Part shown: positions 1 through 64,000 of the stretch, piece by piece
Layout of the letters: the number at the start of each line of letters is the position of its first letter
How positions within the stretch are numbered: position 1 is the first letter of the stretch
Assembly: GCA_000442015.1 (NCBI GenBank)
Contig: KE561047.1
Coordinates: forward strand, 1 to 64,000
From: Rozella allomycis CSF55
Taxonomy: Eukaryota
DNA length: 64,000 bases
Direction of reading: 5' to 3'
Program-made: the position numbers and the translations under genes
The notes under the pieces: generated by a model
Told to the model about the DNA's origin: nothing
Database searches by the model: none
Seen by the model: the letters and a program-made list of their open reading frames with translations, nothing else

Positions 1-3000
1 GCACGGACAGCGGAATGAACGCATCGCTGTTCGACAAGCAGTACAGAATCAGCTCATCGACGATATAGTGGTACTGCACAATCTTGCTAGAAATCGAGTC
101 GGGCGCATTGAAGAAGTGGCAGATGCGCGCTTCGAGGCTGAAAAACGATTGCGCGTTTTTGCTGAACGGGTGGATCGTGTAAAAGGTGGAGAGCCAGTTG
201 GCGTGCTTGCCGACGTACATTGTGAGGGAAATAGAGTGCCGTTCGAAGGGCTTGGCGGAAGAGTATATGCACAGGCGGTCGGAAATGAACTTTTGTTTTT
301 TGGTGAGCATGTTTTGTTTGAGTTCGTGGTGGTTTACTGAGACGAAGAATTTTGTTGATGTTGATGGTTGACTATTTAATGATTGATTATATGAAGATGG
401 ATTATTTAAAGATGGATTATATGAAGATTGAATGTATGAAGATTGAGTATTCAAGGGTTGAGTTTCAAGTGGTATAGACTGTTGCATAATTTGTTGATGA
501 CAGAAATATTTAGTATCGTTGAATAAAACCAAATTAGATAGATTCCCCTTCACTTCAAATTCCAACTGTTGAGGATAAACGAGCAATGAATTTGAATCAT
601 AAAACGCTAATCCTTTAAAAAGAATTGAATTACTGTAGAATGATAATTCATTTGTAGAAACAGTGAAATCAGGTTCAACGCTATTTACATGAATTTTGAT
701 TGATTGACAAACATCTTTGATTAATTTAGGATAAACGTCAATGTAGAAATCAATTGAGCAAGGCGATTGAATAGAAATGAAAATGTAGATTGGAATGAAC
801 TGTAGTGGTTGAACAGTGACTAGTTTAACTATTTCAGGGTAGATTGGTGATAAAGAAAAGACGACATCTAGATTATTATCATTTAACCGCACTTGAAGCT
901 ATTCAAAAGAACTTTAGTAAACTTACGTTGAATTCAACTGGAATTGAATCATCATTTTTTAGTAGAAAAGAAGCAATGTGTTTTTGAATTCCACAGACTA
1001 AATTTCCAGCATTAATAAAATTTGATTTTGTGTTTGTAATTAAAGAAAATAGACAAGAATTGTTTTTGTATTTTTTAGAAACTTCAGCAAAGATTCTTAA
1101 ATATTTAATTTCATTTAAAGATCTAATAACAATGTAACCACATAGAATGCCTAGATTAAATAATAAAAGAGAATTAACCTCTTTTGAATGGAGTTATAGA
1201 AACAATTATTTCATTTAAAGAAATTCTGTCTAGAGATAACCAATTGCTATCCAATGGATTCAACAATTCAATTCTCACAGATTTCAATGATGCAGAATTA
1301 GAAGTATTAGAAGTATTAGAAGAAGTATTAGATGTATTATTATTAAACGTTGTTGTTATGGTTAACTTTCTGGTGATTGGATTGGTGGATTCTTCTACTT
1401 GACCAATATCAATTTCATATCTTTCACCACCACTCTCATTTGAAAGTATTTTACATCCTTTAACAATAATTTTATCTTGTTTTTCAATTGAATTTATTAA
1501 TGAAATATCCAATGGTGATTCACTAGAATTATCTGAATCTATTTGAATTTGAAACTTCTTTTTAATTGTTTCACTTCCATCTGTAAATATTATTTCAGTT
1601 TGAGATTCTATTTCAGCTTCTGTTTCAAAACTTATTAAAGTAGTTGAATTGGGCGGTAGAATTACTCTTTGACATGTTTCATTACTTGTTAACCCCTGTT
1701 CTTCAACTTCTTTTAACTCTTTCTTTGAAAGTGAAAGATAAGTGGAATGAATGATGTTTATTGAAACATCCCAATCACAATAATTAATCAAAAAGATTTC
1801 TTCAAGAATATTTCCACATTGAACATTCCACAACAAATTCTCATTAATTAAACCCACAAGATTAATTTCATTTATTTTTATTTCTTCTTGTTTAACAATC
1901 AATTTACCCAAANTTTACCCAAATTTGAAACTTTATTCAAATCAACCATTTTGAATCTTTTTAATACTCTTTGAATTATTTGAATTTCAATTATTTGTTT
2001 TGGTTTAATTAAAGCTAAAGTGGAATTCACTGTTAATGATAAATAACTATTAAATTCTGGTGACACTTCTATTAATAGTTCAACAGTAGCTTCTTCGTTT
2101 GAAATATTTTCAATCTTTAACATTGAATTATTAGATGTATTAGATGTAGGATATGTTATTTCATTTAATGTTAATTTATTATCTGAAATGTTATGAAAAT
2201 GTAACTGTGGAATTGTAAGATTATATTCAATTGGAATAACCAGTTTATTGTTTGGATTAAATTTGTTAACCAAGCAAAGTGACAATGAATCAATATTTGA
2301 ATCCCTTTCTTTTTTGATATTCTCACCTGTAACAGTTAGAGCCCCTTCACTTTCAACCCCCTCAACCCCTTCACCTTCAACTTTAAGTTTGATGGGATCA
2401 AATGTAACTTTAATGGTAACAGTCTCTTCTTTATCCAAATAAACATCACTCAACTCAAAGAATGAATTCTCATTAACTATTATAGTTTCAATTCTACTAG
2501 CATTTCTCAACGTTAAATAAAACTCTACAATCTTCCATCCATTCAAATACCCAATCCTTCCAACATTAACACTCTTAGGCTCAACTGAAACTAGACTAGT
2601 AACATATTTAAACGTTAAATTCAACATGCTTGTATAATAATCAACATTTTCAAAAAATAGTCTTGTTTTATATTCAACTATTTTACCACTATTTATCATA
2701 TCTAATTCTTTCTTGTTAAAGTTTATTAAATTTACATCCAATGATTCTAAACTAAAGTTTCTTTTATCAGAAACACTTTCTGCTTTTGCTAAATCCTTCA
2801 ATGATCGTTTATAACCACTTTGACCATTATCCTTATTAGTTGCACTAATTACACCTATATCACATGTATCACTTCCACTTTCAAACCATTTGAATGATAA
2901 AAAGTCAAAACTTGATGGTTTAATTGATATAATAGAATCAGTTAAATTTATTAATTGAAATGAAATTGAATTGTTTATACACTTTAAATTATTCAAATCA

Positions 3001-6000
3001 TCCAAATAAACATACACAGGATCAAAAGACACATCACAAATAGAATGAGAAGAAGAAAGTGAAAGAGGTTGGTTTACACTCTGATTAAGAATAGTGTGAC
3101 TATTAGCATGATCAAAACTTTCATCATTGACTCCTCCATCACGAATACTTTCATCTTTAACTTCATCATCATTCACTCTTCCTGTTCCATTGCAAACCCT
3201 TTTAATACTAATTTTATTATCATTGATAAACGCATAAACTTTCACAACAATCTTCTGATCCAAATTCATTTCATTAACAATAACCAAATATTCATCATAA
3301 AATCCAAAGTGATTCCCATTCAATGCAATATTCAAACCTACAGAATTATCAAAAATAGATCCACAATTCGGTTCAACTGAAATATTTCTACTTGATTCAA
3401 TTCTAAATTTTGTGGGCATCTTTGAACTAGTCAATATTAACCTTGTTGTGAATTTGTTTAGAGTAAATAAATTGCCAAAATCTACTTGTTCCTTATCTAC
3501 GAATAACAAGCATTGGCCAATCAATCCTTTAATCTTTACAGTCTGTGAAGTTAAATAAACAAATAGTGAGTTATCTGTACATACGTTATCATCTTTCAAT
3601 ACATCACTTTTGACCACTTCACCTTTAACAACTTCAACCACTTCACCCTTAACATCTTCACCTTTAACAACTTCATCTTTTCCTTCAAAAGCTTTGTTGA
3701 AAATGGAAAACTTTAATCCCCCAATCAACACCCTAGTCTCAATCTTCTTTGAAGGCAAAATAGAAACAAATATTTCTCTACACTCATTTTTGCCAACAAA
3801 AAGTTTATTAACAGGAACAGAACATTCTCTATTACTAAACACCAAAATCTGCATTATTAAATTGCTTGACACATCAATAAACAAATCCAAATTTGATATA
3901 TTTTCAATCGTTAATGAAACTATCTTTGAATATTTTCTTGTTGAATCTATGTAGCAATATCCCAAGTCTAGTAAATCGTTGCAGGAGAAGTTCAAGTATG
4001 TTTGCTGTATTGTTAAGAATGAGACATTCAATGATGATACAGTTGAATTGTTTTGTAGAATATTAAATGAATCTACAAAGTTTATTACTCGTGATGTCAG
4101 ATTATCATCAACGTTGTCTAATTGACTTTCAACGTTGTCCAAGTGACTTTCAACTTCAAATTGACTTGCTATCTCACCCTCAAAGGGAATGGTTATGCAT
4201 TGCTTACCAATAACATTCGATTTCAATTCAATTTTCAAACATATAGATTCATTACAATTTAATACAAGGGAATTAATAGAATCTAACTCTAAACTTTTAA
4301 ATATTCTCAATTCAACATTTTCACATTCATGATTTATTTTTATTAATAATTTATTTCTATTTTTATTTTCTAATTTAATTGAAAAGAAATATTTTTGAAA
4401 CAATTCAATTCTACCAAGATCTATAAACGTTGGTTCTAAATGAAGTGAATGAGAATGAGACTCTTTAACTACCACTGCATCTACTCCTTCACACGACATA
4501 TCTCTATCAGTTATACTATCTCTATTCCCTTCAACCACACTATTCGTTTCAACGATACTATCTCTATTTCTTTCTACTCCATCCAAATCCCTTTCAACTA
4601 CTCCATCTAAATCCCTTTCCCTTTCAACATCTACTTGTTCACCTTTCACTCGCATTAATTCTCTAAATTTAATAGAATCCAAACAAACAACAGCTTTATA
4701 CTGAACAACCTTAACAACATCAGCATTCTTATACTCCCTCACAACAATCTCACCATCCACATTAAACCACCCCTCCCCACAATCATCACCACTCAACACT
4801 CTAATAGAAGACAGTATTGTAATACAAGTATTCGGCTCCAACGTAAAAGAAACAAAAGAATCACTAATCTTTTTAAACTTGGGTACATTCAATCCATTAC
4901 TAACATTAAAATTTTCTAATTGAGATAGTTTGTCTTTGATTTTATTCACTTTATCAAATCTATTCTTTCTAATCGCTATTTTCAATTTCTGCTGCAGATT
5001 CTCAAATAGTTCTTCCTGCTCTTTAGATAGTATTGCATTGTTGGTTGATACCTCCAAATTCACATTCAAATCAACTGAATTCTCCTTGTAAAATAATTCA
5101 TATTGTCTTGTTATTTTGTCTGTATTGTTAATCACTATTGGCTTGAATGAACTAGACTCATTCAACAAACAAACTCCATAATCTATTTCTAATGATTTAA
5201 TAAAGAATGAACATGGCTTTCTTATCACAGACTTTATTATTATTTCTTTAACATTCTCTCTATTAAACAGATTTTCTATTATCAAACTCTCTTGCAACTG
5301 GCCAACTAGACTTGGCTCAAATATAAACTCAATCTCTCTCTTCCCATAACCTTTAATCACTCCCATTCTGCCCTTTGATAATCTAATGTCCCCCGATGCT
5401 ACACTACCAGTCTTTTTAATCAAATACATCACCGGTGTCTCCATTACATTCTTCAACACTATTGTCTTTGTCTTTTTATCACCTCTGCTCAAATTACCAA
5501 AATTTATATTCTTCTGGTTGACATCAAAATTTGAATTAAACAATACGCATCTCACATTCAAATCACGCAACGAAAGACTATTTTGATTCAGAGAGTGATG
5601 AGATGAAGTAATTTGAGAGTGAGTTGGAGAATGATTTAGAGATATATTTTCACTAACTTTCTCTTCATCTTCAATAATCATAAACGTCAATTTCCCTTCT
5701 TCTCTCCTCAACTTACTCTTAAACTTTCTATTCTCCAAACATGGATTAAACACCAACACTCCCAACACAATTTCATCCTTTTCTTCAAAATTAACAACCT
5801 CACTCTCCACAAATATCTTATCTTTAATACACCTCTCAATTTCTCTCTTCAATGTCAAATATATTCTAACAAATCTCTCATCATTCTTATAGTTATTCAT
5901 ACTCGATAATATCTCAAATGATATTGGCAACAGGAAAGGATATTCATACACTCTCAATTCTTCTAGCAATATTGTTGATATGTTCTTTATTAATACATCT

Positions 6001-8619
6001 TCACTTGATATTAGTCTATTCAATACTTCCTTTATTTTGTTTATTGTTGCTTCTGAATAATTCAATTCAATCTCTTCCCTCTTTATTGATTCTCTCTTCA
6101 GTAACATTGAATGCTCCCTACTGGTGGTGGGACTGGGCGACGCTAAATCAAGAAAGTTTAAATTAAATGAATTAAAAGTATTAACAGAATCTTCTTTTCT
6201 ATCTTCAAATAAAGATGAATTCTTTCTATCTAAAATTGACGACTTTCTCTCTTCAAATGTCCTTCTCTCTTCAAATGTCNAAATTGACGACTTTCTTTCT
6301 TCGAATGTCCTTCTCTCTTCAAATGTCTTTTTATCTTCAGACATTGTTGAATCCTTTCTCTCTATACTTTTATCTATCCCACTTCTCTCTACACCACACT
6401 TCTCTATTCCAACTTTCTCTGCACCAACACCCTTCTCAGTTAAACTCTTCCTCTCTATCCTCCTCTCAGTCTTCCTCTCCACAATACTCTTCCTCTCCCT
6501 CTTACTCCCCATAGACTTAATAACTAACCCCCTGTCCTCCATACTTTCCAACAGCTTCTCCCGCCTCTCCTGAACTCCAATCTTGGGCGATCCAATCGTC
6601 GAATTCAAACTCATATTCATCCAACTGCTAATAGACTCTTTACTCGAATTCACTTGGTCAATATAAAACTCAACCTTGTTTCGGTAAAAATAAATCTTCA
6701 TCTCCTCCTTTTTATACGTAGACTCAACCCGCAACTTTAACACATCCTTCAAACTGTGAATGATAAACGACTTGACACTCGTAGAATTAATCGAAACATT
6801 GCCAAAATCTATAAAATTAGTCCCAAAACACGTCATCAGTTTATAATAGTTGGAATGAAACGTCACCTTTTGATGATCCATGTTCGTTGCCTTGACTTGG
6901 ATGATCTTGTCATTCTCTCTATTCAGCAAATTCAACACTACAATCTCCTTTCTATACTCGGGATTAACCTTGCGCGGAAATATATCAATCTTTATTGTAA
7001 CACTCTGTCGCGCTGGTATATTAATCTCCTCTTTAAAACAATGCAACACCTTGGACGCAAACTTTATCATCACATGGCTATTCACATCACTCATATTGCT
7101 TATCGTAATCGGCAACGACTTTAACGTGCCAACATCCACATTGCCATAATCTAAACAATTCGTATTCACTTGGATAAATGACGTACAAACCTTTCTCTTC
7201 TTTTCATTTAATTTACCTTTGATTTACACAAAATCACCTTCTTTTCTTTAATATTGCTCTCCTTGGCTTCATATTCAATACAAATCTTAAAATTCCTCTT
7301 TACTAACACACCAGCCTTGGTTTCATCATCTACTTCTCTCGCTGCCTTGTACAACACATTAATCGCCTTTTCACTCCCAGCTTTCAATATCATTTCTTCA
7401 ACTACATTCATCTCATTCACCTGATATTGATAATCCATAATCTCTTCTTGCATAGGCACAGGCGTACTCGTCCTACTATTCACACTCACCATACTACTAG
7501 TCATACTAGACACCCCCATATTCAACTCCAAACTATTCAATCCCAAACTACTCTTCTCAATCATAACCCCACTCATACTACTAAACAAACTAGAATCCTC
7601 ATATCTCTTCATCTCCCCCGCTTCCTCCTCCTGACTCAACTCAAACACCAAATTACAATCACTATCAAATCTCAACTCCAAATTACAATCACTCATATTC
7701 CTCATAACTATCCTCTGTCTCGTCCATATCCCTGTACAGCAGTTCCCAAAATCAAGCACCTTATCCATCGGCTTATCATTACACGACAACATCAACAAAC
7801 TCTCCTTCACAGTCGCCCTCGATACAGCCTGGATCTTCACACACTCACTATTCAACGCATCATTCACATTCTCCAGTATCATCTCACACTGCACCTCGCC
7901 AATCTCCTTTGGCTCATACATAATCCTCACATCCTGGTGCGAATACGGCAACACTGTATTCCTATTCAACACATCCACAGCCTCCCCAGTATCCCCATAC
8001 GTCAGCTTAAACCTTTCATCACTCACACTCACACTCCACTGCAAATCAATCGCAGACTTGTTCCACACAGTAAACACCTTGAAAAACGTCCCACCTATAC
8101 AACCATTCCAAACACCTTACCAACCACACAATCGTCAAACGAGATCGTCCCATTCTCACCCACATCACTCACCATCACACTCTGGCACACCTGCGCCTGG
8201 AACCCAACAACACTCCTCTCATCCTCACACGCAAACACAATCTCCCCACCCACCCGCACATAGTCAAACGTCCGGTCGCTATCCACCTCCATCTGCATCT
8301 CACAGTCCTTGCTCGCCAAATACGTCATAATCACACGCACAGTCTCATGTCCCGCCACACTCACCCCATCCACAAAATCAATCTCATTAAACACTTGGTT
8401 ATACTCCAATGCATCGTCTTCATCACAATCGTTGCACAGATTCGCATTAGACAGCTGGAATCCAATAGATGGCAGGTCGCTCGAAAATCGAATATGCAGG
8501 CGCCGAGCTGTCAGGTTCGTTATCTGGAATACATGCAGCTTGGACACTTGGTTCAGGTACACCGATTCTAGTGTAAACGGATTAGGGAAATCAATGAGCC
8601 GGAAAAGACTGGAATGCAT
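1..8619 (-). CDS. Giant (>2,700 aa) multi-exon protein with repeated ASH/PapD-like Ig-fold modules (Hydin/CFAP47-like architecture); 3' end runs off the window
   Basis: ORFs 8095-8619, 7208-8077, 1899-7169 and 1174-1911 are joined by short GT-AG introns and one n-associated frameshift at about 1912. Repeated (L/I)D(F/Y)G..(V/I).....I.N motifs (LDYGNVDVG, IDFGNVSIN, INFGNLSRG, IDYGVCLLN, VDFGNLFT). The reading frame stays open to base 1 (...YHYIVDELILYCLSN...). Confidence 0.6.
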
Positions 8620-8713
8620 TTCCGAAATTTGAAAGTTTTTTGCGTGAATATTGTCAGTTTATGATCTATTTAAATATTGGGTTTCAACAGTTGGAAAAGG
8701 TCTAGGAGTTGCC

Positions 8714-9272
8714 ATGGAAATGAATGAAAGTTATGTGAAAGAGATTCTGTCGAAAGCGACTAGAGTGCCCTTGGATTTGTCGATATTAGAATACGAACAA
8801 ATATCACCTACAGATCCAGCTGATCTGTGGAGGGAAAAGATTGAACCACAGTTTATCGTAAACCTTTCTTTGGTGGTTAAAAGAGTCATGTACAGGATGC
8901 ATTGCTAGATTACAAAGAATGCACAAAATCATGGTGCGACAGTTCCTTTATTAGTTGCGCAAAGGTGTGGAATGTCGAGAAAATAGATGATTTGGTTGTC
9001 GTACATATTCTGGCAATCTTTAGCAGGCCATCACACACTAGCCCTATTCCGAAATCAACAGCCAAAGTTTGGTTTTGCTTTCTAAAGGTTGGCCATATCG
9101 TCGACATATATTTTAGGAGCATGATAAAAGGACATTGGTTTACCGGTTTGAATCACAGAGAACATTTTTCATTTGCGGAAAGAACGAAGTTGCTGGCGGG
9201 AAAATCTCACATCAACAAAAGACTATTGAACAAATAATGAATGCCAAGTTGCATGATGTTTACGCTAATTGA
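8714..9272 (+). CDS. AKAP14/AKAP28-family-like axonemal protein (3 exons)
   Basis: Removing introns at about 8859-8884 and 9088-9116 gives FSRPSHTSPIPKSTAKVWF...LVYRFESQR...IEQIMNAK, resembling the AKAP28 core WSIPTxRKPIPRATASVYF. Confidence 0.5.
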
Positions 9273-9689
9273 TAAACAATAAATGTTAAGCTGAAATTCA
9301 ATAATAATATTTAGTTTTTAGCTATATATTGGAATTGATGTTTGCTCTGTCCCATTTAAACTAATTACGTAAGATCTAAACCCGTAAGTATCTTCAATTT
9401 CTCGTGTGTATTAAACTAGAATGTATAAATTTACGTTTCCATATTTGGATTTATTATTTCAGTATCTTTTGTACATATCTTTTAAAGACCATTCCATTAT
9501 TTTACAAAAATTAAATTACAAGAGTTGCAATGCTAATCCGTAAGATTATAAAAGACAAGAACCAGTTAATTTGTGCATTTAGCAGCTTTAAATTCTCATA
9601 GAAAAGAACATTCACAAATTTTCGAATTTTACAAAACCGAGTGGCTTTTACATTTTGTCAAGTACCCTTGTCGTTCCTTTTTTTCGAGC

Positions 9690-10463
9690 ATGAAAGTAAC
9701 AAGTATACTTTATTTTTATTCCAGTTAAACATTGCAAATCCAACAACTGGAGCACAAAAATCATTTGTGATTGATGATGAACGTAAAATTCGTATCTTTT
9801 ACGACAAACGCATGTCCCAAGAAGTTCAAGCTGATGCTCTCGGTGACGAATTCAAAGGATACGTTCTTAAAATTATGGGAGGAAACGACAAGCAAGGTTT
9901 TCCTATGAAACAAGGTGTTCTTTTGCCAAGCCGTGTTCGTCTCCTTCTCAGCAAAGGACACTCATGCTACCGTCCACGCCGTACTGGTGAACGCAAACGC
10001 AAATCTGTCCGCGGTTGTATTGTTGGATGTAAAATATTTTATTGGCCTTTATTTAGCCGATATCTCAGCTCTTTCTCTCGTTGTTGTTAAGAAGGGTGAC
10101 CAAGAAATTCCTGGACTTACTGATGTCACTGTTCCACGTCGTCTTGGACCAAAGCGTGCTTCAAAGATCCGCAAACTTTTTAACCTCACCAAAGAAGATG
10201 ATGTCCGTCAATACGTTATCCGCCGTGAAATTGAAAAGAACGGAAAGAAATTTACTAAAGCTCCAAAGATCCAACGTCTTGTCACTCCAGTTAGACTTCA
10301 AAGAAAGAGAGCTCTTATGGCCGACAAGAAGAAGAGAGCTGAAGCCAGCCGTGAAGCTGCTGCTGAATACGCCAAACTTCTTGCTAAGCGTGTCAAGGAA
10401 CAAAAAGAACGTCGTCACTCCGTCTTGCAAAAGAGACGTCTTTCATCTGTCAAGAAGCAATAA
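9690..10463 (+). CDS. RPS6: 40S ribosomal protein S6 (eS6)
   Basis: [14 protein letters not shown]...[14 protein letters not shown]...[15 protein letters not shown]...RRLSS; introns 9696-9724 and 10029-10056. Confidence 0.98.
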
Positions 10464-10621
10464 GTTCCCTATAGTGGAAGCATAAATATATTTTTCAAAT
10501 ATTTTCTTAGTTTTATTATTTTTTATTAAGCAAATCAATTATTAGTAACTGTTTATTCGAAGTATTTTGTTTGAAGAATGTTCTCCTTTCAGCCATCCTT
10601 TCTTTGTAAATTTCGAAAACG

Positions 10622-12096
10622 ATGTATGAAGAAAACTTGAAAACTGCTCGTGAATTATACGCGAATAATCCCGTTTGCCCAGATAACAAAGAAGCGTAAA
10701 ATTATTAGTGTTATAAAACTAGTCTTACATTGAAAATTAACGTCAAGTTGAGAGATGAATATTCTCAAATTCAGAGTATAAAGAAGGCTATCCCTAAAAC
10801 AAATACAAATGAAACTAAAGCTCATGATAAAGAGTCAGTCAGCATCATATCTCCAGAACCAGTGGCTATTTCTCCAGAATCGCTCGAAAAGGATTTGAAA
10901 ACATACAAATCACTTTCGGAACAAGTTATTGATGAAACAAACATTAAAAAAGTTGGATCTCAGAGTACAGCTCTTGTCAGAGGTGTGTCTAATGCGCTAG
11001 TGACAAGAGACGATGATAAATACGTTCCACCAAATGTCCTTGTTAAACGAGCTGCTCCTAGAACACCAAAGCCAAAATGGCATGCTCCTTGGAAGCTTAT
11101 GCGTGTTATTTCAGGCCACATTGGTTGGGTCAGGTCCATTGCAGTAGATAGTAGCAACGAATGGTTTGCTACTGGTTCAGCAGATAGAACGATCAAAATA
11201 TGGGATATGGCATCTGGTACATTAAAGGTCTCGTTGACAGGTCACATTAGTGCTGTTAGAGGTATTGCGATAAGTGATAGACACCCGTATTTGTTTTCCG
11301 TAGGCGAGGACAAGATGGTAAAATGTTGGGATTTGGAACAGAACAAAGTACTTTGCTTTTAGAAACTTAAGTTAAGGTTATTAGACATTATCATGGACAC
11401 TTGAGTGGAATTTATGCTGTTGATATTCACCCAACCCTAGATTTACTTGTAACTGCTGGAAGAGATTGTACTGCGAGAGTATGGGACATGAGAACAAGAC
11501 AAGCAGCCCATGTGTTAGCAGGCCATCAAGGCACAATTGCATCAGTTAAAACTCAAGCTACAGATCCACAAATTATTACAGGAAGTCATGATTCCACAGG
11601 TAAAAGAAATATGAAAATATGTTTAGTTCGTCTATGGGATTTAGCTGCTGGAAAAACTATTTCCACCTTAACTCATCATAAAAAGAGTGTTAGGTCATTA
11701 ACAGTTCATCCATTAGAGTCGAGCTTTGCATCTGCATCACCAGATAATATCAAACGATTCTCACTTCCTGACGGAAAGTTTCTCTTTAATTACTCTGGAC
11801 ATAAAGCGGTCGTCAATACTGTCTCTGTAAATCAAGATGATGTCATGTTCTCTGGTGGTGATAATGGAAGTATGCATTTTTGGGATTGGAAATCTGGTTA
11901 CAATTTTCAAACCATGGAAACAATTGTGCAACCAGGATCTTTGGATGCTGAAGCAGGGATATTTGCATCTACATTCGATAAAACAGGACTACGCTTATTG
12001 ACTTGTGAAGCAGACAAAACAATTAAGATATACAAAGAAGATGAACTGGCAACCCCAGAATCACATCCGATCCAATGGAAACCGACTATTTATTAA
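10622..12096 (+). CDS. PRP46: Spliceosomal WD40 protein Prp46/PLRG1
   Basis: [24 protein letters not shown]40 repeats, C-terminal [23 protein letters not shown]; three short introns. Confidence 0.95.
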
Positions 12097-12137
12097 ATTT
12101 TTCGTTAAAATTTTTTATTTAATAATACTCAATTTGA

Positions 12138-13401
12138 TTATCTTGAGTTCCTTAAGCTGCTATTTGCCCTTTCCATAGTGTAATATGGAAGTAGATCCCT
12201 AACCCAATCTTGTTCATAAAATTCAGACCTTTCTGCCTCTGAAAATTCAGGTGTTATTTCTCCTAATACGGTCTATGTTTACAAGCAAGTAATTTTACAT
12301 TTATGTCTCTATTTTGGGATTGAACCCATCGATTGATAAAATTCACCGGATCTTGACTGAATCCTTCCATAAACTCCCTCTTGACTTTTGATTTATGTGA
12401 AACTTGAAGAATTTGTGATATTTTTTCGTCTAACGCTATTGTATCTTTGATCTGAAGTGCTTTAGTAGCGTATTCCCTATAATCATTAATAATAGGGTCT
12501 TGAATGAATGCTAAAACTTCTACTTTTGTATTAAATTGATTTTCGGAGAACTCTAATGGGATAGCAATCGGTTCTAAGGGAGTTAGATGTTGTTGGATCA
12601 ATTCAGGCAGCATTGAAAAGGACATTTTTGGGACTTTGAATACCTGTTAAAATTATGCATTATAAAATATTTTACTTCGATAAAAACGTCATCGTTAATG
12701 ATAATCTTTTTATCATGGACATCTTGAAGTCGGTTGGCCTTAATATAACTCCAAACAGCAAACAAAACATTTGATTGAGTATCAATTGTTAGACCTATGG
12801 CTTTTGATAGTGCAGGAGATAATCGAAATCTTTCTGGTGTATTTTCAATCTTCAATATCAGCCTTGCGTTTGACGACATTGGTGTATTTCTTCTCATGAC
12901 AAAACCGTCACTATCTTGAACATTTGTTGTTCTAACCCACTGTAAATTGGTTAAATTGATTCGTTTACCTGTACAGCAGATTCTTGAAGCGTGTTAGGAT
13001 CCTTGTAAACCACTGCAACGCCTTTCAAAACAGATGTAATTTTTCTCGACTATCATATGAAAAAAATAAATATACTTTAAAATCTTGGTTATGCCATCTT
13101 CCTTTTAAAGTCACGCTCCATCCTTGGACACTAACATCAGTTGAAATGTCAAATGTAATCATTTGTGGGCTTCCTTTAGGCTGGAACGCTGCGTCTTGTA
13201 TTTCTATATTTTTTCTCATTATAATCGAATCAATCTTTTGTTCTGCTGCAACTAGTCTATCATACAAACTGATATCTGGAATTATTTTGGCCAACTTTAT
13301 GAAAAACCCACAATAAAATATACTTGTTCAGGAAACTTGATATCAAACGTCCTCTTTTTATGTTTTCTGTTCGGTACAGAAGTTGCTTGAGGTTGTTGCA
13401 T
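12138..13401 (-). CDS. SWI/SNF BAF60/SMARCD (Snf12/Rsc6) subunit with SWIB domain
   Basis: PERFRLSPAL...VWSYIKANRLQD, KREFMEGFSQDPVNFINRWVQSQNRD, AERSEFYEQDWV; multi-exon. Confidence 0.9.
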
Positions 13402-13545
13402 TTGTGAATTTCAAAGAAATTTAAAGGGTAGATGGCTGGTGAATTTAACATTAAACAAATAAAATTCATAGTTCATACGCTATCAATTTATTTGGATAAA
13501 ACATATATTGTCTCTTTTGATCTATTCTGCATTTGGAAATTTCGC

Positions 13546-13990
13546 ATGCTGGGATTCCTAAAGCCATCGTCAATATTATGCTATATTAACACCTAGTAAA
13601 CTGACATGTTATGATTCATTAGCAAAAGACCATTTCATTTATCGCGTGAAGCTAAAAGAAGACACAAAAAGAGGGTCTTGAGGATGGAAAGGAACATTGA
13701 AGTATTAAAGGAGTCAGGAGTCATCACAAAATCGTTAGTATGCCATATAAATCTATTTTTTGTAGGAAGTAGCTGATTCACAACCTAAATGGGAATCATT
13801 AACGAATGTGGAGAGATATACTTATTACAGCAGAAGAATGAGATCCAGAGTTCCAATCCAATTTCATGGAAAATGGTGCAAAACTATATTCAGATATGAA
13901 CAGCCATTGGATATTCCAATTAGAGTATGTTGGAAAAAAGACCTTCCTGCGATAAGACAAAAGCAAGAATCGCAAATTAAAATAAACTAA
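13546..13990 (+). CDS. Mitochondrial ribosomal protein mL60 (fungal MRPL31-like)
   Basis: Spliced product MLGFLKPSS...KRPFHLSREAKRRHKKRV...ERYTYYSRRMRSRVPIQFHGKWCK parallels yeast YmL31 (KIPWRMS..QK.RQR; DKYWTFDKK..GYRKGIHKVPKWTK). Confidence 0.6.
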
Positions 13991-14030
13991 GAACTTTTAG
14001 CTAATTAAGAAAACTGGCATATTGGTAATT

Positions 14031-14898
14031 TTATAATGAAAGTGATTGTCGAATGTTCGTGTAAACTTGAGAACATGAATCCATACCTGCCTGAAGGGCC
14101 TATTTTAATTAACCAATAATCTTACATTCGCCACTATATTTGCGTCTACATGACCTTTGAAATTTACAGTAGCAATTTCATTCATATTTGGCAAATAGGC
14201 AATAGATAATTGCCCAATTGACTTCTTTTCTTCGTAACAAGTTGCATCCACGATGATTTGATTTTCAACAAAATTCTACAAATTCTAAGATCTTTAATTA
14301 CCACTGTGGATCCTATAAGCATGTCTATCATATCAATTCCGGCATCCATCAACGCCAAAGACGCACACGTAATAGCATTTTCCAAAACAGCCCCATCATT
14401 TTCAAGCACGGTTATGTAGATATCGATCATTGACTTTGGAAACATGTCCAGTCGAATACATGACTTCAAAGCATCTTCGATAAACTTGGAATATTCCTTT
14501 TCTTCCTCATCCTACTAAACAAACCTAAAAAGTCGTACAGGTTGATGCGATCTTTTATTCTCACACGAGTATGGCGCAAATTTCAGTTCGCAGTACAATG
14601 TTGCATAGTCTTCAAACGTATCAGTCTTTAAATTCTGCTTCGGACCTTGCCTAATTTTACAAAATAGAAAACAGTACACTGCACATGATATTTTTGTATT
14701 TCCACATTCCAGATACGCAGATCCACTGGCACTGTCAATGACTGAAGTGCGAACAAAAAGTGGGCGTAGGGTATGCCCATCTCTGTTATCTTGACGCAGT
14801 CCCTGAGAATTAAAAATGGGAATATTTTTCTCTCTTCTTAAAGGCGCTACCGTAACTTCTGGGCAGGTTATTCTTTTTCTGTCAACTTGTGTTTCCAT
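14031..14898 (-). CDS. Exosome RNase PH-like subunit (Mtr3/EXOSC6-like)
   Basis: RQDNRDGHTLRPLF...SASGSAYLE.GNTKISCAV; FPKSMIDIYITVLENDG...AITCASLALMDAGI. Confidence 0.85.
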
Positions 14899-15018
14899 AA
14901 TTTTGGTCCCAAGCCACTCGGGATGAATTCATTGAAGAAATATATCAAGGATTGCTAATGATTATTCAATGAGAAATAATTTAGCTGTTTACGGTTGTGA
15001 TTTCTAGCGTGGCTTGGA

Positions 15019-17968
15019 ATGTCACTTTTTCTAAGTTGCCCTGTATCTCAAATACAATTCGTTGATCATGAATATTTCCTAGCGGGTAAATGATTATTTG
15101 ATATTTCATTCAGGAATAGGACCATATTTAAGTTTGAGACGAGCTAGGGATGGTGTTGAGTTTACGAGAGTGAAAATTATACACTTTAACAAGATATACG
15201 GTTTAAGAAAAAGTAAATAACGTTTTTNNNNNNNNNNNNNNNNNNNNNNNNNNNNNNNNNNNNNNNNNNNNNNNNNNNNNTGTGTTGGGGTGGTCGCCAG
15301 TGTTCTAAAATACGTGTTGGAAGAGATTCCATAGAGTTATTGGAAACTTTTGAAACCAGGGATTGGATAATGGATGCTCTTGAATTGCAAGATGGGAAGA
15401 TTGTGACAATTCAAATGCATAATTTTCTTCAAATTTATGAAAAGGGGAAGTTTTCCAATCCAATGTACAGTGAAGTTCATTGCATCTTGTAAGTTTTTGT
15501 ATTATTAGTAAAAGATATTCTGCTCGACTTGATGGCAAGACTATGGAAGATTTGATGGTTATTTCGGGGACAGTTTTCAACAAGATATTTGTTTGGCATT
15601 TGACTAATGAGAAGAATGATAAAGGAGAGTTTAAGATGACGAAAGTTCTTGTTGGACATGAAGTAATATTTTATTATTGGATTTAGAGGGTGTTATTTTT
15701 GAGGTTAATAAGCATCCAACGAAGCCATTGATAGTATCTGTTAGTGATGATAGAACTATAAGACAATGGGATTTGGAAAATGATAGTGTTGTTTGTAGTT
15801 ATGGGCATATGGCTAGAGTTTGGAAGTGTAATTTCCATTCTAATTTTCTAGTGTCTGTTTCGGAAGTAAGGTGGTGAAAGAATGAGTAAAGGATGCATGT
15901 TGCAAAGTTTGGGATTATGAAGGGAATTGTTTAAAGACATTTGAGTCGCATATTGGGAAGCATGTGTGGTCTTATGCGTGTAGTCCGAATGAAGATTATG
16001 TGTTGACTGGAGGGGGTGATGGATCGATTAAAAAGTTTTCTTTGGGATTTTTAAATGAAAAGAAAATATTTTATCCATTGGATATTCAAAAGAATTTTGT
16101 TCAAGGAGAGATTGTGAGATCATTTTGCCTGTTTAAAGAAATAGTTTATGTGTTGACGACGTTTGGGTAAAATGATAAAGTAAAACAATAAAGAAATGTG
16201 TATGAAATGAATGGAGAAACAAGGTTGATTTATTTTCATGAGAATTTGAAGATATTTTGTGTGATGAATGTGTTGAAAGATGGAAGATTAGTTTTAGGTG
16301 ATGGAGAAGGACTGATCCATTATCCTTTAGAAAATAAAGTTGTGGAATATTCAGATGAAAAAATAATAAATATATTTTCATCAAAGAAAGAACAATCGAT
16401 GTTTTTGTATACATTGAAGAATGGATTGGTTTTGTTTGATGAGAAGATAATTTCATTTCAATTTGAATATTTGAAAAATGAACTTCCAACGTTTGTTGAA
16501 TATTTAAATGAAAATACTTTGTTGATGGGAACGAGAAAAGGTTCAATTGTTGCTTTTAATAAAGAAAATGGCCAATTGATTTCAAAATTAAAAATATCAA
16601 AAGATTGCATCACAAAGATTTTATTTTATGATGATGGATTTTACGTTACAGAAAGATTTGGAAATTTATCATTTTTAAAGTTTGAAAATTCTGAAATAAA
16701 ATTGATTTGGACTGAAAAAATAACAAAAGGATCTCTAGAAGATATTTTTGAATTTAACAATAAAATTTATTTGACGGGATTTTGGCAAAAGAAATTTTTG
16801 ATCTTTAATATTGAAAAACACGTGATCTGTGAGGTGCCATGTGGAGGTGCCCATAGAGTTTGGTCATTTGATGAAATAAAAAGAGAATTTTACTTTATAA
16901 GACATTTGAATATTAATAAAACTAAACCATTAATTGAAATCAATGAAGAAAATTCCATTCTTGTTCCATCTTTACATGGAAGAGAAATTAGATGCATCTG
17001 TGTTATAGAAAAGACAGAAAATGAAACAATTTTTGCAACTGGATCTGAAGAATGTTTTTTAAAACTATGGAAATGTAAATTCTCCATCAAAACTTAATGT
17101 TAGATGATTTTAAAACAAATGAAATTTCAGAAATATTTGGGATTAGAAAACATCGTTCAATGATTCGTTTAATAAAGAAATCAAAATCATTTGTTATTTC
17201 TGCTGGTGGTGCTGAACAATTATTTTTATGGAAGTTTGAAAATAAAAGATTAATTCTTCTTGATTCTTTACCAACTGCCAGTGAAATACACGACGTTAGA
17301 ATAATGGATGTTGGAATTATCGAAAAAGAAAATTCATTATTTTTGTTTGTTATTTATTCAGATGGAATTTTAAGGGTTTGGAAAAGAATTAACAATTTTG
17401 AATTAATTGACGAAATTTCAGTTTCAAAAAGATGTCCAACTAGAATTGAAATCTCTAATAGTTTTAAAGTTTTTACTGCAGCAACAGATGGCTTCATTAC
17501 TGCATGGGAATTAAACGAATCAAAACTCACAAAAATTGGTGAAATTAAAACTCATCAATCTGGAATACACGGCCTTTCATTAATTGAAAATGATGATGAA
17601 ATAACAATTATTACTTCTGGTGATGACACTTCAATCTGCACTCTATCGTTCATCAAAGGTAAACTTTTAAAACTTGATGAAAATCATGGCTCACATTACT
17701 CTGCCGTTCAAGGTACTATTCATACTCCTAGTTCAAATAGATATCAAATGTTTCAATAGAAACAAATTTTGTTCTGTTTCTATCGATCAGAGGCTAAAAG
17801 TTTGGGATTCTTCAAACATTCAAAAGCCATTAAACGAAATTCTCATAAATATCCCAGATGCCTCATCAATTGACTTGTAACAATTTTTATCAAACTTAAT
17901 GTAGTCTATGTGAAGATATCATTGGTGTTGTTGGATTAGGCTTAGAAATTATTAAAATAAATCAATAG
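15019..17968 (+). CDS. WDR6/Trm734 (Rtt10) tRNA 2'-O-methyltransferase regulator, WD40
   Basis: GHEGVIF...SVSDDRTIR.W, YGHMARVW, CGGAHRVW, LHGREIR, HQSGI, SGDD, SIDQRL motifs; N-gap at 15228-15280. Confidence 0.85.
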
Positions 17969-17983
17969 AATAATTAAAAGTGT

Positions 17984-19620
17984 TTATATGTGATCTTCTT
18001 CTTCAAAATTAAACTTTTGAGATGTCCATTGCTTGCCCCTGATCGGTGAACTGGATCGGCTTCGGTTATGTCCTTGCTCCTTTTCATCAAAATGGTGCTC
18101 CCTGTCAGGGCTATCCATCTCAACCACAATCTCATTCAACTGAAACGGATCATCGCTGTCAGCCAATTGCTCCAATCCATACCTCATACACAAACAATTT
18201 CATATTTACCATCTATTATCCCTTCTCGGCCTCCACACATAAATAACAGCCACAAATCCAAAAGTAAATAATATCGTTGACCATCCTTCCCTGAAAAACC
18301 ATATCTTATCCCAATTGGATGCCCGCCATTCTGTATTTCTTAAATTTACCAAAAATAAACCCAGAATCAGAATCATCATAAAAATACACACAGAAAAAAA
18401 TATCTTCAATATTCTTTCCAATGTCTTAAACATGCCAACCTTTACCAATTGCCGCTTTTGCTCTAATAGTGTTTTCGTTTCTTTAAGGCTTTTCAGGATC
18501 CAAAAGAAAAATATGGTATATGTTAATGATGATGGTATCACAAGAAGAAATGAAAGAAACGATTTCTCGTCAATGAAATTGTCTCCAATATTCTTGCAGA
18601 TGCATGCAGCAAAATGAATATACGCCAAACCAAGAAACCTCTTCTTATTTGGTCCTATTGATGGCCTATGTTAATATTAATTCTAGAGTACTTTGCTGTC
18701 CCATATCCACTGCAAACTATCAATAATGTAAACAGGGTTAATGAAATCCTTGCACTGTCAAAAAGAATTATCAATAAGCTTAACCAGAAGGCTACGTAAT
18801 TCAAAACAACACTATTTACATGACACACCTGTAGAATTCATATAACTATAAAACCACGTTTGTATTCCATTTTCTATCACAAGGACGCCAATAAGTGCAA
18901 GAATAACTTTTTGCAGATTCTGCAAATCTTTTTTGAAAATATAGCAGAGAACAATCCAACCAATCATCACCAATGAAAGGATAACAAACAATGTCAAATA
19001 GAACTTTTAATTTTAATCACTCGTATTACTTGAATCAATGGGTACTCTTCAATATTCAAATATCCGCTGGCATTGGTGATGCTGATGGTACCTTTGGCAA
19101 CTGCATTGGCTGATAACGCCTGAAATACAACCACGTATAACCCAGTGCCTTTTAAATCATCGACATTAAATGTTAATTGATTCTTTTCCACATCTAATAT
19201 AGATGATTTAGCAGATTGCACCCCATCAGGCACCAATGGTTGTTGAAATTTGTTCGAATCACATTGCGCAGTTTTAAGCTGCTCATATACTTTATCCACA
19301 CAGAAAAAAGACTCCTTTTCTATCATTTCCTTCAGCTTTTCTTTGTCTTGCAGGTAATTGAACATATACACCCCAATAACACCTTTCGACTCGTCCTTTA
19401 ATAGATTCACTGCTTAACTTTTTTGAAAGAAATTACATGACACCTTTGGCTCATAGTTTGAATTACTAATCATGTCTTTTCCTCCAACAAATACTGCTTG
19501 CATCATAAATTGAGAATTCTAGTCACATGATGGCCAATACATTACAAAAGCAACATCAACCGCGCTAATACTACATGTTAGACAAAAGAAGATTGCAAGT
19601 AGCCTCTGTGTTGACCACAT
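17984..19620 (-). CDS. PTM1/TMEM87/GPR107 (lung seven-TM receptor family) protein
   Basis: Signal peptide, lumenal domain ending in GYL..EEYPL, then multiple TM helices, FFFWILKSL..T...L, WRP..NR, acidic tail. Confidence 0.85.
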
Positions 19621-19646
19621 CTTAGGTCTAAGCCGCAAATAGAATA

Positions 19647-20234
19647 ATGACTTCCTTAGACCCAAGTTTTGGGCCCAATCGGTCTAATGGCAACCTCAAA
19701 TCAAATTTGCTAAACGTCGCAAAGTCTTCTGTAGCCATTACAGGCTCGAAACAAAATATAGCACAGCAAGATGAGCCCGCTGAAATCGGGCAAGTAATGT
19801 TCGAGAACACTTATAAAACGAAGCCAGATAAAAAGTAAAAAATAGATATCGTTGCATTGCAGATTTTTTGCTAGTTCCTCCTTGGAAAAACTCTTGACCG
19901 ATTTGTTGAAACAGAATTTAGAAAAGACGACTTATTCACCTGACACTGCTCCAGAATTGGCCAAGAAAATATCTTCATTAGCTATACAGGAAATTAATAG
20001 TATCAATGCTTGTGTCTATTTATTAGAAATGGGATATAACCGCTACAAGTTTGTAGCAGAAGTGGTAATTGTGGAGGCGGCTGGTCAAGGCCTGAAAGTA
20101 ATGTCGAGATGCCTTTGGGATACTAAATCAGATTCTTATTGTACAGCGTCTTTTAAAAATGTAATAATACATTTGGTTTTTAACAGGGCTCGCTATTTGC
20201 AACCATCATGGTTTTTGGGTGTTACTTTGAATAA
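19647..20234 (+). CDS. Tctex1-domain dynein light chain (TCTEX1D2/DYNLT2B-like)
   Basis: FENTYKTKP..KF, Y.RYKFVAEVVIVE..GQGLKVMSRCLWD..SDSY, ending GCYFE*. Confidence 0.85.
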
Positions 20235-20271
20235 AAAGAAATCGAAATGAAAATAGATTGTAAATCTATAT

Positions 20272-21334
20272 TTAATCATTTATTTCTTCTGCCTTCCTTT
20301 TTCTTTTCGTCAATTCTCGAGTAAATAGCATCTAATAAGAACTTATCGTTTAGTTTACTGAATGAGCCCATCCTGCATATTCACCATAAAGAGATTGAAA
20401 ATACTCTTTCATCTCATCGTGAAGCTTTGGAGATACTGAAGCAGGTTTCTTGCGGCCGTTTTTATTGGCCCAAACAGTCGCAATGTGTGTATCGACAGGA
20501 ACCGCCATCGTTTTGTCTAATGACATCAAGGCTATGCATTCAGCAACCTTTGGACCAACTCCTGAAAATGATAGCAATTTTTTGATAGTCTCTTCATAAG
20601 AAGCTGAACGAAGTGATTCAAGAGAGAATTTAGGATCATTAAAGAGATTCTGAACCGTTTTATGAATATATTTAGCACGATAACCAAATCCAAGAATCCT
20701 TAAATCTTCCTCCAATGTCTCGCATTTTGCCATAACCTCTATTGACGGGAAAGTATAAAATTTCTCGCTTTCTACTAGTCCAGCCAAATTTCCATACTTT
20801 TTACAGATATTAAGAACCTAGTAAATAAAACGTATGTACTTTACCATAGACGATATTCGCGGTACATTATTATTGGATGAGCAAATAAATGATATCAGAG
20901 TGGGGAATGGTTCCAATCTAAGAACTCTGTTACCGACACATGTATCCGCAATAGCGTTATCTTTTTGCCTCCAGATTTTAATCAGTGATTCTATATCAAT
21001 GTCTAACTGAAAATATTCAAAAAGTCGTTGTTTCAATGATTTACGTATGTGACCATCTGGATCTTCTATCAAAACTTTATGGCAGAAGAAATAAAACTGA
21101 TTGTATTCTATTCAGTAAAAATCAATGTTTTCATCTTACCCCCTTCTAGCTGTTTTAAGGTCACCAAGAACGAGCCGTATAAAACGCTGGTCCTATATTT
21201 GTAAATCTAATGGCATACCATTCATTGTCTTTCAGTTCTCGCCAAACAAATGATTGTCCAGTTGGCAAAACTTTACGGAGTCTAAGTTGTCGGTCATCTT
21301 TTAAGGAAAATATTTCCCAGTTATATGACGTCAT
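20272..21334 (-). CDS. OGG1: 8-oxoguanine DNA glycosylase
   Basis: LPTGQSFVW, LISFICSSNNNVPRI, LRILGFGYRAKYI, GVGPKVAECIALMSLD..AVPVDTH, YAGWAHS. Confidence 0.95.
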
Positions 21335-21388
21335 CAGTACTAAGCGCCACTGCGATAAAAATATACGAATTAAATAAAAATGCACAAT

Positions 21389-21842
21389 TTATTTGCTGAT
21401 TGCAGACTTGGGGACAACAGGCGCTATGGGCTTATGAATATGACATTTATCTCTTACCTGTCCAGGTTGACCACCTTGTTGATGCATCTTTTGTTCGTTT
21501 TCTAATTGTGTCCAAAACATCTCAGCGTCGTATGCCACCTTAAGAAAACATAAGCATAATGTAGATTACCATTGCTGGAATACCAACCAAAATGCTTGTG
21601 GTGGCAAGGCTCCAGCCAACCCTTCCTAATACAGTGGCTATCTTCCAAGAATTGTCCCAAGTATTTAAGACTATTTTTTTCAATCTTTTCCGTGTGGCAT
21701 ATGGTATGATATCTTGAAGCGCCAAAATTCGATCTCTTAGTGTTTCCGTACTTTCCTCGTTTTCAATTTCTTCTTCGTCCTCTGTTATATAAAAGGAATC
21801 ATCTAGGTCCTGTTCGTTTTCATTAATTTCTTTAACTTTCAT
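21389..21842 (-). CDS. TOM22: Mitochondrial import receptor Tom22
   Basis: Acidic N-terminus, ETLRDRILALQDIIP, single TM W.LATTSILVGIP. Confidence 0.85.
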
Positions 21843-22110
21843 ATTGTCAAACGCAAGGGTCATGATGATTAAATTACCTTTTACGGATACCACGTCAGAC
21901 ACAGTAAGATCATGTTAAAATCGGGGTTCAATAATCATAATGCATTATGTATGCAAAATAGTATTTACAGATATCCGAATTTAGGTAAATCAAATATTTC
22001 CACTTAAGCAGTACAAGTTACTCAAGTAAAGTCCTTAAGTTAAGAAAAAGTTCTAACAATTTATAAACTTTTAAAACGACGAGTTTGAGATCAACAGTCA
22101 TCAGCCACCG

Positions 22111-23640
22111 ATGATTTTCTTAATACCGGTTTTTGTAGCGTTTTTCTTCTTACCTGGGATGCAGTCCCATCTGTGCCCTGATGAAATAGAAAATTTTTTG
22201 AATAGCAAAAATGCTACATCCTATTTGTCGACCAGAATGATTGATAATTATATCGAGAGAGGAAATTTCTACAACAATGAAAAATACATTGAATGTCTTC
22301 ATACGTACCTAGCAAAATGTTTGACTATTAAAGTAGCCGAGGAAACAATACAGGACTATGCTCCTAGATTTGCGGAGAAAATAGTGTCAATCTTAATAGA
22401 AAAAGGCAATCTGGAAGTGCGGCCTTGTAAAGAAATGAATGCTGATCTTCATAACTTTTTGGAGCTTTTAAACGACATTATATCACCTAACGGTATTTTT
22501 GATGATTTAGCGCTTCGAATGTTTTCATTGCTTAGTTTTATAGATGTGACATGTGCTACAAATTACGACCTCAACAAAATGTTTTTCTACGATAAATTGG
22601 CCGAAATATTTAGTGACTCAGAGAAGATGAAAGCCGTGAATATTACCAAATTCTACAAATTAAAGGACAATCTCGCTGTCGTCAGCCTTCCACTTCTTCA
22701 AAGTTTGCCTTTTAGTGAGACATTCTATGATATCCATTTTTCATATATGAGACATTTAGATACAAAAAATTGTCTGAGCGAAAATTCAAAAATATGCATA
22801 CTTCACAACTATGAAGAATATACATCCTTGTTTCCAGATTGTGCTTTATATTTGCAAGTTTTTTTTCAAAGTTTGAATCCGTATGTCGACAAATGGCCAA
22901 GGGAGTGGCTCTTCAATTACGGAAAAAATTGTGCCGCTATCAAAAAGAAAAATATTTTGTATGGAAATCAAGATAAATGGCCCTTAAATAACATTAACAT
23001 TTCAATGTTTGATCCCAAAGATGAATTCTCGGATTTATTTTTGTTTATGAAGATCCTTTATGCGATGTATAGAGATCCTCAAATAATTAATAGATTTTTG
23101 TTATTTAATACATCATCCCATGAATTTGATGTTCCTTTTATTCTTGATATTTCTAACAATTTAACTCTTGCAGTCAAGGATGAGTTGCCATTCCGAGATG
23201 AAATCAAGGATCCTCCTTTTATTCGGGTAATAGTAGAGGCCAAAGAATGTTTGTCGTACTTAGCAAGAGATAAAATTATAACTATTCAACAACAGAGATT
23301 GTTGAATGAATTAATGGATACGCATGCGTCTAACTATAGAATACCTAATGAATGGTACATTAACGTTCTCTTTTTTTATCTTTTCTCCAACTATATGGAT
23401 GATATCATAAATTCCCAAGCATCAGGCCATATACATATTGGTCCAGTAAATGCCTTCATCAAGAAAGTCATTGAACACTCACATCAATGGCTTTATCAAG
23501 AAGAAGATAACTTGGAAATTGTTTTAGCTGCATGGATAGTTTCTATCAGTATTGGAATCTTTAGTACAGTGTATTACATCGCACGAGAACTTTACGAACG
23601 AACAAAGCGGAAAAGTACTATTTTTGTAGCCCAGCAATAG
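22111..23640 (+). CDS. Intronless orphan type-I membrane protein (signal peptide, Cys-containing ectodomain, C-terminal TM)
   Basis: 509-aa ORF; hydrophobic N-terminus MIFLIPVFVAFFFLPGMQS; TM IVLAAWIVSISIGIFSTVYYIA followed by a basic tail. Confidence 0.75.
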   Translation: MIFLIPVFVAFFFLPGMQSHLCPDEIENFLNSKNATSYLSTRMIDNYIERGNFYNNEKYIECLHTYLAKCLTIKVAEETIQDYAPRFAEKIVSILIEKGNLEVRPCKEMNADLHNFLELLNDIISPNGIFDDLALRMFSLLSFIDVTCATNYDLNKMFFYDKLAEIFSDSEKMKAVNITKFYKLKDNLAVVSLPLLQSLPFSETFYDIHFSYMRHLDTKNCLSENSKICILHNYEEYTSLFPDCALYLQVFFQSLNPYVDKWPREWLFNYGKNCAAIKKKNILYGNQDKWPLNNINISMFDPKDEFSDLFLFMKILYAMYRDPQIINRFLLFNTSSHEFDVPFILDISNNLTLAVKDELPFRDEIKDPPFIRVIVEAKECLSYLARDKIITIQQQRLLNELMDTHASNYRIPNEWYINVLFFYLFSNYMDDIINSQASGHIHIGPVNAFIKKVIEHSHQWLYQEEDNLEIVLAAWIVSISIGIFSTVYYIARELYERTKRKSTIFVAQQ

Positions 23641-23875
23641 TTTTATCATATTGACATTTGGATTTTGAATAAATTGATAATTAAATTTATTTATTTTCAC
23701 TTTAGAGCTCTTTCTTTAGTTTATGAATTGATGAGATCAGTTTAACAGTAACAGAACAAACACATTTCCAGTTTAGTAATTATATATTCCATCCTTTAAT
23801 ATTAGGAACAGCGATCATAAGCTGTTAATTCTTGTATTTGATTCGTCCTCCATCTAAAACCCTGCGCCACAAAAA

Positions 23876-24712
23876 ATGACTTCTTCGCTTCCCGTCATAA
23901 TACTTTTGAAAATTTGTTTACTATGTAATGGAATCCAGTCTATCTCCAATATCACACCTCTTAAGTTTAACGACACATCTAAATCCGCTGTTATTATGCT
24001 TCATCCAAAATCGTATGATTTTTGCAAAATTGCCTACCAAGAAAGCCAGAAATTAACAAGATTAAGAAATCTTAAAACGTATCAAGCGGTGGACAAACTC
24101 CAAAATCATTTAACAGTTTTGAAGCTTCGATCTTCACATAATAGATACTTGAAATTATTCTACGATTTCATTTTTCTTCTCAAGTGCCCACTCATGGAAG
24201 AATTATATGATATTGGCTCAATAATGATTAGAAGATTTAGTTCGATAAGGAGATCTTGGGATTCTGTGGCACTAATGAGAAATATAGTTAAATTAGTATT
24301 TTTAGCAAGGACGTCCAATTTTTTAGTACCATCACCTCAATTAGAATACACAGTCCTGGATTTGATGAAAAGCTCTGAAGTTTTATTGGATGATGTTGCC
24401 ACGGGAATCGAAATGTTATTAAGATCAGAATCGATTAAGATGCTTCCAAAAAGTGAAACTGGTGATGTCAAAAGTGAGATATATGATTTTAGAAACGATG
24501 ATGTTACACTGAAGGTACTTATGTCTGTTTCATGGATTATTGCATTACTTTCTCTTTGGCTTTCTTTCAGTTTATATTTCTTAAATAGAAAGCTAAAAAA
24601 GAATTCTGTCTGTCATTATGTATCTACCTTTGAAAAGTGTTCAAATAAAGATGGTGGATTTGAAGATCCACGGTCAGTTTCTGAATTATCCACACCTATA
24701 GTTCTTATGTAA
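23876..24712 (+). CDS. Orphan type-I membrane protein (signal peptide + C-terminal TM)
   Basis: 278-aa ORF; signal-like VIILLKICLLCNG; TM VLMSVSWIIALLSLWLSFSLYFL followed by RKLKK. Confidence 0.7.
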   Translation: MTSSLPVIILLKICLLCNGIQSISNITPLKFNDTSKSAVIMLHPKSYDFCKIAYQESQKLTRLRNLKTYQAVDKLQNHLTVLKLRSSHNRYLKLFYDFIFLLKCPLMEELYDIGSIMIRRFSSIRRSWDSVALMRNIVKLVFLARTSNFLVPSPQLEYTVLDLMKSSEVLLDDVATGIEMLLRSESIKMLPKSETGDVKSEIYDFRNDDVTLKVLMSVSWIIALLSLWLSFSLYFLNRKLKKNSVCHYVSTFEKCSNKDGGFEDPRSVSELSTPIVLM

Positions 24713-24842
24713 CTGACACTTTCTAGGTTCTCACATTTTTTTGATACCCCACCGCATTTCACAAAAGCTTCCACAATGAAGTCAATAAATAAATAAAATA
24801 GATAAAATCATGATTTATTTATAATATTTACATTGTTATGAT

Positions 24843-25168
24843 TTATAGTCCGTTTGTTTTTGGACAATCGTAATGCTCAGATAATGAATCAAGAAATTTA
24901 TTCATCTCTTGCACTCTTTCTTTATGCGATTTCGCAGCTTTCTTCAAAATACGATCTTTTTCCTACAATTTAATTTTTAAAAACTTGCTACCCGTTTTTC
25001 CAGAACTTTCTCGTGAGCCATTTCTGCTTTCGTCTTAGTTACTACAATATCAGGAGATTTAAGCGGCGATGAAGAATTCAAATTGCTTGTTTTCTTCAAT
25101 TTTGTTACTTTCTTCTTTTCTTTTAGTTTTAGTTTAAGAGAGCCTCCAGTGAAGTCATAGTCACTCAT
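24843..25168 (-). CDS. FAM32A (DUF1754) protein
   Basis: GGSLKLK...KTKAEMAHEK...ILKKAAKSHKERVQEMNKFLDSLSEHYDCPK; one intron. Confidence 0.88.
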
Positions 25169-25205
25169 TAACAACGCCACAAAAGTGTGAAAAACTTTAA
25201 AGTCT

Positions 25206-26322
25206 TTATTTTTTGTTAACATTTTCGATATAGTCAAATACAAATACCTTTATCAAAATTGATAGGTTCCAAGTCGTTTTTGAATCAATGGCGTTTTCAT
25301 CATCATTTAGGGTATGCCACACGGAAGGAAATTCTCGTCTACCCAAACTTTGTGCATAACCCATAAATTCATAAGGTATGTAATCAATTATATGAAGTAC
25401 TTTAACTCCCAATTCGAGAAAGGGAATATGATCATCTTCCACACTGTTAAACGCCTGATAATCTCTAAAATATTCGTTTTCACCGTCATCAAAAAGTAAC
25501 CCTTCGTTTCTTAAAGATTTTTCTATAAATCTCAACCGTTTATATTCTTTCCCGGTTTTAGCAATTAACTGTGCAAAAAATGGTCGAGGTGCACCTATGT
25601 TAGTACGAATAACATATCTCACCAAGAAGGTCGAGCAAAACTAATAGTTTTATGTCTTCAATTTTAAAATTCGGAACCAGATTCAATTTCGCATCACGCG
25701 CTAATAATCTAGCCCCATAGATCGAGTCAGTTGATGACCACGATTGTAACGCCTCTTCGCCATCAAAGAAGACTAATTGCAAGCTTAATTCAACTTTGTC
25801 ATTCAAGTAGTCGTTCATTTCTATTGCAAGATCTAATAACATGGCGCAAGGTAGCGCAGAATCGATGGCTCCCACAAAGGTTGTCCCAAGTACAGGATTT
25901 GTGTCATAATGAGCGGATAATACAATCTTGTCTTTCGCCTGTGGATATTTAGTGGCGATGATATTCCTGAATGTTTTAACACCAAGTGCTGTATCCATTT
26001 CTGCTTCATGAATATACACATCCCATCCAAGGCCTTTTAAAGAATCAGCAATAAATTCTCTAGCAAGTTTATGATTTTCTGTCTCTATTATCCGAGAAAT
26101 CAATAATGGTTTTAAGAGAGTGCCAGTCGTAGGTGAGAGTCTACCATTTACCTTTGTCCTCGTTGATGAGTTAATAAATCTTCCGTATGAGATAAAATTT
26201 GGGTGCTCTTTCTTCGAAATATAGGTAATAATAGATCCCCATAGAGTGCTTCTGTTGGTGTAAAAATAAAACGAGAGCAGTATTGGAAGAAGAAGCGTGA
26301 ATATAGTTTTTCTTTTCAACAT
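25206..26322 (-). CDS. Glutaminyl-peptide cyclotransferase (M28 family), type-II membrane anchored
   Basis: LSAHYDT, FVGAIDSALPCA, FFDGEEA...DSIYGAR, LLDLLG, VEDDHIPF, FPSVWHT. Confidence 0.92.
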
Positions 26323-26384
26323 TAAACGAAAGCAACGGACGCGGATCTTCAAAATTCGAGTTGAAAACTTGAAAATTCCGTAAA

Positions 26385-27429
26385 ATGAATTCACTGCCCA
26401 AAAGCCGGCCTGGTTTAAAATTGAATGTTAATCCGTCAACTTTACAACCTGGAATGACGACACAAGTTGACCCTTTGGAAGCGCAATTAAGGGGTTTTGG
26501 TAACATCCAGTCGGCTGATCTGAAATTGGTAAATGAGTTAGGAGCGGGAAATGGCGGCGTGGTTTCAAAAGTTATTCACATCCCAACCCAAATTGTGATG
26601 GCTCGCAAAGTAATAATATGATAAAAATATAAGAGGTCATACCTATCGAGAATAACCCAACTATAAGAAAGAATATTATGACAGAGTTAAATACACTTAA
26701 GAAATGTCAAAGCGAGTATATTGTATCTTCATATGGCGCGTTTATAGATGAAGGGAATGTTTCAATTTGTATGGAATTTATGGATGTCGGCTCCCTTGAT
26801 AGGATATCAAAGTTAGGTCCCATTCCCGAACAAATAATCGGCTCAATTTTGGATAGTGTGTTAAGGGGGCTGGTTTATTTGTATGAAATCCACCGAATAA
26901 TACATCGCGATATAAAGCCATCGAATATTTTGTTTAATTCCTTTGGTCAAGTGAAGATTTGCGACTTTGGAGTAAGTAGGCAATTAACAAATTCAATCGC
27001 TAATTCTTTTGTTGGCACTTCGTCTTATATGGCAGTAAGTGATAAGAAATTTAGATATTAGCCTGAAAGAATCCAAGGGACAGATTATACTGTTCACTCA
27101 GATGTGTGGTCGTTAGGACTTACAATAATAGAGTTAGCTACTGGCAAATTTCCTTACCCATCAAATGCTTTAACTTTTTTTGAATTACTGGAGTTAATAG
27201 TTAGTGGGGAACCTCCAAGTTTACCTCAATCGTTTTCACCAGACTTTAGAGATATTATATCAAAATGGTAAAATTCATGTTTTCTCATGATAGCATGTTA
27301 AAAGAACCTTTAAAAAGACCAACGCCGAATGAAATGCTTCGCCATCCATTTGTTTTGCGTTGCCAAAATAGCAACATAGATCTACGTGATTATGCTTATT
27401 CATTAATGTCCCAATTAGAGAAAAAATAA
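26385..27429 (+). CDS. MAP kinase kinase (Ste7/Byr1/MEK type)
   Basis: N-terminal docking motif RPGLKLN, ELGAGNGGVV, HRDIKPSN, DFGVS..LTNSIANSFVGT. Confidence 0.93.
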
Positions 27430-27446
27430 AAAATATGAAAAATTAT

Positions 27447-27924
27447 TTATAATACTTCCATCATTTCATTAACAGATTTTGCCATCCTTGTATCTCTTCC
27501 AAGTCCAGCAGCTAATTCGGCTTCTTCTTGAGTGTAGGGAGCATTTTTCAATTCTTTTAACCTATCAATGTCAAATTTTGAAGCTACCTTTTCTTGTGAA
27601 CTTTAGATATTTCATGTCTCTTCTTGGTAAATTCATCTACAAAATGACGCCTTCATAAATGAGCCAATGTATTGTTACGCACATTCAACACAATAATGTT
27701 GTCCACTACCTGGTAAGTCTGCATCTATCGGTACATTCATAAAGGCCTCTCTGTTTTCCAAATCTTGATGGATTTGATCTAAATTTACCAAAGTTAAAGA
27801 AAACCATAAATTAGAGAGAAAAAATTAAAACAAAAAGGATATCTCTAGTTCTTCTTCTAGTACGAAACTTTCCACCCAACTTGTGGGTTTTGTTATGCAT
27901 TTTCTTGCGAGCTTGTCTGGTCAT
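27447..27924 (-). CDS. BUD20: Bud20/ZNF593 C2H2 ribosome biogenesis factor
   Basis: RTRRRTRDI|DQI, DADLPGSGQHYCVEC, PYTQEEAELAAG. Confidence 0.9.
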
Positions 27925-27999
27925 CAAAAATTTGTAGTCAAGCCACCCAAACTTAATTTCACTAAAAGAAAGAAAGCAAATATATTTAAAAAGAAACAT

Positions 28000-29901
28000 T
28001 TATTTATATTCGATTTCAACATCTTCACCATTTGGAATATCTAAATCATCGTAACTGTTCAAACGACGTCCATCACTAAATTGGATGGCATGTTATGGCT
28101 TACGGAATTGATGATTCTCTTTTTTCTCTGAAAGAGCTTCTTGAAGCAAATGGACCGTAATCTCTGTCACGTCTGTGATCGAACCTTTGACGATCTGGTC
28201 TTGCTAATAGTAAAAGAAGGATTATGAATTTTACGATGCCTTTTTCCGTAATGCGTCCAAGAGGGCGCCTTTAAAGAATCTAAAGCATTTAGAGAAATGG
28301 GTTCTAATGAAGGCATTGGTCTTAATGGATCCTTGATATATGCATTAAATGCTTTTAAACTTTCAACGTATTCAGGGACATGTTTTGATAATAAATGCTT
28401 TCTCGTGAATTCTTCTCCTTTAAATAATTTAGGGCATATTGCGCATCGATATTTTTCTTCCCTTTCTTGTTTGAATCCTTCATCGACGAACTTCATCTTT
28501 GCCCTATTGAGTGATAGATTTCTATATTACGCTTCAAAATCAGTAACCAATCCAAGCTCAACAGCCTTTTCATTATCGATAACTTGAGTGAATTTGTTAT
28601 ATTGCTCATCAATAGATTTTTTCCATTGCTCAAAATCCACAGGTTTTTCTTCTTCCGATTTTTGGCGGGCAATGACGTTTCCACTACGAAAAATCAATTC
28701 TTCCCTGGAATCGTAGAATTTTCCTTGATAATAACACAAACAAAAAACATTCCTCAAAAAGACAAGATGGAGGTCAAGAGCCTTTTTAGCCTATTATTAA
28801 ATGAAATGAATCATACATCTGTCAAATCCAAAGCACCAAATGGATAATCAATTGTGTACTTTTTACAGAGAGCGACAGAAATATCCTTGGATTGTTTAAG
28901 ATCGATTTCCACTCTAGATATTTCAGAGGCTTCTGGTGGTGCAAAAAATATTTTCTGATAAGAAGATTTTGTGACCGAGCAGTATATCTTTTCGTTATTA
29001 AGAGTTTCATTTTCAAGAATGTTCATGGCAACTTTTAAATCTTGACTTTCATCAAAAACGACCCAGCAGTAACGAATATGTTTTCTCTTTGGATCAGCAG
29101 CACCAATTGAAATGTATTTGAATCCAGGCAGTTTATTACAAACGGACAAAATGTCTTCTCTAGAAACTGTGCTAGGAACGAGCCTCAATGTAATTGAATG
29201 TGGCATTTGAAGAGACGCTGGCATTAAACCAGGAGTTAGTATCAACTCTGAAATTTGTGATTCAGTTCCATTCTCGTTATTTTTATTTTGAACTTCAGAA
29301 TCATCAAGGTCAAGACCCTGGAACATTCCCATTTGATATTGTTGTATAAATTCCTCGTACAAATTTAAAACTTGCTCCATTTGCCTTTTATATCTTTCTT
29401 CTGAAAGTGGTTGCATATACATTTCTTTCAACCTTTTACAATCTTATGTCTCTAATTACCAAGGTTCATCTTTATGCCCATGAAAATATTTAGATAATAA
29501 TTGTCTTGCTACATTCCCTTTATAACTCTTATAATAAGCCAAAGCTTCCTCTTCGTTAATGCTTGGATCTAAAAATTCAAGAAACTTGGCTAATGGTAAT
29601 ACCACATCTATCTTTGCTAACTCTTGAACCCTTTCTCAAAAATAATCTACTAATTTACGGGTCGGCATTAATATCACTCCATTTTAATGCGTATATTTTA
29701 TCCACCAAGTCATCACTACATGGGCTAACAGAATTTATCGTTACTTTGCCTGTTGGGAATAACGCGACCTGCTTCCTCTTGAAGAATATTCACTTCTTCG
29801 CGGCGAAAATTCTCTACAATCTTGTTTAAGCTTATCCCTTACCTTTTCCTATCTTCTCTACCAGGCGACACTGATCTACGAGACTCAACATCAGAAGTCA
29901 T
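28000..29901 (-). CDS. Ars2/SERRATE RNA effector (SRRT-like)
   Basis: RS-rich N-terminus, HKDEPW..EMY, RRM-like segment, KYRCAICPKLFKGEEFTRKHLLSKH zinc finger, C-terminal RLNSYDDLDIP. Confidence 0.88.
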
Positions 29902-30067
29902 TTTGGATTTCTCTAAAATTCTAAATTCTGTCATCCATCAAGCACCCATCGTAAAAAATAGTCAGCATGGTTTTTCTATAATTAGCACACGGAAAACATG
30001 TTAAATACTTGCTGACCAAGCGTTGGAACACCGTTCGATGAAACCATGCATGGCTATAGCTTCTCCT

Positions 30068-31242
30068 ATGATTATTTTAATTATTTTAACCTTTGGATGT
30101 TTTATATTTCAAGTGGACTTGAAAAAAGTGTGCAGTCAACATTCGCAAATCAGAAATCCTTTGTTAAAACGTACTACCGTGTGCAATGTTTCTGATTTGA
30201 AAGGGGAAGTATATGCCAGTTCTCCCGTTCATGATAATGATACAAGCATATTTAAAAATAAAGGGAAATATCATGTACAACATGGCGCTCCAGCCAACCT
30301 CGTTAGAATTTCAAATAGATCGCATCATGCAAATAATAGCGACTATATTTATGCCTCTCAAGCTGGAAGTGGCGTAGATATATATGTGCTAGATTCTGGA
30401 GTGGATAATACACACGTTGAATTTGGTGGAAGAGTGATACTTGGTCCAAATTTTGTCGAAGGGGAGGAAAATAGAGACTATTTTGGACACGGTACTCATG
30501 TTTCAGGTATATAGATGCTTTTTTCTTTGATTTAGGGGTGATTGCTAGCACATCTTTTGGAGTTGCCAAGAAAGCGAGCATAGTTAGTGTTAAAGTATTG
30601 GATAAACTTGGTGATGGTCAATGGGACGTGATATTTAAAGGTCTTAAATGGTAAATAGAAAGTACTTTATGTTTTAGGGCACAGGAAGAAATTTTAAAGA
30701 AAAATCGACCGTCTATAATTCAGTACAATACAATAAGTGGGATAATTTAGTATGTCTGTTAATGGAGATTTTTCTACTACTGTTAACTCATATTTAGAAT
30801 CTTTAGTAGAACAGAATATTCCTGTTGTCATCGCTGCAGGAAACCTTGGTGTTGATGCCTGTGACTTTTCTCCATCTTCAGCGAAAGCTGCGATTACTGT
30901 AGGGGCAATTGATGTAAAGGACAAAATTTTAGAATATCCAAAAAGTAATTTTGGACCTTGCCTAGATGTATTTGCACCCGGGGAGAACATTTTATCTACA
31001 TGGATTAATAATGCAACAAAATTGTTGAGGTAACAAATGAATGGTTTAAACATTATAGTGGAACATCGATGGCGGCGCCTCACGTTAGTGGCACACTTGC
31101 TTTATGGCTTTCAGAAAATAATAGTCTAAATTTCACAGCAATTAAGCGTAGGTTGGTTACAGAATCAACACTGAATGCTTTACTGAATATACCAAACTCT
31201 ACAGCGAACTCATTAGTATTTACAAATCCACCAATAGAATAA
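30068..31242 (+). CDS. Secreted subtilisin-like (S8, proteinase K type) serine protease
   Basis: Catalytic D (YVLDSG), H (GHGTHV), oxyanion N (AAGN) and S (GTSMAAPHV); hydrophobic N-terminus; start codon uncertain (30038-30068). Confidence 0.9.
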
Positions 31243-31358
31243 AGATTAATACTCTGTATTGAGGGTTCTTTGTGCACTGATTTACTGAATTTATGATCAG
31301 AGATTTTCGACTTTAACATTAAAAATAATGAATTATATCAAATTCTATTGTTAATGAA

Positions 31359-32356
31359 TTAATTTATTTCTTGACTATTAGAATTTTTGACATTTTCAGG
31401 CCACCATTCAGGAATAAACGGTCTAAATTTTATGGTATGGTCACATTTTAGAACTAAATTATTTGATCTAGCTACGTTCAAGTTCATTAGAGTAAACGCA
31501 GTATTTCCAAAGTGTGACATCAGTACCCCTCTTTGCTTCACGGCTACACTATCGGAATCAAGAACAATTCGTCTTTCTTCACCAAAAAAAAATTCAATAT
31601 CTTGATTTATATTAATAAACTGACCGCTATTCAATGTAGCAGGGATTAAATTACCTGTCTTCTATATTGTTTTTAGATATTTGTGTCGACATTGTTCTCG
31701 ATCTAACTACACCTTGGTGCTCTATTCTAGTTACAGATTCCTGACCTAGATAACAGCCTTTGGCAAAATCAACTATTTCACCTAAAACTTAATGAGTATA
31801 CTGGCGTTAAGTAAGTCCATGTTGCAATAATGAGGCACCATACCTTCCAAATTGTAATCATACCCATCCATAATCCCGAGTTTTATTCGTCGCTTTTTTA
31901 AATCTATTTCATCATCATAAACATTATTTTCTGAATATTCTTTGCCAAAATCCTTCTTGTGGACAAGAAAACGATAACCCAACGATGCATTTCTGGGATC
32001 TGGGCCAAATGACAATGTATTTTTTGGTTTATTCATAGACTGGCTTGTATAAACCTTGAATAAATCTGAAACATTGTCAAAATGAACGGAAACTTTAACG
32101 CAATACTTCTTAAAGTGCCTTATAATTGGACATGTCTCTTGGGTGGCCCCAGGAATTTCCAATAATACGTGGTTTTCATTTAATTTGTACATAAAGCAAT
32201 CGGTTAAAATTCTTCCCTATTTTATATCGTAACAGGCATTACTTTTGCATTAAGACATGTAGTGTACTGTATTCCTTGGCTCGACAAAACATCAACTGTA
32301 CACATGCCCTGAAGAAATTTAAGTACATCACTTCCCTTCAGTGATAGGAATCCCAT
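31359..32356 (-). CDS. IBA57: Iba57/Caf17 Fe-S cluster assembly factor
   Basis: LKGSDVLKFLQG, GPDPR...LGYR, DFAKGCYLGQE; the start may lie further upstream. Confidence 0.88.
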
Positions 32357-32515
32357 TGTCAAGAAATTTCCAAAATAGACACAAATTCAAGAACACTAAT
32401 CTAGACAATGATGTTTTATTCTTTGATCATAAGAAGAAATAAAGCCTAGCTGCGTTTGTTAAACATGACAATCTGCAATCAGACAAAAATAGCATGGCAG
32501 TGGTGGCTTGGAGTC

Positions 32516-33764
32516 ATGATTACAAAGTTACGGGCTCTGTATGAGTTTAACGCAGATTATGAAAATGAATTGAGTTTCAAAGCAAACGATATAGTTATAC
32601 TCACCGAACACACTGAAAAAGAATGGTGGACTGGATATTTAGAGAGAGACCCGTCCAAAAGGGGCTTGTTCCCGGCTACATATGTTGAATTATGCGATCA
32701 AAATCAAATTTTACCCGATTTTAATACAGAGTTATTTAGTACTAATCCCTGCACTGAAGTTGAGGTAAATATGTAAGTAGAATTATAAATTAGAGCTCAA
32801 ATATCTCATGGGACGAAGAGCCAGATTCTGGCCTCTGTGATACTATAGAATCAATCTCTTTATCAAAAACAGCAATGCCAAGTATAATCAGCGATGATTC
32901 TTCAGTGAGTAAAGCCATCAACTTTCAGAACAACTTTTGGCCCAAGGATGAAGATGATTATTTACATGCATTTATGCTCATGTACCAATATCAGAAAGAA
33001 TCGAAAGCGTCATTACTTGACTTGCAGGACTTAATCTTAGAAGTCGCTGTTGCTGAAAAGGAATGTTCCAAAGCATTTAATCATTTAGTGAAGAAGAATA
33101 AATTTGGCAATCATGAGTCAGGAGGTATAAAGAGCTTAGCTGTGGAATTGAAAGTAAGTATTGAGATTCAAGCACGCCAAAAATATACGTTTGCAAAGTA
33201 TTTAGGCAAAGAGTTAGTTCCAAAAATATCAGTTTATGTTGACAGCTTTACAAATAGGCGAAAACTTGTAAAATAATCATATTTTAATCATTTTAGTGGA
33301 AGGTCAAGTTTATTAAAGCAGATCAAGAACTCAAAAAAGCTATCAGTTTTGCGGCTAGAAATGTATCTGAATATAATGAGATGGCAAAAAGAATTCATTC
33401 AGCCGGTCTTCATGGGCACGGATCAGAATATGAGCGAAAAGTTGAAGAGCTAAGAATAAAATGGGCTAAAAGTTTAGATTCCATAAAGAAATATGAAAAC
33501 GCGCGTGTAAAGTGTGACAATATTTATGAATCATGTTGCAAAGCTTTTGACGAAGAGCATTACAAAAGAACTGAATTCATAAAATCAATAGTATATGATT
33601 ATAGTGAAAAGTATAAATGTTTAATGAAAGGACAATGCGATTTGTCGGACAATTTTTCACTGACCACTGCAAATCTTGATCCCCAGAAAGAGCTGGAGAA
33701 TTACGTGAAAACTAGGTCTTTGGCAAATGCCCCACCATTGAAAAAGAAATTTGAGCTGCAGTGA
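32516..33764 (+). CDS. N-terminal SH3 + F-BAR (FCH) protein, GAS7-like domain order
   Basis: SH3 ALYEF..D.ENELSF...EWW.G...GLFPATYV; then FCH-like FQNNFW...E...AEKE.SK and coiled coil. Confidence 0.7.
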
Positions 33765-33811
33765 TCGTGATATATAATAAACATTTTTGCATTATTTTAG
33801 AATTTTCTGGA

Positions 33812-35456
33812 ATGCAAGATGGAGAAAAACGTCTTGGTGTTTTTAATGTTTTATACAAAAAAAGAAGTGGAAAACTTCATGTATTTAATTTACAATTAAA
33901 GTGGTCTCTTGAGGATGAATCTGTATATGAAGTTTTGTTGAATTACAAAGATATAAAGAGTATCAAGGTATTATTATGAGATAAAAAGGTCATGCTGTGA
34001 ATCCTTCGAAAGACAAACCAATGATAAAAATTTTAACGGAAAAAGAATCCTACATTTTCACATTTATCTCTGGCGTAGAAGAAAGAGATCATGTGAAAGA
34101 GTTAATAACAAAGTATTTGCGAATAGGCAAAGGAATGAATCCAATCATCACAGATAAGGAAGTGCGATTGAGACTTTTAGTCTTGAAGAAATATCCTGAA
34201 TTGGCTCGATTAAGGGAAGAATTGGTTAGCAACAAGGTCATGACTGAAGATGAGTTTTGGGAAACAAGACAAGTAACTCTTTGGTTTTTTATTTTAAAAG
34301 AACATTTTATTACAAGAATCTATCGAAGAAAATCAAAAGAGAGGAATTCCCGGCTCAGTTTTGAAAGAGCTCAAGCCAACGACGACTGATGATCAAACAA
34401 TACGTTTTTCTATTACTCCAATCAAAATGCAAACAATATTCGCACAATATCCATCGCGTATGATTCTATTCTATTATTTTAGTAGTTCATAAAATGTACA
34501 AGGAAATGGTCCCAAACAAAATATCTGAAAGAGAGTTTTGGACTTTGTATTCTCAATCAAAATTTATTCATGGAGAAAATGCGTCAAATAAAAATGCAAT
34601 TTTTGATTCCTGCTATGAAAAGGATTCAAAAATGAATCTTTCCGATATGACCAAAGAAATTGGGAAGTGGAGCGATGTCTCCAAAACTGAAAACGATTAT
34701 TCCCCAGAAATAGTAATTCTTTTACTTATTTAATCAACAAAGATTGACTTTGAGAAAGAAAGTCGGATTCAGGCCAGTTTAAAAAGATTCAACAAACAGA
34801 GTTTAGCCTTGCTGAATTCCACGACAAAGTAAATTTTCCAACGTATAAAAACCAGCAAAACTTCTTCTAATGATGAACGCGATTCACTGATCATAGAAGA
34901 CTTGGTCCCGTCAAAAGATGACAACTTTATTCCCTTGACATTTTCAAACAACCCTTTGAATAAAAATTCGATTTCTTCGAAAATCACCAAAGAAGATATA
35001 AATTCTTATCTTAACAAACTGAAAAAAGAATTGCAAAATCCTTCTTTCAGTTTTCAAACGGCTGCTGGCTACGATGAAATGCGAAATTTAAACTTGATTC
35101 CACCCAGCAATATAGACTTGCGCAAAGAAACAAGTAAAATTATTATGGGATATCGAAAAGTAATATCTAAGATTCCTAATTTTCCTTACGATGAAGTAGT
35201 AGCTTTTCACAACAAAACCATGGAAGTACTGCGGCATTTTTGGAGCACATTTCCTTTAAATTCTCAAGATAAGGTAGAAAAGAACCAAAAGATGGTCCAA
35301 GTAATAGAATCGTTAATGGAAGGTTACAATGAATGGATTAACTCGGGAGAAGAGAGAAGATCGATTTTTGAAAATCTTCTCAGAAATACATATTCATCCA
35401 TGCTAAAAGCTATCGAAAAGGGATATGCAGTACACAATCTACCCAGCACAAATTAA
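33812..35456 (+). CDS. TFB1: TFIIH p62 subunit (Tfb1/GTF2H1)
   Basis: PH domain (YKKRSGKL), BSD domains (MTEDEFWETR; VPNKISEREFW), EVLRHFWS. Confidence 0.88.
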
Positions 35457-35506
35457 GATACATGTGTAATAAAACTGTTCTTTATTATTCCATATCATTA
35501 GCCACT

Positions 35507-35604
35507 CAAGGACCCAGTAGAGTACCAGCCCACAAAATTTCCGTTCCCATCCTACCCCATTTTTTGGTCAAAAGTGGGCTTATGAGAGTAAATCTACGGG
35601 CTTG
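35507..35604. ncRNA. Candidate structured RNA (long interrupted hairpin) in a convergent intergenic region
   Basis: Nested pairings caag/cttg, ccc-gtaga/tctac-ggg and agcccac/gtgggct; GC-rich relative to flanks; TATA element at 35629-35637. Confidence 0.3.
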
Positions 35605-35727
35605 GAAAATAGGTGAACTCAAGCACGATTTATATAAGGATCACGACAGTTAATAATAATTTGGGGGATAATCATTATGCATATCATATCATTTCTAAAA
35701 CTGTTTTATTGTCCGGTCATAGACCTT

Positions 35728-37374
35728 TTAAGCCAGATGAAATCCGCTTTTGGATCCTTCAGTTATTGATATTGTCAGATCGTTTCTTAGTCTATCCACA
35801 TCATCATAGAAAATCCAAATGAAAATAATATTTCCACAAGTCTGAACAAATGGAATCTTTTTGTTTCGGTCTACCCAACCTTCGATAGTTATTTGGACTC
35901 CTTCGAGGTCTAATGGAACCGAATCATACGCAGTTATGTACTTGAACAGTTTTAATCTCATGTCATCATCGAAAGATTTCACCACCTATTCTAAAGTTTT
36001 AAATCTGTTACATTCCAAAACATTGTCCACGTTTTTTCAGTGATGTGTACGCCTTTCACGGATAAATTACTAAATACTTCTAAATCGATAAAGTCTTTGC
36101 CTGTGAGTTCATCACGCAATTCTATCCAAGTTGTAGGTCCTATATAAGAAGGAAAACAAAGAGAAAAGATTCGTTCGATAAAGTCATTATGATTTTGATA
36201 CTTATCTCGCATATACCAATTAACCATGTAATTCTTAAAAGCTTCCAAGTTTCTTTTCTGAACATATTCATACTCTGTAAAAAATCTTTCGCCATTTGGT
36301 GACGCAAATGGCAGCTGCAGGTCCTTCAAGGTTTCCTCATCCATTTCGCTAGATCGACGTAAAGTACAATTTTTACAGTATTACATTTATGCTTTTGGCA
36401 GCCAAAGAGTCTTCTTGTTCCAAAATATCGAATGAGCTACTGTAATTGCCAGAAAATATCATGAACACCGAAGGCTTGAATTTAACCGGAAGAGGAATTC
36501 GATATACCCATGCTATTTTAATCAAGTAGGCGAAAGCTCCCAGTCTCACATGATCTAAAATGTGTTCCCGAAATCGATATTTGCCATCCATATCAGCCTC
36601 GAAGAAATCAGAATTCTTCACACATTGCCCAACAGCATTTGCCACAAACTCTCTAAAATGATATTGAAGTTAAATTTACTTGAGTAATCCCCCGTTATCT
36701 TGGCCCATTTCATTTTCGTATAATATTCTTAACATACAATCTTGAGATGTCGTCAGGTTATTTATGAATTTGTTGTCGTGTAGTTTTTTAAAAAAGTCAT
36801 TAAACTCATTTCCTCTTTGAACGACTATTTCGCAAGAAGTGGGGCGTTTGGATCGAGTTATTGGCATAGTCTCGGCTCCAAATCTCAGAAGAAAACAATA
36901 CATGTGATCGTTTTCATCGTTACAGTTGATATTAGAGATTTCTGACGTGGAAAGCTGTCGCGATTTTGCATTACCATTGTCATTTATGAGAACGTGATTT
37001 TCACCCGACACCAATAAAAAAGCACCTTCTTGGTTGCGGAAAGTCTTATATAATAACTTGAATTTAGCTTGATTAATGTTATAGTTTGTAAATTCATACA
37101 CATTGTTCGTTAAAGCCAATGCTCTCCCAATAGGATCTGTTATTATGAAAGATCCTTCTATTCCCTCAGTTAAAACCATAAACAAATTATGCATTTCAGA
37201 ATTCGAATTTGAAGGAAAGTCGTAAAATCTCGGTCGCACGGAATTCGTTGAGCAAAGAAAGGGATATCTATCGGGATACGCAGGACTTAGCAAACTAATA
37301 ATATTCACAGGAGATCTTAAGCAATCTATCAGCGTTAAAAATAGAAAACTAGAGCATATCAAGGTAAAATACAT
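35728..37374 (-). CDS. Signal-peptide-bearing HECT-domain E3 ubiquitin ligase (4 exons)
   Basis: N-terminus MYFTLICSSFLFLTLIDC. Spliced HECT motifs: YENEMGQDNGGLLKEF, SINVILEMD, MFWNVVKSFDDDMRLKLFKYIT, IPFVQTCGN (catalytic Cys at 35836-35838), terminal GFHLA* with the -4 Phe. Confidence 0.82.
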
Positions 37375-37488
37375 GGGTCCAATTTTTGCGTGGCGCTGTC
37401 GGCTGTAGATGAATTGGGTGGCGCCTACAGTGCCAGAAAATGTCAAAAAAGTTATAAATATATTATGTTTTTATTATGGCTAACTACA

Positions 37489-38501
37489 TTAGTACGAATC
37501 CGAATCTTCGTAGTCGATATCTTTTCTCAATATTTGACTCTGCGCTCTAGTCCTGTAGGTAAAGAATTGGTACAGAATCTATTGAATTCACTTTAACAAA
37601 TTACAATTGAATCTAAAAAGAGGGTACCCAACCTAATTTAATATTTTGAAATAGATTACGAGCCACAAAGCCATGGAAGCATTCCTTTAATATATTCCCA
37701 GTCTAAAGAATGGAAAAACACTGAAAGCGAATACGATATGTTCCCCAACATACCAAATACAAAGAGACCTAAAGAAAGTCCCTACCTTGAAGGATCATTA
37801 AGCTTACTTCACATGATCTTTTTTCAGCCTATCGTTTATTTCTATATATAATTACATTTTTTAGTATTTGAGGTATTCTTGCTCCAATAAACGCAACTGC
37901 AGATGAATAACCAAGAATGTTGGCAATGTACGCATCCGCGGTCTTTCTCATCTTTTCAAGTATTAATTACACTGCTAAATACAATTGAAGCAGCTGATAC
38001 ACTTGGTATCATAGAAGTGGCAACTGTAATTGGTGTCACCATCTGAACTATATGTCGAAGTCTGGAGTTCAAAAGGGGGTCCCTTTCATTGGAGTTTTCA
38101 ATGTCATCAGGGTTGGTGGATAGGGATTTAAAAACATGCCTCCGATAGTAATATACTTGTGCAAGTAATAATAAATCCATAACCAGGAAGTAGGTATGAA
38201 TAAATACCTATAGATTACATCCCGTAAAACTTACCAAAGTCACAATCCAATCAGTAAACAGCAAGCCTGCTAATGAAAGTACATCTGCAACTATCCATAT
38301 ATACAGGAAAAGCAAAGAAAGGCCTTCACCGGTCTTATTCTTGTAATTTGAATAAATTTGGCTGTTCGATTCAAAAGAAATAATTACGGAGAAAAAACAA
38401 TCATAAACATAATAATCTTAATTTTAACTTCTCATTGTGATTACTGATATAAAACCGGAAACCTTAGATGCTACTTGAAATGATTCAGAGAGTAGTTGCA
38501 T
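37489..38501 (-). CDS. PQ-loop vacuolar cationic amino-acid transporter (Ypq/PQLC2-like)
   Basis: FSQIYSNYKNKTGEGLSL.FL.IW..AD and ARIPQI repeats; many small exons. Confidence 0.85.
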
Positions 38502-38790
38502 ATGCGGGGTTTTCTGAAATTTCTTTGTTCATATGTGGAGCTGATTCCGATAATTCTAGTATTCAACAACTATTGTTGTAACTTGTATTAGATTGTAAAC
38601 CCTAACATTGATGTGATGATGTCAAATACTACATGAAATAGAAAATGCCTAAGAGTGAGTGTAGAGATATATTTTTTATTACATAGGAATTTTTTTAATC
38701 TGTTATAACTTATAATTGATTTTTTTATAAAAAATTGGACAGGAATGAATATGGTTTTTGACACAAGGCCGTTGTCAACTTGAGATTGAG

Positions 38791-40423
38791 ATGTCAACGA
38801 CAATTGCCTCATCGAGTAGAACTACAATCGCGAATGAGAAAAAATCTGAATCGATTTCGACAAAAGAGTATTACTTGGAACAATCGTAAAATTAAGGAGC
38901 CTACTTTTTTTAGGCTTAAATCGGCAAAAGAAAGCCTAGATAGCTATCGACAACGAGTATCTGATCTGTAAAAATATAATTTAATGTGAATAGCCTACAA
39001 GAAAATGAAGAGATGAGAGAAAGGCTGAACCGCCAAGAAACAGATATTAATGATCTAGTTACAATTTTCAAACAAGAGAATGAAGAGAAAGAAATGATAA
39101 TAGAAAAATTGACTGAGAAAATAAATGATAATCTGGAAGCATATCAAGTAGAGAAGAATGAATTGTCAAGAAAATTCCAAGAAGAGATTGCAAGTACATA
39201 CATTATAGTGAAAATAACAGGTTTGAATGCTAATATATCCGAAAAAGAATCAAATATGAAATTGATTCAGCAGGAGCTTCATGTAATAAAAGATTTCAGA
39301 GTATGATACATTTGATAATAGAATCCAGAGAAAGCGACAAATGTTGCTTAAAGAACTGGATATACAAAGACAGGAGGTGCAAGATATGGATCGCAGATAT
39401 AAAGATATTTTGCAAAAGATGGAAAAGAAATTTTTGGAGGAAAAGATACGATTGCAACGGGAAGCAAATCGCAAAATATCAGAGTTAGCGGGGAAGGCGC
39501 ATAAAGAGGCCATAGCGAATTTGACTGAAACTCAAAAAAGTGTATTTAGAGAAAACGTGAGGATGGCCGAAGCCTTGAAATATCATATGCAGGAGAGGGA
39601 AGAGTTGTTGAAACAAAATAACAAATTAGTAGACGGCAACAAAGATTTGGTTGAAGAGAAGAAGCTACATGACGAAATTGTAAAACAAAAAATTGTTCAA
39701 TCGAAGGGTCAAAATCTAAAGGTAATAGCTAGTCCAAAACTTGACAAGGTAAGAATGCTATTGCAAGAAGTAAAGATTCAAGAACTTGAAGTTAAAGTTA
39801 AAGAGCTTGAATTTTCACTGAGTTTTGTTATAAGAGAATTTGAGAAAGAAAGACAAATGATATCAGAAATGGCCAGACAAGAATTGGATCAAGTGAGACG
39901 TCTTGCTGATTATTTGAAATACAAACTAAAAGAAAAAATGAGAGAAATGAAATATGTTAGAGTATATTAATTATTGTGTGTTATTCAAGGCATTAGGGGA
40001 TTACATTTACAGACAGAGATCAGATTTGGAGAGATTCTTTCTGGAAGCACTCGGACAAATCCGAAATGAAATGATAAAAGAAAAGAAGAAGAATTTAGAC
40101 TCAAAGGAATATGATTTCAGTGAAAACATTGATGTTAGCGACATGTCATTAGCCCAGAAAGAAAAGGTGATAAAGTTGCTTTTCTCTAAAATGAATGGCG
40201 CTTTGACAGATCCGCTTTACGCAAGAACAACGTAAACTATATTCTTATTAAAAATAGCCGGCCTGCATTCTCACCAATCCCTACTGCCAGTGAAGCAGCA
40301 ACATCTCGGCCAATGACTGGAAGGTCTGAATTTCAATCTGAAAACGGGTCTTTAAAAGGAGATAATAATTCCATATCTTCAAACAAGCAAGGATTAGGTT
40401 TAGCAAATCAATTAAATGAATGA
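38791..40423 (+). CDS. BBOF1: Basal body-orientation factor 1 (CCDC176)
   Basis: Coiled coil with KKFLEEKIRLQREA, VFRENVRMAEAL, RSDLERFFLEAL, DVSDMSLAQKEKVIKLLFSKMNG. Confidence 0.82.
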
Positions 40424-40444
40424 AATAGAAAAATTCTAAACGAT

Positions 40445-40960
40445 TTACTCTAATTTTTCAATAAATTGTAGTCGTTCCATTATTTTAGGTTTACTTACTT
40501 CTTCTATTTCACCAGCGATAAAGATTTCATCTAAGATTGCATACACCTATTGTTTCATTTTGTATCAAATTATTACTTTGTAAAAATTGAAAACTAAATC
40601 AAGTTCACAAACGTTTCCAAAATATGAATCAAGTATCTCAACAAAGAAATGTATTGCTTCCAAGTACCCCAATTCATTGTCATTCGCATCTACACAAAAA
40701 CAAAAGAATAATCCAGCATATCTTCTGTAAACTATCTTATAGTTTCTAAACTAAACAACAAAAGGTTTCTAAATTTACTTCTGTAAAATTAGATTGATGT
40801 TTTTGGTCTCTTGATGCAACTATTCGATGAACTTCTGCTTTGAGTTTATTCTTTTCCTCATCATCCAATGGAATATACCATTTCGATAGTCTCGTCTTTC
40901 CTTGTCGGTTCTGCACAAGGATGAATCGTATCTATTTCAAACGATCAACCTGTTTACCAT
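40445..40960 (-). CDS. APS2: AP-2 complex sigma subunit
   Basis: [20 protein letters not shown]...[11 protein letters not shown]...[13 protein letters not shown]; missing from the ORF track because the exons are small. Confidence 0.92.
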
Positions 40961-41080
40961 AGGAATTCAAAAAACTAAATTGTGAAAATTCTGCAATTGC
41001 GTTAAAAATAGTTTATTAAAAACTTTCATTTACCAATGAAATATTATTGAGACTATCATTGGGCTATCGTATTAGCTTAT

Positions 41081-41907
41081 TTATATAATTACCAATTCAA
41101 TATTATCTTCATTAGAGCGATACAAGATGGACCTTATTGCTGCTAAATGTGGGTTATCATCATGCTCATTGGCTTGAAGATAAGTCTCCACTGAAATTAA
41201 TTTGGAATAGTAAAATGTGCGATCAGTCTGTGCCTTTTCAAGGTTCATTTTTAAGTGACCAACACTGCTTCTCAATTCAGCAATTTCTTGCTCCATATCT
41301 TCTATTCTTGATGAATTATTGTTTGAAAACACATTTGAGGTGGATACTGGTAATGTCCTTGAGGGCAATTTTCTCAATGGAGCGGGTGATCCAGTCGCTA
41401 CTTTATTGATACTAGATGTGGAGCTTCTAGTGAACGACAATGACGCGTTTGCATTTGAATTGTTTCTTGCTGGTTTTGTTGTGGCCACTTTTGATTTTCT
41501 TCTACTAATTGGATCGTAATCGTTCCCGCCATAATTTTGGTCCCAGAATTTTTTAAGCCATTGAGTAAATTCCTGCATTTTATATCGTTTTATAAGTTAC
41601 AATGTTGTCTTGAAATTTAAGCTTCATAAGACCTTCAACTGGAACAACCTTTTCAATTCCATGCGCAGCAAAGGCGTTTTGCAAAACCTTAAAGTTGTTT
41701 ACATATTCATAAACTTGATTGGTGTCAAATTTAACTTTGGACATTTGAACATCGCCTGCCTAATCGTAAACAAATGTTCTCACCGTAAATGGAATCTAAG
41801 ATTTGGCAGTATGCAGCACCAGTTCCAAGCTGTTCAATCTTTGTGTAGTTTAACTGCAAAAGAGAGTTTATCCAATTCAGTAGCTCTATTCTGCTCTCAC
41901 CTGTCAT
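41081..41907 (-). CDS. BIM1: EB1/Bim1 microtubule plus-end binding protein
   Basis: ESRIELLNWIN...IEQLGTGAAYCQI, QDN.EF.QWLKKFWD, DRTFYYSKL..VE. Confidence 0.93.
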
Positions 41908-41963
41908 TTGAATATTCTGCAAGGGTTGTGAATTTCCAGGAATTGGTGTTCTTAAATTTCGAA

Positions 41964-43825
41964 ATGTTAGGAGTATCAATGATAAATGTCTTGAAGAGTG
42001 TATTTTCAATAAAGGATAGAAAAGAAAATGTAAATGAAGAAGATCTGACTCAAATTTTAACATTTTACGGTATAGTTTGTACTTTTGCAAGATAGAAAAT
42101 TTTAAAAGCGAGAGAAACTTGCCGGCGTTTAACGAATTAAGAAATATCGTTTTTAAATTTCTAAATGAAAATACGTTTACTCTGCAAGTACTTAGTGATT
42201 TATGAGAGGGATTAGAATCTAAAAGTGCTGTTCTATACTGCTCAAATTGATGATACAAATACATATTCAAAATCCTTAGCATTATCACTACTCAAGCAAG
42301 TGTATAAATTGATGTTGATTTTGTCTTAGAGTTGAAAATATCGGAACTGAAAACTTGCTGCTTATCCTATCTTGTTTGTACATGCTAGTAAAACAAGATG
42401 AAGAAGCATGCAGATTGATTCAAAAGTCCAACTATTATGAAAAATTCCGCGCAGTTTTACTGGATTGCATTAAAAGTTGTGAACCAACAGCCATGCCATG
42501 TTTAGGGTTGATATTCTTGATTGGAAGTCCAAATGAGATACCCTGTGGAAGTGTAAGCAAACATCCTGTTGAATAATAGATGAAAAAATGTTCTTCTGTA
42601 GAAAAATGTTTGAAAATGATATTTAACATCTTGAGTAGGCAAGAAGACCCAATTTTGTTGTGTTTGGCGTCAGATTTTATTTCAATGTTGTTTAATTATG
42701 ATGAAATTGTTCTAATGTTGAAAGAGTAATCGGAATATATTAATCCAAAATCAAATAGAAAAAATCTCGACAATTATATCAATTTATTGAAAGAAAGCAT
42801 AATTCAAGCAAATTCTATTGACATTGTTTTTCATGTAATTTATTAAAGAATTAAATATAAAGAATTTCAAAGTTTTGAATTTATTTATTGAAAACAATCT
42901 TGGAGAGCTAAAAGACAAAACCGAGATTGAGGATTCTATATTACATCACATGAATGGTTCANTTTCCTTCTTTCATTTATTAAAGTAAGAAATTGACTTT
43001 ATCTAAATAGGATTTTCATTTAGCTGAAAACGAAGTATTTCATCTAAATTTGAGAACCGATTTAAGCCAAATTATTACAGACGTCGAGAATTTAGATTAT
43101 TTAGAATTGCAACTAAATTATTTAAAGTTTGAAGATACACTGTTAAGCGAAATTCTTTTCTTTTTAGATAAATCAGATAAATTCTTACCAAAGAGATTGG
43201 CAGTTTTACTTCAAGATGAGTTTATTACAGACAGATGCCCTTTTGTAATTTTAAACCTTTTGAATTTCTCATGTAATGTTTTAATGAATGATAAATACTA
43301 CTCAAACGTTATTGCATTATGCAAAAGATTGATTAATTCGCCCGAGACGAAGAATTTAATACAATCGCTTCTAGTTAACTTGTTAGGTCATCATTTTGAT
43401 ATGTAATTTTTAAATAATATTTATAAAGTGTTTTCTCTGCTTTCACATCCTCTAGTCATCAAAGTGACAATCGTAATGTGGAACAAATGGAGTTTGAGAT
43501 TCACATTCAACATCAAAAGAACCGATTTGAAATAGAATTACAAGAAAAACAAAATGAAATTGATTGTTTAAAACAAAAACTTGAAAAATCGGACAAGCTG
43601 ATCAACTCTATCTTGAAAGAGAAAAGCGACAATGAGGAAAAGTTGAAGGTGCTATTTACAAATATTTTATCAATTTCAAATACCGGAATAGAAATTTTAG
43701 GACATCAAAAACCGCTGTTAAGCCAAATTGTTGAAGGAGTCCGAGAAGTGAGGTTACATAGCGAATATTCTACTCCGAATGTCAATGTTATCAAAGATGT
43801 TCTACCCTTACAAAATAAACATTAA
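41964..43825 (+). CDS. ARM-like helical protein with C-terminal coiled coil, possibly CIP2A-like
   Basis: Multi-exon; KCLKMIFNILSRQEDPILLCLASDFISMLF resembles the CIP2A N-domain segment FQLIFNIL...SVDLLMDLL. Confidence 0.4.
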
Positions 43826-45668
43826 ATACTTTTCCTGTTTTTAATCTGTACTAATTAGTAATTGGAGCGGGCGCTGGACTTTTGAAGTCTTTGACTTCAA
43901 ACCCCGTGTTCAATTCCCAATAAATGCGGGTTTTTAACTTTGAAATTTTCAGGAGGGCTTGGTTCGATCGCAAGGTGATTTCTTCCTTTACTTTAAATAA
44001 AAAATATTTAAAATATAAAAATAACTATCCAGCAAAAGCGAATGTTATAAATTGACTATTTTCTCATCTCTATTTCGATAATTGACTTATTCAGTGCAAT
44101 ACCACTTTCCAACAGGCGTTTTNAGATTTTGAGTAAATTGATATATTTTGCACGGCTGCTGTGAATATCGAAATTATCTTAATACCTGTTCCCAAAATTA
44201 ATAAAATTGGAAAAATGTAAAAAATATCAGATATATGTGATGGTTGCGGAGGAACAATATCGTGGCTGCCAAAGATGTAGAATTTATCAAAAATAAGTTC
44301 TTAGAATTTCATAAATGTCTTGTGTTAGCATTAATTTTTAACATCAAACGCATCAATGTTTGACGAGCCTCAAATGTTAATGGAACACTTCAGGTGCTGC
44401 CGCACATCTTCATTTGGCTGATCCACTCACTACATGTGCCGATGCATCGTCGGCGTTAATTACATCCCCTGCCGTTTTTTAACATATCTTCATCTGCTTT
44501 AATTTCGTCGACATCATTGACGGCATTAACCGGCCCACTGTATGATAGGGTGACAAAGTGGATTCTAAAATAGTCTCATCCAAGCTCGCTAGTTCACAAG
44601 AAAAGGAAAATACAAATTTATGAAATCAAAGTGAAGATTCTAAAGTGATTCTTCCATCCAGTGCTATAGGGCTAAACTGAAAATGAGTTCCACGAAACCG
44701 CATAAACAAGGTACATATATGTCTGCAAATACCTACCGCCGTCGTCAATAATAACATCGATACGTTCGCGGCAACTATGCTGCAATTAATAACGCATGAA
44801 AGAGCGTGAGTTACGAAACCCCTTTATAGCCTGTCACGACACACGTTTGTCAATGTACGGTAGTGGCCATGCCACAAAATTATGACAATTCCAATTATAC
44901 GATCGGAAACCTATGATTTCGAATCAATTCGTCTACATGCAGCCTTAAATATAAATTCTGTGTTTGTAACTTTCATTGCGACTGGACCCCGTGTTATCTG
45001 ATTACAACACATGCAATATTTCTGACCTCGGAACTCTGGCTGCGTATATAATGGTGCGGCGCTAACCGAAAACTTAAATAATATTACAACGCATCAAAAT
45101 GTTTACAGGAGGTTAAAACACTTTAATATTGTTTGTTAATTAGTTACAAATGCACGTGGCATGGGTTATAGGTATAAAAGGTCGATAGTACACGTTCTCC
45201 TGCGCATTGTCGCGCCTGACGCTTGATACTTTAAATTATAGCTTTGGACCTTTTGTTATTTCAAGGTCACATTCATATATGTGTTGATAATCCTAATTTG
45301 TATAACCACATACGTGTTATACACGCTTAAAAGCTAAAGAAACAATTTTTTGTCGACCATAATACACGTGTGTACGTCTTAAACTGAAGTATATCGTGTT
45401 GGGTGATACTTCCCAAGGACATTGTCACTTGCATCCTCACATGTCGACCACGATATAGCAGCCTGATGGACTGGTACTTGGTTCCCATAATAATCTCTGT
45501 TTTCATTGACTCTGCCAAATGTCCGCGCCAGTAGTCAAACGAATGCAGGCAACAGTGCAACAATTTCATGTATAGGCATTGATATGAGAACCTGTGTTGT
45601 TCACAAATTATTACAGCGATAATTCCCGATCTGAAAAAAACTAAATATATAAAATAAATTGCTTACTT

Positions 45669-46451
45669 TTATTTAAAACTTCTTCGTAATTTGAATTTCT
45701 TTATTAATACTTGAGGAACAATTTCTTCACTCTCTTGACGCTTGAGGGTTCTGGTTCTTGTGCTTGCCTTGATGTTCTCTTCATTAAGGGCACTTTTTTC
45801 TTTTCTGTCTTGGCTTTTTCTTTTTCCAACTCCTCTCGTGCTTTTTAAGACATATTTATCATTAAATCCCCTTGGTGGAGTTAACGTCACTTCCTGTTGA
45901 CTCTGATTCTTCAGCTTCAAATTTTTTCTTCATCGTCATCTTCATTTTTGTCGATGCTTGTAATGATAGGGAAAGACTTAATGCTTCCTTTATGGATAAT
46001 GGAACCGTATTAGATTTAATAAATTTTAAAATAAATATTTTTAAATCCCAAATCCATTCAACGTAGAAACAATGCAGCTTTGAGTTCTGGCTACCATATC
46101 AAGCTTCTTGACTAACTAACTGAGAATTTAATGATCGCTGCCTCCTCTAACTACAGCAGCTTCAATTTCTATTTTCAAGCCATTTTCTCCAAAAACTTCC
46201 AACACTTTCCTAACTTCATCTGCACTGTCATATTCACTATCGGGATATTCTTTTAATAGTTTGTCCCGTTTATGTTTTAGAGTAACACGATCAAACCCCG
46301 TAATTCCTATCTGTAGTCCAATAAAATACTTACCTCGTTTTTTAAGTATTCTTCAGCTTTCACATATTTTTTTCTTGGTTCGCAACCGTCAAATGTTCTG
46401 CGTGTGATGCGGCAGGTTTTGTAGCGTTTCAAGATCGACTACTTCTGTCAT
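45669..46451 (-). pseudogene. Degenerate Myb/SANT-like accessory ORF of a PIF/Harbinger element
   Basis: GITGFDRVTLKHKRDKLLKEY resembles the last helix of Myb/SANT-like domains; basic tail; stops and frameshifts; divergent from the transposase. Confidence 0.4.
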
Positions 46452-46586
46452 CGGAATTTATGACAGGGGTCAACAATGTGAAATTTTGTAAGGTATCCCG
46501 AAGCGCAAACTGGATTCTGCATATCAACATTAGAGCAAATATGTATTAAATATTGTGGTCGGAGAACCCCAATAAAAACGAGAAAA

Positions 46587-47286
46587 ATGCTTGCGAAAAC
46601 CCTCACCTTCCTAAAAATGAATCCTACATTAAGACGTTATGTATCTATTACCGGCAGATCTTCCTTGACTACCTACCATAATCAAATGAAGCATAATATT
46701 TCGTACCATGCGAATGTAGTGGACGAACTTACAGAAACATGGGTTAATCGCTTCCATGAAAGCAATAAATTGCCGTTTTACTTTCCACCAAAGGTCACCG
46801 GATCCTTAGCTGTATTTCCCATACACATTCAAAGACCAAAGATCATCAAAGAATCTATTACTCCGGCAAGTACAAGACACACCAATTGATAACGGACAAA
46901 AAAGGAAGTATTATTTGGTATTCTGGTCCACATGTTGGCAGGCGACATGATGCCATATTGTTGCGACACTTCCATCCACATTTAGATAAAAAGAAAGACG
47001 TTTTAGATGATAAAGCTTACGTAGGAGCCGAAATCCGCCATTTGGCTGTTTAGCGCCTTTTAAGAAGCCGCAAAACGGAATTCAGATTAAAGAACAAAAG
47101 GATTTTAATTTGATTCATAGACACTTTAGGATTCGTGTTGAGCATGGTATCGGATATTTGAAGAGGTTTCGTGTGTTGAGTGCCAGGTATAGTGGAAGAA
47201 TTCATAGTCAGTTTTTGCGAGATATTGTCAACGTTTGTATTCATTTGACAACCTTGCATACCAGCAGCTTGCCTCTATACAATTAA
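46587..47286 (+). mobile_element. PIF/Harbinger (DDE_Tnp_4, IS5-like) transposase pseudogene
   Basis: Read across two frameshifts: IWYSGPHVGRRHD, VLDDKAYVG, APFKKP, FNLIHRHFRIRVEHGIGYLKRFRVL. Confidence 0.8.
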
Positions 47287-47306
47287 CATAAATAAATTGA
47301 TAATTA

Positions 47307-47471
47307 AAACTTTACCGAAAATAGCGATATTAATAACATTTAGCGCGGTAAAAACGAAATACGCAATTATCGATACTACAAACTAGCCCAAAATTGTGGT
47401 ATCAATAATTGCTTATGTTAGCGCTTTTATCGCGCTAAATGACATTAATATCGCTATTTGTGGTAAAGTTT
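47307..47471. repeat. About 165-bp imperfect palindrome (MITE/foldback-like)
   Basis: aaactttaccgaaaatagcgatattaataacatttagcgcg... pairs with ...cgcgctaaatgacattaatatcgctatttgtggtaaagttt; loop about 12 nt; TA on both flanks. Confidence 0.85.
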
Positions 47472-47559
47472 ATCGTAGGAAGTACAAATCTATTCTAGTC
47501 ACAGTTACAGCATATGCGCAACTACCGCCCAAATGAGTTCCCGTTTACTAACATTGACT

Positions 47560-48113
47560 AAATTTGTTCCTCGTGCAAAGCATCATGCCACTGCTAGCGT
47601 CTACCATCGCCAAATATTTGCTGTAACGCCCCTGAAAAATGTCTATCAGTGATAACCATATCTACAGTACGTTAAATAAATTAACACCGCCGTAGTGGAA
47701 ATAGGATATTCATAATTTGAAGCCCCGCGATTGCATAACGGCAGAAATAACGGATACACACACAACAAAACGGATTAATCTGACGCACGACATTGGATGT
47801 TTGCAAAACCTTCGCATTTGTATGGGAAGATAAAACGAAACCCCCTACACCTGAAATGTTTTTTGAAATCTCTCATGATGCTTTCCCACTGTGTGTTTGT
47901 TGCTGGTACTTTTAACCAATCAACATGCGACACAGCAAGGCATTCATAAACTTTTGTATTGCGCCTAATGCCATTGTGTGGCCCATACAAAAATAATTTC
48001 GCACTAGACATTGATTTGTGACAGCAACATGATCTCAAATGAACTCCTATTACCCCGCAATCTTTCAACAAACGAACTTTCAAAATATTCTACATAACTT
48101 TGTCGGTTGTAGA
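47560..48113 (-). mobile_element. Second, highly degraded HARBI1-like transposase fragment
   Basis: WLKVPATNTQWESIMRDFKK matches the Harbinger motif (Y/L)..P.T..EW..I...F that precedes the first catalytic Asp. Confidence 0.45.
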
Positions 48114-48285
48114 TAATGCCAAGGGGTTATTCGCGAAGAAAATTTGCGTTTTGGGAGCACGAGCCACGATATGACCTTCCGTACAATGTTGCAGTCGCTA
48201 AAATTGCAAAAGCAATACTGAAAGTTAATAAAATAGCAAGAATCTTTAATATTTTTTTAATTTTAGAAATGGAGCTCAAAAAACA

Positions 48286-48359
48286 AAAAAGTCGATAATT
48301 GTAAAAAAAGTAGGAAATTTGTTTTTACGAAATTACCTACCTTTTTCTATCGACTTTTT
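48286..48359. repeat. 74-bp imperfect inverted repeat/hairpin
   Basis: aaaaagtcgata/tatcgacttttt and aaaaagtaggaaattt/aaattacctaccttttt. Confidence 0.75.
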
Positions 48360-49101
48360 AGTTGAGATTTGCTCTATGTAAAAAACGACCCTAGATAAAT
48401 TTAAAAAGTTCCATTATGGAACACAAAATTTTAGGTTCAAAACGGCAACAATGGACAAAAGAAGTAGACCTACTTCCAGTGACAATTTAAAATGAATGCT
48501 TTAAAGTTTAAACCATAGGCTCATACTATTTCTTCAATATTAAGCACAGTCCAAAATGTTTGCATTACACAGGCAGCACTATCCACTAATCACTATTCGA
48601 ATCACATATAATATTTTTTTGATTCTCATTNCGATGCTTTGCAAATTCAGGGGGACTACCGGTGGCTAGATAAACATGGGCAACGGGATCAAAACCAGCG
48701 ACCTTATATATACAGGCCACGTGTCGTTCAAGGCTAGAAGAACGACTTAATTCTTGTATTATGTAAGGTAAAGAAAGAGATGTTTAAGAAAGATAGGAAA
48801 GATAAGTACGATGAGAATGTTATATTTATTTAGATTATNGATTTGATGTGCGCTCAATAAAGAATGAAGAGATTACGTCTTTTATAGCGTATAAAGTGCC
48901 ACGACTCTTGAAAGATGGGCCTGATGTGATATTTTTCTTGTTTTCCGTTACGGACTTTACTANATGTCCTTTTGCTCGGCTACCGTGGATCAGGAAAAAC
49001 AACCATAGTTAATGTTTTGCATGACTTGTTTAATTTAATGCAATACGACAAAATGACAATAAGGACTAGAAATCCACTCCTGGGTACTGTCACTAGATAT
49101 N

Positions 49102-49990
49102 TGCAATGAAAACTTTAATTCCATGCGCTTCGATCAATATATTGGAGGTCGTATATGCCACTTGTGAACGTATTGATTATATCTTGCGATCCGTNATTCT
49201 TGATGCAATGAAAGCTTAAATTCCATGCGCTTCGATGTATTCAATATATTCGAGGTCGTATATGCCACTTGTGAACGTATTGATTATATCTTGCGATCCG
49301 TTGTGTTCAATCGCCTCCCATATAATGCAAAACTGGAAAACAATACATTCGCCAGTGTGCTAAACGCTCAAAGTGCTCGTCTCCAAAGGAAAGGGCCGGT
49401 CTACAAAACTGACATTACGATGGTCGAAAACCCGTCTTTAACATGTGCAAGGATATAAGGAGAATATGGAAGCTTACAATTTCCTGGCATTTCTATTGAG
49501 GGAGAGAGCAAGGGAAGTGGATGGACAGCAGCAGTTGAAGAAGGATTAAAATCAACGTATCGTTCAAGATATCGAAGGGTAGCATCCAANTCTTTGACTA
49601 CTAACGAAAGATTAAAGAAATTTTTTATTGTTTTAACACGTGCTGATTCTGTTAGAATGACAGATGAGGAAGAACAATTGCTAATTGAACAATTTAAGAN
49701 CCTACAAAACTGACATTACGATGGTCGAAACCCCGTCTTTAACATGTGCAAGGATATAAGGAGAATACGGAAGCTTACAATTTCCTGACATTTCTATTAA
49801 GGGAGAGAGCAAGGGAAGTGAATGGACAGCAGCAGTTGAAGAAAGATTAAAATCAACGTATCGTTCAAGATATCGAAGGGTACTGGTAGCATCCAAAATA
49901 CTTGTGGGGATGTTATTCTTAATATTTTCAAAGATGGAACATGTGTCAAGCATCAATGGCATTGTTTACTCGTCGATTGGTTGTGGAATT
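49102..49990 (+). repeat. Duplicated, n-joined fragments of an unknown degenerate ORF
   Basis: 49102-49194 approximately equals 49203-49301, and 49400-49589 approximately equals 49702-49895, with substitutions. Confidence 0.6.
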
Positions 49991-50133
49991 CTTGGCATGA
50001 TGGTAATTTTAATTCTTAAATTTTCAAAGGGCAATAAAGGGGCTGTTGGGATTAGATTGTGATTTTATCATTCCTATTTATGTTTTGTGAATTCCCATTT
50101 AGCGGCTGGAGCAGAAGTTCAGAACAGAGATCA

Positions 50134-50237
50134 TCATTCCCCCGCACCACTAAAGTCATTCCCCCGCACCACCAAAAAAATGTCATTTGCCCGCACCACC
50201 CAGTAAAACCAGGAATTTTGTCATTTGCCCGCACCCC
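50134..50237. repeat. Four copies of TCATT(C/T)(C/G)CCCGCACC, probably a DNA-transposon end with subterminal repeats
   Basis: Directly visible; inverted copies occur at 51501-51545. Confidence 0.7.
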
Positions 50238-50555
50238 TTCAGAAACTCATACAAAAGTCGCAGTTGAAAAATATGATAAATATAGCTGCTGTTGAGAATA
50301 TACATAATAATACATTTATTCATATAAATATTTAATATCTTCCTGCGTACAAATTTAGTCCTGTTTTCTGTCTTCTTTGTCATGAGAAAGTAGCCTTTTT
50401 CTTGAGTTCTTTATGGTTTAAGAACTTAAAAAGTGAAGAAACTATAAGTCCTAGAAGAACCNAATTTCCTAAACACTTTGGCATTCTGATCGTTCGCAGC
50501 ATGGCATCAGAACTTTAAAAGAAATACTGTTGAACCATTGAATGCATAAAGCCCA

Positions 50556-52394
50556 TTTGTCTTCTTGAAGCGAATTATAATGCTCCTCTAATTGCATCTG
50601 CGTCTCCATTTGCTGCTGGAGCCTATTCTCCAACTCTCTCTGGTTTCTCATCTTGTTTTGCAGTTCGGCTTCAATAAGCGCCTTTTCTTTTTCACTAGCG
50701 TGATCGTATATTCCTTCGCCTCCTACAAGCAATTGGTTCTCTAGCTCCTTTAGCTTTTGATCCAGTCTTTCCTTTTCTTCCTTTTCTCTTTCCAATTCTT
50801 TTCTTTTATTTTCCATCTCTATCTTCACTACATTATCTTGTTGCGATTCCGTTGTTTCCGGCAAGTTTTCTTCATGTAAATCTTCTTCGTCGGAAATTGT
50901 GTCCTCGTGTGGAATCACATCTTGATTTACTTCATTAACATTCATTCCTTTCTCTCCCTTTGCCTTCTTTTCTTCAATCATCTTTTTTAATCGTTGAATT
51001 TCTTCTTGATATTCTCTTAACAATGCATCTTTAGGATCCTCATTAATCTTGGGTTTGTTCTTTATGCTCTTTGCTCTATTCGCGTATCTCAGACTACTCA
51101 ATGTCTCTTCATAATTANAACACTCTTCCCATCAACTAGCGCGGAAATACAGTTGCCCAGTGCGGACAATGACAGGTTTATTTTAGTAGCCTCCTTCAGC
51201 CTCTCTCCAGTTGCCCCAGTTTTTGATTGTCTTTCGCTACCTGCCATATCAACCAAATGTAGCTTTCCAGCTTTAATCAAAGTATTCCCATTAACATGAG
51301 TTTCAGAAGACTCAACTGTTATGGTGGAATGATCGTGACAAATGCTCATTCTGATTCATGTTCGTTGCACCAACTATTCTATTCTTTTGACCAACATTCA
51401 TCANTTTCTGTCACGTTTGTTAAATGCAAGCTATGTTGCTTCGATAAGTAATCGGCGAGTGATACGATGTCTAATTAACGCATAAATTTGACAAGTCCTT
51501 GAGGTGGTGCGGGGAAATGACCAAAGTGGCGCGGGGAAATGATCTAACAGAACAAATTGCAAGAAGAAATCAAGATTTCTCTGACGTTAGCAAGAAAATG
51601 AGGTTTACGCTTCCCATTCAAGGCGCNCTTTCTCGTTGTATATTCCTAAGTATGAAGCACGGACAAGAAATCGCTTACACAGCGAGTCATTTATATTCGA
51701 GAATATCTGAGAAAACGAGTTTGGTATTATTCCGCCCAATTCAGGAACAATGAAGATCACGCACTCCTTCCATGGTAAAAATTTTCCTGTTCCAGTCTTT
51801 GCTTACTAGGCAAATATAGTCCCATTNCACTCAACTGTTATGGTGAAAATGGAGTGTGATCGCGACGAATGCTCATTCATGTTCGTTGCACCAACTATTC
51901 TATTCTTTTGACCAACATTCATCAATTGTTCCATCTCTTGAATACTCTTGACAACAAAATTAGATAAATCTTTCACATACACACCAGTTTCAGGATGTTC
52001 TTTTAGTTCCAACCCTTTAGGTGTTTTGCTCAATAAATCCCTCACTTCCTCGTTGTATATTTCTAAATATGAAGCGCGGACAAGAAATTGCTTATTCGGN
52101 ATTTATAATATCAGACACACAGTGTATCAATACTATGAGTTTACATGTTCACGAGAACTGTGATTTTTGAGAAATATTCTAAGTAGAAAGATATTTTTAG
52201 ACTATAAGNTATCGATTGTTACATTTTTTGAATACTCTTTACAACAAAATTAGATAATCTTTCACATACACACCGGTTTTAGGATATTTTTTAGTTCCAA
52301 CGCTTTAGGTGTTTTGCTCAATAAATCACTGACTTCCTCGTTGTATATTTCTAAATATGAAGCACGGACAAGACAAAAAATCGCTTACTCGGCG
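50556..52394 (-). pseudogene. Out-of-order, partly degenerate kinesin-II (KIF3-like) fragments: neck/stalk, switch II and switch I
   Basis: [88 protein letters not shown]; blocks separated by single n. Confidence 0.8.
51501..51545. repeat. Two inverted copies of the same GG(T/C)GCGGGGAAATGA motif
   Basis: ggtggtgcggggaaatgacc and gtggcgcggggaaatgatc. Confidence 0.7.
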
Positions 52395-52395
52395 N

Positions 52396-53050
52396 CGTGG
52401 TAAACCATAATTCTGATGTGAATTGACTGCCTCTGTCACTAACAATGTTTTTTGGTATTCCATGAAATTTAATGATACCATTAATCAATAATTTAACGAC
52501 TTCGTCTGTTTTGCATTCTTTTGTTACTGGAAATAGATGAATCATTNTTCTGAATCAGGTAAATCAATGATAAAATCCATAGATATAGATTCCCAGGGCT
52601 TGTAAGGTATTTCTAGCGGTTGTAACAATCCATATGGTTTATGTTTGTCACTTTTCTCAGTTAGACAAGATTTGCATTCTATTATATATTGTTGAATATC
52701 TTTAAACATATGTGGCCACCAATACTTTTTTGCAATTTGATTATATGTCTTCTGTACTCCTGGATGGCCTGATAATGGATAATTGTGAAANGTCTGTACT
52801 CCTGGATGTCCTGATAATGGATGATTGTGAAATTGAAATAGAATATCATTTCGACACAACTTGGGAATATATATTCGATTGTTAAACCACAATAAATTAT
52901 TCATCGTTTTAAATTTGTTATTTGTTTCATTTTTCTTTTGTATACAGAATGTATCTGATGTTGTTGCATTTTGTAGCTTGCATAACGATAACAAAGTTTT
53001 ATATTTAATTAAGCATTTTTCGATGTTCGTTTTAGCATGTTCTTTCGTAT
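52396..53050 (-). mobile_element. Ty3/Gypsy LTR retrotransposon integrase fragment
   Basis: HHCC zinc finger H..P.SGHPG..KT....YWW...C..C, GLLQPLEIP..PWESISMDFI, HGIPKNIVSDRGSQFTS. Confidence 0.9.
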
Positions 53051-53414
53051 TATTTGCAACAGGATGTCGCAAACCTTTCATCCGATTCCTTTGCGCGGGC
53101 GACCGATGAGACGATTTCTTTGAAGTGCGATTCGACGATGACGTGCAGTTATTGCAGCAGACTGAGGGAGGGGACGGACCGATCGAGCCGGATTTTCGTT
53201 GTGATTGGTACCAGAAGAATTATCTTGTTTGCATTTCGGTGGCTTGAATTTCCGTTTGATTGCGAGGCATTCATTTCATTTTTATTTTGAGTTGAAGTAT
53301 TTTCCCATGTGCCATTGTCTCTCCTACGATAACCTAAACATTTTTCATATATTAGACTTACTGCATGATTAATTTCAATATAAAAATTTGGAGGCGCAGT
53401 TTTTCTATTTTCAT

Positions 53415-55200
53415 TCAAAATTGATCAATTGCACATAAACCCCTGTCCGAAGAAAGATTGGTCACGTGCGGATAGAATTCTTTGAGATACGAATAAGCAC
53501 CAGGGCAAGATACAACATGTTCACGCGATAGCATTTGATTACATTGTTTACAAGATTGATGACGAGCAATATTGCCACAACACCAACGAAGGATAGTCTG
53601 TCTCATTTTAGGGTCAACGTATATATTTGGTCTTAACAAATGATGATGGCCCTCACTTGCTTTTGTCTCAATGGATTCGGATATAGTTGAAGGATAGAAA
53701 GGTTCAATAGAATCAATATGTTTGGCCTTGAGTCTGTCTTTACAGTACATTTGCGTGATACAAGATGGTTCGCGTTTGAGAGTATTGAATACATGATTTA
53801 ACTTTTTAGCCCCCGGCCATAATAGATTCTGACTTACTATGGGTTCAATCAAGGAAGTTTTGTTTCGATCTGATAAGCCACTCCACCACAATCTGACATC
53901 TGGACTTGTCTTGTTTGTAGAATTATGCAATTTTTCTGCGAACCTGATAGAGATAGTTGCGTTCCTAGCCTTAATGAATTCGATGAGTAATAAATTGTGG
54001 AGTGCTTTTATCCGTAGACTATCCTTCTAAGAATAACATTTTGGGCTTTTTGTAACACATAACGTGCAGCTATCGGGATCATACTTAAACTCAGACCGTA
54101 TTATAGTTGTGGGCGCATAAAAGTTTTATAGACATTTACACTTGCAGATATTGGCCAGTCGGATCCATTAAATCCACACGTACTTAACATACATGCAGTT
54201 CTCTTAGCTTTCTCAGACCTTGCCTTTACAAGAGACATCCAGTCGATTCCGAAGGCATTGAATGGCATTCCTAAATAGTCAGCAGTATCTATGCGGGACG
54301 GGGGTTCATTGTATAATTTTAGATTTACTTTGTTACGAAAGATATAAACAAAACACACTTGTCAGGAGCAAATCTCATTCCTACGCGCAAGCTCCATTCC
54401 TCACAAATTTTCAACAAAGTAATTGCATCTTGAACATTTTTACAATGAATATTTCCATCATCGGCAAAGAACAGACAGTTAGTTCCATAGCCTCCGGTAT
54501 TGAGCTTTGGAGTATCTTCTTTCATTAGTTCTTCAATAAGCTCATTGATAAAGAAATTAAATAGAATTGGATTTAATGAAGAGCCTTGTAAAAGGCCCCT
54601 TTTGTTCTCTAACGGATGCGACATTTTTCTATTTATAAACTAATTTTGATGAAATATAGTCAAACACGGCCTTAAGTATTTCAATTACTGCATTTGGAAT
54701 TTGGAATTTGACTTTGAGTCGTTTCCATAAAAGTCTTCTATCTACAAGGTCATAAGCAGCTTTGAAGTCCAAAAAGATTTTTATAATAGAGCCATTGTTT
54801 CGAATTATTTCACTCAAGCTAAATATAGAATGCATAGTAGATCTATTCGGTCTGAACCCGCCTTGGAAGGGTTACGGCAAGGTGCAATAAAGGTAGCAGT
54901 CATCGCTCATAGAGACGACGCGAGACGCATGTGAGTGCTATTGGTCTATAATTCTTGATTTCCTTGTCGGATCCTTTCTTTTTATAAGTGGAAACGATTA
55001 ATGCCTGTTTCCATTCTGCCGGGATACACTTAGTATTTGAAATACATGAAAATAGAAAATGAAGAGCTTTAGCAACTGGTTCACCACCATAGTAGTAGAC
55101 TTCGGCCATTAGACCAACCGCCCCAGCTGCCTTACCCAGTGCCATAGATCTGATGTTTGCAAGAATAGTAAGTTAGTTCATCAATATTAAATACCGACTC
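53415..55200 (-). mobile_element. Degenerate non-LTR (LINE) reverse transcriptase with C-terminal Cys/His finger
   Basis: GKAAG, NYRPIALT, QGGFRPNRST, FLDFKAAYD, GLLQGSSLNPILFNFFI, FFADD, YLG, CKQC...EHVVSC; frameshifted. Confidence 0.9.
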
Positions 55201-55429
55201 ATTTACATCGCCCTCAATATTTGTTTCATTGTTTACATTATTATATTGATGCTGTTCTTCTAGTATCCTATTGCATCCCTCCCTATCAGGCTCGCTCAAG
55301 ACTTTTCACATACTATTTTCAATATTTTCACCTCCCTCATCACTCAAAATATTGTGTTGATTAATAGAAATAGATGGATTAATAGAAACACCACTCTGTG
55401 TATGATTNATTACATCTAGGCTTGCTTCA

Positions 55430-55590
55430 TTTACATTCAATATTTTATCCCCTTTGCTTTCTTTTCTTCAATCATCATTTTCTATTTTTTGAATTTCTTC
55501 TTGATATTCTCTTAAAAATGCATCTTTAGGATCCTCATTAATGTTGGGTTTGTTCTTTATGCTCTTTGCCCTATTCGCGTATCTTAGACT
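55430..55590 (-). pseudogene. Additional degenerate kinesin-II neck fragment
   Basis: Diverged copy of about 50940-51098 ([14 protein letters not shown]). Confidence 0.75.
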
Positions 55591-56229
55591 ANAAAAAGTG
55601 ATGCGGTATATATTGAATAAAAGATTTATTAATAAACAATTTCATAATCTGGGTACGAAATGTACTTGAATTGAAATCTGATCTATATATTCTAGAATCT
55701 ACAAATGAAAATTCTATTATTCCAACAATTTCAATTTCTCATCTATTTTCTAACGGCGAAGGCTCATGTGAAGCGGACAATGTAAGTGAAAGTGGAAATA
55801 AAATGTATGTTGTTGAATCTTTGTTGTTTTCTAATAGAATAGTGAATTCCTTAAAGACATGGCTCGAAAAAGAAAAACAATCATTCAAAATACTTATGAA
55901 AATACATTGCAAATCATCGACGAAATTCCAATTGACAAATTTATAAAATTCAAAAAGACTTTTTCAAATACTCACAAGGAATTTAAAGATTAAGTTAAAT
56001 CTAAAATGCCCATCCATTCAGGGTTGATTCTATTAAACATTCTGCATTCCAGGAAATAAATTTCAAGGAATTGGAAGATTCCAAAGATTACAAAGAAATC
56101 GATGTCGATGAATTGGATGAAGAGTCCCACTTGACTGCTATTATTCAATCGTTTACATTCATTAAAAGAATGTGAAAATACCCTTGCATCATTTAAAAAG
56201 CAAAAGAGATCAAAATTTGATTCTACATC

Positions 56230-57420
56230 TTTCTCAAAGTGTGAAATTTATTGGCCAACTCGAAGCTCTGAATGGGATTATTTTCCGCAGGATATCATTA
56301 GAGCTAATGATCTTGGTGTGACTTTGCTAGGTGGAGCTTTAGGAGACGGAAGACTTGCTCTGGATATTCTTCACAAACGCATTGATCAAGTCAAAGAAAT
56401 TTTGAAGCAGTTGCAGCTTCTCGAAAGCAGTCAGATACAACTTTTGCTGTTGCGTTCATGCATCGGGCTGCCGAAAATCTCCTACTTTATGCGTACTCGG
56501 AATCCCTCAACTGTCCTTTCTGGGTATGAACGTTTTGACGGTCTCCTAAGAAACACTTTGGAAATTATTGGTGGAGGTGTTTTGTTAGACAGAGCTTGGC
56601 TGCAGGCCTCGTTGCCAATCAAAGAAGGTGGTTTGGGTATCTTGTCGGCAGTGACATGTGCCAACCCAGTCTTTATTGCCTCAATTGTCCAGACTGCAAA
56701 GCTTTGTTCGCAAGAGTCCTTTTTAGCTATTGTTACTGAGAGTGGAGAGCCTTTTGATTATGATGTTTTGTCAGAAGTCCCGAAACCGCAGCATTTTCTA
56801 ACTCAGTGTATTCATACATCCAGTAAGAAGAGTCTCATGTCGACGTCTTTAAATGATCGTGAAAAGGCCCGCCTCCACTCAGTTTCCATTAANTCTTTAT
56901 TGCCTCAATTGTCCAGACTGCAAAGCTTTGTTCGCAAGAGTCCTTTTTAGCTATTGTTACTGAGAGTGGAGAGCCTTTTGATTATGATGTTTTGTCAGAA
57001 GTCCCGAAACCGCAGCATTTTCTAACTCAGTGTATTCATACATCCAGTAAGAAGAGTCTCATGTCGACGTCTTTAAATGATCGTGAAAAGGCCCGCCTCC
57101 ACTCAGTTTCCATTAACTACTCTTGTGCTTTTTTGAATGTGGTACCTATTAAAAGTTTGGGTCTTGCTATTGAATCCAAAGTTTTTTCGGCTGCTCTTCG
57201 TTTGCGTTTAGGACTTACCCATAGGCGATCCTGATATCGTTTGTGCCTCAGCTAAACGTGTCGAAAGACACAATGACATTGTGCGTGTGTCCGCTGCCGC
57301 AGGACGTGATGTTGGCGCTAGAGTTGATTTGGAACCTTCTAGATTATTTCCTGATGATAAGAAACGTCCCGATTTTACAATCGCTGCTGGAGTGGTGAAT
57401 TTACTGCTTTTGATGTAGCT
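56230..57420 (+). mobile_element. CRE-clade non-LTR retrotransposon 3' fragment (RT thumb + restriction-like endonuclease)
   Basis: SKCEIYW, GVTLLG, LLLRSC, QASLPIKEGGLGI, AFLNVVP..LGL..F.AALRLRLG, RHNDIV, EP...KRPDF...AFDV. Confidence 0.75.
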
Positions 57421-58223
57421 GCCCCAGTTTTTGATTGTCTGTCGCTACCTGCCAAATCAACCAAATGTAGCATTCCAGCTTTAATCAAAGTATCCCCATT
57501 AACGGCAGTTTCAGAAGACTCAACTGTTATGGTGGAGATTATGTGATCGTGACAAATGGTCATTCATGTTCGTTGCACCAACTATTCTATTCTTTTGACC
57601 AACATTTATCAATTGTTCCATCTCTTGAATACTCTTGACAACAAAATTAGATAAGTCTTTCACATACACACCAGTTTCAGGATGTTCTTTTAGTTCCAAC
57701 CCTTTAGGTGTTTTGCTCAATAAATCCCTCACTTCCTCGTTGTATATTTCTAAATATGAAGCGCGGACAAGAAATTGCTTATTCGGCGAGGCATTTATAT
57801 GCGAGAATATTTGGGAAAACGAGTTTGGTATGATTCCGCGCAATTCAGGAACATCACGCACTCCTTCCATGGAAAAACTTTTTCCTGTTCCAGTCTGCCC
57901 ACTTTGTTGCTTAATATAGTTGCTTACTAGGCAAATATAGTCCCGTTGTATCCTTCCAAAACTGCATCAACAATTGGCCTGGCAGTCATGTTGTATACAT
58001 CAATCTTTAATTAGATTACTTTGATATATGTTACTTGTTTGCTGTTATCGTCATACACGTAATCGTATGTAAATGTTTTCGGAGTTTCTTGTTGTTTCTT
58101 TGGATTCTTTATCGTGACCGCACATGATGATGCATCAATGTCTAATATTTTGATTTCATTTTGGCGTTTTTCTCTCTCGTTAAATGGTCTACAACGGACT
58201 GCTACTTTTACAGATTCAGACAT
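57421..58223 (-). CDS. Kinesin-II (KIF3A/B-like) 5' half; degenerate after switch I and truncated against the retroelement
   Basis: [20 protein letters not shown], spliced [18 protein letters not shown]-loop, [14 protein letters not shown]. Confidence 0.85.
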
Positions 58224-58307
58224 TTATTTGTTTACTTAACAAAGATTACCCAATACAATATCAAACACTTTTAGAAAATGATGATGGATTAAATAAAGTT
58301 TATTGAC

Positions 58308-60046
58308 TTAAATTGACTGTTTATGCTTTTTATAAGCTGCAAATGAAGCGATTCCTAGTACACCAAGTCCGGCCACGATTCCTCCAACAACAACTGTGGC
58401 ATTGGAGTCACCATTGTTATTGTCATCAGCATTATTATCATCCATTTGAACGGTGGATTTGTTTGCGATTTCTTTCTTTGCCACTGAGTCTTGTGGGACT
58501 TGCGCAAAATCTTCAGTATCCTTGACAGAAACATTTGGAGGAACAATTTCATTTTCATTTTGTTCTTGTACTATATTCTCTTTTTCAACCTCTTTAACCT
58601 TAACTTGATCAATGCTCTTCTTAATATGTTCAACATCTACTACAGTGTTATTAGATAATGATTCTTTTGCATTAGTTGATGTTTCCTTTTCTTTAGGCAA
58701 TGGTTCTACTACTGGCTTTTTCACAGTCTTGGACTTGAGGCTTTTGACATTCTTGACACTCTTGAGAATCGCTGAAACAGAAAAACTATAAGGAATCATT
58801 CCACGAACAGAGTAATACAAAATAACAAGAAAAACACCCACACTAATTTAATTGATATCTTAAATTGTTACCTTTCTTTAACAGAAATGAACCCTATAAA
58901 GTTTAAATACTGAGTAATTGACCAAGCCTTGATTTGCTGATCAGGTGTTGCTTCAGATGCTGCTTCCTTAAGATCTTCCACACGAATTTCATCTTTGACT
59001 TTGACAGTAAAACTGGCATGAGGAGATGGCTCTGCAAAGTTCACGCCATTACCATTTGAATCCTTTTCACCGAGCGCTTCATCTACTTTCTTTTTAATAT
59101 CTTCTATATCAGCATCTTCCATATTCTCGAGTTTTTTTTTAATTTCAGTTTTAGTTGGTAATGCATCCGCAGCAATTTCATTATTTGTTGGTAACGCATC
59201 CGCAGTTGTCGTTACTGTAGTTGAAGGCGTGCCGGGACAAGTAGAACCTTCGGTAGTAACGTGACAAGTAGAATCTCCGGTGACAACAATGCTACTTACC
59301 TTTGGCAATTCTACAGGCTTGGTAGACATCACAGCATCAACAGTCGTTTCTGAAGTGTAAGCAGAGTTTGCTGTTGTCACACCTGGGCTTGTAACCGTTT
59401 TAACATTTGGCACTATTGTGCTTGCAGCTGTTGTTGCGACATGAGATTCACCATTGGAAAGATTAACAAGTCCCTGTTTGACAAGTTCAGGAATACCGCC
59501 AAATAGATAACCAACAACTCCTAAAAACGAGACTGCTGCTATTCCTTTCTTAATAGTTGAATGATCATCTTGGCCTCCAGATTTACCAGCAACAGCAGCA
59601 GGAGCAGAAGCAGGTGGTGGCAACTCATCACGACGATTTTCATTATTTTCAAGGCTTGGATTAAAGCTTCCACCATCATCAACTTGAGCCAATTCAAGAG
59701 GATTTGGAGAATTCGGGAGAGAATCATTATCGTCATCATGAGCAGCGGCCGATGTGTGATCATCTTGGCCCCCAGTTTCATCTTTATCAGCGACAGGAAA
59801 TCGATCAACGGGAGGAGCAGGAGCAACAATAGCACCAACCGGAGGAGCAGTAATGCGTTCATACGTCCAGCTATCGCTAGAATGATCAGAAGAATTATCA
59901 TCAAAGTCGTGAGCGGAACGAGCAACACCTGCAGCAAGATTTATGCCGTTTTGACTATTAGAATCGTCGACAGGGCTTGCTAACATAGAGATGACATTTG
60001 TACTATAAAGAGTCAACGCAACAGTTAAGATGCTAGAGAGCAACAT
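58308..60046 (-). CDS. Orphan low-complexity membrane/surface protein (signal peptide, acidic/Pro and Thr-rich regions, 2-3 hydrophobic segments)
   Basis: Two exons (intron at about 58845-58872); internal repeats GGQDDH x2 and ADALPT x2; C-terminal TM VVVGGIVAGLGVLGIASFAAY followed by KKHK. Confidence 0.7.
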
Positions 60047-60469
60047 TTTTTCTGTGTGGCTTGAGGAAAAACCGTCGTAATTACTAAAATTACATCTTAA
60101 AATTATTTATAGATTGGAGTACAAAATTTAGATTGAAATAAATAGTCATTACCTATAAATAGAATACTGAATGAGTCGCACTTTTTTATCGAAATTATTA
60201 TTGTTCCAGGATGTGATTCTAATAATCCCCTTTTAAGGTAATAAATCGATTATCGAATTTCATTATTGCTCTATTTTCCTTGAGAAAACATGACTTTACT
60301 TTTCATAGAATTAAATTCTTTCAGTCAAACATGGCTAAGAGCAAATTAAGACATAGCTGTAAAATTAAATTTGTTGCCCCTAATAAATAAATTATCATTT
60401 ACAGTCAAGAAACAGTTTCTTAATAATTTTGAGTTGAGCAAGGTGGCTCAGTTTGGGCGCCAAAATTGT

Positions 60470-62366
60470 ATGGTCAGTAATCGCAGAATAACTCGTTCTT
60501 CAGCACCCGAGAGTGGTTTCAAGTGGATAGAAGCTGATAAGAATCGCCAATCCTTTTCTTATGATGAGAGACAATTTTCTACAGGACAAGCTATATCGTT
60601 CACATATGAAGAAACAAATATGTTTGGCGTTATCAACATTTGTAAGCAAGACACGAATAAGAAACCAATCCTCTTAGTTAATCCCTTGGTTGAAAATGCT
60701 GATCTTGATCAACAATGCAGATTAAAGAAGCCGAGGATTGTAAGAAGTTTAATGTTGAATGACTAGGGTGAGAGATTCTTGAGAATAGATCAAACAATTC
60801 AAATCAAAATTGAAAATTTGGCGGGCCATATCAATTTAACGCCCACGTGCATGAAAAGAAAAAGGGCAGATACAGTTTTCGTAGAGTTCGATTATGACGG
60901 GAAGAAAAAGACATTGACTAAAACTTTATTATTTAAAGAAGATTCAGAAGAAGAAGAAGAAGTGAAGAGTGAAGATGAATATCTTACGGCGTCATCAATT
61001 GAATCAGAAGACGAACAAGTTGAGGATGAAAGCAGTAGTGAGGAAGAAATGCAAGTTGTTTTGAAAACACCAACAAAAAAGAGAAAGATTACACAAAATA
61101 CACAAAAGAATAGAAAAAAATTAATGAAAATGCCAATTTTGAATGAATCTGAAGTTGAGAGGAAAGAGGCTGGGACCAATTTTGAAAAAGCGCGGGAAGC
61201 TTTGCATGTTTCCAAAGTCCCCAGATCACTTCCATGCAGAGAAAACGAATATACTGATTTATTTTCATCGATTTATAATTCAATTGAAGAGAACCAGGGA
61301 TGTTGCATTTACATTGGTGGTGTTCCTGGACAAGGCAAAACGGCCGTAGTGAAAGAAGTGATTCGCCAGCTTGAAGAACTTTCAAATTCTGGTCAAGTAA
61401 ATCTATTTAAAGAAAATCAATCTAGTTGAGGAGCTTCAAGTTTTCTGAAATCAATGGAATGAAGTTGACGGAGCCTTCCCAAGCGTATTCAAAGTTGTGG
61501 GAAATGATTGGCGAAGAAACAATTTCATCGAGCCAAGCTTTAGACAAATTAGAAAAACATTTCAAAAAACCAAATAAAAAGGATTGCTGTGTTGTTTTGC
61601 TTGACGAGCTGGACATTCTCGTTACGCAAAAACAAACTGTTATTTACAATTTCTTTGATTGGCCAAACTGTCCAAAATCTTCTCTCATCGTTATCGCAAT
61701 CGCAAACACCATTGATTTACCTGAAAGAATGTTAAAAAATAGAATTTCTAGCAGAATGGGAATGAAAAGAGTAAATTTTCAGCCTTATTCACACTTTCAA
61801 CTAATGGAAATCATTAAATCTCGTCTTGGTGAGACAAATATACTTTCAGACGATGCAATTCAACTTTGTGCAAGAAAAGTTTCAGCTGTCAGTGGTGATG
61901 CACGAAGAGCACTTGATATTTCCAGAAGAGCTGTAGAAGTTGCAGAACAGAATGGAATCGCTCAAGTTGATATTTTATTGATGGACAAGATTATTAAAGA
62001 AATGTATTCTTCATTTGCCGTTCAAACAATTCAGCACGCCTCCTTTCATCAAAAAATGTTTCTCGTGTCGATCTTGTCAAAATCAAAGTCTCTTGGAATT
62101 CAAGAGATTCCACTAAATCAAGTAATTTTAATTTATTTTCATTATAGATAATTACTCATTATGCAACCGTGTGCAGAATGCATAGCATCGACCCTCCACA
62201 TTTTTCAGATCTTTCCATCATTGCCTCAAGTCTACAGCACATGAATTTCATAACTGCTGAAACTGGAAACATTGAAGTTTCTCATAAAATGAGATTGAAT
62301 ATTCAAGAATCAGAATTAAAGTTTGCATTGAAAGACGAAGACTTTTTCAAAAAGATATTAAATTAA
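60470..62366 (+). CDS. ORC1: Origin recognition complex subunit 1
   Basis: LHVSKVPRSLPCRENE, Walker A GVPGQGKT, Walker B LLDELD, IAIANTIDLPER, SGDARRALDI. Confidence 0.93.
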
Positions 62367-62413
62367 ATAAACATATAGACACTTTTTATTCTTTTTATTT
62401 ATTCTATTTTATC

Positions 62414-63832
62414 ATGTTTGACTATCGCCAGTCACAAGGGTACGAACAGCCAGTTCATATTATGACAGTCCCTTCAAAACAAGACACTTTGAAAAAATGT
62501 GCCAGGTGTGATGTCCAAGATTTTTTGTTGCCTTTTCAAAACTTTGAGTTTAAGAAACTAAAAGAAACAGATCACCGGTTTACATTTTTGTTCGAGTCTC
62601 ACATGGAAGAAAAATGTTATTTAAAAGCTCTAGATTTATTTGACGCCATGTTGGATCCCAAAAGTGTGCCACCAAAGTAATAACGAAAGTGTTTATTCAA
62701 AGGGACACAATTTTTCAAATTTGGAGTCAATTGCTATGGAATACAGAAGATATTAACATTGCAACACAAGCGTATGTTGTTTTAAAAAAGTCATTGCAAA
62801 CTTACAAGCTGATATCAATGAAGCCACTAAAGAAAGATTCTGGCGGTATTTGGAATATTTTAGAGAAGATATTTACAGAATATAAATCAAAGGTAGCTAA
62901 TTTAGATAATTTAAATTAGATAATTCAAGCTGAATGGGCACTTGAAGTTTTAAATGATTTCATAGAATACGACTTGATGTATCATACTTGTAAGAAGACT
63001 TGTTAAATCTAATTTAGTAATAGAAAAAGACCTTTATAAAACGATTCTTGCGAATATTTTAAGCTATGGATCTACTTTTCCTCAGTTTACATCAAGACAT
63101 TACGACGAATTTACCACCCCATTTACCCAGGAAGAAGAATTGATTAGTGAGGGATTTCTTCATCAGATTCAAAGATTCTTAAATTTTGTAAACTCTTTAT
63201 ATTTGAATCATTCTGTAGACGTTTATCTGTGGAGTCGAGAAGAATATGTTTTGTCGAATGGATTTCTTTTTTAATATGACGGGAACCAAGTTTGCTAATC
63301 TTCCATCGTATGAGAATAAGAATTACTTTTTAATGGTATCAAACTTTTTACTATTTTATAGACTACAATATCAAATTCACTAAAATTTTGGATCATTGAC
63401 TATTATTTTACTTTTTACAAATATGACAAGGAGTTATCAAGGGTACCTGAAGAGTACAAGAAACTTTCAAATGATAAAATGATAAGTTCACTAAAAATTG
63501 TGAATTTTCATTCATACCTGATATTCCACAGTATTCCTGGCGGTTATTCAATTGATGATTTTAAATCAGTTTTGTATAATTTAAAGTTCTTTATTATCAT
63601 GACAATTAGCTACTTTAAAAGTATCGAAAAGGTGAATAAATCAGAATTTCAATATTTAATCGAAAATCAAGCACGACTGTTCAAAAGGCTAGAAAAAGAA
63701 ATCCAATCATGCTTCAAGAACCATAAAGACTATTATAGAATGGCAAATAAGATTTTGGCCTGTTTCAAAGATGAATTTCAAGAGTTTGTCCCTGAATTCA
63801 ACAATGCAGAAATTGTAATTGAAATTGAATAA
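62414..63832 (+). CDS. Hypothetical multi-exon protein
   Basis: Collinear ORF pieces separated by short GT-AG introns; no recognisable motif. Confidence 0.55.
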
Positions 63833-63870
63833 ATTTCAAAATCGTATCATTAAATAACAATATTTTTTTA

Positions 63871-64000
63871 TTATTGAACCGGGCAATTCTCCAACTTTGG
63901 TGCTGAATTGGCTTCCCCTGGTTGTTGAGGCATTATGTCAGCCAGCATTTCTTCGGGAGGGCTAAATAAACAAAGTAAAAAAATTACGTTCCGAATTCTT
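63871..64000 (-). CDS. PEX19: Pex19 C-terminus (partial)
   Basis: Spliced EFGTPPEEMLADIM...ENCPVQ*, matching the GxPPxE motif plus a CaaX farnesylation box. Confidence 0.7.
   Translation of the reverse strand, partial: RIRNVIFLLCLFSPPEEMLADIMPQQPGEANSAPKLENCPVQ

Follow-up and report, generated by a model that had tools for sequence, protein, structure and literature searches.

A divergent HECT ubiquitin ligase gene of Rozella allomycis with a signal-peptide-like start

Results

The minus strand of the 64-kb window from Rozella allomycis CSF55 (the whole stretch of DNA that was analysed) carries a HECT gene that runs from an ATG at 37374 down to 35728, with its stop codon TAA at 35730-35728. 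The joined coding sequence of 1566 nt comprises 521 codons plus the stop and has no internal stops. The original prediction had described four exons joined by 26-28 nt introns that rebuild a complete but divergent HECT domain, and this is borne out by the open 521-aa frame and by a match in a single domain (73.1 bits, E 4e-24; residues 176-519, profile positions 11-364 of 366) to a HECT profile that combines five independent, unrelated proteins, the same profile against which all splice models were scored. The HECT gene at this locus is confirmed as real, complete and highly divergent. A tblastn search of the 64-kb window with the joined protein found no second copy; besides the gene itself it returned one 21-residue match at E 3.8. 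In a single RNA run, chosen by its species label, no contig aligned to 35400-37800, a result that carries no information on expression. The features of the locus, all on the minus strand, are as follows.

35728..37374 (-): whole HECT-gene coding sequence, four exons (stop-free joined translation; identity with the deposited protein)
37374-36680, 36652-36377, 36348-36012, 35985-35728 (-): exons 1-4 of the HECT gene
36653..36679 (-): intron 1, 27 nt, GT..AG (in-frame TAA when retained; junction shared with the deposited model)
36349..36376 (-): intron 2, 28 nt, GT..AG (junction shared with the deposited model)
35986..36011 (-): intron 3, 26 nt, GT..AG (Pfam profile contiguous across the intron)
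36201..36224 (-): 24 nt encoding VNWYMRDK, treated as intronic by the deposited model but more probably coding
35731..36849 (-): HECT domain, residues 176-521, including the N-lobe start (G-x-D-x-GG) and the C-lobe, with three short introns inside (profile, HUWE1 3h1d, Pfam PF00632)
35836..35838 (-): codon of Cys486 (QTCGN), the predicted catalytic thioester Cys (aligned with the catalytic-loop Cys of HUWE1 and the TC of 5/5 profile members)
36850..37194 (-): codons 61-175, region ahead of the HECT domain without a recognisable family (no Pfam match, no covering relatives, low-confidence models)
37195..37314 (-): codons 21-60, rest of the N-terminal extension omitted by both deposited models (codon score, open-frame statistics)
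37315..37374 (-): codons 1-20, signal-peptide-like (Met1, uncharged hydrophobic residues 2-16, then D-C-L-R)
37375..37488 (-): spacer of 114 nt, from the PQ-loop gene stop (as read) to ATG 37374
37489..38417 (-): gene of a PQ-loop membrane protein, interrupted by several introns of 26-27 nt (Pfam PF04193; stop at 37491-37489 by sequence reading)

The gene has already been deposited as EPZ33578.1 / RKP20273.1, a 431-aa "HECT domain-containing protein" of Rozella allomycis CSF55 that equals residues 61-521 of the 521-aa model minus 30 residues. Met61 (ATG 37194-37192) is taken as the start in each of the deposited models. In the deposited model the donor of intron 3 lies approximately 66 nt further upstream, by which 22 residues of the HECT domain are lost, and 36201..36224 is spliced out. 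Against the five-protein profile the deposited model scores 62.0 bits, split in two pieces. Taken separately, the longer intron 3 gives 61.5 bits, versus 73.1 for the 26-nt intron, and removal of 36201..36224 gives 68.8 bits, versus 73.1 when it is kept. The four-exon splice model is supported as better than both public annotations. Given that the HECT domain is demonstrably mis-spliced in them, the deposited models carry little authority on the start. The public models of the locus are wrong at three points, namely the false 24-nt intron, the wrong donor and, we infer, the start; secretome surveys built on them would therefore miss the protein.

Against Pfam PF00632 even the deposited 431-aa model reaches 53 bits, above the curated cutoff of 23.9, and a scan of that model returned no other Pfam family at E <= 1. 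Exon by exon, exon 3 scores 21.7 bits (profile 98-221) and exon 4 scores 38.1 bits (profile 223-305), contiguous over intron 3, and exon 2 alone matches no Pfam family. The motifs that had been named from the sequence are present. The N-lobe motif E.G.D.GG..KEF is present as ENEMGQDNGGLLKEF, spanning intron 1; the FW.VV..F...RLKL motif is present as FWNVVKSFDDDMRLKLFKYIT, spanning intron 3, but with a gap of four rather than three residues between the F and RLKL. The expected P..QTC.N around the catalytic Cys is found as IPFVQTCGN, which holds Cys486, and the predicted Phe at position -4 is found in the C-terminus ...SGFHLA, which aligns with the GFGL end of HUWE1. In a PDB sequence search, the N-lobe start, catalytic loop and C-terminus all align with HUWE1 (3h1d), and exon 3 alone gave chance-level matches only (E of at least 0.47). 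The catalytic loop is atypical, with TCG here versus TCF in 5/5 profile members and in HUWE1 and with IFIW where L-x-L-P/Y is expected, and hence ligase activity is not assured. AlphaFold2 on the deposited (mis-spliced) model with an 8-row alignment gave a mean pLDDT of 43.2 and a pTM of 0.34, a low confidence that is to be expected from 8-row or single-sequence alignments and mis-spliced input.

Relatives of the protein are few and distant, with three weak matches at E ~1e-4 among 1.84 billion representatives. Neither exon 1 (searched for longer proteins) nor the deposited protein matched anything but the deposited protein itself in word-based searches, and a profile search added just a metagenomic HECT family and one Pythium oligandrum HECT (E 3.9e-7). 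The database relative P0004 aligns through its residues 755-1081 with residues 114-430 of the deposited protein. The best non-self matches belong to the metagenomic P0003/P0013/P0005 family (E 1.4e-4 and 2.3e-4 among the 1.84 billion representatives), whose members are of similar size (560-572 aa) and likewise combine a signal-like N-terminus with a C-terminal HECT domain. However, these proteins carry a weak ankyrin match, and hhalign pairs only residues 142-424 of the deposited protein with columns 225-555 of the family (96% probability) and nothing N-terminal. Membership in this metagenomic signal-ankyrin-HECT family was rejected, the N-terminal parts being unrelated. No genomic locus of P0003, P0005 or P0013 was confirmed in the metagenome contigs or prokaryote genomes scanned.

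Among proteins of known structure the nearest sequences are HUWE1 (3h1d/6xz1), yeast TOM1 (9cmr), UBE3C (6k2c) and the E6AP C-lobe, with a best E of 4.4e-5. The matches to HUWE1/TOM1, then to UBE3C and E6AP, are all weak and do not resolve a subfamily. Like canonical HECT E3s, the Rozella protein has a C-terminal domain complete from end to end, E-x-G-x-D-x-GG, a catalytic Cys in the C-lobe, the -4 Phe and a region on the substrate side at its N-terminus. It differs from them in its very low similarity, the Gly after the catalytic Cys, a shorter middle part of the N-lobe, an orphan N-terminus and the signal-like start.

This start was described in the original prediction as a hydrophobic, signal-peptide-like segment opened by the first ATG, and the description holds within the window. 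Hydrophobicity in the protein peaks at residues 2-16 (YFTLICSSFLFLTLI), which give the top 15-residue Kyte-Doolittle window (2.19). Their best 12-residue mean is 2.5, a score reached by 4 of the other 229 first-ATG ORFs (40 codons or more) in the 64-kb window; the score is a hydrophobicity heuristic and not a trained predictor. That the signal-like start is a by-product of AT-rich sequence is unlikely. AlphaFold2 on exon 1 alone models residues 2-20 as a helix at low confidence (pLDDT 36.5). A mitochondrial presequence was rejected, as basic residues are absent before Arg20. Downstream of the segment, an N-terminal sequence of about 180 aa had been predicted to belong to no family; no family was matched, but its length is approximately 155 aa (residues 21-175). 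Pfam finds no C2, WW, RLD or ARM-type domain in this short region, residues 1-115 of the deposited protein have no usable ESM Atlas match, and by reading of the sequence no known host-targeting motif follows the signal-like segment. Residues 61-175 may form the part that binds substrates or partners.

The possibility that an upstream exon displaces the hydrophobic segment from the N-terminus is effectively excluded, as a separate gene adjoins on the same strand. This PQ-loop gene matches PF04193 at 38417-38211 (42.9 bits), 37966-37832 (24.2 bits) and 37781-37659 (16.7 bits, below cutoff), and enumeration of introns for a full gene model gave no ORF >200 aa. A read-through fusion between the two genes was rejected, since two in-frame stops are read between them. 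The spacer's sole ATG overlaps the PQ-loop gene stop and runs directly into TAG, which leaves the spacer with no usable ATG; for a transcript that starts anywhere in these 114 nt, ATG 37374 is therefore the first AUG. The spacer contains an AT-rich, TATA-like stretch at approximately 37466-37451 and two copies of GCGCCAC, at 37424-37418 and 37396-37390. In the 64-kb window this heptamer occurs 5 times versus 1.09 expected, a count reached in 1 of 100 shuffles, with 2 of the 5 in the spacer and one further copy 5 nt ahead of the start codon of a 284-codon ORF. A promoter and a 5' UTR would have to fit into a spacer of only 114 nt, which is tight and counts against ATG 37374.

The choice between ATG 37374 and Met61 separates a signal-bearing protein from an ordinary intracellular parasite ligase, that is, a divergent HUL4-like housekeeping HECT made from Met61, or with an inert hydrophobic start, and working in the parasite's own cytosol or nucleus. 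Both deposited models begin at Met61, and position -3 is A there versus C at ATG 37374, so leaky scanning to Met61 is possible. The codon score of the whole HECT gene (0.139) is ordinary for the window, within the range of 19 other ORFs (-0.08 to 0.376). Moreover, Marin 2018 (PMC5913265) reports six HECT genes in R. allomycis, with canonical HUL4 absent and one gene classed as 'Other', outside the six fungal subfamilies, which is read there as an extremely divergent HUL4 relative or modified housekeeping HUL4; this may be the gene analysed here. The weak PDB matches do not discriminate among subfamilies, however, and several lines favour ATG 37374. The frame stays open for 92 codons above Met61, whereas at least 60 open upstream codons are found at 5.5% and at least 92 at 1.5% of window positions (frames outside ORFs of at least 150 codons), both frequencies being upper bounds, as genuine short exons are counted in them. 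Codons 1-60 carry an in-frame coding signal, with a codon log-odds of +0.073 versus -0.448 and -0.285 in the other frames, and the 32 codons above ATG 37374 score -0.133. The signal of codons 1-60 is weak, given that an equal or higher score is found in 12% of out-of-frame 60-codon windows that contain no stop, and an equal or lower one in 8.7% of true in-frame windows. Together with the rarity of such a start among window ORFs, the GCGCCAC copies in the spacer and the position of ATG 37374 as first AUG, these observations lead us to infer that ATG 37374 is the true start. Such an intracellular ligase is a real possibility, although we lean against it.

Translation from ATG 37374 could also yield a membrane-tethered ligase, with the segment as an uncleaved anchor in the ER, endosome or plasma membrane and the HECT domain in the parasite cytosol or on its surface. 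Orientation is determined by the length of such a segment and by its flanking charge. The hydrophobic run of 15 residues, bounded by Asp17, is short for a typical membrane span, and no basic cluster follows it to keep the C-terminal side cytosolic. In favour of a tether, 10 of 56 Pythium ultimum HECTs are reported to carry signal anchors (PMC2926784), the Pythium oligandrum HECT P0014 opens with a long hydrophobic span and then an Arg-rich cluster, and no clean cleavage site is evident on reading the Rozella sequence. The n-region lacks basic residues, and Cys18 and Ala32, after which the best (-3,-1) sites fall, give atypical sites; both points speak against a cleaved signal peptide. On balance we consider a tether distinctly improbable. 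Still less probable is a HECT relic, decaying or without catalytic function, whose hydrophobic start arose by chance: the extreme divergence (three matches at E ~1e-4 among 1.84 billion representatives), the unusual residue after the catalytic Cys, the altered L-x-L-P motif, the missing Pfam match of exon 2 alone and the low-confidence AlphaFold models would all fit it, but an open frame of 521 codons spans four exons and its three GT..AG introns are in correct phase, G-x-D-x-GG, the catalytic Cys and the -4 Phe are all retained, the domain is colinear end to end with HECT profiles, codon usage is gene-like, and poor models are to be expected from thin alignments and mis-spliced input.

Discussion

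In our judgement the chances are evenly balanced that the locus holds a functional, lineage-specific and fast-evolving HECT E3 gene whose coding sequence begins at ATG 37374 with a signal-type start, and hence a candidate exported ligase. A HECT ligase with a signal peptide is not categorically new in a eukaryotic pathogen, and the premise of the original prediction that HECT ligases normally lack signal peptides was overstated, given that SignalP assigns signal peptides to 16 of 56 HECT ligases of Pythium ultimum and signal anchors to 10 more, from which an effector role was suggested (Levesque et al. 2010, PMC2926784). Both cases concern a eukaryotic pathogen, predicted secretion signals and possible effectors. 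They differ in that Pythium belongs to another kingdom and its HECTs form an expanded family, said to be orthologous to plant UPL1/UPL2 (PMC2926784), whereas Rozella has an apparently single orphan HECT gene with no specific sequence relationship to Pythium HECTs. In the passages of that report covered here, functional proof of the effector idea is absent for Pythium as well (PMC2926784). The term 'signal peptide' is absent from the main text of Marin 2018 (PMC5913265), and a phrase search for secreted-HECT or HECT-effector wording returned no match within the literature collection covered.

The comparison with SopA and NleL, also drawn in the original prediction, stands as a functional analogy but not as closer kinship, because PF00632 is the sole Pfam match at E <= 1 and a match to the eukaryotic HECT family only makes the protein an analogue at most. 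SopA and NleL are type III-secreted bacterial proteins unrelated in sequence to eukaryotic HECT ligases. The proposed logic would be shared, namely a parasite-made, Cys-dependent E3 that uses a host E2, and the delivery route would differ, being the eukaryotic secretory pathway in Rozella.

In the candidate exported ligase, the nascent chain would be taken into the ER and the signal probably cut between residues 18 and 32, after which the wall-less plasmodium would export the protein to the host-parasite interface. If the protein gained the host cytoplasm, Cys486 could accept ubiquitin from a host E2 and the ubiquitin could then be passed to host proteins selected by the orphan region (residues 21-175). 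Possible purposes in Allomyces would be host remodelling, organelle recruitment or blunted defences. Each step of this route is presumed: use of ATG 37374, passage into the ER with cleavage, export, arrival in the host cytosol and ligase activity. Inside the host, Rozella is described as an unwalled plasmodium (PMC6317583), and host mitochondria are reported to be recruited by it (PMC10953367). According to Letcher & Powell 2018 (PMC6317583), the plasma membrane of the host is forced inward and the Rozella protoplast lies in a compartment inside the cytoplasm of the host. The earlier reading of the protein as an effector delivered into the host is hence plausible but was overstated, as a signal peptide alone would lead to this compartment and not to the host cytosol, and the host-membrane-bounded compartment as described would require an extra translocation step. 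We therefore think it unlikely, though worth stating, that the Rozella HECT protein crosses the host-derived membrane and uses host E2-ubiquitin to mark Allomyces proteins.

A related theme exists in the microsporidia, the sister lineage, in which normally cytosolic enzymes have acquired a signal peptide and reach the host, as in the signal-peptide hexokinases. Microsporidian proteins exposed to the host reportedly evolve fast. Many microsporidia sit directly in the host cytoplasm. Rozella differs from these in being described within a compartment (PMC6317583). In the sections of Reinke et al. 2017 (PMC5423893) covered here, no HECT ligase is named among the host-exposed proteins of microsporidia.

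The corrected gene model is useful already, whatever the destination of the protein. Should the Met61 start be true, the gene would encode an odd, fast-evolving housekeeping ligase of modest interest. Rozella branches earliest among the fungal parasites and is sister to the microsporidia, and to our knowledge almost nothing is known of its molecular manipulation of the host. A HECT ligase in its secretory pathway, if true, would be a concrete effector candidate with a clear readout, Cys486-dependent ubiquitin transfer with host E2 enzymes, and would carry over to the fungal side an idea for which signal-peptide predictions in oomycetes have so far been the only source. If delivery were true as well, it would be the first case of a HECT effector made by one eukaryote and shown to work in the cytoplasm of another, with an origin at the base of the fungal/microsporidian lineage, and it would imply an unknown translocation step at the Rozella-host interface.

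Gene structure and HECT identity

The HECT ligase gene lies on the minus strand at 37374-35728, and the limits originally predicted for it, 35728..37374, coincide exactly with its start and stop codons. The predicted arrangement of four exons joined by introns of 26-28 nt is borne out, with GT..AG ends throughout and joined exons of 1566 nt (521 codons, no internal stops).

Introns of the HECT gene
36679-36653, minus strand: intron 1, 27 nt, GT..AG
36376-36349, minus strand: intron 2, 28 nt, GT..AG
36011-35986, minus strand: intron 3, 26 nt, GT..AG

The divergent HECT domain proposed from the sequence is recovered by Pfam HECT (PF00632), which matches exon 3 at 21.7 bits (profile positions 98-221) and exon 4 at 38.1 bits (positions 223-305), so that the match is contiguous over the 26-nt intron. 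The expected motifs are in place: E-x-G-x-D-x-GG-x-x-KEF in the N-lobe, spanning intron 1; IPFVQTCGN, with Cys486, at the catalytic site; and a phenylalanine at -4 in the C-terminus ...GFHLA. FWNVV...RLKL...IT is likewise present, spanning intron 3, but its spacing is one residue longer than had been written.

A search with exon 1 matched one protein, at 100% identity: EPZ33578.1 (P0001, the deposited model, 431 aa), annotated 'HECT domain-containing protein [Rozella allomycis CSF55]', which bears out the suggestion of a Rozella-like organism. RKP20273.1 (P0002), clustered with it and derived from another assembly of this strain, differs by a single residue, 302 K/N, reflecting either sequencing error or heterozygosity. 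The deposited model departs from the four-exon model in three ways: it starts at Met61 (ATG 37194-37192), it excises 24 nt (36224-36201, minus strand; VNWYMRDK) as an intron, and it replaces the 26-nt intron by one with a donor ~66 nt further upstream, losing 22 residues that include a conserved W-x-x-FW (region 35986-36077, minus strand). We scored four models against a HECT profile built from five annotation-independent proteins, namely three metagenomic HECT proteins (P0003, P0013, P0005), a Pythium oligandrum HECT protein (P0014) and a Chromosphaera HERC-like protein (P0004), and the four-exon model came out on top, better than the public models.

Gene models scored against the five-protein HECT profile
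Four-exon model: 73.1 bits; one domain, residues 176-519
Four-exon model minus 24 nt: 68.8 bits; best domain 63.2 bits, residues 176-511
Four-exon model with long intron: 61.5 bits; fragmented, best domain 41.1 bits
Deposited model: 62.0 bits; two pieces

The 24-nt stretch 36201-36224 is probably coding and wrongly removed in both deposited models, which also share the wrong donor, and the annotation seems to miss short introns of 26-28 nt. Such introns are normal for this genome, given that the adjoining PQ-loop gene (37489-38417, minus strand) is split by many of them, 26-27 nt long and running from GTA to TAG.

A word-based search with P0001 returned nothing but P0001 itself, and phmmer over 1.84 billion representatives added three matches, all near E 1e-4: a pair of metagenomic proteins (560 and 572 aa) and the Chromosphaera HERC-like protein, whose alignment covers the whole domain (query 114-430). 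Among solved structures the HUWE1 HECT domain comes closest (E 4.4e-5), aligning at the start of the N-lobe and over the catalytic loop and C-terminus. In that loop the Rozella protein reads TCG where TCF stands in HUWE1 and in each of the five profile members, and it carries IFIW instead of the usual L-x-L-P/Y. Residues 21-175 of the 521-aa protein had no match in Pfam, among the phmmer relatives or in the ESM Atlas, and the AlphaFold2 models (pLDDT 43.2 for P0001, 36.5 for exon 1 alone) were too poor for use.

Hydrophobic N-terminus and start codon

The first ATG does open a hydrophobic, signal-peptide-like segment, as predicted, and hydrophobicity along the protein peaks at residues 2-16. 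A simple heuristic for signal-likeness, which takes the best 12-residue window without charged residues or proline that starts at residues 2-12, gives 2.5 for the gene. Among the other first-ATG ORFs with 40 codons or more in the six frames of the window, only 4 of 229 attain this value, as do 1.3% of the short ORFs of 40-80 codons (n = 156, mostly non-coding). Given this rarity, the segment is unlikely to be a mere by-product of translating T-rich DNA. The 15-residue run is bounded by Asp17, which by textbook criteria marks it as signal-peptide-like rather than a membrane span; neither a basic n-region nor a clean cleavage site was seen in our own reading of the N-terminal sequence.

The whole interpretation hangs on whether ATG 37374 is used, and judged from the DNA alone translation very probably starts there. 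An upstream exon that would displace the hydrophobic start is practically excluded: a separate gene, encoding a membrane protein of the PQ-loop type (three exon fragments match Pfam PF04193), lies directly upstream on the same strand, with its stop, read by eye, at 37491-37489, and the only ATG associated with the 114-nt spacer (37375..37488) overlaps that stop and runs immediately into TAG. A transcript starting anywhere in the spacer would thus have ATG 37374 as its first AUG. The frame above Met61 is open for 92 codons; across the window's frames, long ORFs excluded, 1.5% of positions have 92 or more open codons above them and 5.5% have 60 or more, both being upper bounds for non-coding DNA. 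Codon-usage log-odds, trained on 19 long ORFs within the window, are +0.073 for codons 1-60 in frame versus -0.448 and -0.285 out of frame, and -0.133 for the 32 codons above ATG 37374; the whole gene (0.139) lies within the span that the other ORFs give when each is left out in turn (-0.08 to 0.376). This codon signal is weak alone, as 12% of stop-free out-of-frame windows match or exceed the score of codons 1-60.

Against ATG 37374, both public annotations use Met61, the upstream spacer is short (114 nt), and position -3 is C, whereas Met61 has A. The annotators' choice of Met61 loses weight because the profile scores show that neither annotation can be relied on here. In the main rival reading, which we regard as possible, if rather doubtful, the gene makes an ordinary intracellular ligase whose translation begins at Met61 or whose hydrophobic start is inert.

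The heptamer GCGCCAC occurs five times in the window (21344, 23864, 37390-37396, 37418-37424 and 51526-51532) versus 1.09 expected, and at least five copies were reached in 1 of 100 shuffles. Two copies lie in the spacer before ATG 37374; of the others, one stands 5 nt and one 29 nt ahead of an ATG, opening 284 and 41 codons respectively, and the third is at a place with no clear ORF. At two or three loci the heptamer shortly precedes an ATG, twice in tandem. The Rozella genome may use it as a promoter-proximal or 5'-UTR element, and its position near starts is a hint only, from small numbers, in favour of ATG 37374.

Other features of the window

Long ORFs at 22111 and 23876 (plus strand) and 60046 (minus strand) have signal-like hydrophobic N-termini and may encode other proteins that the parasite secretes or displays on its surface; one of the three, ORF 58868-60106, encodes a Ser/Thr/Pro/Asp-rich protein. 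Integrase-like and reverse-transcriptase-like ORFs at 52542-54026 (minus strand) and 56135-56950 (plus strand), interrupted by runs of N, look from their translations like retrotransposon remnants. The run of very long ORFs at 2-8658 (minus strand), one of 1774 codons, with repetitive low-complexity inserts and N gaps, is probably a single giant gene.

Parallel cases and prior reports

The two best non-self matches of the Rozella protein, P0003 and P0005, belong with their relative P0013 to a small metagenomic family of 560-572 aa (P0003, P0013, P0005/P0010). These three begin with clearly signal-like segments, match ankyrin weakly and carry a strong HECT domain (136-149 bits), and may represent secreted HECT ligases made by a eukaryote not yet sampled; Pythium oligandrum supplies their closest named relative, a HECT protein with an N-terminal membrane span. 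By profile comparison only the HECT part is common to them and the Rozella protein, so they are a parallel case and not a family that contains it.

R. allomycis is reported to have six HECT genes, one of them a strongly diverged 'Other' interpreted there as a modified HUL4, which may be the present gene; the main text of that study does not contain the term 'signal peptide' (Marin 2018, PMC5913265). In Pythium ultimum, SignalP signal peptides were reported for 16 of 56 HECT ligases and signal anchors for 10 more, with the remark that effectors can include secreted E3 ligases (Levesque et al. 2010, PMC2926784), and a 2026 chytrid MAG paper speculates about host manipulation by a lineage-specific HECT family (PMC13618815). 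Within the literature covered, our phrase search found no paper on 'secreted HECT' or HECT effectors, and searches pairing HECT with Rozella allomycis or microsporidia gave no title or abstract on a secreted HECT ligase. The secreted-HECT idea is hence not categorically new; for Rozella or its relatives it is not raised in the literature searched.

From secretion to a possible effector role

We conclude that the gene encodes a real, fast-evolving HECT ligase, most likely with an ER-targeting signal, and give the signal-bearing, exported form about an even chance. The step from secreted to effector is one that we infer, and action of the protein inside the host cytoplasm would be possible but rather unlikely. 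The parasite sits in a host-membrane compartment (PMC6317583), so a further translocation step would be needed, and no known host-targeting motif was seen on reading the protein. Counting for the effector reading, Rozella is described as an unwalled plasmodium inside Allomyces that phagocytoses host cytoplasm (PMC6317583), and it reportedly recruits host mitochondria (PMC10953367). A HECT domain preserved intact in the secretory pathway would, moreover, have a purpose only where ubiquitin and an E2 are within its reach.
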